Shown here: piece by piece, positions 1-64,000 of the stretch
Numbering within the stretch: the stretch's first letter is position 1
Layout: every line of letters begins with the position of its first letter
Notes under the pieces: model-generated
The model's input: only the letters and a program-made list of their open reading frames with translations
Database searches by the model: none
What the model was told of the DNA's origin: nothing
Made by a program: the position numbers and the translations under genes
Source: Heterodontus francisci
Taxonomy: Eukaryota
Direction: 5' to 3'
NCBI RefSeq assembly: GCF_036365525.1
Contig: NW_027142279.1
Coordinates: 620,001-684,000 of the forward strand
DNA length: 64,000 bases

Positions 1-330
1 CTTTGTCTTTCTGAGTGGACCCACTGGTCCCTGGACTACAAGTCCGGTTCCCATCCCCCTCCCAAACTAGTTTAAACCCTCCCGAACAGTACTAGCAAAC
101 CTCCCTCCCAGGATATTGGTGCCCCTCTGGTTCAGATGCAGCCCGTCCTGTTTGAACAGGTCCCATCTTCCCCAGAATGCAGTCCAATTATCCAAGAACT
201 GGAAGCCCTCCCTCCTACACCATTCCTGCAGCCACGTGTTCAGCTGTGCTCTCTCCCTATTCCTAGCCTCACTATCACGTGGCGCCGGCAACAAACCAGA
301 GATAACAACTCTGTCCGTCCTAGCTTTCAG
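1..330 (-). mobile_element. CR1-type LINE fragment, ORF1 esterase (SGNH-like) C-terminus
   Basis: ORF 67..294(-) NTWLQEWCRREGFQFLDNW...DGLHLNQRGTNIL is typical of CR1 ORF1. Confidence 0.8.
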
Positions 331-347
331 CTAATAATGCAGCTTTC

Positions 348-940
348 CCCAGATCACTCTCTATAATAATCCCTCATTCTCCAGATCACTCTCTATAACA
401 ATCCCTCATTCTCCAGATCAATCTCTATAACAATCCCTCATTCCCCAGATCACTCTCTATAACAATCCCTCATTCTCCAGATCACTCTCTATAATAATCC
501 CTCATTCCCCAGACAACTCTCTACAATAATCCCTCATTCCCCAGGTCACTCTCTATAATAATCCCTCATTCTCCAGATCACTCTCTAAAATAATCCCTCA
601 TTCTCCAGATCACTCTCTATTAAAATCCCACATTCTCCAGATCACTCCCTATAATAATCCTTCATTCTCCTGATCACTCTCTATAAAAATTCCTCATTCT
701 CCAGATCACTCTCTATAATAATCCCTCATTCTCCAGATCACTCTCTATAATAATCCCTCATTCTCTGGATCACTCTCGATAATAATCCCTCATTCTCCAG
801 ATCACTCCCTATAATAATCCCTCATTCTCCAGATCTCTCTCTATAAAAATCCCTCATTCTCCAGATCACTCCCTATAATAATCCCTCATTGTCCAGGTCA
901 CTCTCTATAATAATGCTTCATTCTCCAGGTCACTCCCTAC
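348..940. repeat. Minisatellite, ~32-bp unit (ccagatcactctctataataatccctcattct), ~18 copies
   Basis: Direct tandem repetition visible. Confidence 0.95.
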
Positions 941-1959
941 AATGATGCAGAACAACAGTGAGAAGGATTTCAAACATTGAGCTGGAAAATTGTGTTTCAC
1001 TTCAAACCAAGAGCACACTAATTCCCTAATGGGACACTGTGGATGAATAAAGACATGAGGGTGTTGGGGAAGGGGAGGAAGGAGTGTACACTCTGTCCAT
1101 GGGTGGCAGCTGGCAGCACGCCAAGAGAGAAAGTGAAGGGAAGTCAAGTCCAACAATTAGGAAGTCAGATTTGATCGGACAGTAGGGAGTGAATTTACTG
1201 ATTATATAATTCATCTTGTAATTGATCTGGGAGATGTGTTAAACACATTGCTATATATTCTCAGTCATGCTCTGTAATCTTCCTCCAATCATTGAACACT
1301 GCAGTTTATGGATCATTTCACTAATCGCTGTTGAGCTGATGAAATTGTTTGATTGGCAGTGATAATATTTTTGGACCATTGTATCGAGTCCAATGGGTTG
1401 CAACCGTGATTACTGAGTGATTTCTCTCTGCAACTTTTAATCTTTAATAAAGCATGTCTGGGCATTAACCTGCACTCTGTGTTTGTATGTGTGACTCCAC
1501 TCATTTTTCTGGGGTTAAAGTTACTTTTGTTAAAATTAAACGACTGTTTGATCTCTTTCGCACACACACACAATCTCTCTTTCTCTCACTCTCTCTCGCT
1601 TTCTGTCTTTCTCTCTGTCCCAGGCTTTCCTTATCTTGGGCACTCTACCTCTCATTCATTTTTCTCACTTTCTGTACACCCTCTTTTCCTCTAATTTCTC
1701 ATTTTCCTTCTTACTCTGTCTCCATCACCCATTATCTCGTAGTCTCTCCGTCTCTCTATTTTCCTTTCCATTTCGTTCCCCCCCACATCCCCCCTCTCTC
1801 TCTTCTCTATTTCTCTCTCTGTTACTTGCTCTCGAACACTCTTGCTCTTTGTGGTTGGTTTATCTCCGACTTCTCCAATCGATCTTCAATAACTGAAATT
1901 CCTCATCCCTGGAACCATACTCGTGAATCTTTTCCGTTCTCTCTCCCTATGACTTATCA

Positions 1960-2295
1960 ACAGGGTAGATGCAGGTAAGATGTTTCCCTTGGTTGGGGAG
2001 TCTACAACCAAGGTGCACAATTTCAAAATAAGGGGGAAGCCACTTGGGACTGAGATGAGGAGAAATTTCTTTACTCAGAGGGTTGTGAATCTTTGGAATT
2101 CTCTATCCCAGAGGGCTGTGGAAGCTCAGTCATTGAGTATGTTTAAAGCAGAGATTAACAGATTTCTAAATACCAATGACATAAAGGGATATGAGGATAG
2201 TCTGGAGAAAAGGCATTGATGTGGATGATCAGCCATGATAGTATTGAATGGCAGAGCAGGCTCAATGGGCTGAATGGCCTAATCCTGCTCCCTGT
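1960..2295 (+). mobile_element. CR1 LINE 3' end fragment
   Basis: ORF 1980..2219 RRNFFTQRVVNLWNSL (CR1 ORF2 C-terminus) followed by the 3' UTR gggctgaatggcct. Confidence 0.85.
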
Positions 2296-2604
2296 CTCAC
2301 TGCAGTTACTGTTCCCTCTCACCATCTTAAATCCTTTAAAAAATTAAACACCTCCATTAGATTCCCCTGTCAATATTCTCATGTCGGGACTGCAAGCCTT
2401 GTCTATGCAACATTTCTTCATAATTTAACAGACTGGATGCTGGTGAAGTTAATGCATGGTTTCGGTTCTGGGAGCTGTGTCACTTTATTGCTGCTGGCTG
2501 AGCTTCTGAATTATAAATAGACAAGCTTGGAAATAGTTAACAGATCAGACAGCCTCTGTGGGGAGTGAAAAGGAGTTAACATCATCAGCGAGAGAGGGAC
2601 CAAT

Positions 2605-3680
2605 AACTGCAGTGAGATAGAGACACCAGCAGATGGAGATGGTGAGAGGGGGAGTAACTGCAGTGAGACAGGGCCACCAGTAGATGGAGATGGTGGGAGG
2701 GGGACAGTAACTGCAGTGAGAGAGGGACACCAGCAGATGGAGATGGTGAGAGGGGGAGTAACTGCAGTGAGGCAGGGACACCAGCAGATGGAGATGGTGG
2801 GAGGGGGAGTAACTGCAGTGAGAGAGGGACACCAGCAGATGGAGATGGTGAGAGGGGGAGTAACTGCAGTGAGACAGGGTCACCAGCAGATGGAGGTGGT
2901 CAGAGGGGGGACAGTAACTGCAGTGAGAGAGGGACACCAGCAGATGAAGATGGTGGGAGGGGGACCGTAACTGCAGTGAGAGAGTGTCACCAGCAGATGG
3001 AGATGGTGAGAGGGGGCAGTGACTGCAGTGAGAGAGGGACACCAGCAGATGGAGATGGTGGGAGGGGGACAGTAACTGCAGTGAGAGAGTGTCACCAGCA
3101 GATGGAGATGGTGAGAGGGGGAGTAACTGCAGTGAGGCAGATGGAGATGGTCAGAGGGGTGACAGTAACTGCAGTGAGAGAGGGTCACCAGCAGATGGAG
3201 ATGGTGAGAGGGGGGCAGTGACTGCAGTGAGAGAGGGACACCAGCAGATGGAGATGGTCAGAGGGGGGCAGTGACTGCAGTGAGAGAGGGACACCAGCAG
3301 ATGGAGATGGTCAGAGGGGGGCAGTGACTGCAGTGAGAGAGGGAAACCAGCAGATGGAGATGGTGGGAGGGGGACAGGAACTGCAGTGAGAGAGTGTCAC
3401 CAGCAGATGGGGATGGTGAGTGGGGGAGTAACTGCAGTGAGGCAGATGGAGATGGTCAGAGGGGTGACAGCAACTGCAGTGAGAGAGGGTCACCAGCAGA
3501 TGGAGATGGTGAGAGGGGGGCAGTGACTGCATTGAGAGAGGGACACCAGCAGATGGAGATGGTCAGAGGGGGGCAGTGACTGCAGTGAGAGAGGGACACC
3601 AGCAGATGGGGATGGTGGGAGGGGGACAGTAACTGCAGTGAGACAGGGTCACCAGCAGATGGAGATGGTGAGAGGGGGAG
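2605..3680. repeat. Minisatellite, ~51-54-bp unit (aactgcagtgagagagggacaccagcagatggagatggtgagagggggagt), ~19-21 copies
   Basis: Tandem repetition; each unit contains a CTCF-like CCAGCAGATGGAG. Confidence 0.95.
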
Positions 3681-3684
3681 TATG

Positions 3685-4175
3685 CCGTCCAGTTGTGGTC
3701 ACCACACTTTAGGAAGGATGAGTGTCCTTGACAGGCTGCAGAGGAGATTTACCAGAATGGTTCCAGGGATGTTACATGGTTAGATTGGAGAATATGGGGT
3801 GGTTTTCCTTTGAGCAAAGGCGATTGAGGGGAGATCGGATAGGAGATGTACACGATTGTGACAGTGTTAGATAAAGTAGACAGAGTAAACCTGTTCCCAT
3901 TAGTGGATGGTGCAAGGACTATTGGTCACAGATTGATGATTCTGGACAATAGATACTGGGGTATTTGAGGAAGAACCTCTATACACAGTGAGTGGTAACA
4001 ACAGGGAATTCACTGCCTACCAGGGTGGTGGAAGTGGAGACAATGAATGATTTCAAAAGGAAATTGAATGGACACTTGAAGGGGATAATCTTGCTAGACC
4101 GCAGGGATAGAGAGGTGGAATGGAATTGACTAGATTGCATGGACTCGATGGGCCGAATGGCCTCCTTCTGTACCA
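3685..4175 (+). mobile_element. Degenerate CR1 LINE 3' fragment
   Basis: cagaggagatttaccagaatggttccagg and the gggccgaatggcctcct tail match CR1 3' ends elsewhere in the window. Confidence 0.8.
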
Positions 4176-4341
4176 TACTGGCTGTATGACTTTTTGGCTA
4201 ACTGGCTGTAAAGTGTTTTCAAATGACATGGTGTTGCAAAGGTCACCAATAGAGATACACAGGGGCTCGTTGGTTTGCTGAGCTTTCCAGATGCTGCTGC
4301 TCACAGGTGGGTGTTTTAGGGGCAGGTTGGGAGGGTGAGGA

Positions 4342-4380
4342 CGTTTTTGTCTCACTCTGCTGCAGGGTTGTATCGCCGTG
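4342..4380 (-). other. 23-RSS of V segment (CACGGCG-23-ACAAAAACG)
   Basis: Heptamer 4380..4374, 23-nt spacer, nonamer 4350..4342, immediately after YYCAASV. Confidence 0.9.
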
Positions 4381-5006
4381 CCCACACTTGCTGCACAGTA
4401 GTAGGTCGCAGTGTCTGTCGGCTGGGGGTCGCCCAGCTGCAGGGAGAATCGGTTGCTTGCAGAGTCTTGTTGCACAGTGAACCGCTTCTCAAAGCCTGGC
4501 CCACAGCTGCCGTGCTCATTGCACATCCACTCTACTGCCTTCCCCTCCTGCCTGTACCAGTGCATGGTGTAGCTGCCCATGCTGGCTCCCTCCAAGTTGC
4601 AGCCGAGGGCGAGGGGCTTCCCCGGTCGAATAGAAGCCGCGGCTGGAGTCTGGACCACAGTAGGTGCAGACTGAACCCCTGGAACACATTCCATAAAAGA
4701 AAGTGATTCAGAATCATGCAAGGAAAATGGTAGCATAAATCATAGAATCTAATAGAATAGAAAGAGGCCGTTCTGCCCATCGTATCTGCGCTGGCTGTTT
4801 GAATGAGCTATCGAGTTAGTCTCACTTGCCCCTGCTCCTACCCCATTGCCCTCCCAATTTCCCTGCTCCAAGCCCTGATCCAATAGCCATTTGGGAGATT
4901 ACTATTGAATCTACTTCCACCTGCTGAAGGGATAGCACTTACAAAAAATCCAATGTCCAAGCAATAAGATGACCAAGATTGAGATGTTTTTAGCTGAGAC
5001 TGCCAT
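4381..5006 (-). CDS. TRBV: Intact TCR V gene segment (leader 5006..4943, V exon 4678..4381) with an extra Cys pair in the CDR2 region
   Basis: Leader MAVSAKNISILVILLLGHWIF with phase-1 GTAAGT donor; V exon VQSAPTVVQTP...LGCNL...MHWYRQ...WMCNEHGSCG...DTATYYCAAS; 23-RSS. The beta-chain assignment is inferred from neighbouring segments. Confidence 0.88.
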
Positions 5007-5309
5007 TGTCCTTCTCAGAAGCAGAGAGGCAGCCCTTACTGAGCATCAAGCCGGCGCCTGGTAAATGGAAATGCCACCGGTTGTGATGAAGAGAGTGGAA
5101 CGATTGGCCGCCCATCCTGTACCTCGACCACGCCTGTCAGCAGAGTGAACAAATGAGGAGCACTTCCCTCAGCAGCATTGCTGTTATTTATGCAGATTCC
5201 TGCAAGCCCCTGAGCCCGACTTTCTCTCTTCCCTTCCCAACATTCCCACCTTTCCTTCCATGGAATATTGCCTTATTTTTTGATTGGTCAGGAATGTGCT
5301 GACCATGTG

Positions 5310-6750
5310 AAAGATAGGTTGGAAAACAAATTGTGAGGAGGGCACAAAGAGTCTGCAGAGGGTTATAGATAGGTTAAGTAAGTGGGCAAAAAATGGCAGA
5401 TGGAGCATACTGTGGACAAATGTGAGCTTGCCCACTTTGGCAGGAAGCATGGGAATTCAGAATATTATTTAAATAGAGAGAGACTGCAGGTCTCGACAGT
5501 ACAGAGGGATCTGCGTGTCCTGGTACGTGAATCACAAAAAGTCAGCATGTAGGTACAGCGAGTGATTAGGGCGGCAAATGAAATGTTGTTGTTTATTGCA
5601 AGGGGAATAGAATATAAAAGTAGGGAAGTGTTGCTAAAGCTGTACAGGGCCTTAGTTAGACCACATCTGGAGTACTGAGTAAAGTATTGGTCTACGTAAT
5701 TAAGAAAGGACATAAATGCATTGGAATTAGTTCAGAGAAGGTTCACTCGGCTGATACCTGGGATGAAGGGATTGTCTTATGAGGAAATGTTGAGCAGTTT
5801 GAGCCGATACCCACTGGAGTTTAGAAGAATGAGAGGTGATCTTACCGAGACATGTAATAATTTAAGGGTGATTGACAGCTTGGAAGCCGAGAGGATGTTT
5901 CTCCCTGGTGGGCGAATCTAGAACTAGGCAGCATAATTTCAAAATAAGTGATTGGCAGATGGAGTATAATGTGGGGAAGAATGAGGTTGTTCACTTTGGT
6001 TGTAAGAATATAATTTTTTACAAGGCGTGAATCTTCTCGATGTTGATGTTCAGAGAGGCTTGGGTGTCCCCGTACATGAGACACAGTAAGTTCACATGCA
6101 GGTGCAGCAAGAAATTAGCAAGGCAAATGGCCTGTTGGCCTTTACTGCAAGTGGGATTGGAGTACAGGAATAAGGAAGTCTTGTTACAATTGGCCAGCGC
6201 TTTGATAAGATCACACCTGCTTTACTGTACACAGTTGTGGTCTTCATATCCGAGGAAGGCTACACTTGCCTTGGTGGCAGTACAACGAAGGGTCACTCCA
6301 TTGGTTCCTGGGATGAAAGGTTTGTCCTATGATGAGAGAGCCTGTATTCTATGGAGGTTAGAAGAATGAAAGGTGATCTCAGTGAAACATACAAGATTCT
6401 GAATGTGCTTGACTGGGTAGACACTGAGAAGTTGTTTCCCCTGGCTGGGGAATCTCTTGCAGCCTCAGGATAAGGGGCCAAGCATTTGGGACTGAGATAA
6501 GGAGAGGTTTCTTCACTCAAAGGGTGGTAAATCTTTGGAATTCTCTACCCCCGGGGGTGGTGGATGCTCCATTATTGAATATATTTCAGGTTGTGATAGA
6601 CAGATATGTGGTCACTGATGGACTGAAGGGATATGGGGAGCGGGTGGAAAAGTGGAGTTGAGTTAGAGGATCAGTCATGATGGTATTGAATGACAGAGCA
6701 GGATCGACGGGCCGAATGGTCTACTCCTGCTCCGATTTCTCATGTTATTC
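5310..6750 (+). mobile_element. Nested or tandem degenerate CR1 LINE ORF2 3' fragments
   Basis: LELVQRRFTRLIPGMKGLSYEE and VQRRVTPLVPGMKGLSYDER motifs; CR1 3' tail near 6710. Confidence 0.85.
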
Positions 6751-7074
6751 TAAAATCTAGTCATTTGATTCATGATGATTCCATTAACACAATCTAAAAA
6801 CCCGTTAACTTTAACTGCAGGCTCTTTACATCAGTCTTCACCCTTCACTGATCAGACCAGAATAATTCTCTGCTGGCCTCTTTCAGTATCTTCCCTGCAA
6901 TTGGATTCATTTCTGGCCCCATCAACGTACATAACACAACATAAGCCTAAATTTAATGCCAGTTGCCATTGTGTGGCCTAATCCCCTGCCACAGGGAAAT
7001 CACTTTGGATTCCACAGGACCCCTCTACTGTCTTAACCCGTGCACAGATTTTAGTGACATCTGCAAACATTCTT

Positions 7075-7470
7075 TTATTATTTCATTGGATGTGGGAGTC
7101 ACTGGCCAGGCCAGCAATTATTGCCCATCCCTAATCGCCCTTGAGAAGGTGGTGGTGAGCTGCCTTCTTGAGCCACTGCAGTCCATGTGAGGTAAGTACA
7201 CCCACAGTGCTGTTAGGAAGGGAGTTCCAGGATTTTGACCCAGCGACAGTGAAGGAACGGCCGAAACAGTTCCAAGTCAGGATGGTGTGTGACTTGGAGG
7301 GGAACTTGCAGGTGGTGGTGTTCCCATGCATTTGCTGCACTTGTCCTTCTAGATTGAGGTCGCGGGTTTGGAAGGTGCTGTCGAAGGAGCCTTGGTGCGT
7401 TACTGCAGTGCATTGTGTAGCTGGTACACACTGCTGCCACTGTGTGTCTGTGGCGGAGGGAGTGAATATT
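7075..7470 (-). mobile_element. Non-LTR retroelement 3' fragment (same family as 12695-13090 and 17610-18710)
   Basis: SKSWNSLPNSTVGV...FKKAAHHHLLKG RT-tail-like translation; high similarity among the three copies. Confidence 0.75.
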
Positions 7471-7636
7471 TAAGGTGGTGTTTGTTTAGTTAGATTCCCC
7501 CAGCTGCTGTGGTGGGATTTGAACTCTTGTGCTCTGGATCATTCGGTCGAAGCCTCAGGATTACTAGTCCCAGTAACATAACAGCAATGCTACCATACCC
7601 CCAGAGACTGGGATAAGGTGTATTACACAATTCCCA

Positions 7637-7964
7637 AGTTTTTGCCGTGTTTCCTTGCATTCTAGTTGCACTGTGTGTATCCTAGTGAGCCCCGCAGTAG
7701 TAAGTGCTGTTGTCTTGGAGCCAGGAGCTTTTCAAGGACAGAGGGAAAGTGTTGGCCTGAGTCTCGTGCTGGGTTTCAATCCTTTTCCTGTAGTTAGATG
7801 CAGAAAGTACACTCTATCTGATCCATTCCAGGCAGTCACCAATCTGCAAGTACCAGTCCAAACAACACTCAGTCATGTTGCCCTGCCCAATGCTTCTGTG
7901 GATCATGGGTTCCTCCACGGGAACCAGGGCGTTGACCGCTGGGGACTGGAGAACCATCTAACAT
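7637..7964 (-). pseudogene. TRBV: TCR V pseudogene (family A, copy 1) with intact 23-RSS
   Basis: VLQSPAVNALVP...DWYLQIGDCLEWIR*...QDNSTYYCGAH*; first Cys lost and in-frame stops; RSS CACAGTG(7675..7669)-23-GCAAAAACT(7645..7637). Confidence 0.85.
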
Positions 7965-8669
7965 CTAACAAGATTCTTCACACAGGATGGCACATCAATG
8001 GGGAGAGAACGATACAGGGTTACAGGGAGGGACAGAGGCAAAGGCAGAAGAGAGGGAATAAGAAGGAGACAAACTATTCTTCTCCAGTCACGCTGCTACA
8101 TTCATACTTATATTTGCTCCGCAGGTTAAGCCCAATTATAAATCAGATTTATTACATTGATAAAACTATAAAAGCACCAAAGTCGGAAGGATGAACACAA
8201 ACCAGCTCAGTCTGTATCTGAGAAAAAAGAAAATTGGTAATGTTTAATGATGATACTCTGTCAGAATAATCCTAACTGCTGTTCACATCAAGGAACAGTA
8301 AATTATTTCAATTTGGTAGACGAGGAGATTATGTATAGCAATGCATAAAGTAACTATTACAAACATTAATTTCATCAACAATGGGACCAAATGGGGATAG
8401 TGGTGTTTCCTGTCTGAAAGCTGGAAAGCAGGAATATGGAAAGCAGATCTCAAACTACTTTGAGATTCATTTCAGAGGAGGAGGCTCGTTATAAGCAGTG
8501 TGATCAAACCGCCCCTGCTGCTGTGGAAACTGCAGATAGGTCAAATAACCAGTGTCACTGGCGTTGTATTCCTTGCAGAGCACCCTCTGACCACATCATA
8601 CCAACAAAACCTTAGAGGGGAACAGAGCCGGACAGGGAGAGGCCATCCCGGGGAACCCCACATAGGGAG

Positions 8670-9255
8670 AAATAAAGAGAGTATGAGAGAGAGAGAACAA
8701 CTGGGAGGGAGCAAGGGAGAGGTAGAGTGAGGCAAAGACAGAGAGAGAGAGACAGACTGATCAACAAAGCCACTGAGAGATGGAATGATTCAGGGAAAAT
8801 TAGTTCGAAAGAGAGAGAGAGAGAGAGATTGAGAGAACGAGTGACAGATAGAGAGAATGAGGCAATAGGAGGTGTAGAGACAGACAGGGAGAGACAGAGA
8901 CAGAGCGAAACAGAGACAGGAAATGAGAGGAGATAGGCAGAATTAATTAGAGACAGAGAGACAGAATGAGACTGAGTGCGTTTGAGAGAGAAATAGAGAC
9001 AGACAGCAAGAGGAAGCGAGGAAATGAGAGGCGAGAAAGAGAGGGGAAGGAAAGAAGAGAGTGAGATAAAGAGAGAGAATGAGAATGGGTGTGCGTGTGA
9101 GAGACAGAAAGAGCAACAGAGCTGTGAGGAAATGAGAGAAGGAAAGAGAGACAGGGATAAAGAAAGAGAATGAGAGTGAGTGTGTGTGAGAGAGGAAAAA
9201 TAACAAGAGCAACAGAGACAGAGAAACAGGCATGAAGAGAGAGAGAAAGGAAACA
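8670..9255. repeat. GA-rich low-complexity tract (duplicated at ~14650-15225)
   Basis: Purine-rich (GA)n-type sequence. Confidence 0.85.
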
Positions 9256-9328
9256 ATTTTACAGAACAACATAAACGATGTTTTTTAAATCAATATTGGT
9301 GAAGTCTGATGTGTTTCCTGGTCCTAGC

Positions 9329-9342
9329 TCGCCCTCTGCTGT
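9329..9342 (-). promoter_or_regulatory. CTCF-like motif ACAGCAGAGGGCGA in the 3' flank of the minus-strand TRBV30-like unit
   Basis: Resembles consensus CCASYAGRKGGCRS; context (taggacc...acatcag) is homologous to the motifs trailing plus-strand V units. Confidence 0.5.
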
Positions 9343-9450
9343 CCCCCGGAGGAGAAAACCCCCCAAAAATACAAAAACAACTGCAGCACAAAAAAACACT
9401 AACAAATTCAACAATAACTTCAACAGGAAAAATAAAAGCACCAATGAAAA

Positions 9451-9762
9451 GGGCGGCACAGTGGCCCAGTTGTTAGCACCGCAGCCTCATAGCTCCAGCG
9501 ACCCGGGTTCAATTCTGCCTGTGTGGAGTTTGCAAGTTCTCCCTGTGTCTGCGTGGGTTTCCTGTGGGTGCTCTGGTTTCCTCCCACATGCCATTATACA
9601 TTGCCCGTGGTAAAGGTAGGTGGCAGGGAAATACAGGGACAGGTTGGGATGTGGTAGGAATATGGAATTAGTGTAGGATTAGTATAAATTGGTGGTTGGT
9701 GGTTGGCACAGACATGGTAGGCCGAAGGGCCTGTTTCAGTGCTGTATCTCTAAACTAAACTC
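9451..9762 (+). mobile_element. HE1/V-SINE (tRNA-derived shark SINE)
   Basis: gggcggcacagtgg...cccgggttcaatt A/B-box-like head, tgtgtggagtttgcaagttct core, (taaac)n tail. Confidence 0.85.
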
Positions 9763-9764
9763 TG

Positions 9765-10190
9765 AACTAAACAACTTCAACAGGAAAAACACCAACAAAT
9801 TCAACAACAACTTATTACAGGAAAAACATCAACAAATTCAACAACAATTTCAACAGGACATAACACCAACAAATACAAAAACAACTTCAGTAGGAGAAAA
9901 ACACCAACAAATTCAACAACAACTGCAGCAGGATAAAAACACCAGCAAATTCAACAACAACTTCAACAGGAAAAACACCATCAAATTCAACAACGCTTTC
10001 AACAGGAAAAACACCAACAATGCCAACAACAGCTTTAGCAGGAGAAAAACATCAACAAAGTTAGCAACAACTTCAGCAGGAGAAAAACACCAATAAAATT
10101 GAACAACAACCTCAGCAGGAAAAACACCAACAAATTCAACAACCACCTCAACAGGAAAAACACCAACAAACTCAACAACAACTTCAGCAG
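9765..10190. repeat. CAA-rich degenerate minisatellite (also 12400-12690, 15320-15812, 17300-17600, 18720-18950)
   Basis: caccaacaaattcaacaacaacttcaacagga-like units. Confidence 0.85.
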
Positions 10191-10309
10191 GTTGTCTGTT
10201 CCTGGGATCTTGCCTTGTAGAAACTGGCTTCCACTCTTCCTACATTACATCAGGGGCCGTACTTCGAAACAGTAGCAAAGAATATGGGAATAGAAAAACC
10301 TATGAGATT

Positions 10310-10640
10310 AGCAAAAAATGCGAGATCTTGGGATTCATAAATAGACGCAAAGCCTACAAAAACTAGTAAGTTATGCTGAACCTTTATAATGCTCTAGTTA
10401 GGCCACAACTGGAGAATTGCTTCCAGTTCTGGTTATCACATTTTATGAAGGAGGTGAGGGTCATAGAGTGGGTGCAGAGGAGATTTACCAGAATAGTTCC
10501 AGGAATGGAGGATTTTAGTTACAAGGTTACGTTGGAGAAACTGGTGTTATTCTCCCTGGAGAAACTGAGATTGCGTGGAGACTTGATAGAGGTGTACAAG
10601 ATTGTGACAGGTTTAGATAAAGATCACAAAGAAAAGCTGC
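10310..10640 (+). mobile_element. CR1 ORF2 fragment (duplicated at ~15930-16250)
   Basis: LYNALVRPQLENCFQFW...VQRRFTRIVPG. Confidence 0.85.
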
Positions 10641-11075
10641 TACTCACCCAGGAGTCAGTCCCCCAGCTCCACTGACTGGTCCCACAGTGTTGGTGTTCCT
10701 GCTACTCACCCAGGCGTCAGTCCCCCAGCTCCACTGACTGGTCCCACAGTGTTGGTGTTCCTGCTACTCACCCAGGAGTCAGTCCCCCAGCTCCACTGAC
10801 TAGTCCCACAGTGTTGGTGTTCCTGCTACTCACCCAGGAGTCAGTCCCCCAGCTCCACTGACTAGTCCCACAGTGTTGGTGTTCCTGCTACTCACCCAGG
10901 CGTCAGTCCCTCAGCTCCACTGACTAGTCCCACAGTGTTGGTGTTCCTGCTCCTCACCCAGGAGTCAGTCCCCCAGCTCCACTGACTAGTCCCACAGTGT
11001 TGGTGTTCCTGCTACTCACCCAGGAGTCAGTCCCCCAGCTCCACTGACTAGTCCCACATTGTTTGTGCTCCTGCT
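10638..11075. repeat. 62-bp tandem repeat, ~7 copies; six carry CACAGTG
   Basis: CACAGTG at 10683, 10745, 10807, 10869, 10931, 10993; CACATTG at 11055; a single copy in the paralogous block at ~16250-16315. Confidence 0.95.
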
Positions 11076-11705
11076 CCTCGCTCCAGCTGCAGGGAATTTA
11101 CAGCACAGCAACAGGCCATTCGTCCCGATACATCCATGCTGGTCTTTTTGGTCCACACGAACGTTGTTCCACGCCCTCTTCATCGCGCCCCCAGCCACAT
11201 ATCCTTCTGTTCCTCTCTCCCTCATGTCCTATCCAGCATCCCCTCAGCTTAAATATATCTTCCCTATTCCCCTCAGCCTGTGATAATGAGTTCCACATTC
11301 TCCCCACTCTCTGGGTGAAGATGTTTCTCCCGAATTCCCAATTGGATTTATGGCTGACTGTCTTATATTGATGCCCCACCCCTTTTTCTGGTCTCACCCG
11401 CAAATGAAAAAAAACTTCTCTACATTTATCTGATCAAAAACCCTTTCATAATCTTAAAGAGCTCTATCAGGGCACTCCTGAGCCTTCTCTTTTCAAGCGA
11501 TAAGAGCCCAATCTGTTCAGTCTTTTTCTGATCATTATAACCTCCCAGTTCTCGTATCATCCTTGAAGATATTTCCGTGCAACTTTTCCCCGACGTTCAA
11601 TGCAACCTGTGTCTTCATCATGTCAAAGACATGTTCACACTGCAACAGGTAAACCCAACAGGATACAGAGCTGCAGGCCTTAATCTGAAACAGGTGTTTC
11701 TCTTG

Positions 11706-12236
11706 GTGTTTTGTTGAACTGCTCCGTCTCTCTGAGTCACTGTGCTGACTCCAGGCACAGAAATACAGGGCCGAGTGATTCTCCAGCAGGCTGGTGTACT
11801 CCAGGTTGAACTGGGAGCCAGTCGGTCGTTTGGCGTTGAAACCCTCCACCGTCCCCTCTGAGTTCACACCTGGTGTAGCTGTGGTGTAAAACATCAGCCG
11901 CGGCTCCTTCCCCGGTCCTGTCTGTACCAGAACATGTAACCGCTACTCTCATCCTCCACACGGCACTCCAGTCCCACTCCCTCCCCAGGAAATCTGGAGA
12001 TGGCGGTGGGAGTCTGGCGGACCCTCGCGGAGATTGCGCCTGGGGGAAGAGACCGGGAGAGAAGAAAGTCAGTGAACATGGACAATCTGGGATGTGAAGA
12101 ATGAAGGAAGAAGAGAAAGATAGAGCGAAAGAAAATAAGAAAGAGAGCTGTTAATAAAAACAATGGGGGTGTGGGGTGGTGGTGAGAAAGATCCTTTACT
12201 TTGAAATAAGACCATGAGACTCAGTAACAGATACAT
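11706..12236 (-). pseudogene. TRBV: TRBV30-like V pseudogene (1-nt frameshift in FR2); leader and 23-RSS retained
   Basis: Leader MYLLLSLMVLFQ 12236..12200; V exon 12039..11745 split over ORFs 11894..12163 and 11535..11894 (...WYRQ / MFYTTATPG...HSALYFCAWSQ); RSS CACAGTG(11744..11738)-23-ACAAAACAC. Confidence 0.9.
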
Positions 12237-12694
12237 CTTCCACTGGAAGCTTATCCTGCAATTGGGAAATCAGTGGAAAGAAGACAGTTGAGTCTTGTGA
12301 GGAGCCACATGTAGACTCAAGCAAGTGATTCAGGTTTGCACAACACCTCCCTCCCTGATGGGGAACCCACGCCCCTCTCTCTACCATTGGCTGCCAGTAG
12401 TTGCTGTGGCATTTATTGGTATCATTCTGCTGCTGAGGTTGTTGTTGTATTTGCTGGTGTTTTTCTCCGACTGAGGTTGTTGAATTTGTTGGTGTTTGAA
12501 TCTCCTGCTGATCTGTTGTTGAATTTGTTGGCCTTGTTCTCCTGCTGAGGTAGTTGTTGTGTTGGTTGGTGTTTTCCCTGCTGAGGTTTTTGTTGTACTT
12601 GTTGTTTTCTTCCCTGTTTAAATTGTTGTTCAATTTGGTTTTTGCATGTTGAGGTTGTTGATGTATTTTTGGTGCGGTTATTTTCTATTTTTTA

Positions 12695-13090
12695 ATTCAT
12701 TCATGGGATTTTGGGCGATGCTGGTTGAGGTCAGCATTTATTGTCCATCCCTAATTGCCCCTTGAGAAGGTGGTGGTGAGCTGCCTTCGTGAACCACTGC
12801 AGTCCATGTAGTGTAGGTACACCCACAGTGCTGTTAGGAAGGGAGTTTCAGGATTTTGACCCAGCGACAATGAAGGAACGGTGATATAGTTCCAAGTCAC
12901 GATGGTGTGTGACTTGGAGGGGACCTTGCAGGCGGTGGTGTCCCCATGATTCTGCTGCCCTTGTCCATCTAGTTGGTAGAGGCCGCGGGTTTGGAAGGTG
13001 CTGTCGAAGGAGCCTTGGTGCATTACTGCAGTGCTTTTTGCAGCTGGTACATACTGCTTCCACTGTGCGTTGGTGGTGGTGGGAGTGAAT
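12695..13090 (-). mobile_element. Non-LTR retroelement 3' fragment, hybrid copy at the duplication junction
   Basis: Left end matches the 17610 copy; right end and flank match the 7075 copy. Confidence 0.75.
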
Positions 13091-13259
13091 ATTTAAGGTG
13101 ATGTTTGTTTAGTTAGATTCCCCCAGAAGCTGTGGTGGGATTTGACCTCCTGTGCTCTGGATTATTCAGTCGAGGCCTCTGGATTACTAGTCCCAGTAAC
13201 ATAACAGCTATACTACCATACCCCCAAAGACTGGGGGAAGGTGTATTACATCATTCCCG

Positions 13260-13581
13260 AGTTTATGCCGTGTTTCCTTGCATTCTAGTTACACTGTGTG
13301 TGTACTTGTGAGCCGCGCAGTAGTAAGTGATGTTGTCTTGTGCACGGGAGCTTTTCAAGGACAGAGTCAAAGTGTTGGCTTGAGTCTCGTGCTGGGTTTC
13401 AATCCTTTTCCTGCATTTAGATGCAGAAAGTACACTCTATCTAATCCATTCCAGGCAGTCACCAATCTGCAAGTACCAGTCCATACCAGTCATGTTGCCC
13501 TGCCCAATACTGCTGTGGAACGTGGTTATCTCCCCAGGAACCAGGGCGTTGGCCGCCGGGGACTGGAGAACCATCTAACAT
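13260..13581 (-). pseudogene. TRBV: TCR V pseudogene (family A, copy 2) with 23-RSS
   Basis: VLQSPAANALVPGE...DWYLQIGDCLEWIR*...QDNITYYCAAH; RSS CACAGTG(13298..13292)-23-GCATAAACT. Confidence 0.85.
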
Positions 13582-14127
13582 CTGACAAGATTCTTCACAC
13601 AGGATGGCAGATCAATGGGGAGAGAACGATAGAGGGTTACAGGGAGGGACAGAGGCAAAAGCAGAAGAAAGGGATTAAGAAGGAGACAAAATAATTTCCT
13701 CCAGTCACGCTGCTGCCTTCACACTTCTATTTGCTCGACAGGTTAAGCCCAATTATAAATCAGATTTATTACATTGATAAAACTATAAATGTGCCAAACC
13801 CGGAAGGATGAACACAAACCAGCTCAGTCTGCATCTGAGAAAGAGGAAAATTGGTAATGTTTAAGGATGATACTCTGTTAAAAGAATCCTAACTGCTGTT
13901 CAGATCAAGGAACAGTAAATTATTTCAGTTTGGTTGACGAGCTGATGATGTATAACAATGCATAAAGTAACTATTACGAACATTAATTTCATCAACAATG
14001 GTACCAAATGGGGATAGTGGTGTTTCCTGTCTTAAAGGTGGAAAGCAGAAATATGGAATGGCAAGGAATCATGACCAGTATCTCCGAATAACACTTCAGT
14101 ATCTTCTGTCAGCAGATCTCTAACTAG

Positions 14128-14449
14128 TTTGGTTTAGTTTAGAGATAGAGCACTGAAACAGGCCCTTCTGCCCACCGAGGCTGTGCCGACCATCAACCAC
14201 CCATTTATACGAATCCGATACTAATTCCATATTCCTACCACATTCCCACCTGTCCCTATATTCCCCTACCACCTACCTATACAAGGGGCAAATATATAAT
14301 GGCCAATTAACCTATCAACCAGCAAGTCTTTGGCATGTGGGAGGAAACCGGAGCACCCGGAGGAAACCCACGCAGACACAGGGAGAACTTGCAAACTCCA
14401 CACAGGCAGTACCCAGAATTGAACCCGGGTCGCTGGAGCTGTGAGGCTG
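14128..14449 (-). mobile_element. HE1/V-SINE, 5'-truncated
   Basis: Reverse complement of the SINE at 9451 and 33223; absent from the paralogous site near 8455. Confidence 0.85.
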
Positions 14450-16906
14450 GATCTGTGAGATTCGTTTCAGAGGAGGAGGCTCGTTATAAGCAATGTGATC
14501 AAACCGCCCCGCTACTGTGGAAACTGCAGACAATGTCGCTGGCATTGTATTCCATACAGAGCACCCTCTGGCCACATCATACCAACAAAATCTTAGAGGG
14601 CAACAGAGCTGGACAGGCAGAGGCCATCCCAGGGAACCCCACATAGGGAGAGATAAAGAACGAGTGAGAGAGAGAGGACAGCTGAGAGGGAGCAAGGGAG
14701 AGGTAGAGTGAGACAAAGACAGAGAGAGAGAGACAGACTGATCAACAAAGCCACTGAGAGATGGAATGATTCAGGGAAAATTAGTTCGAAAGAGAGAGAG
14801 AGAGAGAGATTGAGAGAACGAGTGACAGATAGAGAGAATGAGGCAATAGGAGGTGTAGAGACAGACAGGGAGAGACAGAGACAGAGCGACACAGAGGCAG
14901 AAAATGAGAGGAGATTGTAAGAATTAATGAGAGAGAGAGAGAGAATAAGAGTGAGTGTGTGTGAGAGAGAAATGGAGACAGACAGCAAGAGTAAGCAAGG
15001 AAATGAGAGGCGAGAAAGAGAGGGGAAGGAAAGAAGAGAGTGAGATAAAGAGAGAGAATGAGATTGGGTGCGTGTGTGAGAGACAGAAAGAGCAACAGAG
15101 CAGAGAGGAAATGAGAGAAGGAAGGAGAGACAGTGATAAAGAGAGAGAATGAGAATGTGTGAGAGAGGAAAGATAACAAGAGCAACAGAGAGAGAGAGAA
15201 ACAGACATGAAGAGAGAGAGCCAAGAAACAATTTTACTGAACAATGTTAACCTTTTTAAAAAATCAATATTGGTGAAGTCTGCTGTTCCCCTGGAGGAGA
15301 AACCCCCCACCAAAATACAAAAACAACGGCAGCAGAATAAAAATACGAACAAATTGAACAATAACTTCAACAGGAGGAAAGAAAAACAACAATAAATTCA
15401 ATAACAACCTCAACAAGAAAGACACAAACAAATTCAAAAACAACCTCAACAGGAAATAGCACAAATAAATACAACAACTTAAAGAGGAAAAAGCACCAAC
15501 AAATTCAACAACAACTTCAGCAGGAAAAGCACCAACAAGTTCAACAACAAATTCAAATGGGAAAATACCAACAAATTCAACAACAACTTTAACAGGAGAA
15601 AAACACCTCCAAGTTCAACAACAAACTCAACAGGAAAAACGCCAACAAATTCAACAACAACCTCAACAGGAAAAACAGCAACAAAGTCAACAACTTCAGC
15701 GGGAGGAAACACCAACAAAGTCAACAACAACTTCAGCAGGAGAAAAACAGCAAATTCAACAGAAACTTCAGCAGGAGAAAAACACCAACAGATTCAACAA
15801 CAACTTCAGCAGGATCTGCACGTTGTCTGTTCATGGGATCTTGCCTTTTAGAAAGTGACTGCCACTGTTCCTACATTACAGCAGTGGCCGTACTTCGAAA
15901 CAGTAGCAAAGAATATGGGAATAGCAAAACATGCGAGATCTTGGGCTTCATAAATAGAGCCATTGAGTGCAAAAACTGGGAAGTTATGCTGAACCTTTAT
16001 AAAGCTCTGGTTAGGCCACAACTGCAAACTTGCATCCAGTTCTGGTCACCACACTTTAGGAAGGAGGTGAGGTTCCTTGAGAGGGTGCAGAGGAGATTTA
16101 CCAGAATCGTTCCAGGAATGGAGGATTTTAGTTACAAGGTTAGGTTGGAGAAGCTGGGGTTGTTCTCCCTGGAGAAACTGAGATTGCGTGGAGACCTGAT
16201 AGAGGTGTACAAGATTGTGACAGGTTTAGATAAAGATTACAAAGAAAAGCTGCTCCTCACCCAGGAGTCAGTCCCCAGCTCCACTGACTAGTCCCACAGT
16301 GTTGGTGTTCCTGCTCTTCGCTCCAGCTGCAAGGAATTTACAGCCCGACACGTCCTTGCCGACCTTTTTGGTCCACACGAACGTCGTTCCACGCCCTCTT
16401 CATCTCGCCCCCAGCCACATCTCCTTCTGTTCCTCTCTCCCTCATGTCCTATCCAACTGCCCCCCTCCCCCCCAGCTTAAATACATCTTCCCTATTCCTT
16501 TCATCCTGTGGTACTGAGTTCCACATTCTCCCCACTCTCTGGGTGAAGATGTTTCTCTCAAATTTCCAATTGGATGTTTTGGTGACTGTATTATATTGAC
16601 GCACCTGCCCCGTTTTTACTGGTCTCACCCGCAAATGCAAACATTTTTCTCTACATTTATCTGATCAAGACCCCTTTCATCATCTTAAATAGCTCGATCA
16701 GGTCACTCCTCAGCCTTCTCTTTTCTAGAGAAAAGAGCCCCAGTCTGTTCAGTCTTTTCCTGATCATTATAACCTCTCACTTCTCGTATCATCCCTGAAC
16801 ATCTTTCTGTGTCTTCTTCATGTCGAAGACATGTTCACACTGCAGTAGGTAAACCCAACAGGATACAGAGCTGCAGGCTTTTATCTGAAACAGGTGTTTC
16901 TGTTGG

Positions 16907-17135
16907 TGTTTTTGTTGAACTGCTCCATCTCTCTGAGTCACTGTGCAGACTCCAGGCACAGCAATGCATGGCCGAGTGATTCTCCCACAGGCTGGAGGAC
17001 TCCAGGTTGAACTGGGCGTCAGTCGGTCACTTGGCGCTGAAACCCCCCACCGTCCCCTCTGAAATCACACTTGGTACAGCTGGGGAGTAAAACATTATTT
17101 TGAAATAAGACCATGAGACTCAGTAACAGATACAT
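16907..17135 (-). pseudogene. TRBV: Internally deleted TRBV30-like V pseudogene (leader fused to the 3' half of V)
   Basis: Leader ATG at 17135 runs directly into MFYSPAVPSVISEGTVGGFSAK*...CAWSL; RSS CACAGTG(16945..16939)-23-ACAAAAACA. Confidence 0.88.
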
Positions 17136-17609
17136 CTTCCACTGGAAGCTTATCCTGCAATTGGAAAATCAGTGGAAAGAAGAGAGTTGAGTCTTGTGAG
17201 AAGCCACATGAAGATTCAAGCAAGTGATTCAGGTTTGCACAACACCTCCCTCCCTGATGGGAAACCCACGCCCCTCTCTCTACCATTGGCTGCCAGTAGT
17301 TGTTGTTGCATTTGTTGGTATAATTTTGAAGTTGTTGTTGTATTTGTTATTGTATTTGCTGGTGTTGTTCTCCAACTGAGGTTGTTGAATTTGCTGGTGT
17401 TTGAATCTCCTGCTGATCTGTTGTTGAATTTGTTGACGCTGTTCTCCTGCTGAGGTAGTTGTTGTTTTTGTTGGTGTTTTCCCTGCTGAGGTTTTTGTCG
17501 TACTTCTTGTTTCCTTCCCTGCTTAAGTTGTTGAATTTTTTTTATGTTGAGGTTGTTGTTTTAATTTGCAGTTTTTTTCCCTGCTGAGGTTATTTTCCGT
17601 TTTTTAGCT

Positions 17610-18710
17610 CATTCATGGGATTTTGGGCGATGCTGGTTGAGGCCAACAATTATTGTCCATCCCTAATTGCCCCTTGAGAAGGTGGTGGTGAGCTGCCTTC
17701 TTGAACCGCTGCAGTCCATGTGGGGTGGGTACACCCACAGTGCTGTTAGGAAGGGAGTTCCAGGATTTTGACCCACAGTTAGTGAAGGAACAGCCGATAT
17801 AGTTCCAAGTCAGGATGGTGTGTGACTTGGAGGGGAACCTGCAAGTGGTGGTGTTCCCATGCATCTGCTGCCCTTGTCCTTCTAGGTGGTAGAGGTTACG
17901 GGTTTGGAAGGTGTTGACGGAGGGAGCCTTGGTGCATTGCTGCAGTCGATCTTGTAGATGGTACACACTGCTGACACTATGCATCAGTGGTTGAGGGAGT
18001 GAATGTTTGTAGATGGGGTGCCAATCAAGCGGGCTGCTTTGTCCCGGATGGTGTCGAGCTTCTTGAGTGTTGTTGGAGCTGCACCCATCCAGGCAAATGG
18101 ACAGTATTCCATCACACTCCTGACTTGTGCCTTGTGGATGGTGGACAGGCTTTGGGGAGTCAGGAGGCGAGTTACTCGCCGCATGATTCCTAGCCTCTGA
18201 CCTGCTCTTGTAGCCACAGTATTTATACGGCTACTCCAGTTCAGATTCTGTTCAATGGCAATCCCCAGGATGTTGATAGTGGGGGATTCAGCGATGGTAA
18301 TGCCATTGAATGTCAAAGGGAGATGGTTATATTCTCTCCTGTTGTAGATGGTCAATGCATGGCACTTGTGTGGTGCGAATGTCAGGATTATCAGCCCAAG
18401 CCTGGATGTTGTCCAGGTCTTGCTACATCTGAACACGGGCTGCTTCAGAATCTGAGCTGTCGCAAATGATGCTGAACATTGTGAAATCATCAGTGAACAT
18501 CCCCACTCTGAGCTTATGATTGAAGGGAATTTCATTTATGAAGCAGTTGGAGATGGTGGAACAGGACGTACCCGGGGATGGCGATAGCGAGCTCTGTGAC
18601 ATTGTCTGCAAGGCATGATTCCCTGAGTATGACTATGTCAGGTTGTTGCTTGACAGCTCTCCCAACCTTGGCACAAGGCCCGAAATGTTGGTAAGGAGGA
18701 CCGTGCAGAT
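17610..18710 (-). mobile_element. Non-LTR retrotransposon RT C-terminal fragment
   Basis: ORF 17984..18535 ILGIAIEQNLNWSSRI...KAQVRSVMEYCPFAW...LDTIRDKAARLIG. Confidence 0.85.
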
Positions 18711-18949
18711 TCAACATGTTGTTGCATCTGCTGCTGTTTTTCACCTGCTGAAGTTGTCTTTGTTGCTTTTCTCCTCCTGACGCACTTCTTGAATTCTGTT
18801 GGTGTTTTTTTCTCCTCCTGACATTGGTTGGTGAGCTTTTGTTTGCCAACGTTGCTTCTGAATTTGTTGGTGTTTTCCCCCGCTGAGGCTGTTGTTGAAT
18901 GTGTTGATGCTTTTCGTGCTGAGGTTTTTGTTGTATTTGTTGTATTGCC

Positions 18950-19600
18950 CGGAGGAGGTTACAGAGATAGGGAGGGTTGTAGGGCTGGAGGAGGTTACAG
19001 TGAAAGGGAGTATTGTAGGGGTTGGAGGAAGTTACAGAGATAGGAAGGGTTGTAGGTCTGGAGGAGGTTACAGCGATAGGGAGGGTTGTAGGGCTGGAGG
19101 AGGTGACAGAGATAGGGAGTATTGTAGGGGCTGGAGGAAGTTACAGAGATAGGGAGGGTTGTAGGGATGGAGGATGTTACAGAGATAGGGAGGGTTGTAG
19201 GGCTGGAGGAGGTTTCAGAGATAGAGAGGATTGTCGGGGCTGGAGGAGGTTACAGAGACAGGGAGGGTTGTTGAGCTGGAGAAGGTTACAGAGATAGGGA
19301 AGATTGTGGGGGCTGGAGGAGGGAACAGAGATAGGGAGGGTTGTCGGGGCTGGACGAAGTTACAGAAATAAGGAAGTTTGTTGGGGGCTGGAGGGGGTTA
19401 CATCGATAGGGAACGTTGTCGGGTCAGGAGGAGGTTACTGAAACAGGGAAGCTTGTAGGGGGCTGGAGGGGGTTACGGAGATAGGGAGGGTTGCAGTACC
19501 TTAAGCAGGATACAGACATAGGGAGGATTGGAGGAGCTGGAGGAGGTTACAGAGATAGGGAGGGTTGTAGGGGCTGGAGGAGGTTACAGAGACAGGGATA
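18950..19600. repeat. G-rich minisatellite, ~36-37-bp unit (ggaggaggttacagagatagggagggttgtagggct)
   Basis: Tandem repetition; same family at 41230-42370. Confidence 0.9.
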
Positions 19601-20459
19601 ATTGTCACTGTTCATCGAGTGTACTCAGTGTTAACCCCAGTATCATTCTGGTGAATCTCAGCTGTATCTGGTCCAAGGCAAACAGCTGCTTGTTGAGGAA
19701 GGTGCCCAGACTGTGTGCAATATTCCAAATGTAGTCTAACCAGAGCCTCCTACAACTGTGGCATTACCTCCAAACCCTTTGTATTGTAGCTTCTTCCATT
19801 AATCACACGTTCCATAATGCATGACTGGATGCACGCATACACCACACACACTCTCCCAACACTCTCTCCCCCACCCCCTCTCTCTCCTCAGTTTGTTTGA
19901 CTATGTTGTTAGTTGTGCATCTTTGTCCTTCAGCTGATCGTATCTGTGCCTCTGATAAGAAGAGTCTATTGTTCTCAGTCCTTGACAAACACAACAGCTT
20001 CCTGCTTTGCAAAAGTTGACATTTTCCCAGTTGACACACGGCACAACATTCAAATCTGTTAGTCCCAGGGAATGCAAATATCAAAGCCGGCTCAGAAGAG
20101 CTAATGGGCCCATTGTGGGACTGAATGAATATCTGACAACCTGGCATGGACTCAGGGGCACTGACAGAATCAGCAATCCAGTGAGAATGGAAACTGTGGA
20201 AACTATCAGGGACGAGGAGTTGGACATGGGCTGGTTGGAACTGAGATGCACATTCAGACACCCCTTTTCACAGGCAGTGTAACATTGAGTAACAATGTGC
20301 TGCAAGGTGATTGTGATTACTGAGGGGACAGTGACATTGTGATTCTGTCACAGGAATATTATCTGGAGCCCTGGACTGACTGCACTGCCCAATGTGCTAA
20401 TGATCTGACAGAGAAATGTGGGGACAGACGAATCTCACCCACATCAGAAACAAATCCTA

Positions 20460-21100
20460 GAATAGTACAACAGAGGGAGGCCATTCGGGCCATCGAGGGG
20501 TTGTCATCTCTTTCGAAAATCAACCCAGTTAATCCAACTCCCCTCTCTTTCACCATTTCCCTCATTTAATTCCCCTTCAAATATTGAGCCAATTCCCTTT
20601 TTGAATAATACCATTGAATTTCCACCACCCTATCAGACATTGCCCTCCAAATCCAAACCACTCATGATATTAAAAAACATTTATCCTCATGTCACCTCTG
20701 GTACCTTTGCCCATCACATTAAAGCTGTGCCCTCTGGTGATCTATCGAATCTCCCCTTAACCTTCTCTGCTCTGAGGAGAACGTCCCTTTCTAGCCCAGT
20801 CTTTTTACTTGACTGAAATTCCTCACCAACTGAACCATCCGAGAAAATCTCTTCTGCAACCTCTCCAAAGCCTACAGGTGTTTCCTAAAGTGTGGTGCCC
20901 AGAATTGTACCAAAAGGGACCGAACTGGTGTTTTATACAGGTTTGGCATGACTCCCGGACTTTTGTACTCGACCTCTCTATTTACAAAGCCCAGACTGTA
21001 ATATGATTTATTAATCGCTTTCTCAACCTACCCTGTCACCTTTAAATATTCCTGCACAAGCATCCCCCAGGTCTCTCTGTTCTTGCACCACTTCACAAAT
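20460..21100 (-). mobile_element. Degenerate CR1 LINE 3' fragment
   Basis: ggaggccattcgggccatcgag tail and cctaaagtgtggtgcccagaa are reverse-strand CR1 motifs. Confidence 0.65.
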
Positions 21101-22025
21101 TGTATTGTTTCATCTCTCCTCATTCTCGCAGTCAAAATCAAACATATCAAAGACTAATCCCACCCATATCTGGGACAAATTACCTGCTTATTATTATTCG
21201 GTCAGTCATGGACAATGGTCTGCCAGTAACTCTATAAAGTTTACATACAACACTTTTCCTTCCATAAAACAACATCCTGGGTGTTTCTTATATTGAAGTT
21301 TATACCTGAAGCCCACTGCTATCCCAATGTTAGCAGTTGAGGAGCATTCAGTGACTGAGACATTAACATTTGGTCAGGGACCCCTCACAATATCCCATGT
21401 CCTGAATACTCAAACACTCTCTCACTGAGAAATTTATGTCCTCCTCATTCTGGTTTGTATGTGTTACTAACGCTGTATCTGTGCTATTTCGGAGATGGTA
21501 TCACTGTCGCTGATGTGAGGATTTCATTGTTCTCATTCTGTGACTATATTCTGAAAAACAGAATCATTTACTTTAACCCCAACGACCTCAAGGAGGAAAA
21601 TGGATGTCCGATCATTTGTCTCTCCGGAACATCTTGTTTCTCTGCCCCCTCTCATCATCCCCCCAATACTGACCCACTACTGATAAGAGAGGCATGTCTC
21701 CTGTGAATATTCTCTCCCTAATACTTAATGCCTATGAAAGATCAAATATACACAGCCAACTGGCAAATACTAACTTTAATATTCAGAGTCCCAGCCCCAG
21801 GCTCCAATCTCCCTACACACTCTCTGTTGGGTAACTGAAGACAAGTTATGTTACAACAGCAAAGCCCCGTGGGTTAGCATGGTCCCAGGAGAAATATTAA
21901 TTTGGTTTATTATGGCAGCTACTTTAACCAAAAGGCCTTCGTTTGCATAGATTATGTAATGTCATTCATCATTACTAAATGTTAATATTTCAGCCAACCA
22001 GCACTGCAGTCAATCCGTCGTGGTG

Positions 22026-22155
22026 TATATAGGAGTTGGAGCTGACACTGAGACTGACACTGTTCACAGCAGAGTGGACCCGAGACTGAGGAGCAAGCAG
22101 CTGGAACTGAACCGACAACATCTCCCACCCAGTGACACCTCCATTGGAGACTCTG
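22026..22155 (+). promoter_or_regulatory. Putative TATA box and non-coding first exon of the D10C gene
   Basis: TATATA at 22026..22031; strong donor G|GTAAG at 22156; matching acceptor tttccag ends at 22605. Confidence 0.45.
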
Positions 22156-22620
22156 GTAAGCAGTCGGGTATGGGAGGACTGTTAGAAAAAGCAAAGGAGT
22201 TTGTCACTTGCTAGGTATTGACCCAGGGGGTGTGTGTCCTGCTTCTCCTGAAACAACACCATCTTCATGAATAACCTTTGTCAGAAATTCAAAGAGGTTT
22301 GTTTCAGGGATGCAGGAGACAGACCTCGGAGGAGAGAGTCAGGAACACATGTGGTTTATTCATAAAAGCTTTGGAGAGTGGAAAGGGTGAAGGATTGGAG
22401 TCAAGTTCCTGATGTTTAACAAGAACATGTAGCTGAGCTCACCTCTGTCTGTAAGAGCCCCAGTGAGAGAGAGATAATTAGATGGAGCTCACCTCTCTAA
22501 AACAGATATACTGACGAACTCCTCGGCAACTCCCTATTTAATATTCCCTCCAATTCCCTACTCGGTCATCTCTCTCAAATGTTTGTCTTGTGTTTCCCTT
22601 TCCAGAATCTCACCAGTAAG

Positions 22621-25600
22621 ATGTGGACTCTGCTGATCATTCTGGGTTACCTGAGTGAGTAACTTTCATTCTCGACAAAGTTCACCCCCAGTACAACTAG
22701 AACAAGCTGTGTTTATTCATACCGTTACATAGAATAATCTCCCAAGATGTTGCACAGAAATCTGATTGAAGAAATGTCTGACACAGCAGGAAAGGAGATG
22801 ACTGGAGGGCTGACTGTTAGTTTAAAAGAGCAGACGGAGGTGGAGAGGCAGAAAGGTTTAGGAGGCTAGACATCTTGAAGCCACATCAGACACTGCTGGA
22901 GGAAAGGGAGTGGAGGGAATTTATACAGGAGGCTTGGGTCAGAGAAACAGAGAGTTGGTGAAGATTACAGAAATGTGGTGGGAGAGGGCGGGAGAGGTCA
23001 TGAAAGAATTTGAACAGGAAGATGGAAGTTGTACATCAAAGGCGTTTGCAGCTGTGAACCAATGTGGGTCAGAGAGCACAGGGCTGATGTATGACTTAAA
23101 CTTTCTGCAAGATAACATGCAACAGCAGTGTGTTGGAGGAGACCTGACTTCTGGAAAGTGGAAGCTGGGAGGCTGGCCAGGAGTGGATTAGAAGATTTGA
23201 TTCTCCAGAAGGTAGAGGGTTTTTGGTAGAGGATTGGCTGAGGCAAAATCTGTGATGGTGGATATTACGGAGGTTGTAATTGGATGTCCTTGTGATGAGG
23301 AGGCGACAGGGAAGGAAGCTGGGCACAGTCGGAAGCTGATGAGAAATTGGAGAGGGACAAGATAGATTCTCGGGATACCCTAGAGGTAACAGTGCTGGAG
23401 TGGGTAAGGAAGACACTGCAGGAGACTCTCTGGCTGAGACTAGACTGGGTTGAGTGGAAATAGGCCAGAGCAGTTCCACCCAGCTGGACATGGAAGGAGA
23501 GGTGTTGGCGATGGATAGTGTGGTGAATTGTGTCAAAGACTGCCGACAATTCGAGAAGGATGATCAGAAACAGTATTCCTGACTTGGCTCTTGCAGCTTC
23601 TCTGCTGCTCAAACCCTTTAGCAGTACTTTGGTACCTCTAGACTTGACTATTCCAAAGATCTCCTGGCTGATCTCTCACATTCCACCTTCTGTACATTTT
23701 GGTCATCCAGTATGATACTGCCCAAGTCCAGTTCACCTTTCATCTCCGTGCTCACTGACCTACACTGGCTCCCGGTTCAGCAAGGCCTGGATTTCAATAT
23801 TCTCACAATCGTTTCCAGATCCTTCTATCACCTCGCCGTTCCCTACCGCTGAAAGCATCTCCAGCCCCACAACCCTCGGAGATCTCTGCGCTCCTCTAAT
23901 TCAGGCCTCTTGAGTATTCCCGATTCGAATCCCTTCCACCATTGGCAGCTGTGCCTTCACCTGCCGAGGCTTAACGCTATGGAATTCTCTCCCTCAACTT
24001 CTCCGTCTCTCCACCTCTCTTTCCGCCTTTCAGACACTCCTTAAAACCTACCTATTTGACATAGCATTTGGCCACCTGCCCGACCAGCTGCTTCTGTGGA
24101 TCGGTGTCAGTTCGGGATGGTAACACACCGATGAAGTGCTTTGGGACATTTTATTACATCAAAGGCAGTACATAAACGCAGGTTGTTGTTGGTTTTGAGA
24201 CTACACGTTCCCTCTGCAGGACCCACCAGTCACACTGGGTCGCTTGTGCTCCACCTGGCAGTTCTCGCTCCTCCTCCACTTTACATCTTTCCTACTGGGA
24301 TGAAGTGAAGCTGAGATATTTACTGCTTTCTGTGACCTGAGAGCTGGTGGTTAATCTAGAATAGGGAGGACTGTCTGTGAACAGCGAGTTAGAGGGGGAG
24401 GCTGAGCTGGGAGACAGATGGAAACCCAGTTTAGAGAAGGAGGACATTTTCCAGCTTTAATCTGGGGGGTTTCGACCAGGGCGGAGGGTGAAACTGAGAT
24501 GATTGGTATTTCGGGAGGGTACAAGGCGCTGTGTAACATTAACTGTACTTTATATTAACATTAAACATCTTTCTGTCACTCAGTCACAGACTCCACACTC
24601 ACTGACCCGTGTGTAAATCACACAGTCCTGGACCAGCCCTGGAGGAGCATCGATTGTGATGTCACTGTGGGCTCCGGTCAGGAGAAGTGTGATGATAATC
24701 TTGCTCAAGGATGGTACAGATTTAAAAGGTAATGTAAAGGAACAAATTCTGGGTAAATCAGTTAATGAGGGAGGAGTAATGGATTTCCCCCAGTTTCTGG
24801 CACTATCTGTTGTTCCCAGTCTCTCGAACAGTTAATATTTACCATCAGTTCAGGGACTGACTCTGTGATTATTGTTTCAGTTCTGGTGGATGGAAGATTC
24901 CGGACACTGTTGTCCCAGATTTTCACTGCTCCACACGTGCCACAGGCTGGTTACAGGGTAATTTCCGTCTTTAAAATATCAGATTTACATTCACTGTCCA
25001 GCACTGTTCACGTGGGTTACATTCTTCAATATTTATAAACTCTCATTTCAGGTTCCCATCCCAGTGTGGGACAGGGGGAAGTAACGAGGACAGTTTGTTT
25101 TAACAAGGCTGGAAATCGCTGTCACTGGACCCAGGAAATAAAGATCAAAAACTGCAGCAGTTATTTTGTTTATGAGTTGAAGCCTCCACCCGACTGTAAC
25201 GCTGCTTATTGTACAGGTAGATTGCTGTTTGTATATGGTGCAGATGGGTGATTCTGGGATGTCCCGTGTCTCCCATAGAAATGAGACAGTTTACTCACTG
25301 CCCTCCTTTTTGTAAGGGACACAGTGAATATAGGATCTGTAAAACAGAGTGAACTCTTCACTAAAACTCTCGGGAACTGAACTAGACGCTCGCTGTCTGG
25401 AGAGAGGGCTGGCATGTCTGGGTAGTATTCTGTCAGGTCTGCAATTGAGGAGATTCATGTTTTCTGGTGAGTGTCAGACACAGCAGCAGGATCCTGACAG
25501 ACTCTATCTGAAGGGCAGTCACTCTCACCTCACCTCTTGAGTTCAGCTCTTTTGTCCATGTTTGAACCACACTGTAATGAGGTCAGGAGCTGAGTGACCC

Positions 25601-28600
25601 TGGCGGAACCCAAACTGACCATCACTGAACAGGTAATTGCTGAGCAAGTGCCGCTTGATAGCACTGTCAACGACACCTTCCATCATTTTACTGATGATAG
25701 AGAGTAGACTGATGGGACGGTAATTGGGTGGCTTGAACTTGCCCTGCTTTGACTTGTCCTGCTTTTTATGCACAGGACATGCCTGGGCAGTTTTCCACAT
25801 TGCAGGGTAGATGCCAGTGTTGTAGCTGTACTGGAACAGCTTGGCTAAGGATGCAACAAGTTCTGGAGCACAGGTCTTCAGTACTACTTCCGGGATATTG
25901 TCAGGGCCCATAGCCTTTGCAGTATCCAGTGCCTTCAGTCATTTCTTGATATCAAGCGGAGTGAATCGAATTGGCTGAAGACTGACATCTGTGATGCTGG
26001 GGATTGCAGGAGAAGGCCGAGATGGATCATCAACTCAGCACTTCTGGCTGAAGATTTTTGCAAATGCTTCAGCCTTATCTTTTGCACTGATGTGCTGGGC
26101 TCCCTGATCATTGAGGATGTGGATATTTGTGGGGCCACCTCCTCCAGTTAGTTGTTTAATTGTCTTCTGCCATTCACGACTGGATGTGGCAGGACAAGAA
26201 ATACTGGAATCACTCAGCGGGTCTGGCAGCATCTGTGGAAAGAGAAGCAAAGTTAACGTTTCGGGTCAGCGACCCTTCTTCGGAACTCATTTGATCCGTT
26301 GGTTATGGGATCGCTTAGCTCTGTCCATCGCATGCTAATTATGCTGTTTGGCATGCAGATAGTCCTGTGTTGTAGCTTCACCAGGCTGACACCTCATTTT
26401 GAGGTATGCCTTGTGCTGCACTTTGCATGCCCTCCTGCACTCTTCATGGAACCAGGTTCGGTCTCCTGGCTTGATGGTCATGATCGAGTGGGGGATATAC
26501 CGGACCATGAGGTTACAGATTGTAGTTGAGTACAATTCTGCTGCTGCTGTTGTTCCCACAGCACCTCATGGATGCCCATTGTTGTATTGCTAGACTTGTT
26601 TGAATCTATCCCATTTAGCATGGTGATAGTGCCACACAACACGATGGACGGTATCCTCAATGTGAAGGTGGGACTTTGGCTCCACAAGGACTGTGCGGTG
26701 GTCACTCCCACCAAGACTGTCATGGACAGATGGATATGTGGCAGGCAGATTGGTGAGGATGAAGTCAAGTATATTTTCTCCTCTTGTTGGTTCTGTCATC
26801 ACCTACCGCAGTCCCAGACTAGCAGCTTTGTCTTTTAGGACACGGCTAGCTCGGTAAGGAGTGGGCTGCAGTGACTGAGAGGAGTGGTCTGCAGAGACTG
26901 AGGGGAGTGGGATGTAGTGACTGAGCGAATGAGATGCGGTGACTAGGTGGAGTAGGATACAGTGAATGTGGGGAGTGGGATGTAGTGACTGAGGGGAGTG
27001 GGGTGGAGTGACAGGGGAGTGGGAGGTAGTGACTGAGGGGTGTGGGATGCAGTGATTGAGCGGAGTGGGAAGTAGCGACTGAGGGGAGTGGGATGCAGAG
27101 ACTGAGGGGAGTGGGATACAGTGACTGAGCGAATGAGATGCGGTGACTAGGTGGAGTAGGATACAGTGAATGTGGGGAGTGGGATGTAGTGACTGAGGGG
27201 AGTGGGATGTAGTGACTGAGGGGAGTGGGATGTAGTGACTGAGGAGAGTGGGGTGTAGTGACTGAGGAGAGTGGGGTGTAGTGACAGGGGAGTGGGAAGT
27301 AGCGACTGAGGGGAGTGGGATACAGAGACTGAGGGGAGTGGGATACAGTGACTGACGGGAGTGGGATGTAGTGACTAAGGGGAGTGGGATGCTGTAATTG
27401 AAGGAAGTGGGATGTAGTGACTACTGAGTGTGATGTGGTAACTGAGGGGAGTAGGATGTAGAGAAGCGGGGAGTGAGGTGCAGTGACTGAAGGGAATGGT
27501 ATAGAGTGATTCGGTGGAGTGGGTACAGTGACATAGAGAAGTGGGATGCAGTGATTGAGGGGAGTGGGATGCAGTAATTGAGGGGAGTGGGATGCAGCGA
27601 CTAAGGGGAGAGGGATGCAGTGACTGAGGGCAGTGAGATGTAGTGACTGAGGGGAGTGGGATGTAGTGACTGTGGGGAGTGGGATGTAGCGACTGATGGG
27701 AGTGGGTGCACTGACTGAGGGGAGTGGGTGCAGTGAGTGAGGGGAGTGGGATGCTGTAATTGAGGGAAGTGGGTGTAGTGACTGAGGGGAGTGGCATGCA
27801 GTGACTCAGGGGAGTGTGATTCAGTGACTGTGGGGATTGGGATACAGTGACTGTGGGGAGTGGGATACAGTGACTGAGGAGAGTGTGATACGGTAACTGA
27901 GGGGAGTGTGATCCCTTCCATTTATCATCACATCCTCCCCGGTTTCACTTGTCACTAGAACTTTTCCCAGTTCTGATGTAAGGTCACATATTAACATTAA
28001 ACATCTTTCTGTCACTCAGTCACAGACTCTGCACTCACTGACCCGTGTGTAAATCACACAGTCCTGGACCAGCCCTGGAGGAGCAGCGATTGTGATGTCA
28101 CTGGGTGCTCCGGTCAGGAGAAGTGTGATGATAATCTTGCTCAAGGATGGTACAGATTTAAAAGGTAATGTACATAGAACATAGAACATACAGCACAGAA
28201 CAGGCCCTTCGGCCCACAATGTTGTGCCGATCCTTTGTCCTCTGTCAAGGACAATTTAATCTATACCCCATCATTCTCCTTTATCCATATACCTATCCAA
28301 AAGGTAAAGGAACAATTTCAGGGTAATCTAGTCAATATGGGCAGAGTAAGGGATTTCCCCCAGTTTCTGGTACTATCTGCTGGTACCAGTCTCTCTAACA
28401 GTTAATATTTGCCATCAGTTCAGGGACTGACTCTGTGATTTTTGTTTCAGTTCTGGTGGATGGAAGATTCCGGAGACTGCTGTCCCAGATTTTCACTGCT
28501 CCACACATGTTACAGGCTGGTTAAATGGTAATTTCAGCCTTGAGAATATCAGATTTACATTCACTGTACAGCACTGTTCACATGGGTTACAGTCTTCAAT

Positions 28601-31600
28601 ATTTATAAACTCTCATTTCAGGTTCCCATCCCAGCGTGGGACAGGGGGAAGTAACACGGACAGTTTGTTTATCCTGGGGTAGAAAACACTGCGACAAGGT
28701 CCATGAGATAAAGATCAAAAACTGCAGCAGTTACTTCGTTTATGAGTTGAAGTCCTTGTTTTATTATGCTGCGTATTGTACAGGTACATTGATGCTTCTA
28801 TATCATCCAGAGGGTGATTCTGGGATGTCCCGTGTCACCCACAGAAATGAGACGGTTTACTCACTCCCCTCCTTATTGTCAGGGACACAGTGAATAACGG
28901 ATCTGAAACACAAAGTGTACTTCACTGAAACTCTAGGGAACTGAACCAGACTCTGCTGTCTCTGTCTATCAGGCACTCTGATCCCTGCAGTGTTCATGGC
29001 TCACGTCAGGTCCCCACTGCAGTGCTGGGCACCTCACACTCCCTCTCCAGGAAGCAATGTTCACGAGGAGTTGGATAGGATCTTCGAGGGTTTGATAAAG
29101 ATGAAAATCTGACACTGTCTGGACTACAGAACTAAATAAACGAGCTCTTCGGGTTTTCTCCACTCTGCCCTCTTCCTTTATTACAGATCCAGAGACTGTC
29201 GCAACTGAGGAACCCGAGGAACAAACAACTCGAGAATCCACTAGGGGATCATCGTCTACCCCAGCGGTGTCTGGAACATCAGGTATCCCCCTTGTGGGGT
29301 GCATTCGAAACAGATTCCACACCCAATGTTGCACCATAGAAGATCAGTCCTCGAGATCATCCAGTCTCTTACTGAGGGAAGTGGGATGGAGTGACTGCGG
29401 GAAGTGGAAGGGAGTGAATGAGGGAAGTTGGATGGAGTGACTGAGGGGAGTGGGATGGGGTGACTGAGGGAAGTGGGATGGAGTGACTGAGGTGAGTGGG
29501 ATGGGGTGACTGAGGGGAGAGGGATGTGGTGACTGAGGGGACTGGGATGGAGTGACTAAGGAGAGTGGGATGATGTAATTGAGGGGAGTGGAATACATAG
29601 ACTGAGGGGAGTGGGATGTAGTGACTGAGGGGAGTGGGATGTAGTGACTGAGAGGAGTGGGATGCACTGACTGAGGGGAGTGGGATGCAGTGACGGAGGG
29701 GAATGGGATGCAGTGGACTGAGGGCAGTGGGATGCAGTAATTGAGGGGAGTGGGATGTAGTGACGGAAGGGAGTGGGATGCAGAGGCTGAGGGGATTGGG
29801 ATGCAGTGACTGGGGAGTGGAATGCACTGATTGAGGGGTGTGGGATGCAGTGACTGAGGGGAGTGGGATGCAGTGACTGAGGGGAGTGGGATGCACTGAT
29901 TGAGGGGAGTGGGATGCAGTGACTGAGAGGAGTGGGATGCAGTGGCTGAGAGGAGTGGGATGGGGTGACTGAGGGGAGTGGGATGTGGTGACTGAGGGGA
30001 GTGGGATGTGGTGATTGAGGGGAGTGGGATGCAGTGACTGAGGGGAGTGGGATGCAGTGACTGAGGGGAGTGGGATGATGTAATTGAGCGGAGTGGGATG
30101 CAGTAATTGAGGGAAGTGGGATGTAGAGACTGAGTGGAGTGGAATGCACTGATTGAGGGGTGTGGGATGCACCGATTGAGGGGAGTGGGATGCAGTGCCT
30201 GAGAGGAGTGGGATGCAGTGGCTGAGGGGAGCGGGTTGCAGTGACTGAGAGGAGTGGGATGCACTGATTGAGGGGAGAGGGATGCAGTGACTGAGAGGAG
30301 TAGGATGCAGTGGCTGAGGGGTGTGGGTTGCAGTGACTGAGGGGAGTGGGATGGGGTGACTGAGGGGAGTGGGATGTGGTGACTGAGGAGAGTGGGATGC
30401 AGTGACTGAGAGGAATGGGATGGAGGGACTGAGGGGAGTGGCATGATGTAATTGAGGGGAGTGGGATGCAGTGATTGAGGGGAGTGGGATGATGTAATTG
30501 AGTGGTGTGGGATGTCGTGACATGGGCAGTGCGATGCATGGACTGAGTGGAGTGGGATGCAGTGACTGAGGGAAGTGGGATGCAGTGACTGAGGGGTGTG
30601 AGATTTAGAGACTTAGGGGAGTGGGATGTAGAGACTGTGGGGAGTTGAATGTGGTGACTGAGGGCAGTGGGATGGGGTGACTGAGGGGAGTGGGATGTAG
30701 TGACTGAGGGGAGTGGGATGCAGTGACTGAGGGGAGTTAGATGCAGTGACTGAGGGGAGTGGGATGATGTAATTAAGGGGAGTGGGATAAGTGACTGAGG
30801 GGAGTGGGATGCATTGACTAAGGGGACTGGGAAGTAATGATTGAGGGCAGTGGGAAGAAGTGATTAGGGGAGTGGCATGTAGTGGGTGAAGGGATTGGGA
30901 AGTAGTGAGTGAGGGGAGTGGCATGTAGTGAGTGAGGGGAGTGGGATGTAGAGACTGAGAGGAGTGGGATGCAGTGACTGAGGGGAGTGGGATGTAATGA
31001 CTGAGGGGAGTGCGATGTTGAGACTGAGGGGAGTGGGATGTACTGGCTGAGGGGAGTGGGATGTAGTGACTGAGGGGAGTGGGATGCAGTGACTGAGGGG
31101 AGTGGGATGTAATGACTGAGGGGAGTGCGATGTTGAGACTGAGGGGAGTGGGATGTAGAAACTGAGGGGAGTGCGATGTAGAGACTGAGGGGAGTGGGAT
31201 GTAGTGGCTGAGGGGAGTGGGATGTAGTGACTGAGGGGAGTTGGATGCCGTGACTGAGGGGAGTGGGATGGAGAGACTGAGAGGATTGGGATGTAGTGAA
31301 TGAGGGGAGTTGGATGCCGTGAATGAGGGGAATGGGATGTAGAGACTGAAGGGAGTGCGATGTAGAGACTGAGGGGAGTTGGATGCCGTGACCGAGGGGA
31401 GTGAGATGTAGAGACTGAGAGGAGTGGGATGAGGTGACTGAGGGGAGTGAGATACAGCGTCTGAGGGTAGTATGATACAGTGACTGAGGGGTGTGATACA
31501 GTCACTCAGGGAGTGTGATACAGTGACTGAGGGGAGTGTGATACATTGTCTGAGGGTAGTATGATGCAGTCACTGAGGGGTGTGTGATACAGTCACTCAG

Positions 31601-34600
31601 GGAGTGTGATACAGTGACTGAGGGGAGTGTGATACAGTGTCTGAGGGTAGTATGATGCAGTCACTGAGGGGAGTGTGATGCAGCGACCGAGGGTAGTGTG
31701 ATACAGTGTCTGAGGGGGATGTGATACAGTGACAGAGGGTAGTGTGATACAGTGACTCAGGGAGTGTGATACTGTGACTGAGGGGAGTGTGATACAGTTA
31801 CGGAGGGGGGAGTGATACACTGACTGAGGTGAGTGGGACACAGTGACTGAAGGGAGTGTGATACAGTGACTGAGGGTAGTATGATACAGTCACTGAGGGG
31901 AGTGTGATACAGTGTCTGGGGTTAGTATGATACAGTCACTGAGGGGATGTGATGCAGCGACTGAGGGTAGTGTGATACAGAGTCTGAGGGGGATGTGATA
32001 CAGTGACTGAGCGTAGTGTGATACAGAGTCTGAGGGGGATGTGATACAGTGACTGAGGGTAGTGTGATACAATGACAGAGGAAGTGTGATACAGTGACAG
32101 AGGGGAGTGTGATGCAGTGTGTGAGGGGAGTGTGATGCAGTGACTGAGGGGAGCATGATACAGTGACTGAGGGGTGTGTGATACAGTCACTCAGGGAGTG
32201 TGATACAGTGACTGAGGGGAGTGTGATACAGTTACGGAGGGGAGTGTGATACACTGACTGAGGGGAGTGGGATACAGTGACTGAAGGGAGTGTGATACAG
32301 TGACTGAGGGGTGTGGGATGCAGTGACTGAGGGGAGTAGGATACAGTCAGTGAGGGGAGTGGGATGCAGCGACTGAGGGTAGTGTGATATAGTGAGTGAG
32401 GGGAGTGCGATACAGTGTCTGAGGGGAGTGTGATACACTGACTGAGGGGAGTGGGATACAGTGACTGAAGGGAGTGTGATACAGTGACTGAGGGGACTGC
32501 GATACAGTGTCTGAGGGGAGTGTGAGACACTGTCTGAGGGGAGTGGGATACAGTGACTGAGGGGAGTGTGATACACTGTCTGAGGGGAGTGTGAGACACT
32601 GTCTCAGGGGAGTGGGATACGGTGAACTGAAGGGTGTGTGATACAGTGACTGGGGGAGTGTGATACAGTGACTGAGTAGAGTGTGATACACTGTCTGAGG
32701 GGAGTGGAATGCAGTGACTGAAGGGAATATAATGCAGTGACTGAGGGGATTGTGATACAGTGAGCTGAAGGGAGTGCGATGCAGCGACTGAGGAGAGTGT
32801 GATACAGCGACTGACGGGAGTGGGATAAAGTGACTGAGGGGAATGTGATAAAGTGACTGAGGTGAGTGTAATGCAGTGACTGAGGTGACTGTGATAGAGA
32901 CTGAGGGCAGCATGATGCTCAAACTCAGGAATCCGAGGAACAATCGACTAGAGAATCTACTGAGGTTTCATCCACTACCCACCGGGCTCTCGAAGCTGAG
33001 GTATCTGCTTTGTGGGGTTATCATCGCAGAATCATGGAATCAAAGACTGGTTACGGCACAGAAAGTTTCTGTTCAGCCCATCTACACCCTGCCAGCTCTC
33101 TGGCAGTGCAACTCACCTACTCCCACTCCTGCCATTTTCCTGTCGCGCTGCAGATTGTTTCTGCCATGACAATTATCCAATTCCCTTTTGAAAGCCTCAA
33201 TTAAACCTGCCTCCAGCACACAGGGGCGGCACAGTGGCACAGTGGTTAGCACTGCAGCCTCACAGCTCCAGCGACCCGGGATCAATTCTGGGTACTGCCT
33301 GTGTGGAGTTTGCAAGTTCTCCCTGTGTCTGCGTGGGTTTTCTCCGGGTGCTCCGGTTTCCTCCCACAAGCCAAAAGACTTGCAGGTTGGTAGGTAAATT
33401 GGCCATTATAAATTGCCACGAGTATAGGTAGGTGGTAGGGAAATATAGGGACAGGTGGGGATGATTGGTAGGAATATGGGATTAGTGTAGGATTAGTATA
33501 AATGGGTGGTTGATGGTCGGCACAGACTCGGTGGGCCGAAGGGCCTGTTTCAGTGCTGTATTTCTAAACTAAACTCTCATGCAGTGCATTTCAGATCCTA
33601 ACTACTCACTGTGTGAAAAGGTTTCCCTGTCTCTGTTGTGACTTTTACCACTCACCTAAACCCGTTGCTCTCTAGTTCTGAAACAAAAACAAGAAATGCT
33701 GGATTCACTAAGCAGGTCTGGCAGCATCTGTGGAAAGAGAAGCAGAGTTAACGTTTCGGGTCAGTGACCCTTCTTCGGAACTGTCTAGTTCTGGATCCTC
33801 CCACCAAGAGGAACAGTTTTTCCCTGACTACTCTGTCCAGTTCCCTCTTGATTATGAACATCTTGATCAAATCTCCTCTTAATCTTCTCTTCTCCACGGA
33901 GAACAGCCCCAGCTTCTCCGATCTATTCATGTCACTGACGTCCCTCATCCCGGGAACCATTCTGGTAAATCTTCTCTGCACCCTCTCAAATACCTTAACA
34001 TCCTTCCTAAGTATTGACCGCTCTCTCGACCTGTCTTGCCACCTTCAATGATTTGTGCACATGTTCCCCCCAGGTCCCTCTGCCCCTGCATCTCCTTTAG
34101 AATTGTATCCTTTATTTTATATTGCCTCTCGTTCGTCCGACCAAAATGAATCACTTCACAATTCTCTGTGATAAATTTCATTTGCCAGTGTCTGCCCATC
34201 CCACCAGCCTGTCTATGACCTCCTGACGTCTATCACTGTCCTCCTCACAGTTCACAATACAACCAGGTTTTGTGTCATCTGCAGAATTTGAAAGTGTGCC
34301 CTGTACGCCCCAGTCTATGTCATTAATATACATCAGGAAAAACAGTGGTCTGAGCAATATTAGAGAGCAAAGCACAGATGCACAGAGAATTAGGAGGGAC
34401 AGATAACACTGGAGTCGATAAGAGTATCGTATTAGACGGGGGCAGTGGAAGAGGAAAGGAGATAAGCTGTAAATTCAGTTTAATGTGTGTGTATATGGAT
34501 GCACGGACAGTGGTAAATAAGGTTGTTGAGCTTCAGGCGCAGATAGCCACGTGGAAATATGATGTTGTGGCAATAACAAGGTCCTGGCTCTAAGTGGGGC

Positions 34601-36924
34601 AGGACTGTGTAGTGAATATTCCTGACTACAAGGTGTTCAGGAAAGAGAGGGGAGGAAGGAAAGGAGGAGGGGTATCAGTATTGATTAAGGGGAACATTAC
34701 AGTGCTGTTTTCTTTTCTCTCTCTTGTTCTCACTCATTCCAGATCTCCCTCACTCTTTTCTGTCTCACTCCTGTCGCCTACCCTCCTTTTCTCTCATTCC
34801 TGCTCTCTGTTGTTCTCTGACTCCACTTTCCCCCTGTCGTTTCGCTGATCACTTTGATAATCTCCTAAGTTTTCTCTGTTAGTTTTTGTTTCTTGTCGGA
34901 GTAGTAACTGATTCTGCAGCCGATGATACCTTGTGTCTCCCCTCAGTAAAGGCTGGTATACATTGATTCAGTGTGTCGAGGGAGTTAGATTACATACGAG
35001 AGGAGGTTCTGTGTTAAAACACTTCTGTCCACTCATCCAGCGTTCTGAATCCCAGTGAAATTCCTCTTGTCTTTATTTGACCCTCTCAGACTCGGGGATT
35101 CCGTCTACTCCCGAGGAACCTCCCGACTCCCAGCCTGTTTCGAATGACGGTGGAAACATTTCAGATTCTCCACATTTCAGGAATATTAAATCCCTCCTCC
35201 TGTCTCAGTCTGGCACAAATATATCAGGACCGAGGGCCTCCAAACAGCTGTGTGATCGTTCTGTGTAGGAAAACCCATCGTTCTCACTCTCTCTCTCTGC
35301 CTTGTCTGTGCTGTCAGACAAGAGTTGCAGTCACTTGTGTTCAGTCTGAGTGGAATCATTGGGAAACTAAGAAACGTAAACGTTCAGAAATTCCTTCAGA
35401 AATATCTTTGAGCTTCTATCTCACATCCCTCTCTCTGTAACTCTCAGTTTTATCTCTGTCTCTCTGTTTCTCCTTTATCTGCCTTTCACACGCATATATA
35501 AATATATTTAATTTCTGTAACCGCCTCTCTCCGATGTGGGTCTCAGTTTCTCCAGCTCCCTCTTTCGCCTCACTCTGTCTCCCACTCTCTCTGATGTTCT
35601 GTCTCCCTGTCTGTCTCTCTGACTCTCACTTTCTCTCTCTCTGTCTCTCTCACAGATGCTCTTTGTCTGTCTCTCTGTCTTTGTCTTTGTCAGAGGGACA
35701 GAGAGCATCAGAGAGAGAGAGAGAGTGAGAGTGATCGATAGAGACAGAGAAAAGGGCAGTGAGACCGGAGTAAACACGGAATGCAAATGATCTAGGGAGA
35801 TGGAACAAGAGGCAACAGAGAAGAGAGTGCAGGATAGAGGATGATAACAAAGGGAGGTCAGATTAGAGACAAGACGAGTTGAGATAGAGAGAATAACAGA
35901 GACAGATGAACAAACTAGTGGATGACAAACTGGAGGAAAGAGAGTTTAAATTAGAGAGGAGAGATCATTCGAAACACGTCCCGTGCCCTGTGCTAAACTC
36001 TGGGTGTGTTCAACCTGTTGATGTTGTGACTGTTGTGTTTAGATACCAAATACAAGAGGATTAATGTGAAGATCACTTCAATGACTGATCTGGATGATGA
36101 AACTGCAAAGAGAATCGTTGTGGAGAGGGTGAGAGACTGCACTGTACTGAGGAGAAACACGGGAGACAACAGATCCTCCCTCTCACTGTCTGTATTCACT
36201 GAATGGGAACTCCAGATCATTATTTAAACAGCTCTAGTTCCCCCTCTGCTTATCTTCTGGTCCCCCAGATCAGGCTTGTGAGGGGTTGAATGGGCTTCCT
36301 CCTGAGCCTGTGTGAAAGGCTCGAGAGGGGGTGAGGGGGCTGAATGGTCTTCTCCTGTTCCCGTGTAAGAACTCGAATGAGGGGCTGAATGGCCTCCTCC
36401 TGTTCCTGTGTAACAGACTCGAGGGGATGAATGGCCTCCTCGTTGTACGGTAACCTCTCTCTGATCTTCCCTCTCACTCTCCCCATTCTCTCTTTATGTC
36501 CTTTCTATCTCTGTCTCTTTCTCTGCCTCGCTCACCCACTCTGTATTTCTCTTTCTTTGTCTTTCTTTCTGTCTGTGTCTGTCCCTCACTGCATCTCTGA
36601 CGACCTCTCGCTCTCACGCCCTCTGTTTCTCTACCTCTGTCTCAATCCCTGTAGCTCTCCCACCCTCCCTCTCCATCTCTCCCTCTATCTGAGTATCTTT
36701 GCCTCACCCTGTCTCTCACTGTCTTGTCCCCACCCTCTCTCCCGATCTCTGTCTGTATGCTCTCTGTCTATTTCTATTCACTCCTCCCCTTGCAGTAATA
36801 CTCATCGTTTCTCCTCTCTGTGATGCAGATGAAGCACATGTTCCAGGATCAGTGTCCACACACGAAGCTCGAATTGGATCCAGAAGACGTTCAGTGCTCG
36901 GCTAGTGAGCCTGTGGAAGTGTGA
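22621..36924 (+). CDS. Secreted UMOD/GP2/OIT3-like protein: signal peptide, two D8C/D10C domains, S/T/E-rich stalk, short C-terminal domain, no ZP (~380 aa). Coding exons 22621-22654, 24584-24728, 24881-24957, 25052-25216, 28020-28164, 28451-28527, 28622-28783, 29187-29282, 35090-35149, 36043-36128, 36829-36924
   Basis: All exons are bounded by AG/GT with compatible phases, total 1143 nt and stay open to TGA. DPCVNHTVLDQPWRS...CD...GWYRF...WLxGSHP...TVC...C...IKNC...YFVYEL...YCT is the D8C/D10C signature. The donor at 35150 (GTGGAA) is weak, so the last three exons are less certain. Confidence 0.78.
22730..24190. mobile_element. L2-type LINE remnants (intronic, both orientations)
   Basis: LILLELSAVFDTIHH...LGGTALAYFHS on minus; ctacactggctcccgg...ctccttaaaacctacctatttgac 3' end on plus. 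Confidence 0.65.
24584..25216 (+). CDS. D10C domain copy 1 (three exons)
   Basis: DPCVNHTVLDQPWRSIDCDVTVGSGQEKCDDNLAQGWYRFK/SSGGWKIPDTVVPDFHCSTRATGWLQ/GSHPSVGQGEVTRTVCFNKAGNRCHWTQEIKIKNCSSYFVYELKPPPDCNAAYCT. Confidence 0.9.
25540..26850 (-). mobile_element. Non-LTR retrotransposon endonuclease/RT fragment (intronic)
   Basis: GPDNIPEVVLKTCAPEL...NYRPISLLSIISK...QFGFRQGHS; EPTRGENILDFILTN...SDH. Confidence 0.9.
26860..27912. repeat. G-rich 23-bp minisatellite (gtgactgaggggagtgggatgca), intronic
   Basis: Tandem repetition. Confidence 0.95.
28020..28783 (+). CDS. D10C domain copy 2 (three exons)
   Basis: DPCVNHTVLDQPWRSSDCDVTGCSGQEKCDDNLAQGWYRFK/SSGGWKIPETAVPDFHCSTHVTGWLN/GSHPSVGQGEVTRTVCLSWGRKHCDKVHEIKIKNCSSYFVYELKSLFYYAAYCT. 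Confidence 0.9.
28173..28280 (-). mobile_element. Short CR1 3'-tail insertion just after the exon donor of D10C copy 2
   Basis: (catagaa)n...caggcccttcggcccaca; absent from the paralogous intron at 24733. Confidence 0.75.
29370..32910. repeat. 3.5-kb G-rich 23-bp minisatellite with two sub-variants
   Basis: gggatgcag/gggatgtag units to ~31440, then gtgatacag units. Confidence 0.95.
33223..33575 (+). mobile_element. HE1/V-SINE, near full length, nested in a CR1 remnant
   Basis: ggggcggcacagtggcacagtggttagc head, conserved core, taaactaaac tail. Confidence 0.9.
33780..34705. mobile_element. CR1 LINE fragments (minus-strand RT; plus-strand endonuclease start)
   Basis: QRRFTRMVPGM and PLFFLMYINDID on minus; DARTVVNKVVEL...YDVVAIT on plus. 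Confidence 0.8.
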
Positions 36925-37589
36925 AGGAGTTTGGACATGTCAACAAGCATCCGACACGTGTGATCCAGTCTCTGTGTGTTTTACATCCTCACTCAATCAC
37001 TGTACCATCTTATCTTCACCTTGTTTAACTCAAGGAAATTGTCAGCAAAGGGTTAATCTCCGGCTAGAAGTATGCTAATGTTAAACTGTAATTGGTGTGT
37101 CTTTATACTGCAGGGGTGTGGGAGCTTTAAACTATTGCTTTGTTAAATAGAGAAGTACCATCCCATTTGTATACAGTGACCACTGGTCAGCTGAACCCAG
37201 ACTAACCTGACAGCTCTGGCCAGTTTCAGGATGAAGTGATCTCAGGTTTAATGAGGGAGTTTCTTTAAAGATCTACCATTGAGTAGAGGTCCCTAAGCTT
37301 CATGGAGCTGTCAGCACTGAGAATTGGGGCAAGGAAAACAGTTCGTCCTTGTCCAAGGAGAACCTCAGGGGAGATAACATCTCCCAAATTGAGGGTTCAT
37401 GCAGAATGGGGGATCGGTTGATGCTGAACTTTGCAGAATCAAAATATATTGAAAAGGAAAGATTTCATTGAGTACAAAGCATTTATGTGTGGCATATGTC
37501 AAATGTTTAATAACAAAGGAAGGGAGTTATACTGAGCTCAGGAACCTAATGTCGACAACACTCCATCTCAATAACACCTCTGTGAATGC

Positions 37590-38080
37590 TTCCATTGTCT
37601 CTGCTCTGCCACACTGCTTGTCTCACATCCAATACTGGATGAGCAGATATTTTCTACTAATAAATATTGGGAAGACTGAAGCCATTGTCTGTGGTCCCCG
37701 ACACAAATGTCATTCTTGGACCACCGACACCATCTCTGGTACCTGTCTGAAACTGATCAAGACAGTTTTCAGCCTTTGTTGTTGTGTTTGACCCCGAGAT
37801 GAGTTTTCGACCACCTATCCACACCATCACCAAGACTGTCCATTTTGCACCTCCATACCATCTCTCGACTCTGCCCCTGCTTCAGCTCATCTGCTGCTGA
37901 AACCCTCATCCGTGCCTCTGTTACCTCCAGACTGGACTATTCCAATACTCTCCTGGCCAAGCTCACATCTTTCACACTTCCTGATCTTATCCTCATAGAA
38001 ACATTTGCTGCCTGTGTCTTCACTCACTCCGAACCCTGTTCACCCATAATCCCTGGAACTATTGCCATTCACTGACTCCC
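37590..38080 (+). mobile_element. L2 LINE RT fragment
   Basis: WMSRYFLLINIGKTEAIV; AETLIRASVTSRLDYSNTLL. Confidence 0.8.
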
Positions 38081-38634
38081 TGCTCCTCTCCAATTTCCCA
38101 ATATTAACATCCTGATCAGTCTGTTGAACTGTTGTGAAATGACTCATTGGTCACAACTCTCCAGTGTAACAATGTAAAACGTCTGCAATAAGTGAACATG
38201 GCTGTGTATCTTCCATTGATGGACATTCAAACAAGGAGAGCTGCAGCTTGGAAAGGGCTTTTAACGTGTTTGACTCCCTGACCACCCAGTGTGATTGTAA
38301 ATCTGATTGTAAACTGTGTGTTTACAGTTTTATTGCATTCTCTGTCTGCTCAATATATCTATGAACGCTAAACCTGACCGTCTCAAGAAGCTGATTGATT
38401 TTGCTGGAATGGCTTTCCCATCTGATCATGGAAATCCAGTGTTTTTTTGTTCTGGGAGGGAACACTCACTGTTAAATGATTGCTGAGGGCTGAGATCAGA
38501 AGGGATGTGACTGTACGTGGTGGGACTGCCCAGCATTCCCCAAACCTTGTGCTCCTCCATTCTATTCTGGTCTGTGCTTCCACCCTGGATAATCCAGCTC
38601 ATTCAAGGCCTGACAGAGGAAAATGAGAAATCCT

Positions 38635-40240
38635 GACCTTTCAAAAGGCATTTGATACAGTTCCACACATCAGACTTGTGAGCAAACATGTAGCTCTTGG
38701 AATGCATAGGACGGTAGCAACATGGATTACGAAATTGGCTGAGTGACAGGAAACAGAGAATAGTGGTTAATGGATGTTTTTCGGGCTGGAGGAAGGTTTG
38801 TAGTGGACTTCCCCAGGGATCAGTGTTGGGACCCTTGCTTTTCCTGATATATATTAATGTCCTAGACCTCGGAGTACAGGACACAATTTCAAAATTTGCA
38901 GATGAGACGAAACTTGGAAGCATTGTGAACTGTGAGGAGGATAGTGTAGAACTTCAAAAGGACATAGACAAGTTGGTGGAATGGGCGGACAAGTGACAGA
39001 TGAGGTTCAATGTGGAGAAATTTGAAGTGATTAATTTTGGTAGCTAGAACATGGAGAGACAATATCGAATCGAGGTTACAATTCTAAAGGGGGTGAAGGA
39101 GCAGAGAGACCTGTGTGTATCTGTGCATCAGTCATTGAAGATGGCAGGACTGGTTGAGAGAGTGGTTGATAAAGCATACAGTATCCTGGGCTATATTAAT
39201 AGGGGCATAGATTACAAGAGCAAGGAAGTTATGTTGAACCCGTATAAGACACTAGTTTGTCCTCAGCTGGAGTATTGCCTCCAATTCTAGGTGTTGCACT
39301 TGAGAAAAGATGTGAGGGCATTTGAGAGAGTACAGACGAGATTCACAAGAATGGTTCCAGGGATGAGGAATTTCAGTTATGAAGATAGATTGGAGAAGTT
39401 AGGACTGTTTTCCTTGGAGAAGAGAAGGCTGGGAGGTGATTTGAGAGAGCTATTCAAAATCATGAGGGGCCTGGACAGAGTAGACACTGTTCCCACTCGT
39501 GAAATTATCGAGAACGAGAGGGCACAGATTTAAAGTATTTGGTAAGAGAAGCAAAAGTGACATGGGGAAACAAGTTTTCATGCAGCGAGTGGTTAAGGTC
39601 TGGAATGCGCTGCCTGGGAACATGGTGGAGGCAGATTCAACTGAAACATTTAAAATAAAATTAGACAGTTACATGAAATGGAAGAATTTGCAGGGTTACA
39701 GGAAGAGGCCGGGGGAGTGGAACTGAGGGAGTTGCACTTTCAGAGAGCCGGTGCAGACACGATGGGCCGAATGGCCTCCTTCTGCGTGGTCACAATTCTG
39801 TGATTCTTTGATTATTATGAGGAATGTTTGAAGAGGTTGGGCAGATACTCATTGGAGTTTAGAAAAATGAGCCACGTAAGATTCTGAGGGGGCTTGACTG
39901 GGTAGATGCTGAGTGGATGTTCCTTCTCGTTTGGGAATCTAGAACGAGGCGTAACAATTTCAGAATAAGGGGGTCTCCCATTTAAGACGGAGATGCGGAG
40001 GATATTTTTCTCTCAGAGGATTTGTGAGTCTGTGGAACTCCGTTCTCTGGAGAGCAACGGAGGCTGGGTCATTGAATATATTCAAGCCTGAGTTTGACAG
40101 ATTTTGATTCTACAAGGGTGTCATGGTTATAGAGGGCAGAAAGGAAAGTGGAGTTAAAGCTGCAATCAGATCAGTCATGAACTTATAGAATGGCTGAGCA
40201 GGCTCGAGGGGCCGAAAGGCCTACTCCTTGCTCCCATTTC
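38635..40240 (+). mobile_element. CR1 LINE RT and 3' fragments (two elements)
   Basis: SGLPQGSVLGPLLFLIYIN...SKFADETK; stops and frameshifts; two 3' tails. Confidence 0.9.
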
Positions 40241-41229
40241 TTATAACCTTACTGACTGCCCAATTCAATATCAGGGTCGTTAAAGTCTCAAATCATCACA
40301 TAATTTTTTTCACCCCTCAGTTATTTCTTTACAGCTCTGCTCCTCCATGTCCTTCCTGCTCTATGGCAGCTGATAAAATACCTGCAAAGTAAAAATGTTT
40401 TTCAGAAGATGCTCACAGTCGGAGAACAGTGGACTGTTCATATCAGAGGCACAGACAAGATCTCCCACAGGCCACAGGTACACATTCAGCAACATATGCA
40501 AACAACAATGAGCAAAGCCAGAGAGCTGGGAGAAGGCTTTTGTAGGCAGTACACACGACATTGTGAGGCCCCTGAGCAGATATCAATGTCCCTGCTGCTG
40601 TGCCCCTGACATTGGGACTGCAATGAATTTGCATTTACAGTCAAGCATTGCCCAGATTACATTGCAGAAAGATGAATGAATTCTGCCCACTTGAGGGAGT
40701 TATTGAGAGAACCCTCGCCCACGACTGACACATTGCACCAATGGGAAAATACTGCAGATGCTGGAACTCTGAAACACAAACAGAATATTGAGTAGGTCTG
40801 GCAGCATTTGTGGAGAGAGAAACAGAGTTAACGTTTCAGCTTGGTCAGCCTTCTTCAGAACGGCAATGGTGAGAGATGGTACAGATGTTAATAAAGTACA
40901 GAGGCAGGGAAAGGGACAAAACAGCAATTTATAATACTCTCGCACCTTTAACGTAATAAAACCTGCCAAGGCTCTTCACAGGAGCATTATAAACACAGTA
41001 TGAAACTGAGTGACATAAGGAAAGATTCGGTCAGACAATCAAAATCTCAGTCAAAGAGGTAAGTTTTAAGGAGAATTTTAAATTGAAAAGTGAGGTGGAG
41101 AGGTGGAGAGGTGTAGTGAAGCAATTCCAGAGCTTAGGCCGCAGGCAACTGAAGGTGTGACCACCAATGGTTGAACAATTAAGGTCGGGGATGCTTAAAG
41201 GGCCAGAATTAGAGGAGTGCAGAGATTCC

Positions 41230-42370
41230 GGAAGGTTGTAGAGGCTGGAGGACGTTACAGCGATAGGGAGGGCTGTAGGTGCTGGTGAAGGTTACAGAGA
41301 GAGGGATGGCTGTCGGAGCTGGTGGATGTTACAGAGATAGGGAGGGTTGTAGGAGCTGGTGGAGGTTACAGAGATAGGGAGGGATGTAGGAGCTGGTGGA
41401 GGTGAAAGAGATAGGGAGTGCTGTTGGAGCTGGTGGAGGTTACTGAGATAGGGAGGGATGTAGGAGCTGGTGGAGGTGAAAGAGATAGGGAGTGCTGTTG
41501 GAGCTGGTGGAGGTTACAGAGATAGGGAGTGCTGTAGGAGCTGTTGGATATTACAGAGATAGGGAGGGTTGTAGAGACTGGTGGAGATTACAGAGATAGG
41601 GAGGGTTGTTGGAGATGGTGGAGGTTACAGAGATAGGGAGGGTTGTATAGACTGGTGGAGATTACAGAGATAGGGAGGGTTGTAGGAGCTGGAGGAGGTT
41701 AACGCGATAGGGAGTGTTGTAGAGACTGGTGGAGGTTACAGAGATAGGGAGAGCTGTACGAGCTGGTGGATGTTACAGAGATAGGGTGGGTTGTTGGAGC
41801 TGGAGGAGGTTAACGCGATAGGGAGGGTTGTAGAGACTGGTGGAGGTTACAGAGATAGGGAGAGCTGTACGAGCTGGTGGAGGTTACAGAGATAGGGAGG
41901 GTTGTAGAGACTGGTGGAGGTTACAGAGATAGGGAGGGTTGTAGAGACTGGTGGAGGTTACAGAGATAGGGAGAGTTGTAGAGACTGGTGGTGATTACAG
42001 AGATAAGGAGGATTGTTGGAGCTGGTGGAGGTTACAGAGATAGGGAGGGCTGTAGGAGCTGGAGGAGGTTAACGCGATTGGAAGGGTTGTAGAGACTGGT
42101 GGAGGCTACAGAGATAGGGAGGATTGTTGGAGCTGGTGGAGGTTACAGAGATTGGGAGGGCTGTAGGAGCTGGAGGAGGTTAACGCGATAGGGAGGGTTG
42201 TAGAGACTGGTGCAGGTTACAGAGATAGGGAGGGCTGTAGGAGCTGGTGGATGTTACAGAGATAGGGAGGGCTGTAGGAGCTGAGGAGGTTAACGCAATA
42301 GGGAGGGTTGTAGAGACTGGTGCAGGTTACAGAGATAGGGAGGGCTGTAGAAGGTCAACGCGATAGGGAG
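41230..42370. repeat. ~37-bp G-rich minisatellite (ctggtggaggttacagagatagggagggttgtagaga) within L2-like debris
   Basis: Tandem repetition. Confidence 0.93.
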
Positions 42371-42839
42371 GGGAAGGGCCATGGGGGATTTGAGGACAAG
42401 GACGAGAAACTTAAAATGTGGATGTTGCTTGACTGGGAGACAATGTAGGGCAGTGAGAGCAGGAGTGACAGGGGATCAGGACTTGGAGCAACTTAAGACA
42501 CAGGCAGAAGAGTTTTAGATGACCTCAGGTTTACAGAAATTGGGTGAGCATCAGGACTGCCTTGACATTGTCAAGTCCAGAGCTGACAATGTCTTGAATG
42601 AGGGTTTCAGCCACATTTCAGCTGAAATTGGGGCGCGTTCGGGTGATCTTTCAGAGGTGGAAATGTGCAGCGTTAGTGATGGTGCCTACATGAGGTCAGA
42701 AGCGCATCTCGGCGTCAAATGTGACACCAGGATTTCGAACAGACTGGCTTAAACTCAGATCGCTGCCGGGGAGAGAGGTAGAGTCAGTAGTTAAGGAATG
42801 GAGTTTGGAGCGGAAACTGAAAACAGTAGCTTCAGTTAT

Positions 42840-43812
42840 GAGGGCAGTACTGAGGGAGTGCTGCACTGTCGTAGGGTCAGTACTGAGAGAGTGCTGTACT
42901 GTCAGAGGGTCAATACTGAGGGAGTGCTGCACTGTCAGAGGGTCTGTACTGAGGGAGTGCTGCACTGTTGGAAGGTCAGTACTGAGGGAGCGCTTCACTC
43001 ACAGAGGGTCAGTACTGAGGGAGTGCTGCACTGTTAGAGGGTCAGGACTGAGGGTGTGCGGCACTGTCGGAGGGTCAGTACTGAGTGAGTGCTGCACTGT
43101 GACAGGGCCAGTACTGAGGGAGTGCTGCACTGACAGAGGGTCAGTACTGAGTGAGTGCTGCACTGTCAGAGGGGAAAACTGAGGGAGTGCTGCACTGTCG
43201 GAGGGTCAGTACTGAGTGAGTGCTGCACTGTCAGAGGGGCTAACTGAGGGAGTGCAGCACTCTGCGAGGGTCAGAACTGAGGGAGTGCTGCACTGTCAGA
43301 GGGACAAACTGAGGGAGTGCTGCACTGTTAGAGGGTCAGTACTGAGGGAGTGCTGCACTGTCAGTGGATCAGTACTGAGGGAGTGCTGCACTGTGAGAGG
43401 AGCAGTACTGAGTGAGTGCTGCACTGTCAAGGGTCAGTACTGAGTGAGTGCTGTACTGTCAGAGGGTCAGTACTGAGGGAGTGCTGCACTGTCAGAGGGT
43501 CAGTACTGAGGGAGTGCTGCACAGTTATTGGGGCAGTACTGAGTGAGTGCTGCACTGTCAGAGGGTCAGTACTGAGGGAGTGCTGCCCTGTCAGAGGAGC
43601 AGTACTGAGTTAGTGCTGCACTGTCAGAGGGTCAGTACTGAGTGAGTGCTGTACTGTCAGAGGGTCAGTACTGAGGGAGTGCTGCACTGTGAGAGGAGCA
43701 GTACTGAGTGAGTGCTGCACTGTCAAGGGTCAGTACCGAGGGAGTGCTGCCCTGTCAGAGGAGCAGTCCTGAGTGAGTGCTGCACTGTCAGAGGGTCAGT
43801 ACTGAGGGAGTC
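42840..43812. repeat. 33-bp minisatellite (gagggtcagtactgagggagtgctgcactgtca); shorter array at 48283-48460
   Basis: Tandem repetition. Confidence 0.95.
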
Positions 43813-43904
43813 CATAAAGCCCCTCCGTCGACCCTGTTATGCAGGAACAGCAGGAGGCCCATTCAGCCCCTCTGTCGAGCCTGTGCATGGTACCAGTATC
43901 ACTC

Positions 43905-44243
43905 AGATGTACTGGGACAGACAATATCTGGGGAAGGAGCCGCAGCTGATGTTTTACTCCCTAACTGCACAAAGGGTGAACTCAGAGGGGACAGTGGAGC
44001 AGTACCCTCTGCATGTACTGGTACAGACAAGATCTGGGGAAGAAGCCGCTGTTGATGTTTTACTCCAATACTGCTAACTATGTGGATCCAGAGGGGACGG
44101 TGGACCATTTTACTGCCGAGAGACCGACTGACTCCGAGTACAACCTGGAGTCCTCCAGCCTGCGGGAGAATCACTCGGCCTTGTATTTCTGTGCCTGAAG
44201 ACATCACAGTGACTCAGAGGGATGGAGCTGTTCAACAAAAACC
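43905..44243 (+). pseudogene. TRBV: Fused double TRBV30-like V remnant with consensus 23-RSS
   Basis: MYWDRQYLGKEPQLMFYSLTAQRVNSEGTVE joined to MYWYRQDLGKKPLLMFYSNTANY...YFCA*; RSS CACAGTG(44205)-23-ACAAAAACC(44235..44243); no leader or FR1. Confidence 0.88.
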
Positions 44244-44996
44244 CAAAAGGCTGCAGGAATCACCTGTTTCAGATAAAATTGCTCTGTGCCTCGATCTATT
44301 GTTCCCTTTTGCAGAGTGAAAGCGTTTATTACAATAAAAAGAACTGAGTTATGATTGTAGTGACAAATTGAATTTACAGGTACTGGCAATGGTGCAAAGA
44401 ACGATGAATAAGGATGTCACGAGATAGGGAGACAAAGATAGCGTCAAAGACAGCGAGACAGCAAGAGAGACATAATGAGAGAGAGAGATCGACAGAGTGG
44501 ACAGCGGGAGAGAGGAGGAGAGAAAGAGAGACTGAGATTAAAAAAAACAAAGCCTGAGACACATAGGGCGATAGAGATAGAGACAAACACAGTGACAGAG
44601 AAAGAACTAAAGAGATAGCAAAACTAAGAAATTGGGAGAGAGAGAGAGAGAGTCAGAGAGAGACGGAGAGAGTGGAAGGTAAACTGAGAGAGAGGGAGAG
44701 TGCGGAAGGTAAACTGAGAGAGAGAGGGAGTCAGAGAGAGGGAGACAGCGAAAGGTAAACTGAGAGAGAGGGAGAGAGCGGAAGGTAAACTGAGAGAAAG
44801 AGAGAGAAGTAGATTGGCAAACAATTTGATTGTGATTTGTTCACCTGGGTGTATGGGCGTCTCCAACATTGTATCACTTCCTAATGCTCTTCATGTTCCT
44901 CCCAATGATTTGTAAAGAGTGGATTTGGACCCTCACAAGACTCTAAGCTCCTGATCTCACTCCTATGTCTATTAATAGAACAAGTTGAAGTGAAAG

Positions 44997-45492
44997 ATGT
45001 ATCAGTTACTGTGTCTGAGAATCCTGTTTCATTGTATGTGAGTGTGAAATGCAAACAATTATTGTTAATAACCTTCCTCTCCTCTCTCTGTCTCCCTTTC
45101 ATTCCCAGAAGTTCCCTGTTTACTGATATCCTCCTCTCTCCATCTCTCTCCCAGATGTGAACTCACAGACTATCCACCAGATTCCTGCCGCTGTCTCCAG
45201 ATTACCCGGGAAAGGAGTGGAACTGAGGTGCACTCTGGAGGGGAGCAGCAGTATCATCTCCATGTACTGGTACAGACAAGAGCCGGGGAAGGAGCCGCTG
45301 CTGATGTTTTACTCCAGTATTGCTAGCTATGTGGATCCAGAGGGGACGGTGGGCGGTTTCACTGTGGAGAGACCGACTGACTCCCAGTTCAACCTGGAGA
45401 CCTCCAGCCTGCAGGAGAATCACTCGGCCGTGTATCTCTGAGCCTGGAGTCTTCACACTGACTCAGAGAGATGGAGAAGTTCAAGAAAAACC
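44997..45492 (+). pseudogene. TRBV: TRBV30-like V pseudogene (second Cys codon mutated to TGA)
   Basis: Leader 44997..45033, V exon from 45155, ...HSAVYL*AWS; RSS CACACTG(45454)-23-AGAAAAACC. Confidence 0.92.
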
Positions 45493-45805
45493 CCAAAGGC
45501 AGCAGGAAACACCTGTTTCAGATAAAACCAGGCGGTGCTGCGTCCTGTTGGGTGTTTTCATCATTGGGAACATGTTTTTCACAAGACAGGACGGATTTAA
45601 ATAGATAGAGACTGGTTAGAAATAGAAGCACAGGGGAATTGTGAAATAGACTTTACAGGAATGATATCAGGAAACAGAGGTTAAAGTTATCAAGATAGTT
45701 TGAACATCGGGGGATCTTTGTTCCAGAAAGGAGAAGAATGAAGGGTAAACCTTCATCCGTCTTAGAGAGATAATTAAAGACTTTAATATGTGAAGTGAAG
45801 ATCAG

Positions 45806-46130
45806 NNNNNNNNNNNNNNNNNNNNNNNNNNNNNNNNNNNNNNNNNNNNNNNNNNNNNNNNNNNNNNNNNNNNNNNNNNNNNNNNNNNNNNNNNNNNNNN
45901 NNNNNNNNNNNNNNNNNNNNNNNNNNNNNNNNNNNNNNNNNNNNNNNNNNNNNNNNNNNNNNNNNNNNNNNNNNNNNNNNNNNNNNNNNNNNNNNNNNNN
46001 NNNNNNNNNNNNNNNNNNNNNNNNNNNNNNNNNNNNNNNNNNNNNNNNNNNNNNNNNNNNNNNNNNNNNNNNNNNNNNNNNNNNNNNNNNNNNNNNNNNN
46101 NNNNNNNNNNNNNNNNNNNNNNNNNNNNNN
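45806..46130. other. Assembly gap (325 N)
   Basis: Run of n. Confidence 1.
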
Positions 46131-48098
46131 CATACATACATACGGTGTGGTTTGATGTCACAGTGTTTTCTTTCTCCAAAGGGACAGCAGAGTGCGCTGT
46201 AGGACCATGATAAACATCAGAGTCTGGAACACACTTGAACAGTAACCTGGGAACACAAGGAGAACATTCATCACCTCGGAAACACTCCGCCCTTCAATGA
46301 GATCATGACTGATCAATAACTTCTTGTCGGTCCCTCTCTGCATTCCCCCCACTCTCTCTCTCTCTCTCCCTCCATCCCTCTCTCTCACTCCAGTTACCAA
46401 GCTGGTGTAAAATGAGAGAATGACAATTAACAACCCTGCCTTTTACAGGGGCAGTGACTGTCGCTCTCGCTCGCTATTTCTCTACCTCTCTGACTTTCCC
46501 TCTATCTCTCTATTTCTCTACCTTTCCATATATCTATCTGTCTACCTGACTGTCTCTTTATCTAGCTCGTTATTTCTCTACCTATATGACTTTCCCTCTA
46601 TCTCTCTATTTCTCGACCTCTCTCCATATCTATCTGTCTATCTGACTGTCTCTCTATGCAGCTCGCTATTTCTCTACCTATCTGACTTTCCCTCTATCTA
46701 CCTCTCTCTCTATATCTACCTGTCTACCTGACTGTCTCTCTATCCAGCTCGCTATTTCACAACCTATCTGACTTTCCCTCGATCCCTCTATTTCTCTACC
46801 TCTCTCTATATCTATCTGTCTACCTGACTGTCTCTCGATCTATCTATCTCTCTACCTGGTTATCTTTCTCTCTGTCTCTCTATCTATCTAACTATATCTT
46901 TAGGTGATTACAGTTTGTATGAATTAATTAAACATATTGCAGTAATGTAATGAATGCCCATCTTTTCATAGATTTTCTATATATTAACCAGTTGATGATC
47001 TGGTTTGTCATCAATTATCTATCAAAATCCTCTATGATCTTCAATATCTAGAATCACATCTTCCATTAACCTTCTCTGCTCTAAGGGGATAAACCCCCAG
47101 CTTCTACAGTCTCTCCACAGTAACTGAAGTCCCTCATCCCTGGTTCCAGTCTGGTTCATCTCCCTCTAACCTTCACTACACAGAGGTGAACAACTCCCCA
47201 ATGTACAGGAACTAACCCAGATCAGAACCCTTAGCCATCTGAGCACTGTTTCACACTGTAGAAAGGCGAGACCGCTCTCCAGATACCTTCATCTCTGGGA
47301 CACCTGCCTCCTGACAGCGAGTTCAGAAGCTGCTGAAAACTCTTTACCCACTTTCATCTCAGACTCGAGTCACATTTGATGTGTTCTTCAAAGAAACTAG
47401 CAGTTCAGACCAGTGAACTATTTCACACTTTAACTCCGATTCAGCAACGAGGTACGGGAGCAGAGCAGTTATGTTACTGGACTAGTAATCCAGAGGCCTG
47501 GACTAATGATCCCCAGATATGAGTTCAGTTCTCAACAGGGGCAGAAATGGAATTTAAATTTAATTAAGTAAATAAATAAAATCTGTAATGGAAAGTAAGA
47601 GCAATTCTGAACATGGAGTGTCGTAAAAACCCTACGTATTCATTGATAACCTTCAGGGAAGGAAATCTGCCATTCTTACCCGGTCTGGCCTATATGTGAC
47701 TGCAGACCCACAGCATTGTAGTTGACTGTTAACTGCCCTCTGATATGGCCCAGCAGGTATTCCCGAAGATGGTTCACCACCACCTTCTCAGGGGCAATAA
47801 GGGATGTACACACTCTCTGGGTATGGAGGGTTGTTTCCCTGAATTCTACTCTATCAAATCCCTTTCTGAAATGTGAACACCTCTATTCAATCTCCCCCTA
47901 TCCTCCTGTGTTGTATCATTCTACAACATTGCTTTGCAAAGTAATGGGGAGGAGCAGAGTGTCGCAGTAAGTGACTGCCAATCACAATGACAACCGGATG
48001 CTGGGTATTTAATTGGATACAATATAGAAACCGACTGCAAGTGTGTTGTTGAAAACTCCACACGTTCACACATTGAGTTAGTATCGAATGAAGAAATC

Positions 48099-48898
48099 AT
48101 GTTGCATGAAGTTCTCTGTCTAACCTTGATGGCTGCACTCTTCCCACGTAAGTCAAAGTCAGAAACTGTGCACAATAATGTATTGTCATGTCAGCGGTGA
48201 TTCTGTCCAAAACACTCCTGTGTCAGAGTCTCACTACAGAACATTGAGCTCAAAGTCAAGGCTGACAACCCAGGTGTCAGGACCGAGGGAGTGCTGCACT
48301 ATCGCAGAGGCTGTACTGAGAGAGTGCTGCACTGTCGCAGAGTCAGCACAGAGGGAGTGCTGCACTGTCACAGAGGCACTATTGAGGAAGTGCTGCACTG
48401 TCGACGAAGCGGCACTGAGGGAGTGCTGCACTGTCGCAGAGACAGTACTGAGGGAGTACCTACATTGGTTGCAAAGCCCTTTCTGATGTCCTGAGGTCCT
48501 GAACGGCGCTATATTAATGTAAGCCCTTTATTTCTTGCAATGCAGCTCCTGCTCCAATCCATTATTGACTGAAATAATAATCTAATCGATGTTCCATTCC
48601 ACAGGAATACTCTCCTCCTATGTGGAACAGTCGCCCTCTATCCTATCGCTTTCCGCAGGAGAGTCGACAACACTCAGATGCACGCTGACCAATACTGACT
48701 ATTCCTTTCTATACTGGTACAGACAACAAGCAGACAGGGCACTGGAAGCTCTGTTCTATTCTGCTACAGAAGGGTCTGTTACCAATTACACGTCCGAGTC
48801 ATTTAAGGCAGTCAGAGCCAGCAATACACTGTTTACTTTGGCACTGAGAGACGCCGCTCCATCTCACACCGCTGTCTATTTCTGCACTTGTAGTATCG
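48099..48898 (+). CDS. TRBV: Intact TCR beta V segment of a distinct family (leader 48099..48147, V exon 48605..48898)
   Basis: Leader MLHEVLCLTLMAALFP with C|GTAAGT; ILSSYVEQSPSILSLSAGESTTLRCTL...LYWYRQ...LFYS...HTAVYFCTCS. Confidence 0.9.
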
Positions 48899-48937
48899 CA
48901 CAGTGTTTGAGAAAGCGGATCCGCAGCTGCAAAAACC
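48899..48937 (+). other. 23-RSS (CACAGTG-23-GCAAAAACC)
   Basis: Directly 3' of the V exon. Confidence 0.93.
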
Positions 48938-48956
48938 TGCAGTGGATGAATGGGAG

Positions 48957-50615
48957 TTCAGTGCTCATCTTCCCCCGGCAGGGGGCAGCAGTTGATTAAA
49001 TCTCAATGCTCATCTTCCCCCGGCAGGGGGCAGCAGTAGATTGAATCTCAGTGCTCATCTTCCCCCGGCAGGGGGCAGCAGTAGATTGAATCTCAGTGCT
49101 CATCTTCCCCCAGCAGGGGGCAGCAGTAGATTGAATCTCAGTGCTCATCTTCCCCCGGCAGGGGGCAGCAGTAGATTAAATCTCAGTGCTCATCTCCCCC
49201 CGGCAGGGGGCAGCAGTAGATTAAATCTCAGTGCTCATCTCCCCCCGGCAGGGGGCAGCAGTAGATTGAATCTCAGTGCTCATCTCCCCCCGGCAGGGGG
49301 CAGCAGTAGATTGAATCTCAGTGCTCATCTTCCCCCGGCAGGGGGCAGCAGTAGATTAAATCTCAATGCTCATCTTCCCCCGGCAGGGGGCAGCAGTAGA
49401 TTAAATCTCATTGCTCATCTCCCCCCGGCAGGGGGCAGCAGTAGATTAAATCTCAGTGGTCATCTCCCCCCGGCAGGAGGCAGCAGTAGATTGAATCTCA
49501 ATGCTCATCTTCCCCCGGCAGGGGGCAGCAGTAGATTGAATCTCAGTGCTCATCTTCCCCCGGCAGGGGGCAGCAGTAGATTGAATCTCAGTGCTCATCT
49601 TCCCCCGGCAGGGGGCAGCAGTAGATTGAATCTCAGTGCTCATCTTCCCCCGGCAGGGGGCAGCAGTAGATTAAATCTCAATGCTCATCTTCCCCCGGCA
49701 GGGGGCAGCAGTAGATTGAATCTCAGTGCTCATCTTCCCCCGGCAGGGGGCAGCAGTAGATTGAATCTCTGCGCTCATCTTCCCCCGGCAGGGGGCAGCA
49801 GTAGATTGAATCTCAGCGCTCATCTTCCCCCGGCAGGGGGCAGCAGTAGATTGAATCTCAGTGCTCATCTTCCCCCAGCAGGGGGCAGCAGTAGATTGAA
49901 TCTCAGTGCTCATCTTCCCCCGGCAGGGGGCAGCAGTAGATTAAATCTCAATGCTCATCTTCCCCCGGCAGGGGGCAGCAGTAGATTAAATCTCAGTGCT
50001 CATCTCCCCCCGGCAGGGGGCAGCAGTAGATTAAATCTCAGTGCTCATCTCCCCCCGGCAGGGGGCAGCAGTAGATTGAATCTCAATGCTCATCTTCCCC
50101 CGGCAGGGGGCAGCAGTAGATTGAATCTCAGTGCTCATCTTCCCCCGGCAGGGGGCAGCAGTAGATTGAATCTCAGTGCTCATCTTCCCCCGGCAGGGGG
50201 CAGCAGTAGATTGAATCTCAGTGCTCATCTTCCCCCGGCAGGGGGCAGCAGTAGATTGAATCTCAGTGCTCATCTTCCCCCGGCAGGGGGCAGCAGTAGA
50301 TTAAATCTCAATGCTCATCTTCCCCCGGCAGGGGGCAGCAGTAGATTGAATCTCAGTGCTCATCTTCCCCCGGCAGGGGGCAGCAGTAGATTGAATCTCT
50401 GCGCTCATCTTCCCCCGGCAGGGGGCAGCAGTAGATTGAATCTCTGAGCTCATCTTCCCCCGGCAGGGGGCAGCAGTAGATTAAATCTCAATGCTCATCT
50501 TCCCCCGGCAGTGGGCAGCAGTAGATTGAATCTCTGCGCTCATCTTCCCCCGGCAGGGGGCAGCAGTAGATTAAATCTCAGTGCTCATCTTCCCCCGGCA
50601 GTGGGCAGCAGTAGA
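48957..50615 (+). repeat. 45-bp tandem repeat, 37 copies; 35 carry a CTCF-consensus motif (CCGGCAGGGGGCAG or a close variant)
   Basis: Motif position runs from 48975 to 50595 with an exact 45-bp period; units nearly identical. The repeat is certain; CTCF function is inferred. Confidence 0.95.
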
Positions 50616-51552
50616 TTTGATCCTCCCTGATGGTGATGGGCACAGTAATGAGCACAGACCAAGCTGTAGAATAGATCAGCAGCCCAGTGTGACCCAGATA
50701 TTGTTGCACCTACTTCCCTCGGGCCAATGTTGCAGAAAACGTTTGCCAGGAGTCCCACCTGACCATTTGTGAATCAACATCTGGCTGTTTTTCTTAATTC
50801 GTTCATGGAATGTGGGCCTCGCTGGCTCGGCCAGCACTTATTGCCCATCCCTGATTGCCCTTGAACTGACTGACTTGCTTGGCCATTCCAGAGGGCATTT
50901 AACGGTCAACCACATTGTGTGGATCCGGAGTCACATGTAGACCAGACCAGGTGAAGGCGGTAGATTTCCTTCCCTAACATCAGTGAACGAGATGGATTGT
51001 TGCAACAATGGTCACCATTAGACGAGATTCTTTTGAAAATATAGATTTATTAATGACATTGAAATGTCTTTATTTGTGTTGGTGGGATTCACCCCCCCCC
51101 CCCCCTCCCCCGCCCCACGTCGCTATAACTCTAGCCGAGGCTGTGGATTAAGAATCTAGTCAAGTCAGCCACACACTAATACATCCCCTACAGGAGCAGA
51201 TCATTTGGAATCCAGATGTCTATAATTGGAAATCTACATGTGGCTAATGTGGGAATGCCGATGAGGTTCATAACGTACAATTGGAGATTTCTAATCAGCA
51301 AATTAGAAACTGAACAACAGACACCCTTGTTGGGGATGTTAACAACACTTACTCCAGTCACTCAACCATCATAAGCAACCACGTCCATTCTGATTGGTTG
51401 GGTGCTGGAAGGGGCGTGTCCAACACTGCATTACTTCCTCATGCCCTTCATGTTTTACTCAATGACTTGGAAAGAGCGGATTGGTTAGTCACAGAACTGA
51501 TTTCCTCTGTTCCACTTCCTTTGCTGTTTGAGAGGGCAGTGTCAAGTGGGAG

Positions 51553-51935
51553 ATGTATCTGTTCCTGGCTCTGATAATCCTGGTTCAAGGATACAAAGAT
51601 TATCCTTCAGAACCTTCCTGTCTTCTCCCTGTCTCCCTTCCATTCCCAGAAGTTCCCTGTTTACTGATCTCCTCCTCTCTCCATCTCTCTCCCAGATGTG
51701 AACTCACAGACTATCCACCAGACTCCCGCCGCAGTCTCCAGGTTTCCCGAGAAATGAGTGGAACTGAGGTGCACCGTGGAGGGGAGCAGCAGTCACCTCT
51801 CCATGTACTGGTACAGACAAGAGCCGGGGAAGGAGCCGCTGTTGATGTTTTACTCCAGTACTGTTAACTATGTGGATCCAGAGGGGACGGTGGGCGGTTT
51901 CACCGCCGAGAGACCGACTGACTCCCAGTTCAACC
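51553..51935 (+). pseudogene. TRBV: TRBV30-like V pseudogene (donor lost, FR1 stop, 3' end and RSS deleted)
   Basis: Leader MYLFLALIILVQ followed by GA instead of GT; V exon from 51696 with PEK*VELRC; breaks at QFNL into downstream flank sequence. Confidence 0.9.
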
Positions 51936-51959
51936 TTTGCTCCAGAAAGGAGAAGACTG

Positions 51960-52088
51960 NNNNNNNNNNNNNNNNNNNNNNNNNNNNNNNNNNNNNNNNN
52001 NNNNNNNNNNNNNNNNNNNNNNNNNNNNNNNNNNNNNNNNNNNNNNNNNNNNNNNNNNNNNNNNNNNNNNNNNNNNNNNNNNNNNNNN
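51960..52088. other. Assembly gap (129 N)
   Basis: Run of n. Confidence 1.
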
Positions 52089-53219
52089 TCACTGTGTTTC
52101 CTTTCTCCAAAGGGACAGCAGAGTGCACTGTAGGACCATGATAAACATCAGAGTCTGCAACACACTTTAACAATGACCTGGGAACACAAGGAGACCATTC
52201 ATCACCTCGGAAAAACTCCGACCTTCAATGAGATCAGGAATGATCAATAACTTCCTGTCGCTCCCTCTCTCCATCCCTCTTTCTCCATCCCTCTCTCCAT
52301 CCCTCTCTCCATCCCCCTCTTTCCCCCTCTCGCCATCCCTCTTTCTCCATCCCCACTCTCCCTCTCTCTCCCTCCCTCTCTCTCCCACTAGCTACAAAGC
52401 CGGTGTAAAATGAGAGAATGCCAATTAACATCCCTGTCTTTTACATGGGCAGTGACTGCCTCTCTATCTAGCTCGCTAAATCTCTACCTATCTGACTTTC
52501 CCTCTATCTCTGTATTTCTCTACCTCTCTATATATCTATCTGTGTACCTGACTGTCTATCTATCTATCTCTCTACCTGGTTATCTATCGCTCTTTCTCGC
52601 TATCTATCTAACTCTATCTTTAGCTGATTACAGTTTGTATGAACTGATTAAACATACTGTAATAATGAAATGAATGACCATCTTTTCATAGATTAACTAT
52701 ATATTGACCATATATGATGTGGTTTGTCATCAATTATCTATCAAAATCCTCTATGATCTTCAATGTCTGTATCACATCTACCATTAACCTTCTGTGCTGC
52801 AAGTAGAGAAACCCCCACATTCTCCAGTCTCTCCACAGTAACTGAAGTCCCTCATCCCTGGCACCAGTCTGGTTAATATCCCTCTCACCTTCACTGCACA
52901 GAGGGGAACAACCCCCAATGCACAGGGACTCAATACATCCGGTGATAAAACACAGAGACAGAGAGGGTGAATCAGGGAGACATAGAGAGGAAAAACTCAG
53001 CGTAAATGAACGGGACAGAGGGAGACAGAGAGAGAACGACACACACACACACACACACAGATACAGAGTGAGAAAGAGATTGAAAGAGTTGGAGACATAA
53101 AGCTCGATACATGCAGAGAGAGAGAGAGAGAGATAGAAACAAAGTGTAAGAAAGAGAGAGGAAGGCGGATTGAGATAGATAGAGAGAGAGACGTTGTCAA
53201 CCTACTCCACTCTAACTTG

Positions 53220-53367
53220 TTGACCTGGGCGTCACCATCTCTGCATCACTTCCTAATGCTCTTCCTGTTCCTCCCAATGATTTGTAAAGAGTGGGTTGGT
53301 TATTAACAACACTCATCACTCCTGCTCTCTCCCCTTTGCAGATTCAGAAGGCAGCTTAAAGTAAAAG
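53220..53367 (+). promoter_or_regulatory. Conserved V promoter block (CRE half-site-like tgggcgtca, ETS-like cacttcct); homologues upstream of the leaders at 44997, 51553, 57970, 60258, 61924
   Basis: Block recurs about 110-140 bp upstream of each plus-strand TRBV30-like ATG. Confidence 0.6.
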
Positions 53368-53840
53368 ATGTATCTGTTACTGACTCTGATCACCCTGTTT
53401 CACCGTAAGGGATTTTATTGAAACAATAATTCTACTTAACATTTCTTTCGTTGTATTTATTTTTGATTCTCTCTCTCTCTTCTCTCTCCCCAAGGCACTG
53501 AATGTCCCTGTTTACTGATCTCTCTGTCTCTTTCCCAGATGTGAACTCACAGACTATCCACCAGACTCCCACCGCTGTCTCTAAATTGCCTGGTGAGAGA
53601 GTGGAACTGAAGTGCACTGTGCAGGGCAGCAGCACCAGTATCCTATACATGTACTGGTACAGACAATACCCAGGGAAGGAGCCGCAGATGATGTTTTACT
53701 CTATCGCTGCACAAAACGTGAAATCAGAGGGGATGGTGGACGGTTTCACCGCCGAGAGACCGAGTAACTTCGACTTCAACCTGGAGTCCTCCAGCCTGCG
53801 GGAGGATCACTCGGCCGTGTATTTCTGTGCCTGGAGTCTT
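53368..53840 (+). CDS. TRBV: Intact TRBV30-like V segment (leader 53368..53404, V exon 53539..53840)
   Basis: MYLLLTLITLFH/HVNSQTIHQTP...KCTV...WYRQ...HSAVYFCAWSL; RSS CACAGTG(53841)-23-ACAAAAACC(53871..53879). Confidence 0.94.
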
Positions 53841-53924
53841 CACAGTGACTCAGAGAGATGGAGCAGTTCAACAAAAACCTCAAAGGCAGCAGGAAACACC
53901 TGTGGAAGATAAAACTGCTCGGAG

Positions 53925-55592
53925 CCGAGTACTTCTTTCGTTTAGCAGAGCGAAAGAATACTGAGATTCAGGCTACTAGGCTAGATGGGATTGAGGTTCA
54001 CAAGGAGGAGGTGTTAGCAATTTTGGAAAGTGTGAAAATAGATAAGTCCCCTTGGCCAGATGGGATTTATCCTAGGATTCTCTGGGAAGCCAGGGAGGAG
54101 ATTGCAGAGCCGTTGTTGTTGATCTTTATGTCATCATTGTCGACAGGAATAGTGCCGGAAGACTGGAGGATAGCAAATGTTGTCCCCTTGTTCAAGAAGG
54201 GGAGTAGAGACAGCCCTGGTAATTATAGACCTGTGAGCCTTACTTCGGTTGTGGGTAAAATGTTGGAAAAGGTTACAAGAGACAGGATTTATAATCATCT
54301 TGAAAAGAATAAGTTCATTTGCGATAGTCAGCACGGTTTTGTGAAGGGTAGGTCGTGCCTCACAAACCTTATTGTGTTTTTCGAGAAGGTGACCAAACAG
54401 GTGGATGAGGGTAAAGCCGTGGATGTGGTGTATATGGATTTCAGTAAGGCGTTTGATAAGGTTCCCCACGGTAGGCTTTTGAAGAAAATACGGAAGTATG
54501 GGGTTGAAGGGGATTTAGAGCTTTGGATCAGAAATTGGCTAGCTGAAAGAAGACAGAGGGTGGTGGTGAATGGCAAATGTTCATCCTGGAGTTTAGTTAC
54601 TAGTGGTGTACCGCAAGGATTTGTTTTGGGGCCACTGCTGTTTGTCATTTTTATAAATGACTTGGAAGAGGGTGTAGAAGGGTGGGTTAGTAAATTTGAG
54701 GATGTCACTAAGGTCGGTGGAGTTGTGGATAGTGCCGAAGGATGTTGTAGGGTACAGAGGGACATAGATAGGCTGCAGAGCTGGGCTGAGAGATGGCAAA
54801 TGGAGTTTAATGCGGAAAAGTGCGAGGTGATTCACTTTGGAAGGAGTAACAGGAATGCAGAGTACTGGGCTAATGGGAAGATTCTTGGTAGTGTAGATGA
54901 ACAGAGAGATCTTGGTGTCCAGGTGCATAAATCCCTGAAGGTTGCTACCCAGGTAAATAGGGCTGTTAAGAACGCATATGGTGTGTTAGCTTTTATTAGT
55001 AGGGGGATCGAGTTTCGGAGCCACGAGGTCATGCTGCAGCTGTACAAAACTCTGGTGAGACTGCACCTGGAGTATTGCGTGCAGTTCTGGTCACCGCATT
55101 ATAGGAAGGATGTGGAAGCTATGGAAAGGGTGCAGAGGAGATTTACTAGGATGTTGCCTGGTCTGGAGGGAAGGTCTTACGAGGAAATGTTGAGTGACTT
55201 GAGGTTGTTTTCGTTGGAGAGAAGGAGGAGGAGAGGTGACTTAATAGAGACATATAAGATAATCAGAGGGTTGGATAGGGTGGATAGTGAGAGTCTTTTT
55301 CCTCGGATGGTGATGGCAAACACGAGGGGACATAGCTTTAAGTTGAGGGGTGATAGATATAGGACAGATGTCAGAGGTAGTTTCTTGACTCAGAGAGTAG
55401 TAGGGGCGTGGAACGCCCTGCCTGCAACAGTAGTAGACTCGCCAACTTTAAGGGCATTTAAGTGGTCATTGGATAGACATATGGATGAAAATGGAATAGT
55501 GTAGGTCAGATGGTTTCACAGGTCGGTGCAACATCGAGGGCCGAAGGGCCTGTACTGCGCTGTAATGTTCTAATTCTAATTCTAATTCTAAT
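53925..55592 (+). mobile_element. Young 5'-truncated CR1 LINE with an uninterrupted RT reading frame
   Basis: ORF 53858..55504 NYRPVSLTSVVGK, QHGFVKGRSCLTNL, DFSKAFDKV, PQGFVLGP; catalytic FADD reads FEDV; (ttctaa)n tail. Confidence 0.95.
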
Positions 55593-55709
55593 AACAAAAA
55601 CACCAAAGGCAGCAGGAAAGATTTGTAAAGAGTGGATTTGGACCCTCACAAGACTCTAAGCTCCTACTGTCACTCCTGTGTCTATTAAGAGAACAAGTTA
55701 CAGTGAAAG

Positions 55710-56198
55710 ATGTATCTGTTACTGGGTCTGATAATCCTGTTTCACTGTAAGTGAGTATGAAATGCAAAGATTATCGTTAATAACCTTCCTCTCCTCTCCC
55801 TGTCTTCCTTTCATTCCCAGAAGTTCCATGTTTACTGATCTCCTCCTCTGTCCATCTCTGTCCCAGATGTGAACTGACAGACTATCCACCAGACCCCTGC
55901 CGCTGTCTCCAGATTTCCCGGGAAAGGAGTGGGACTGAGGTGCACTGTGGAGGGGAGCAGCAGTAGCATCTCCATGTACTGATACAGACAACACCCGGGG
56001 AAGGAGCCGCTGTTGATGTTTTACTCCAGTACTGCTAACTATGTTGGTCCAGAGGGGACGGTGGAAGGTTTTACCGCCGAGAAACTGAATAAGTACGAGT
56101 TCAAACTCGAGTCCTCCAGCCTGCGGGAGAATCACTCGGCCGTGTATTTCTGTGCCTGGAGTCTTCACAGTGAGAGATGGAGCAGTTCAACAAAAACC
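55710..56198 (+). pseudogene. TRBV: TRBV30-like V pseudogene (two stops, 17-bp RSS spacer)
   Basis: Leader 55710..55746; V exon 55867..56165 with VN* and MY*YRQ; CACAGTG(56166)-17-ACAAAAACC. Confidence 0.93.
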
Positions 56199-56709
56199 CC
56201 AAAGGCAGCAGGAAACACCTGTTTCAGATAAAACCAGGCTGTGCTGCGTCCTGTTGGGTGTTTTTGGCATTGGAAAAGTGTTTTTCACAAGAAGACAGGG
56301 CGGATTTAAACAGAAAGTGAGAGGTTAGATATAGAAGCACAGGGGAATTGTGAAATCGACTTTACAGGAATGATATCGGAACAAAGATAGTTTGAACATC
56401 TTTGCTCCAGAAAGGAGAAGACTGAAGGGTGAACATTCATAGTTCTTAGAAAGCTTATGAAAGGGTTTAATGTGTGAAGTGAAGATCAGATAGGTAGGGA
56501 GATAGGTCGATAGGTAGCTGGCAGGCAGACAGACACTGTTGTGTTTTATTCACTGACTGTGTTGTCTTTCTCCAAAGGGACAGCAGAGGGCGGTGTAGGA
56601 CCGTGATAAGTATCAGATTATTGATGATGTTTCAACAGGGACTTTGAAACTTGTCTATGAACCTCTCCTGATAATTATAAAACTACATCCCGGTTACAGT
56701 CTGGTGAAC

Positions 56710-57350
56710 TGAACACAAGGAACTGCAGATGCTGGATGGTTTAGGTTCTGGATGGTTTAGGTCACTATATTGGAGCTCATTGCGTTTCTGGGGTATAAAT
56801 AAATAAGGATGGAAATACTAATCAGGTCAGACAGCCTCTGTGGAGAGAGACAAAACATTAACATATCAGGTCGTAGACCTTTCAACAGAACTGGAAGGAT
56901 TTAGAGGTCTATCAGCTATTAAGCAGCAGAAAGCCAGGGAGAGGGAGAATGGGAGGAATGCAGGAGAGACATAATGACAAAACTGAGGCTGGTGCATGAC
57001 AAAGGGGATGTTAATGGGTCAAGTAAAGAACAAGAGATGGGTCTAGAGGAGATGGAAATGGCAGAAACACAATTATTACCAACAAACCTCTGCCCATATA
57101 AACCGGAGCAGTTGTTACGATCAGAAATTGTTTAACTCATTGTTGAGCCCAGAAAGCTGCAAAGTATCCAATTGAAAGATGATGTGCTTTTCTTCGAGTT
57201 TCTGTTGAGCTTCACTGGAGCAGAGAAGGAGGTCGAGGACAGAGAGGTCAGGGTGGGAGTGGGAATGAGAATTAAAAGTATCCGCTAACCGGAATCTCAG
57301 GGTCACACTTGCAGCCTGAATGCAGGATGTTCCACAATGCTGTCACCCTG
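56710..57350 (-). mobile_element. Penelope-like element remnant (GIY-YIG C-terminus)
   Basis: FNSHSHSHPDLSVLDLL...KLEEKHIIFQLDTLQLSGLN. Confidence 0.65.
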
Positions 57351-57969
57351 TTGCTGTACTTGGTCTCTGCAGCTAGTCGCACTCCTCCTGCCCTTTCTAA
57401 ATAACACTGCATATTTTCCTTACACATAATTATTCAAATTTCCTTTTGAAAGCGACGATTGAATCTGCCTCCCCCGCACTCTCAGGTAGTGCATTCCAGA
57501 TCCTAACCATTCACTGTGTCAAAACGTTTCCTCAGTTCACCTTTGGATCTTCTGCCAATTACCATCAATAAGTGGCCTCTGGTTCTCAATCAATCCGGTG
57601 ATGAAACATAGAGACAGAGAGGGTGAATCAGGGAGACGTCGTGAGGAAAAGCTCAGTGGAAATGAACGGGACAGAGGGACACAGAGACAGAAAGATGCAC
57701 ACACACACAAACACACACAGATGCAGAGAGAGAAAGAGAGTGAAAGAGTTGTAGACATAAAGCTGGATGTATGCAAATAGAGAGAGAGAGAGACATTGTC
57801 AACCTACTCCACTCTGACTTGTTTACCTGGGCGTCACCATCTCTGCATCACTTCCTAATGCTCTTCCTGTTCCTCCCAATGATTTGTAAAGAGTGGGTTG
57901 GTTATTAACAACACTCATCACTCCTGCTCTCTCCCCTTTGCTGATTCAGAAGGCAGCTTAAAGTAAATG

Positions 57970-58443
57970 ATGTATCTGTTACTGACTCTGACCAACCTGT
58001 TTCACCGTAAGGCATTTTATTGAAACAATAATTCTACTTAACATTTCTTTAGGTGATGTTTTTATTTATTTATTTCTCTCTTTCTCTCTCCCACTGGACT
58101 GAAGTTCCCTGTTTACTGATCTCCTCCTCTCCATGTCTCTTTCCCAGATGTGAACACACAGACTATCCACCAGACTCCCGCCGCTGTCTCCAAATTTTCT
58201 GAGGAGCAGGTGAAGCTGAAATGCACCGTGCAGGGCAGCAGTAACCCTGACATGTTCTGGTACAGACAATACCCGGGGAAGGAGCCACAGTTTATGTTTT
58301 ACTCCACAGGTACTGATCACATAAATCCGGAGAAGGCGGTGGACGGTTTCACCGCCGAGAGACCGACTAGCTCCCAGTTCAATCTGGAGCCCTCCAGCCT
58401 GCGGAAGAATCACACGGCAGTGTATTTCTGTGCCTGGAGAGAT
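57970..58443 (+). CDS. TRBV: TRBV30-like V with an open reading frame but defective heptamer (leader 57970..58006, V exon 58148..58443)
   Basis: ...KCTVQGSSNPDMFWYRQ...HTAVYFCAWRD; RSS TACAGTG(58444)-23-ACAAAAACC. Confidence 0.9.
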
Positions 58444-60257
58444 TACAGTGACTCAGAGAGTTGGAGCAGTTCAACAAAAACCACAAAGGCAGCAGGAAAC
58501 ACCTGTGGAGGGTAAAACTGCCCGAAGCCTCGAATTTCTTTTGTTTTGCAGAGCGAAAGTGTTTATGATAACAAGAAGAGATGGGTCAGAGTGGTAGTGA
58601 GAGATTAGATATACAGGTAGTAGAGAATGTGCTAAGAACAATTGACAAGGATAACACGAGATCTGAGGTTCTAACTATCAGGAAAGATCAATTATAAAAC
58701 GACTTGAGTTCTTCTGCATTGACACTGAGTTTTCCTCCTCTGTAGGGTTAACAGAGGGTGCTCTAGGACCATGAATACACAATGGCCTGGCAAACATTTA
58801 ATAGGAAAACAGAAAGAGGCAGAGATCATACAGCCCTCGAGCTTCATACACATTGACAGGAGAAGCACATTCATCACCTTCGAGAGGGATACACACACAC
58901 TCAACGAGAGAGACAAAGAGAAGGAGACCGAGTGTGTGAGAGAGGGATAGAACAAGATTGAGAGGAAAACTGACAGCGACAGAGAGACTGAGACAGAGAG
59001 ACAGAGACTGGGACAGATAGACGGAGACAAAGAGACAGAGAGACTGAGCCTGAGACAGAGAGAGACTGAGAGAGAGACTGAGAAAGAGAGATTGAGACAG
59101 AGAGGAGAAGAGAGAGGAGAGCGAGGAGGACAGAGAGGGGGAACAAGAAAGAGCGAGAGGGAAAACAAAAAACACAGAGGAAGAGACTGAGACAGGGACA
59201 CTGAGACAGAGAGACAGAGAGAGAGACTGAGAGACAGAGCGAGACAGAGAGTGAGAGAGGGACAGAGAGAGAGAGCGTTAGAGAGACTGAGAGAGAGAGA
59301 CTGAGAGAGAGAGACTGAGAGAGAGACTGAGAGAAAGCGACTGAGGGAAAGCGACTGAGACATAGAGACAGACAGAGGAGAGAGAGGAGGACAGAGAGGG
59401 GGAAGAAGGAAGTGCGAGAGAAAAGCAAAAAAAACACAGAGGAAGAGAGTGAGACAGATTGGGTGACAGACACACACACACACAGAATGAGACAGGGAGA
59501 GAAAGACAGGAAGCACTAAAACAGAGGGAGACAGTGAACTAAAGACAGAGCGAGTGAAAAACACACGCACACACATGCACAGCTTTGTATCCGTGCCCAT
59601 TCATCTTCCAACTCATTGAATAAGAATATCCCGTGATCTCAGGATTGTAACTATCAGGAAAGAATAACAATAAAAGGACTGGGGCTGTTATAGACTGACA
59701 CTGTTTATGTTTTGACCACAGGGACAGCTGAGGAAGCTCTAGGACCATGTGATGTACAATGGCTTTTGAGAAGGAGTTCACAGGAAAACTGAAACAGTGA
59801 GAGAACATACAGTCCTCCAGGTTGATATACATGACCAGGAGAAGGAAATCCACATCCTTAGAGAGAGAGAAGAGAGAGAGAGACACACACACAGCGAGAG
59901 AGACAGAGAGACAAACAAAGAGAGAGAGAGAGACCTAATGTGTGTGTATCTGTGAGAGAGAGACTGAAATAAACAGACTGAGACATATAGGGAGGCATAG
60001 AAGAGAGACAGAGAGGAAGAAAGGAGCATCACAAGTAAAGGACAGGGAGAGACAGAGAGAGAGAGAAAGTGTGACATTGGCAACCAACTCGATTCTCATT
60101 TGTTGATGTGGGAAATGAACGTCACCATCTCTGCCTCACTTCCTAATGCTCTCCCTGTTCCTCCCAATGATTTGTAAAGAGTGGGTTGGTTATTGACAAC
60201 ACTGATCACTCCTGCTCTCTCCCCTTTGCAGATTCAGAGGGCAGCTTAAAGTAAAAG

Positions 60258-60742
60258 ATGTATCTGTTACTGACTCTGATCACCCTGTTTCACCGTAAGG
60301 AATTTTATTGAAACAATAATTCTACTTAACATTTCTTTAGGATATGGTTTTATTTATTTCGTTCTCTCCTTCTCTCTCTTTCTCTCTCCCCACTGGACTG
60401 AATTTCCCTGTTTATTGATCTCCTCCTCTCCCTGTCTCTTTCCCAGATGTGAACTCACAGACTATCCACCAGACTCCCGCCTCTGTCTCCAAATTTTCTG
60501 AGGAGCAGGTGAAGCTGAAATGCACCGTGGATGGCACCAGTAACCCTTACATGTACTGGTACAGACAATACCCGGGGAAGGAGCCACAGCTGATGTTTTA
60601 CTCCCTAACTGCACAAAGGGAGAACTCAGAGGGGACGGTGGAGGGTTTCACCGCCGAGAGACCGACTGACTCCAAGTTCAACCTGGAGTCCTCCAGCCTG
60701 CGGGAGAATCACTCGGCCGTGTATTTCTGTGCCTGGAAAGAC
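60258..60742 (+). CDS. TRBV: Intact TRBV30-like V segment (leader 60258..60294, V exon 60447..60742)
   Basis: SQTIHQTPASVSKFSEEQVKLKCTVDGTSNPYMYWYRQ...HSAVYFCAWKD; RSS CACAGTG(60743)-23-ACAAAAATC(60773..60781). Confidence 0.94.
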
Positions 60743-61679
60743 CACAGTGACTCAGAGAGATGGAGCAGTTCAACAAAAATCCCAAAGGCAGCAGGAAACA
60801 CCTGTGGGGGATAAAACCGTTTGGTGCCTCTACCTGCTGTTTCCTTATGCAGAGTGAAAGTGTTTGTTACAAAAAAAAGAGTTGAGTTATGATTATAGTG
60901 ACACACTAGATTAACAGGTACTGCCGAGGGTGCAATGAACGATTAATGAGGATGTCACGAGATCTCAGAATGTAACTATCAGGAATCAATGACAATAATC
61001 TGGGTTTTTATGCACTGACCCTGTGTTTACCTTCTCCACAGGGACAGCAGAGGGGGATCCTGGACCATGGACCAGACAATGGCTTTGAGAAGGATTTAGT
61101 GAGACAACTAAGATAGCAGGAGATCATGTCGATCCAGCTTGATACACATTAGCAGGACAAGGACACCCACTCCTTTAGAGAGAGAAAGAGAGTGCATGTG
61201 TGTAAAAGAGAGAGCGAGGTTCAGTGAGTGAGAGGAAAAACGACAGACAGAGTTAAAGTGACTGAGACAGAGAGGGAGAAGGAGATAGAGGCAAAGACAG
61301 TGAGACAGCAAGAGACACATAATGAGAGAGAGAGGGACACTGAGAGAGAGACGGAGAGAAAGAGAGACTGTGATAAAGAGCCTGCGATGGATAGGGAGAT
61401 AGATCTAGAGAGAGGCAGAGAAAGGGAAATAACTAAAGAGATAACAAGAGTATGAGAGAGGGAGAGTCAGAGAGAAGGAGAGAATGGGAGACATAACCTT
61501 AGATACATGAGGAGAGAGGGAGAGTCAGAGAGAGAAAGTGAGTGAAGATAGACTGAGATAGAGAGGGAGAGAGAGTCTGAGAAAGGAAGAGAGTGGGAGA
61601 CATATCCCGAGACACATGAGGTGAGAGAGAGAGAGAGGCAGAGAGAGAGTGCAAGAGAGCGGAAGGTAAACTCTGATAG

Positions 61680-61736
<57 letters not shown>

Positions 61737-61923
61737 CAGATTGGCAGCCAATACAATTCTGATTTGTTGAACTGGGTGAATGGGCGTCTCCATCATTGTA
61801 TCAGTTCCTAATGCTCTTCATGTTCCTCCCAATGATTTGTAAAGAGTGGATTTGGACCTTCACAAGACTCTAAGCTCCTGCTCTCACTCCTGTGTCTATT
61901 AAGAGAACAAGTTGAAGTGAAAG

Positions 61924-62379
61924 ATGTATCAGTTACTGTGTCTGATAATCCTGTTTCATTGTAAGTGAGCATGAAATACAAAGATTATCGTTAATAACCT
62001 TCCTCTCCTCTCCCTGTCTCCCTTTCATTCCCAGATGCTCCCTGTTTACTGATCTCCTCCTCTCTCCATCTCTCTCCCAGATGTGAACTCACAGACTATC
62101 CACCAGACTCCCGCCGCTGTCTCCAGATTTCCCGGGAAAGGAGTGGAACTGAGGTGCACTGTGGAGGGGAGCAGCAGTACCCTCTACATGTTTTGGTACA
62201 GACAAGAGCCGGGGAAGGAGCCGCTGTTGATGTTTTACTCCAGTATTGCTAACTATGTGGATCCAGAGGGGACGGTGGATGGTTTCACCGCCGAGAGACC
62301 GAATGAGTACGAGTTCAACCTGGAGTCCTCCAGCCTGTGGGAGAATCACTCGGCCGTGTATTTCTGTGCCTGGAGTCTT
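61924..62379 (+). CDS. TRBV: Intact TRBV30-like V segment (leader 61924..61960, V exon 62081..62379)
   Basis: SQTIHQTPAAVSRFPGKGVELRCTVEGSSSTLYMFWYRQ...HSAVYFCAWSL; RSS CACAGTG(62380)-23-AGAAAAACC(62410..62418). Confidence 0.93.
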
Positions 62380-63699
62380 CACAGTGACTCAGAGCGATGG
62401 AGCAGTTCAAGAAAAACCCCAAAGGCAGCAGGAAATACCTGTTTCAGATAAAACCAGGCGGTGCTGCGTCCTGTTGGGTGTTTTTATCATTGGGAACATG
62501 TTTTTCACAAGAAGACAGGGCGGATTTAAATAGAAATTGAGAGGTTAAATATAGAAACAAAGGGGAATTGTGAAATAGACTTGACAGGAATGATATCAGA
62601 GCACAGAGGTTAAAGTTATCAAGAAAGTTTGAACATCGGGGGATTATTACTCCAGAAAGGAGAAGACAAGAGTAAACTTTCAGCGGTCTTAGAGAGATTA
62701 TTAAAGATTTTAATATCTGAAATGAAGATCAGATAAAAACAGACAGACAGGCAGTCAGATAGACAGATAGATAGATCCGGTGTGGTTTTATTTCACTGCG
62801 TTTTCTTTCTCCAAAGGGACAGCAGAGTGCGCTGTAGGACCCTGATAAACATCAGAGTCTGGAACACAGTTTAACAGTGACCTGGGAACACAAGGAGAAC
62901 ATTCATCACCTCGAAAACACTCCGCCCTTCAATGAGTTCGTGACTTATCAATAACTTTCTGTCGCTCCCTCTCTCCATCCCTCTCTCTCCATCCCTCTCT
63001 CTCCATCCCTCTCTCTCCATCTCTCTCGCTCCCTCTCTCTCTCTATTCCCCACTCTACCACTAGCTACAAAGCCGCCGTAAAATGGTCGAATGCGAATTA
63101 ACATTCCTGTCTTTTACTGGGGCAGTGACTGTCTCTCTATGTAGCTCGCTATTTCTCTACCTGTCTGACTTTCCCTCCAACTCTCTATTTCTCTACCTCT
63201 CTCGATATCAATCTATCTCTCTCCCTGGTGATCTATCTCTCTGTCTCTCTATCTATCCAACTCTATCTTTGGGTGATTACACTTTGTATGAACTAATTAA
63301 ACATGCTGCACTAATATAATGAATGACCATCTTTTCCGGGATTTTCTATACATTGACCAGTAGATGATGTGGTTTGTCATCAATTATCTATCAAAATCTT
63401 TTATCATCTTCAATATCTGTATCACATCTACCATTAACCTTCTCTGCTCTCAGGAGAGAAACCCCCAGCTTCTCCAGTCTCTCCACAGTAATTGAGCTCC
63501 CTCATCCCTGGTACCAGTCTTGTTAATCTCCCTCTAACCTTCACTACACAGAGTCGAACAACCCCCCAATGAACAGGAACTAACTCAGCTCGGAACCCTT
63601 AACCATCTGAGCGCTGTTTCACACTGTTCAAAGGCGAGATCCCTCTCCAGATAACTTCATCTCTGGGACACCTGCCTCCTGACAGCGAGTTCAGAAGAG

Positions 63700-64000
63700 C
63701 ACAAGTGTCCTTCTTGAATAATGGTACCACATTCGCTGTCCTCCAGTCCTCTGAGACCACTCCTGTGGCCAGAGAGAATTGAAATTTTGTGTCAGAGGCC
63801 CTGAAATCTCCTTCCTTGCCTCACATAACAGCCTGGGATATGTCTCATCCGGGCTGCGGTCTTTTCCACTTTTAAGACTGCTAAAACAGCTAATACTCCT
63901 CCCTTTAAAAGCTAATATGTTCAAGTATATCACAACCCCCCTCCCTGATATCTACACCTACATCATCCTTCTCCATAGTGAACATAGTGAAATATGCCGT
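63700..64000 (-). mobile_element. CR1 ORF2 fragment
   Basis: SPDETYPRLLCEARKEISGPL (GPDxIYPRxL motif region). Confidence 0.75.

Follow-up and report, generated by a model that had tools for sequence, protein, structure and literature searches.

An apparently intact gene of a shark-and-ray tandem-D8C family, predicted to encode a small secreted glycoprotein, lies among TCR V segments in Heterodontus francisci

Mammalian uromodulin and GP2 are regarded as glycan decoys carried on filaments. What kind of gene, then, carries two of their D8C/D10C domains in the midst of TCR V segments, and is it a single gene that could still work? We addressed this question for a 64-kb window of the horn shark Heterodontus francisci (64,000 nucleotides; contig NW_027142279.1, positions 620,001 to 684,000), in which a preliminary description had proposed such a gene at 22621-36924 (+). 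Our preferred answer, to which we give a probability of roughly 0.8, is that it belongs, as an apparently intact copy, to an elasmobranch family encoding small secreted glycoproteins, with a leader, tandem D8C heads, an acidic stalk, and a tail, and with no ZP module or anchor.

Re-derivation of the exon chain from the sequence bore out the 11 phase-compatible exons and ~380 amino acids first proposed (Table 1): all borders are AG/GT, the frames are open, and the phases are compatible (E1-E11, 0>1>2>1>1>2>1>1>1>1>0). From the ATG at 22621 to the TGA at 36922-36924, the coding total is 1143 nt, or 380 amino acids with 11 exons and 360 without E9. We consider E9 optional because its donor is weak and because the model of the paralogue P0156 skips it; the models of the paralogues P0010 and P0159 include the equivalent exon. 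Three exons, forming a phase 1-1 module, encode each D8C head. The leader encoded by E1 (mean hydropathy, 2.07) is probably a signal peptide; it also opens the RefSeq paralogues P0010 and P0156 and the white-shark protein P0059, and a sensitive blastn search of the leader region against the 64-kb window revealed no relation to V-gene leaders. The single AATAAA within the 1.6 kb searched 3' of the stop codon is at position 37659.

Table 1. Exons of the tandem-D8C gene and repeats within it (window coordinates)
Feature	Position	Strand	Description
E1	22621..22654	+	ATG plus 11-residue hydrophobic leader; phase-1 donor GTGAGT
E2	24584..24728	+	D8C-1 first exon: C1, sequon after DPC, extra Cys, C2, GWYRF motif
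E3	24881..24957	+	D8C-1 middle exon: C4 present, Val at C3
E4	25052..25216	+	D8C-1 last exon: C5, C7, C8, C9, C10; Arg at C6
Apparent retroelement (reverse-transcriptase-type) ORF fragments	25543..26800	-	D8C-1/D8C-2 intron; assigned by ORF reading
23-bp G-rich minisatellite	26858..27912	.	46 copies, D8C-1/D8C-2 intron
E5	28020..28164	+	D8C-2 first exon; with flanks 97% identical to E2
E6	28451..28527	+	D8C-2 middle exon
E7	28622..28783	+	D8C-2 last exon; 1 codon shorter than E4; Tyr (TAT, 28765-28767) at C9 position
E8	29187..29282	+	96-nt phase 1-1 stalk exon
Same 23-bp minisatellite	29371..32907	.	154 copies, E8 to dead stalk exon
Dead stalk-exon copy	32906..33000	+	95 nt, one base short; acceptor/polypyrimidine tract overwritten by minisatellite
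E9	35090..35149	+	60-nt phase 1-1 exon, Pro/Ser/acidic; weak donor GTGGAA
E10	36043..36128	+	First tail exon: strand-like stretch and helix start
E11	36829..36924	+	Last exon: helix remainder, two Cys, hydrophilic end, TGA

Pfam PF23283 (D8C_UMOD), the domain family of UMOD, GP2, OIT3, and VWDE, matches E4 at 4e-9 (37 bits versus a gathering cut-off of 27); E7 alone scores under that cut-off (7.4e-5, 23.3 bits), and the whole P0156 protein reaches 75 bits in two stretches. In phmmer searches against PDB sequences, E2 matched GP2 (2.1e-6) and UMOD (4e-3), and E4 matched UMOD (3e-10) and GP2 (2e-9); E3 gave no match because, at 25 residues, the query was too short. The fold was tested on P0156, a 98.6%-identical paralogue, as a stand-in for the spliced product. 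In its AlphaFold model, both heads have a pLDDT of ~90, that of the stalk falls under 50, and the tail contains a single helix; Foldseek aligned this model to the GP2 decoy module (7p6r_B) with an rmsd of 1.3 A over 125 columns, a target TM of 0.85, and 41% identity. On this model, the D10C fold appears to be present.

The cysteines of the two heads depart from the textbook set. D10C disulfides connect C1-C8, C2-C9, C3-C6, C4-C10, and C5-C7 (PMC8930769). In both heads here, Val at C3 and Arg at C6 constitute a paired loss, and no C3-C6 disulfide remains. The family head pattern retains the other four of the five bonds; D8C-2 of this copy additionally lacks C9, which leaves C2 without a partner. 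Neither head thus has the ten cysteines of a D10C domain: there are eight canonical cysteines in D8C-1 and seven in D8C-2, with one and two extra loop cysteines, respectively, and the cysteine count of D8C-1 is odd as well.

The preliminary description placed a leader, a pair of D8C/D10C domains, a stalk of acidic Ser/Thr/Pro sequence, and a short tail in one gene, without an EGF, ZP, membrane, or GPI part, and our data support this architecture. No ZP or EGF exon was found within the 64 kb, where frog uromodulins (EGF plus ZP) match the D8C exons only; D8C is the sole Pfam family of the paralogue proteins; and E11 is hydrophilic (mean Kyte-Doolittle hydropathy, -0.73). The 31 residues of E8 include 13 Ser/Thr, 6 Asp/Glu, and 3 Pro, and this acidic, Ser/Thr-rich stalk is probably O-glycosylated and unfolded. 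The tail of ~55 residues with two cysteines is conserved in the 30 shark and ray proteins that we fetched and is a conserved family-specific module. Its initial reading as SEA-type did not hold up: P0156 has no Pfam family besides D8C at E<=1, SEA included; its AlphaFold tail shows a single helix (residues 319-337) and no sheet; and an Atlas structure part-search of the tail returned only weak, unrelated small folds. The tail may nevertheless have a distant or partial relation to SEA.

The gene does not stand alone: it is a further member of a large family of sharks and rays, already represented by database predictions from many elasmobranchs, and tandem D8C domains occur elsewhere too. The RefSeq elasmobranch predictions, which are named "uncharacterized protein," "uromodulin-like," "OIT3-like," "GP2-like," or "mucin-5AC-like," have the same leader, one to several D8C heads, an acidic stalk of 96-nt exons, a C-terminal tail, and no ZP. 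The present gene shares with them the leader, the three-exon phase 1-1 D8C module, the 96-nt phase 1-1 stalk exon, and the two-Cys tail. The closest protein is P0156 (XP_067883778.1, 360 amino acids), also of H. francisci, which differs from the 10-exon reading at 5 of 360 residues: four substitutions in E4 and the Tyr at C9 of D8C-2. Copies also differ in their live stalk exons, of which there is one (plus one dead) here but several in P0010 (472 amino acids) and P0159. No RefSeq protein seems to match this copy exactly (P0156 is alone in its 90% cluster), and our literature search found no study of a shark ZP-less D8C family.

V segments flank the gene on both sides within the window, at 4056-4739 (-) and from ~44 kb onward (+), which agrees with its earlier placement among TCR V segments. 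This gene copy arose via local duplication among these segments, and flanks common to the shark copies suggest that it duplicated together with them. Repeats fill much of two introns (Table 1). RNA contig depth is very high over the retroelement region and comes from genome-wide copies of that element. Because the dead stalk-exon copy is one base short, splicing it in would shift the frame.

RNA contigs, not raw reads, were aligned at 90% likeness, a threshold at which paralogue transcripts also align on this copy. They join 24957 to 25052 (E3>E4, GT..AG) in runs X1 and X3, 25216 to 28020 (D8C-1>D8C-2) in all four runs, from two organisms, and 28783 to 29187 (E7>E8) in X2 record 15, which spans E8 without mismatch and continues 86 nt beyond it; one contig (X1 record 1) ends exactly at 24728, the end of E2. 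The joint between the heads, and the same order in the RefSeq paralogues, support the claim that both D8C domains belong to one gene. As a check on the splice junctions, which the preliminary description had proposed, the contigs gave a divided answer: joints fall at the exact borders, but the letters of the informative contigs are those of paralogues. The X1 contig over E4 carries the seven differences expected of P0156, other informative contigs likewise carry paralogue letters, and none was seen to match this copy exactly at the sites that tell it from its paralogues. The letters peculiar to this copy encode Gln at 25072-25074, Lys at 25147-25149 (position 25148), and Tyr at 28765-28767 (position 28766), along with the Asn and Ala that follow C9 in E4.

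This preference of the contigs for paralogues is what one would expect if the gene were a duplicate that has recently been disabled or is decaying, with a frame that is still open but with no product or a misfolding one, while paralogues such as XP_067883778.1 do the work. We consider this unlikely, although it is the alternative that survives best. The dead stalk exon and the lack of an identical RefSeq protein also favor it, as does the Tyr at C9 of D8C-2, a position at which P0156, P0010, P0162, and P0115 have Cys. However, P0159 also lacks C9, so its loss may be tolerated, and P0156 likewise has no further stalk exon, so the single-stalk form is normal for the gene. Moreover, all 10 to 11 exons retain open frames and canonical sites, and the contigs are incapable of showing absence of expression.

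A second alternative concerns function rather than integrity. In E2 and E5, N-H-T directly follows DPC and aligns to N65 of GP2, so that the sequon that the preliminary description had noted in both domains is indeed of the GP2 N65 type. By analogy with GP2 N65, the protein could be a soluble bivalent anti-adhesin, whose two high-mannose N-glycans after DPC would decoy mannose-specific fimbriae; the N65A change in GP2 impairs FimH binding (PMC8930769), and six of the seven horn-shark repeats retain the sequon. The decoy module of GP2 and UMOD, however, combines a beta-hairpin with D10C, and the high-mannose glycan is sheltered in the groove that separates them (PMC8930769). Only 7 Cys-free residues separate the leader from the first DPC, and another 7 lie between the heads, so the hairpin (Cx-Cy), and with it the groove, is missing; consistent with this, no strand precedes residue 25 in the P0156 model. 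High-mannose retention is tied to the groove, and even N65 of GP2 also bears complex glycans (PMC8930769). The sequon is kept in just 81 of 215 family repeats, no sequon occupies the UMOD N275 position in this gene, and with no ZP filament the valency would be two, not hundreds. The sequon of the proposed FimH decoy module therefore stands, but its hairpin groove does not, and we regard an anti-adhesin of this type as improbable.

The idea that the exon chain is a chance assembly, with the two D8C modules or the tail coming from separate genes, has in its favor the retroelement and minisatellite sequence that separates the modules (2.8 kb) and the 5.8 kb from E8 to E9, but it can be dismissed given the head-to-head joint in four runs, the extension of X2 record 15 from E7 through E8 and 86 nt further, and RefSeq paralogues with identical order and the same tail.

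As an intact member of the secreted family, the protein would act extracellularly as a soluble binding or agglutinating factor in mucosal or humoral defense; homology and the pattern of variation point this way. Between E4 and E7, codons 16 to 27 hold 15 nonsynonymous differences and 1 synonymous difference, versus 0 and 7 in the framework (Fisher p=3e-5), a contrast that indicates that both heads are under constraint while one loop has diverged. Overall pN/pS between the two heads is 0.60, which gives no global signal of positive selection; the patch contrast alone is significant. In human UMOD, the counterpart of the variable loop is a protein-binding epitope, beta-E/loop/beta-F (PMC8930769). 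Immunoglobulin light chains bind human uromodulin at the C5-C7 loop. Contacts of the shark protein might thus be made mainly via variable surface loops of both heads, especially the C5-C7 stretch, possibly with help from an N-glycan at the conserved sequon.

A bolder proposal is that the D10C scaffold in sharks is a germline-diversified recognition domain: a family that co-amplifies with TCR V segments, with its framework under purifying selection and a hypervariable C5-C7 loop that, with two other loops, gives each paralogue or head its own ligand specificity. We rate this a long shot. If the loops bind ligand, the family would represent a new type of diversified innate receptor; if they do not, it would be just another group of mucin-like secreted glycoproteins.

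Trypsinogen genes are interleaved within amniote TRB loci. They offer an analogy for the location of the shark gene, as they too are an unrelated secreted-protein family duplicating among TCR V segments, although the protein family is different. Other tandem-D8C proteins are found in Montipora and Acropora corals, in Nematostella ("notch homolog"), in amphioxus, and in the teleosts Paramisgurnus (loach) and Colossoma; these have several repeats per chain, with up to 17 matched stretches, and are far larger than the shark protein, often with EGF or other domains. With the decoy module of human GP2 and UMOD (PDB 7P6R, 7PFP, and 7Q3N; PMC8930769), the shark heads share the D10C fold and the C1-C8, C2-C9, C4-C10, and C5-C7 disulfides, save for the C9 lost from D8C-2 here. 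The shark protein differs in its tandem heads, in the extra Cys of the pre-C2 loop, and in having no beta-hairpin, C3-C6 disulfide, EGF, ZP module, or GPI anchor; lacking the last three, it would form no filament. To this comparison, the present copy adds a modular exon plan of phase 1-1 head and stalk cassettes, heads conserved everywhere but in one loop patch with sharp boundaries, and a setting in which copies lie among TCR V segments and seemingly duplicate with them. Where mammals have filament-borne decoys, sharks and rays appear instead to have expanded a filament-less, two-headed, soluble version of the GP2/uromodulin domain.

Re-deriving all exon borders from the window sequence on the + strand gave 11 exons (E1 to E11) whose acceptors are all a pyrimidine tract followed by AG, whose donors all open with GT, and whose phases are compatible along the whole chain; they sum to 1143 nt and encode 380 aa. 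Because borders, phases, and sum agree, the coordinates, exon number, and protein length in the preliminary description were correct. E9 is present in two paralogue models and absent from one; since these models vary in its use, either the 380-aa product or the 360-aa product lacking E9 is a plausible reading.

Exons of the D8C gene and neighboring features of the window
Feature	Position	Strand	Description
E1	22621-22654	+	ATG, hydrophobic leader of 11 residues, donor GTGAGT
E2, E3, E4	24584-24728, 24881-24957, 25052-25216	+	D8C-1 (head 1)
E5, E6, E7	28020-28164, 28451-28527, 28622-28783	+	D8C-2 (head 2)
E8	29187-29282	+	stalk exon, acidic, Ser/Thr, 96 nt
E9	35090-35149	+	donor weak, GTGGAA
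E10	36043-36128	+	tail, first exon
E11	36829-36924	+	final exon, with TGA
V exon	4056-4739	-	Cys...Trp...Tyr-x-Cys pattern
V exon	48586-48996	+	Cys...Trp...Tyr-x-Cys pattern
V exon	53502-53909	+	Cys...Trp...Tyr-x-Cys pattern
V exon	58120-58512	+	Cys...Trp...Tyr-x-Cys pattern
V exon	60419-60811	+	Cys...Trp...Tyr-x-Cys pattern
V exon	62053-62448	+	Cys...Trp...Tyr-x-Cys pattern
Consensus recombination signals (RSS)	44205, 53841
Assembly gaps	45806-46130, 51960-52088

Homology searches were run exon by exon; whole-protein analyses used a RefSeq-predicted horn shark paralogue, P0156 (XP_067883778.1, 360 aa), instead. Pfam D8C_UMOD (PF23283) matches E4 (4e-9; 37 bits, cut-off 27) and E7 (7.4e-5). 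Against PDB sequences, E4 aligned over its full length to human uromodulin (3e-10) and GP2 (2e-9), while the best match of E2 was GP2 (2e-6), whose N65 aligns with the N-H-T following DPC. When frog uromodulins (EGF, D8C, and ZP) were compared with the whole 64-kb window, six D8C exons matched and nothing else; because the matches are limited to these exons and the E11 product is hydrophilic, we agree that EGF, ZP, transmembrane, and GPI elements are absent.

The gene is a new copy in a family already predicted but uncharacterized. Searched with HMMER against 1.84 billion representative sequences, E4 matched 1354 proteins (E ≤ 0.001). Many of these have multiple D8C stretches (maximum, 17), the richest being proteins of corals, Nematostella, amphioxus, and teleosts. 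Its nearest relatives are elasmobranch RefSeq predictions: six from horn shark (P0010, P0152, P0156, P0159, P0162, and P0115) and dozens more from Mustelus, Carcharodon, Cetorhinus, Rhincodon, Hemiscyllium, Scyliorhinus, Hypanus, Hemitrygon, Mobula, Amblyraja, Leucoraja, and others. Their database names are "uncharacterized," "uromodulin-like," "OIT3-like," "GP2-like," and "mucin-5AC-like," and D8C is their sole Pfam domain; a literature search found no study of a shark D8C-stalk-tail family. P0010 (472 aa) has the order originally described (leader, two heads, stalk, E9 segment, tail). P0156 lacks the E9 segment and shows five residue differences from the window exons: four fall in E4, and the fifth is Tyr/Cys in E7. 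Because the 90% cluster of P0156 has one member, RefSeq seems to hold no protein made from the window copy, unless the window derives from another assembly or haplotype.

Transcript evidence came from four runs aligned to window positions 23400-29390; organism A contributed three, all of a single sample, and organism B the fourth. These are Logan contigs, their kind guessed as RNA, placed at 90% likeness. GT..AG joints were seen at the predicted borders 24957>25052 (runs X1 and X3) and 25216>28020 (every run), and 28783>29187 occurs in X2 record 15, whose contig continues 86 nt past E8. Since the joints match predicted exon borders, the contigs derive from spliced RNA: in this gene family, splicing connects D8C-1 directly with D8C-2, which in turn is joined to the stalk, and therefore the possibility that the two domains belong to separate genes fails. 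Splicing is established for the family rather than for the window copy, whose own transcripts were not identified among the contigs, because contigs placed at this likeness carry mismatches or paralogue letters. The X1 contig across E4 has 7 mismatches to the window, including A to T at 25148, and these are what P0156 predicts (Lys to Ile at 25148, plus Gln to Asn, Asn to Glu, and Ala to Val); remaining junction contigs have 12 to 15 mismatches or paralogue letters, and the contigs spanning E7-E8 mismatch the window at 2 sites in E7, an exon in which P0156 has one or more differences. An X3 contig (organism B) joins 28487 to 24923, so that the middle D8C-2 exon leads back into its D8C-1 counterpart, with 5 added letters; this hints at another repeat order or additional heads in organism B, or at contig chimerism. 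Within the intron separating the heads, ORFs at 25543-26800 (-) were read by eye as putative retroelement (reverse-transcriptase-type) fragments; contig depth there, which climbs as high as several hundred thousand in each of the runs, reflects expressed copies genome-wide.

Taken jointly, the failure to see copy-specific RNA among the contigs and the loss of the canonical cysteine C9 from D8C-2 (Tyr in the window copy, Cys in 4 of 5 paralogue repeats) raise the prospect, which we consider rather unlikely, that the window gene is a duplicate that is silent or failing. It also contains a dead stalk-like exon (32906-33000; 95 nt versus 96) whose inclusion would cause a frameshift and whose omission gives a P0156-like form. 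The acceptor tract of this exon has been overwritten by a 23-bp minisatellite, G-rich on the coding strand, that forms intronic arrays at 26858-27912 (46 copies) and 29371-32907 (154 copies) with GC skew of up to 0.7; the second array adjoins the exon and has displaced the tract. Numerous further minisatellites lie throughout the window.

The two heads stem from a duplicated block, 24552-25398 being copied at 27988-28961. Across the opening exon of each head and the adjoining intron sequence (24552-24736 versus 27988-28172), identity is 97%, against 72 to 95% over the rest, which suggests recent gene conversion of the E2/E5 tract. Framework codons of E4 and E7 differ by 7 synonymous and 0 nonsynonymous changes, versus 15 nonsynonymous and 1 synonymous in codons 16 to 27, just past C5 to just past C7 (Fisher P = 3e-5). 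Among horn shark paralogues, variability is likewise concentrated in the C5-C7 stretch, in the loop preceding C2, near C4, and ahead of C9. In human uromodulin, the equivalent C5-C7 region is the epitope of Bence Jones light chains (PMC8930769). Both heads have thus been held under constraint while the loop equivalent to a uromodulin protein-binding epitope has diverged; as a case for positive selection this contrast is a lead short of proof, given small numbers and an overall pN/pS between heads of 0.60.

Pieces of paralogue models (the N terminus of P0162 and C-terminal ends of P0159 and P0152) match the window at 22747-22854 (100%), 37848-38009 (89%), and 40367-40606 (96%). Because these matches fall in intron 1 and the downstream flank, they indicate a duplicated unit extending beyond the gene; the model ends concerned are probably repeat-derived or mis-spliced exons. 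The four V exons at 53.5 to 62.4 kb form a single closely related subfamily.

P0156, rather than the window product, was folded with AlphaFold using a 50-sequence family alignment. The model has a mean pLDDT of 82.6, with both heads at ∼90, the stalk (residues 275 to 302) below 50, and the tail at 68 to 88. The tail, previously proposed to be SEA-type, has no Pfam match and is modeled as one helix (319 to 337) without a sheet, which gives that assignment no support; an Atlas search gave no useful neighbor. Local jackhmmer nonetheless found it in 30 of the shark and ray proteins retrieved, where its pattern is conserved and includes a pair of cysteines: it is a module specific to this gene family. 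Overall, the original observation is confirmed and its interpretation partly supported; although the family is of moderate interest overall, the window copy contributes little more than the contrast in the loop patch and some minor defects.

By Foldseek, each P0156 head superimposes on the GP2 decoy-module crystal (7p6r_B) with an rmsd of 1.3 Å over 125 columns at 41% identity. In GP2 and uromodulin, this module is a disulfide-stapled β-hairpin packed against a D10C domain with five disulfides (C1-C8, C2-C9, C3-C6, C4-C10, and C5-C7), and its groove helps the glycan stay high-mannose (PMC8930769). The window heads, by comparison, lack the hairpin, because merely seven Cys-free residues precede each DPC; they show a paired loss of C3 (Val) and C6 (Arg), and their longer loop before C2 carries extra cysteines, one in D8C-1 and two in D8C-2. 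Canonical losses and extra loop cysteines together leave nine cysteines in each head, an odd number that may leave a free thiol in each, which could form interdomain or intermolecular disulfides. As first described, both heads have the sequon at the GP2 N65 position, which recurs in only 81 of 215 repeats over the fetched family. Given that frequency, the missing hairpin, and the cysteine changes, a FimH-type decoy now appears less probable than first proposed, although the glycan may still have a role.

What the first reader, a model, noticed from the sequence alone, without database searches (positions are those of the whole stretch)
48957..50615. 37-unit tandem array of CTCF-consensus sites immediately 3' of a V-gene RSS: candidate minisatellite-built loop-extrusion super-anchor
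Seen: a 45-bp unit repeated 37 times, first core 38 bp after the nonamer of the intact V at 48605. The core CCGGCAGGGGGCAG (CCAGCAGGGGGCAG in a few units) fits the CTCF consensus CCASYAGRKGGCRS. TCAGT/TCAAT lies 12 bp upstream of the core, where the zinc-finger 9-11 upstream motif (TGCART-like) is expected. All units share one orientation, pointing 3' of the V; two distal units carry a core G>T. Known: in mouse Igh, CTCF sites just 3' of proximal VH RSSs stall cohesin-driven RAG scanning and boost VH usage, and clustered sites form the 3' anchor. Inference: an ordinary RSS-adjacent CTCF site was amplified into a VNTR. This could make the V dominant in the repertoire, shield more distal Vs, and tune the repertoire by copy number or by methylation of the core CpG.
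Basis: partly seen in the sequence, partly recalled or inferred. Interest (0 to 1): 0.9.

Follow-up and report, generated by a model that had tools for sequence, protein, structure and literature searches.

The report
CTCF-motif minisatellite beside a V gene
A shark T-cell-receptor V gene that is intact and expressed is followed, right after its recombination signal, by 37 head-to-tail copies of a 45-bp unit that each carry a good same-direction match to the CTCF binding motif. This is a plausible but untested built-in chromatin-loop barrier next to a V(D)J recombination site.

Summary
TRF finds a 45-bp x 36.9 array at 48958-50617 (96% matches, no indels). Its first core starts 38 bp after the nonamer of a 23-RSS, and the V is spliced and expressed.

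All 37 units carry a CTCF-like core on the V strand:
- 2 units: perfect match.
- 3 units: weakened.

One of 2000 shuffles of the unit scores as well. The claimed upstream (ZF9-11) motif is no better than chance.

The unit is not a dispersed satellite: it has no other copy in the window and few contigs cover it, against 127 or more for neighbouring repeats. Contigs from two other coded species bridge V end, RSS and 2-5 units at about 90% identity, so amplification predates those splits. No other V in the window has an RSS-adjacent motif.

Other first-stage notes on other DNA of this genome report similar arrays of 1-18 copies beside paralogous Vs (unchecked).

CTCF binding, loop anchoring and V-usage effects remain untested.

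Verdict: a real V-linked CTCF-motif VNTR, a new variant of known kinds (mouse VH CBEs, DXPas34). The functional reading is about even odds.

The parts
48099..48147 (+). Leader exon of the V gene (ATG at 48099, 49 nt, ends in phase 1, GT donor)
   Evidence: The sequence is. The RNA-like run X5 shows a GT..AG joint 48147->48605.
48605..48898 (+). V exon, open frame ending ...YFCTCSI. TCR-beta-like V domain of a different family from the TRBV30-like neighbours
   Evidence: Translation is. The best single-domain PDB matches are TCR beta V domains. One homologue was found, a Scyliorhinus torazame Ig-like protein at 60% identity. X5 depth on this exon is far above the flanks.
48899..48937 (+). 23-RSS: heptamer CACAGTG, 23-bp spacer, nonamer GCAAAAACC
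48940..48957 (+). Degenerate partial unit in register with the array (GCAGTGGA-TGAAT against unit GCAGTAGATTGAAT). The repeat therefore effectively starts 2 bp after the nonamer
   Evidence: Local alignment. This is weak evidence: 117 of 2000 shuffles score as well.
48958..50617 (+). 45-bp x 36.9 tandem array. Each unit carries a CTCF-like core at unit positions 18-31, all on the + strand
48975..48988 (+). First CTCF-like core (CCGGCAGGGGGCAG), 38 bp after the nonamer
49110..49123 (+). Unit 4 core CCAGCAGGGGGCAG: perfect IUPAC consensus, 19.8 bits
49875..49888 (+). Unit 21 core: perfect IUPAC consensus, 19.8 bits
49470..49483 (+). Unit 12 core weakened (GGAGGC, 13.1 bits)
50505..50518 (+). Unit 35 core weakened by G>T (10.4 bits)
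50595..50608 (+). Unit 37 core weakened by G>T (10.4 bits)
47330..51386 (+). Module of about 4 kb (promoter, leader, V, RSS, array) that interrupts the otherwise repeated TRBV30-like cassette
   Evidence: Self-BLAST. 46900-47329 matches 52620-52930 and 63269-63697, and 51387-51936 matches the V30-like genes. The paralogous interval is only about 300 bp.

Best explanation
This is a V-linked minisatellite. A 45-bp unit holding one genuine CTCF-type core motif has been amplified to 37 same-direction copies directly behind the 23-RSS of a functional TCR-beta-type V gene.

Shown: the structure, the motif quality, the orientation on the V strand, V expression, low genomic copy number, and presence of the same V-RSS-repeat junction in two other species.

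Inferred: CTCF (in germ cells possibly CTCFL too) occupies some of the units. With its N-terminal side facing 3' of the V, it would stall cohesin arriving from that side. The adjacent RSS would then be held at a loop base, as at mouse proximal VH CBEs. Copy number, and methylation of the CpG at core positions 2-3, would set how strong the barrier is.
For: - MOTIF. 34 of 37 units match CCASYAGRKGGCRS with up to 1 mismatch, against 0.82 such hits expected in the whole window. The PWM score is 16.3 bits for 32 units (p about 1.5e-6) and 19.8 bits for 2 units. Only 1 of 2000 shuffles of the unit reaches 16.3. The CCG start is that of the older published consensus CCGCGNGGNGGCAG (PMC10094706).
- MOTIF APPLIES TO CARTILAGINOUS FISH. 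MA0139.1 at threshold 8 marks oriented TAD-boundary sites in skate (PMC10115646). Sharks have CTCF, with the cohesin-binding YDF motif, and CTCFL (PMC7471279).
- POSITION. The first core is 38 bp after the nonamer. None of the other 8 RSS-bearing Vs in the window has a hit of 8 bits or more within 120 bp.
- ACTIVE V. Leader-V splice joints and high RNA depth on the V exon.
- AGE AND LINKAGE. A contig of organism B spans 48850-49195 and one of organism C spans 48856-49038, both at about 90% identity and without gaps. About 10 variant contigs cover the junction in organism A.
- NOT DISPERSED. No other copy in the window. Contig count and summed depth are of the order of the V exon, 100-1000 times below the flanking dispersed repeats (depth is from contigs, so only rough).
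- WITHIN-ARRAY VARIATION. Minor variants fill 5/703 cells inside the 19-bp PWM window against 40/962 outside.
- PRECEDENT. PMC7930373, PMC5859386, and PMC12885311 (insulation rises with the number of sites).
Against: - No binding, methylation or contact data of any kind exist here.
- The preferred A at core position 3 is G in 35 of 37 units. That creates a CpG at the position where, from my own knowledge (Hashimoto et al. 2017), methylation blocks CTCF. Repeats in vertebrate genomes are usually methylated. The array's CpG o/e is 0.29, the same as background, so there is no sign of a hypomethylated island.
- The upstream ZF9-11 motif that marks most strong insulators is absent.
- The window is full of minisatellites (at least 12 families), and another, TE-derived one also carries CTCF-like motifs. 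CTCF-like cores may therefore be a common by-product of G-rich minisatellites in this genome.
- Variable positions are as frequent inside the core (3/14) as outside (7/31). Homogenisation alone could explain the low variant counts.
- The position of D-J-C relative to this V is unknown.
Confidence: 0.45

Rival explanations
1. Neutral minisatellite. The flank of the RSS happened to contain, or once held, a single CTCF-like site and expanded by unequal exchange or replication slippage. The array is methylated and nucleosomal in lymphocytes, is not bound, and copy number has no effect on recombination.
For: - At least 12 minisatellite families lie in 64 kb.
- The unit string shows a recent internal duplication of about 13-17 units, typical of unequal exchange.
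- CpG o/e equals background.
- There is no upstream motif.
- Core position 3 is suboptimal.
- The number of variable positions in the core equals that outside.
- By my rough estimate (not computed), about 7% of windows like this one would have some array start within 40 bp of an RSS.
Against: - The motif quality is reached by 1 of 2000 shuffles.
- The V-RSS-array junction is kept in three species at about 90% identity.
- The array is unique to this V family among 9 RSS-bearing Vs in the window.
- The core CpG is retained in 35 of 37 units.
Confidence: 0.35
2. The repeat is recognised by something other than CTCF, or acts through DNA behaviour: a meiotic recombination or gene-conversion hotspot that drives duplication of the V cassette, another zinc-finger protein, or a hairpin-prone pause or termination site for germline V transcription.
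For: - The GGGGGCAG/CAGCAG content recalls G-rich hypervariable minisatellite cores (my own knowledge).
- CCCCC-GGCA-GGGGG can form a small hairpin in every unit.
- RNA depth falls from thousands on the V exon to 0-200 in the array in X5.
- The V-plus-array module looks transposed or duplicated into the V30-like cassette.
Against: - Folding is not better than shuffles (z about -1.6 on both strands).
- The RNA drop at the RSS is what rearranged transcripts give anyway.
- No alternative motif was identified.
- The CTCF match is specific and spans 14-19 bp.
Confidence: 0.12
3. The array exists, but its length (37 units) is an assembly artefact of a collapsed or expanded repeat.
Against: - There are 16 distinct unit variants in an ordered, non-periodic string with no indels. 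That is what a long-read assembly of a real array looks like.
- Contigs from three organisms confirm at least 2-5 units at the junction.
Confidence: 0.05

Closest known systems
CTCF-binding elements just 3' of proximal VH RSSs in mouse Igh (VH81X-CBE type)
   Same: A CTCF motif within tens of bp downstream of the RSS of a functional V, on the V strand. In mouse such sites raise use of that V and lower use of the next upstream one, and pseudogenes lack them (PMC7930373). V-region sites of Igh and Tcrb all point toward D-J-C (PMC5859386).
   Different: The mouse has one site per V, whereas here there are 37 in tandem. This is a shark TCR-beta-type V, not Igh. Only one V family in the window has it. 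Binding and effect are untested.
DXPas34 minisatellite at mouse Tsix
   Same: A minisatellite with short monomers (30-34 bp). Each monomer contains a CpG-bearing CTCF site, and site number varies between species (PMC3149622).
   Different: DXPas34 lies at a non-coding RNA promoter and acts in X-inactivation choice. It is CpG-rich, whereas this array has background CpG content. There is no link to V(D)J recombination.
DXZ4 / Dxz4 macrosatellite
   Same: A tandem array of same-orientation CTCF sites that acts as an orientation-dependent architectural anchor. Binding depends on methylation state (PMC3491370; bioRxiv 10.1101/165340).
   Different: DXZ4 has kb-scale monomers on a megabase-scale array, is X-linked, and is not beside a gene segment.
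Clustered CBE anchors of antigen-receptor loci (Igh 3'CBEs, IGCR1)
   Same: Several same-direction CTCF sites acting together as a strong extrusion barrier (PMC10293834). Tandem sites add up in insulation (PMC7087399).
   Different: Those sites are unique sequences spread over kilobases, not a 45-bp VNTR, and they sit at locus ends or the V-D border rather than on a V's RSS.
Transposon-borne CTCF site expansions (e.g. rodent SINE B2; my own knowledge)
   Same: Repeats as the vehicle that multiplies CTCF motifs. The second array in this window (2590-3679) appears to derive from a transposon tail.
   Different: The 45-bp unit has no detectable transposon relative in the window and is low-copy. 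Multiplication is local and tandem, not dispersed.

Membership tests
CTCF-binding element (CBE) | Match to the 14-19 bp core motif read by ZF3-7 | tested here: met
   34/37 units have up to 1 mismatch to CCASYAGRKGGCRS, against 0.82 expected in the window. 1 of 2000 shuffles reaches this.
CTCF-binding element (CBE) | Upstream 10-bp motif for ZF9-11 at a 2-7 bp linker. This is optional: present in 13-15% of sites but in most strong insulators (PMC12885311) | tested here: not met
   The best fit is 5/10 at any linker from 0 to 11.
CTCF-binding element (CBE) | Occupancy by CTCF in vivo or in vitro | not testable with these tools
   No ChIP, CUT&Tag or EMSA data are reachable.
CTCF-binding element (CBE) | Unmethylated core CpG where the site is used | tested here: inconclusive
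   The CpG at core positions 2-3 is kept in 35/37 units, and 2 units show CpG>CpA. But the array's CpG o/e of 0.29 equals background. There are no methylation reads.
RSS-associated V-gene CBE (mouse proximal VH type) | Lies just 3' of the RSS of a functional, used V | tested here: met
   The core is 38 bp after the nonamer. The V is intact with leader, spliced and expressed.
RSS-associated V-gene CBE (mouse proximal VH type) | Motif points toward the D-J-C recombination centre | tested here: inconclusive
   All 37 motifs are on the V coding strand, pointing 3' of the V. No D, J, C or 12-RSS is in the window, and the window holds V blocks on both strands.
RSS-associated V-gene CBE (mouse proximal VH type) | Raises use of its V and impedes scanning to upstream Vs | not testable with these tools
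   This needs repertoire and 3C-type data.
Minisatellite / VNTR | Head-to-tail units of 10-100 bp with internal variant structure | tested here: met
   45 bp x 36.9 at 96% identity. 16 variants and an internal block duplication.
Minisatellite / VNTR | Copy number varies between alleles or individuals | not tested
Other readers' notes of 1-18 copies at paralogues are unchecked.
Dispersed genome-wide satellite | Many copies at unrelated sites | tested here: not met
   0 copies elsewhere in the 64 kb. About 10 contigs cover the first unit, against 127 or more at the neighbouring SINE-like repeat, and summed depth is 100-1000 times lower (rough, because it comes from contigs).

The most novel reading that the evidence does not exclude
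Coupling of a CTCF barrier to a V-segment RSS is ancient and already present in cartilaginous fish. In this shark lineage it is built as a variable-number tandem repeat. One V family then carries a heritable, rapidly adjustable 'dial' of 1 to 37 sites, also switchable by methylation, that sets how strongly cohesin-driven RAG scanning stops at that V and how far it reaches beyond.
Probability: 0.3. Interest if true: 0.85.

Novelty: new variant of a known kind. Interest (0 to 1): 0.62.

Why it matters
How loop extrusion came to shape antigen-receptor repertoires is known almost only from mouse Igh, Igk and Tcr loci. A CTCF-motif array welded to the RSS of a used V in sharks, kept in several species, would show that the V-CBE logic goes back to early jawed vertebrates.

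It would also offer a natural dosage series (1 to 37 sites at paralogous Vs) for asking how barrier strength scales with site number. That question is otherwise addressed only by engineered insertions.

If the array proves unbound, it is a useful caution that strong CTCF motifs arise in minisatellites without function.

Tried and rejected
The flank of the only protein homologue (S. torazame) could therefore not be read.
As the tool advised, only 47600-49320 was laid, so copy number and the 3' junction were not checked in reads.

SEARCHES THAT FOUND NOTHING.
- An exact-pattern scan of metagenome contigs for the unit gave 0 hits.
- The findings index by sequence and by relatives was blank.

READINGS CONSIDERED AND REJECTED.
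- Coding repeat: one + strand frame is open for 483 codons and one - strand frame is partly open. About half of all frames of a 45-bp unit are open by chance, and RNA depth in the array is low.
- Structured DNA or RNA: folding z is about -1.6 on either strand.
- Transposon origin of the 45-bp unit: no similarity to anything else in the window.
- CpG island: o/e is 0.29.
- Upstream ZF9-11 motif: at chance level.
- General RSS-adjacent CTCF motif on all Vs of the window: absent.

CAVEATS.
- The PWM is MA0139.1 as I recall it, not fetched from JASPAR. The IUPAC-consensus counts are the independent check.
- The N runs 45806-46130 and 51960-52088 were left untouched.

Full report
1. THE OBSERVATION.

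Tandem Repeats Finder reports one clean array at 48958-50617: period 45, 36.9 copies, 96% matches and no indels. A 34-nt probe from the unit matches 37 times with up to 3 mismatches. All matches are on the + strand, all are inside the array, and none is expected by chance.

Cutting the array in register gives 16 unit variants. The core reads CCGGCAGGGGGCAG in 32 units. Units 4 and 21 have CCAGCAG.

The unit string (ABCDEFGGEHIJBCCEBCKLDEHFGBCCCEBCKMNO) shows that a block of about 13-17 units was duplicated inside the array. That is the usual trace of unequal exchange. The 18 bp between the nonamer and the first full unit look like a decayed partial unit in register (weak, 117 of 2000 shuffles score as well). 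The repeat therefore effectively begins 2 bp after the RSS.

2. THE V GENE.

The heptamer CACAGTG is at 48899, followed by a 23-bp spacer and the nonamer GCAAAAACC, which ends at 48937. The V exon (48605-48898) is open and ends in YFCTCSI. Its best single-domain matches among solved structures are TCR beta V domains.

The window holds eight more RSS-bearing Vs: five on the + strand and three on the - strand. All have 23-bp spacers, and most belong to a ...YFCAWSL family that another reader called TRBV30-like. The V at 48605 belongs to a different family. Its only database relative is a 60%-identical Ig-like protein of Scyliorhinus torazame.

In run X5 (same sample as the best DNA holders, RNA-like) the V exon is covered far above its flanks. 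Two GT..AG joints end exactly at 48605, one from 48147 and one from 48518. The joint from 48147 defines a 49-nt leader exon that starts with ATG at 48099 and ends in phase 1. So the V is intact, spliced and expressed. Coverage drops at the RSS, as expected if most transcripts are rearranged.

3. IS THE CORE A CTCF MOTIF, BEYOND CHANCE?

The IUPAC consensus CCASYAGRKGGCRS occurs exactly only twice in 64 kb, in units 4 and 21, against 0.03 expected. With one mismatch there are 37 hits, 34 of them in the array, against 0.82 expected. The common unit therefore fits 13/14. The misfit is G instead of the preferred A at core position 3.

That CCG start is the one in the older published consensus CCGCGNGGNGGCAG (PMC10094706). 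It places a CpG at core positions 2-3.

- Common unit: 16.3 bits (p about 1.5e-6).
- CCAG variant: 19.8 bits.
- Three damaged units: 10.4-13.1 bits.

Only 1 of 2000 shuffles of the unit reaches 16.3 bits. For scale, the little-skate study used this same matrix at a threshold of 8 to find oriented CTCF motifs at TAD boundaries of a cartilaginous fish (PMC10115646). Sharks also have CTCF, with its cohesin-binding YDF motif, and CTCFL (PMC7471279).

The published upstream element is a 10-bp CTGCAGTTCC-like sequence separated from the core region by 2-7 bp (PMC12885311). The array fits it at best 5/10 at any spacing from 0 to 11, which is chance level.

4. IS IT A DISPERSED SATELLITE?

Within the window the unit has no other copy.

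As the tool advised, I laid 47600-49320, which covers the promoter, V, RSS and the first 8 units. All runs were contigs, so depth is only a rough guide.

The contrast is still large. The SINE-like piece at 47658-47831 and the 33-bp repeat at 48296-48469 collect summed depths of 2e5 to 1.4e6, with 127 or more contigs at one position. The array bins collect 130-1800, with about 10 contigs at its first unit, which is of the same order as the V exon (465-1445). The array's own 37 copies can account for most of that. The unit is therefore a low-copy, V-linked repeat, and the refutation test is not met.

5. OTHER SPECIES AND PARALOGUES.

A 354-nt contig of organism B lies on 48850-49195 without gaps and with 32 differences. 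It bridges the V end, the RSS and about five units. A 183-nt contig of organism C lies on 48856-49038 with 18 differences and bridges into the second unit. So the junction and the 45-bp phase are shared by three coded species at about 90% identity.

The two that could be seen do not, so the amplification is older than these splits.

In organism A's DNA run, about 10 contig variants cover the junction, and all differ from the window at 48943 and 48951. This points to paralogous or allelic copies.

That agrees with unchecked notes by other first-stage readers on other DNA of this genome:
- Arrays directly behind V RSSs (s1-872054, s1-872208).
- A five-copy array about 35 bp from the RSS of 'the single divergent V' (s1-871868).
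- Copy numbers 17, 6, 3, 1 across four paralogous Vs (s1-872304).
- A 45-bp array at a V-to-D border 449 kb upstream on the same piece (s1-871883).

I could not read those sequences. They are leads, not support.

6. CONTEXT IN THE WINDOW.

None of the other eight Vs has any PWM hit of 8 bits or more within 120 bp after its nonamer. An RSS-adjacent motif is therefore a property of this V family, not of the locus.

Self-comparison shows that about 4 kb (47330-51386: promoter, V, RSS and array) interrupts the repeated V30-like cassette. The paralogous interval is about 300 bp. V and array therefore behave as one module.

Two other CTCF-like features turned up.
(a) A block of about 50 bp is conserved in five paralogous copies. 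Its core is GGGACAGCAGAGKGC (10.7-16.4 bits). It lies a few hundred bp 3' of some V30-like RSSs, and its strand follows the V strand.
(b) A second tandem array at 2590-3679 (51-53 bp units) has 18 units carrying exact CTGCAGT, then 9 nt, then CCAGCAG. That is the bipartite upstream-plus-core layout, although its core is weaker in the 3' half. It sits between transposon tails, and one inverted single unit lies at the end of such a tail. It is therefore probably transposon-derived.

Two of about 12 minisatellite families with CTCF-like cores is far more than shuffles predict. This cuts both ways. It may mean CTCF arrays are used in this locus, or that G-rich minisatellites of this genome drift toward such cores.

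7. SIGNS OF CONSTRAINT.

Inside the 19-bp PWM window only 5 of 703 unit-cells carry a minor base, against 40 of 962 outside. The core variants each stayed in one or two units, mostly at the array's distal edge, while outside variants spread to 4-13 units.

This is suggestive only. The number of variable positions is the same in the core (3/14) as outside it (7/31), and cells are not independent in a homogenising array.

The core CpG is kept in 35 of 37 units, and the two exceptions are CpG>CpA. However, the array's CpG o/e (0.29) is the same as the surroundings. Methylation state cannot be read from the sequence.

8. MECHANISM: WHAT IS SHOWN AND WHAT IS INFERRED.

Shown: a low-copy, V-linked, phylogenetically shared 45-bp VNTR made of strong, same-strand CTCF-type cores, abutting the RSS of an expressed V.

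From established knowledge:
- In mouse Igh, a CBE just 3' of a proximal VH RSS raises that V's use and lowers the next one's. Repairing a dead CBE turns a pseudogene into the dominant V (PMC7930373).
- V-region sites of Igh and Tcrb all point toward D-J-C (PMC5859386).
- Several tandem sites insulate more strongly than one (PMC7087399, PMC12885311).
- Minisatellite- and macrosatellite-built CTCF arrays exist: DXPas34 (PMC3149622) and DXZ4 (PMC3491370).

Inferred: some units are occupied by CTCF. A 45-bp period leaves room for about one protein per unit, given a footprint of about 33-40 bp for core, linker and upstream part. Cohesin coming from the 3' side would then stall there and hold the RSS at a loop base, with strength set by copy number and by methylation of the C at core position 2. 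The methylation effect is from my own knowledge of Hashimoto et al. 2017.

I put this at about 0.45. The main rival is a neutral, probably methylated minisatellite with no role, at about 0.35. Whether the motifs face the D-J-C cluster cannot be decided, because the window has no D, J or C and holds Vs on both strands.

9. NOVELTY AND VERDICT.

Each ingredient is known: RSS-adjacent CBEs, and tandem-repeat CTCF arrays. What I did not find in the literature searches is their combination, a VNTR of CTCF motifs welded to an RSS, or any such feature in a cartilaginous fish. I class it as a new variant of a known kind. It is interesting mainly because it is directly testable and would push V-CBE coupling back to early jawed vertebrates.

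Its sequence-level predictions mostly hold, one (the upstream motif) fails, one expectation (a single site in other sharks) is contradicted, and all functional claims remain open.

Noticed in passing
window 2590-3679 (+): Second tandem array (51-53 bp units, about 20 copies) with CTCF-like cores (CACCAGCAGATGGAGATG, 13-17.7 bits). In 18 units an exact CTGCAGT lies 9 nt upstream of CCAGCAG, which is the published bipartite upstream-plus-core spacing. It is on the same strand as the 45-bp array, 45 kb away.
   Followed up: partly
window 2262-2330 and 4140-4170: The second array lies between two tails of an abundant shark transposon (..GGGCYGAATGGCCT..). One inverted single copy of its unit sits right after the left tail (2298-2330). 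This suggests a transposon-tail origin of that CTCF-like minisatellite.
   Followed up: partly
window 46181, 52112, 56577, 62816 (+) and 9327 (-): A block of about 50 bp (..CTCCAAAGGGACAGCAGAGKGCG.TGTAGGACC..ATCAGA) is the best-conserved stretch among five paralogous V30-like cassette flanks. Its core is CTCF-like (10.7-16.4 bits) and its strand follows the V strand. It lies about 400-700 bp 3' of the RSSs at 45454 and 62380.
   Followed up: partly
window 48278-48457 and 42840-43811: A 33-bp unit (..CAGTACTGAGGGAGTGCTGCACTGTC..) sits inside the leader intron of the V. It also forms a 30-copy array 5 kb upstream. It is a massively dispersed repeat in all three organisms laid, with summed contig depth up to 1.4e6.
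   Followed up: partly
window 51387-51959 and N run 51960-52088; also N run 45806-46130: A further TRBV30-like V (82% identical to 61756-62321) runs into the N gap, so its RSS is not readable.
   Followed up: no
window 47655-47758 and 50873-50975: Inverted copies (80% identical) of a SINE-like element flank the V-plus-array module. This is probably chance, given the element's abundance.
   Followed up: no
window 7676-7970 (-): A V of a third family (..YYCGAH) with a good heptamer but an in-frame stop in the V exon and a 2-mismatch nonamer. Likely a pseudogene.
   Followed up: no
window 48518->48605: A second GT..AG joint in the RNA-like run uses a donor at 48518 (86-nt intron) besides the leader donor at 48147. 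This may be an alternative or cryptic 5' exon of the V transcript.
   Followed up: no
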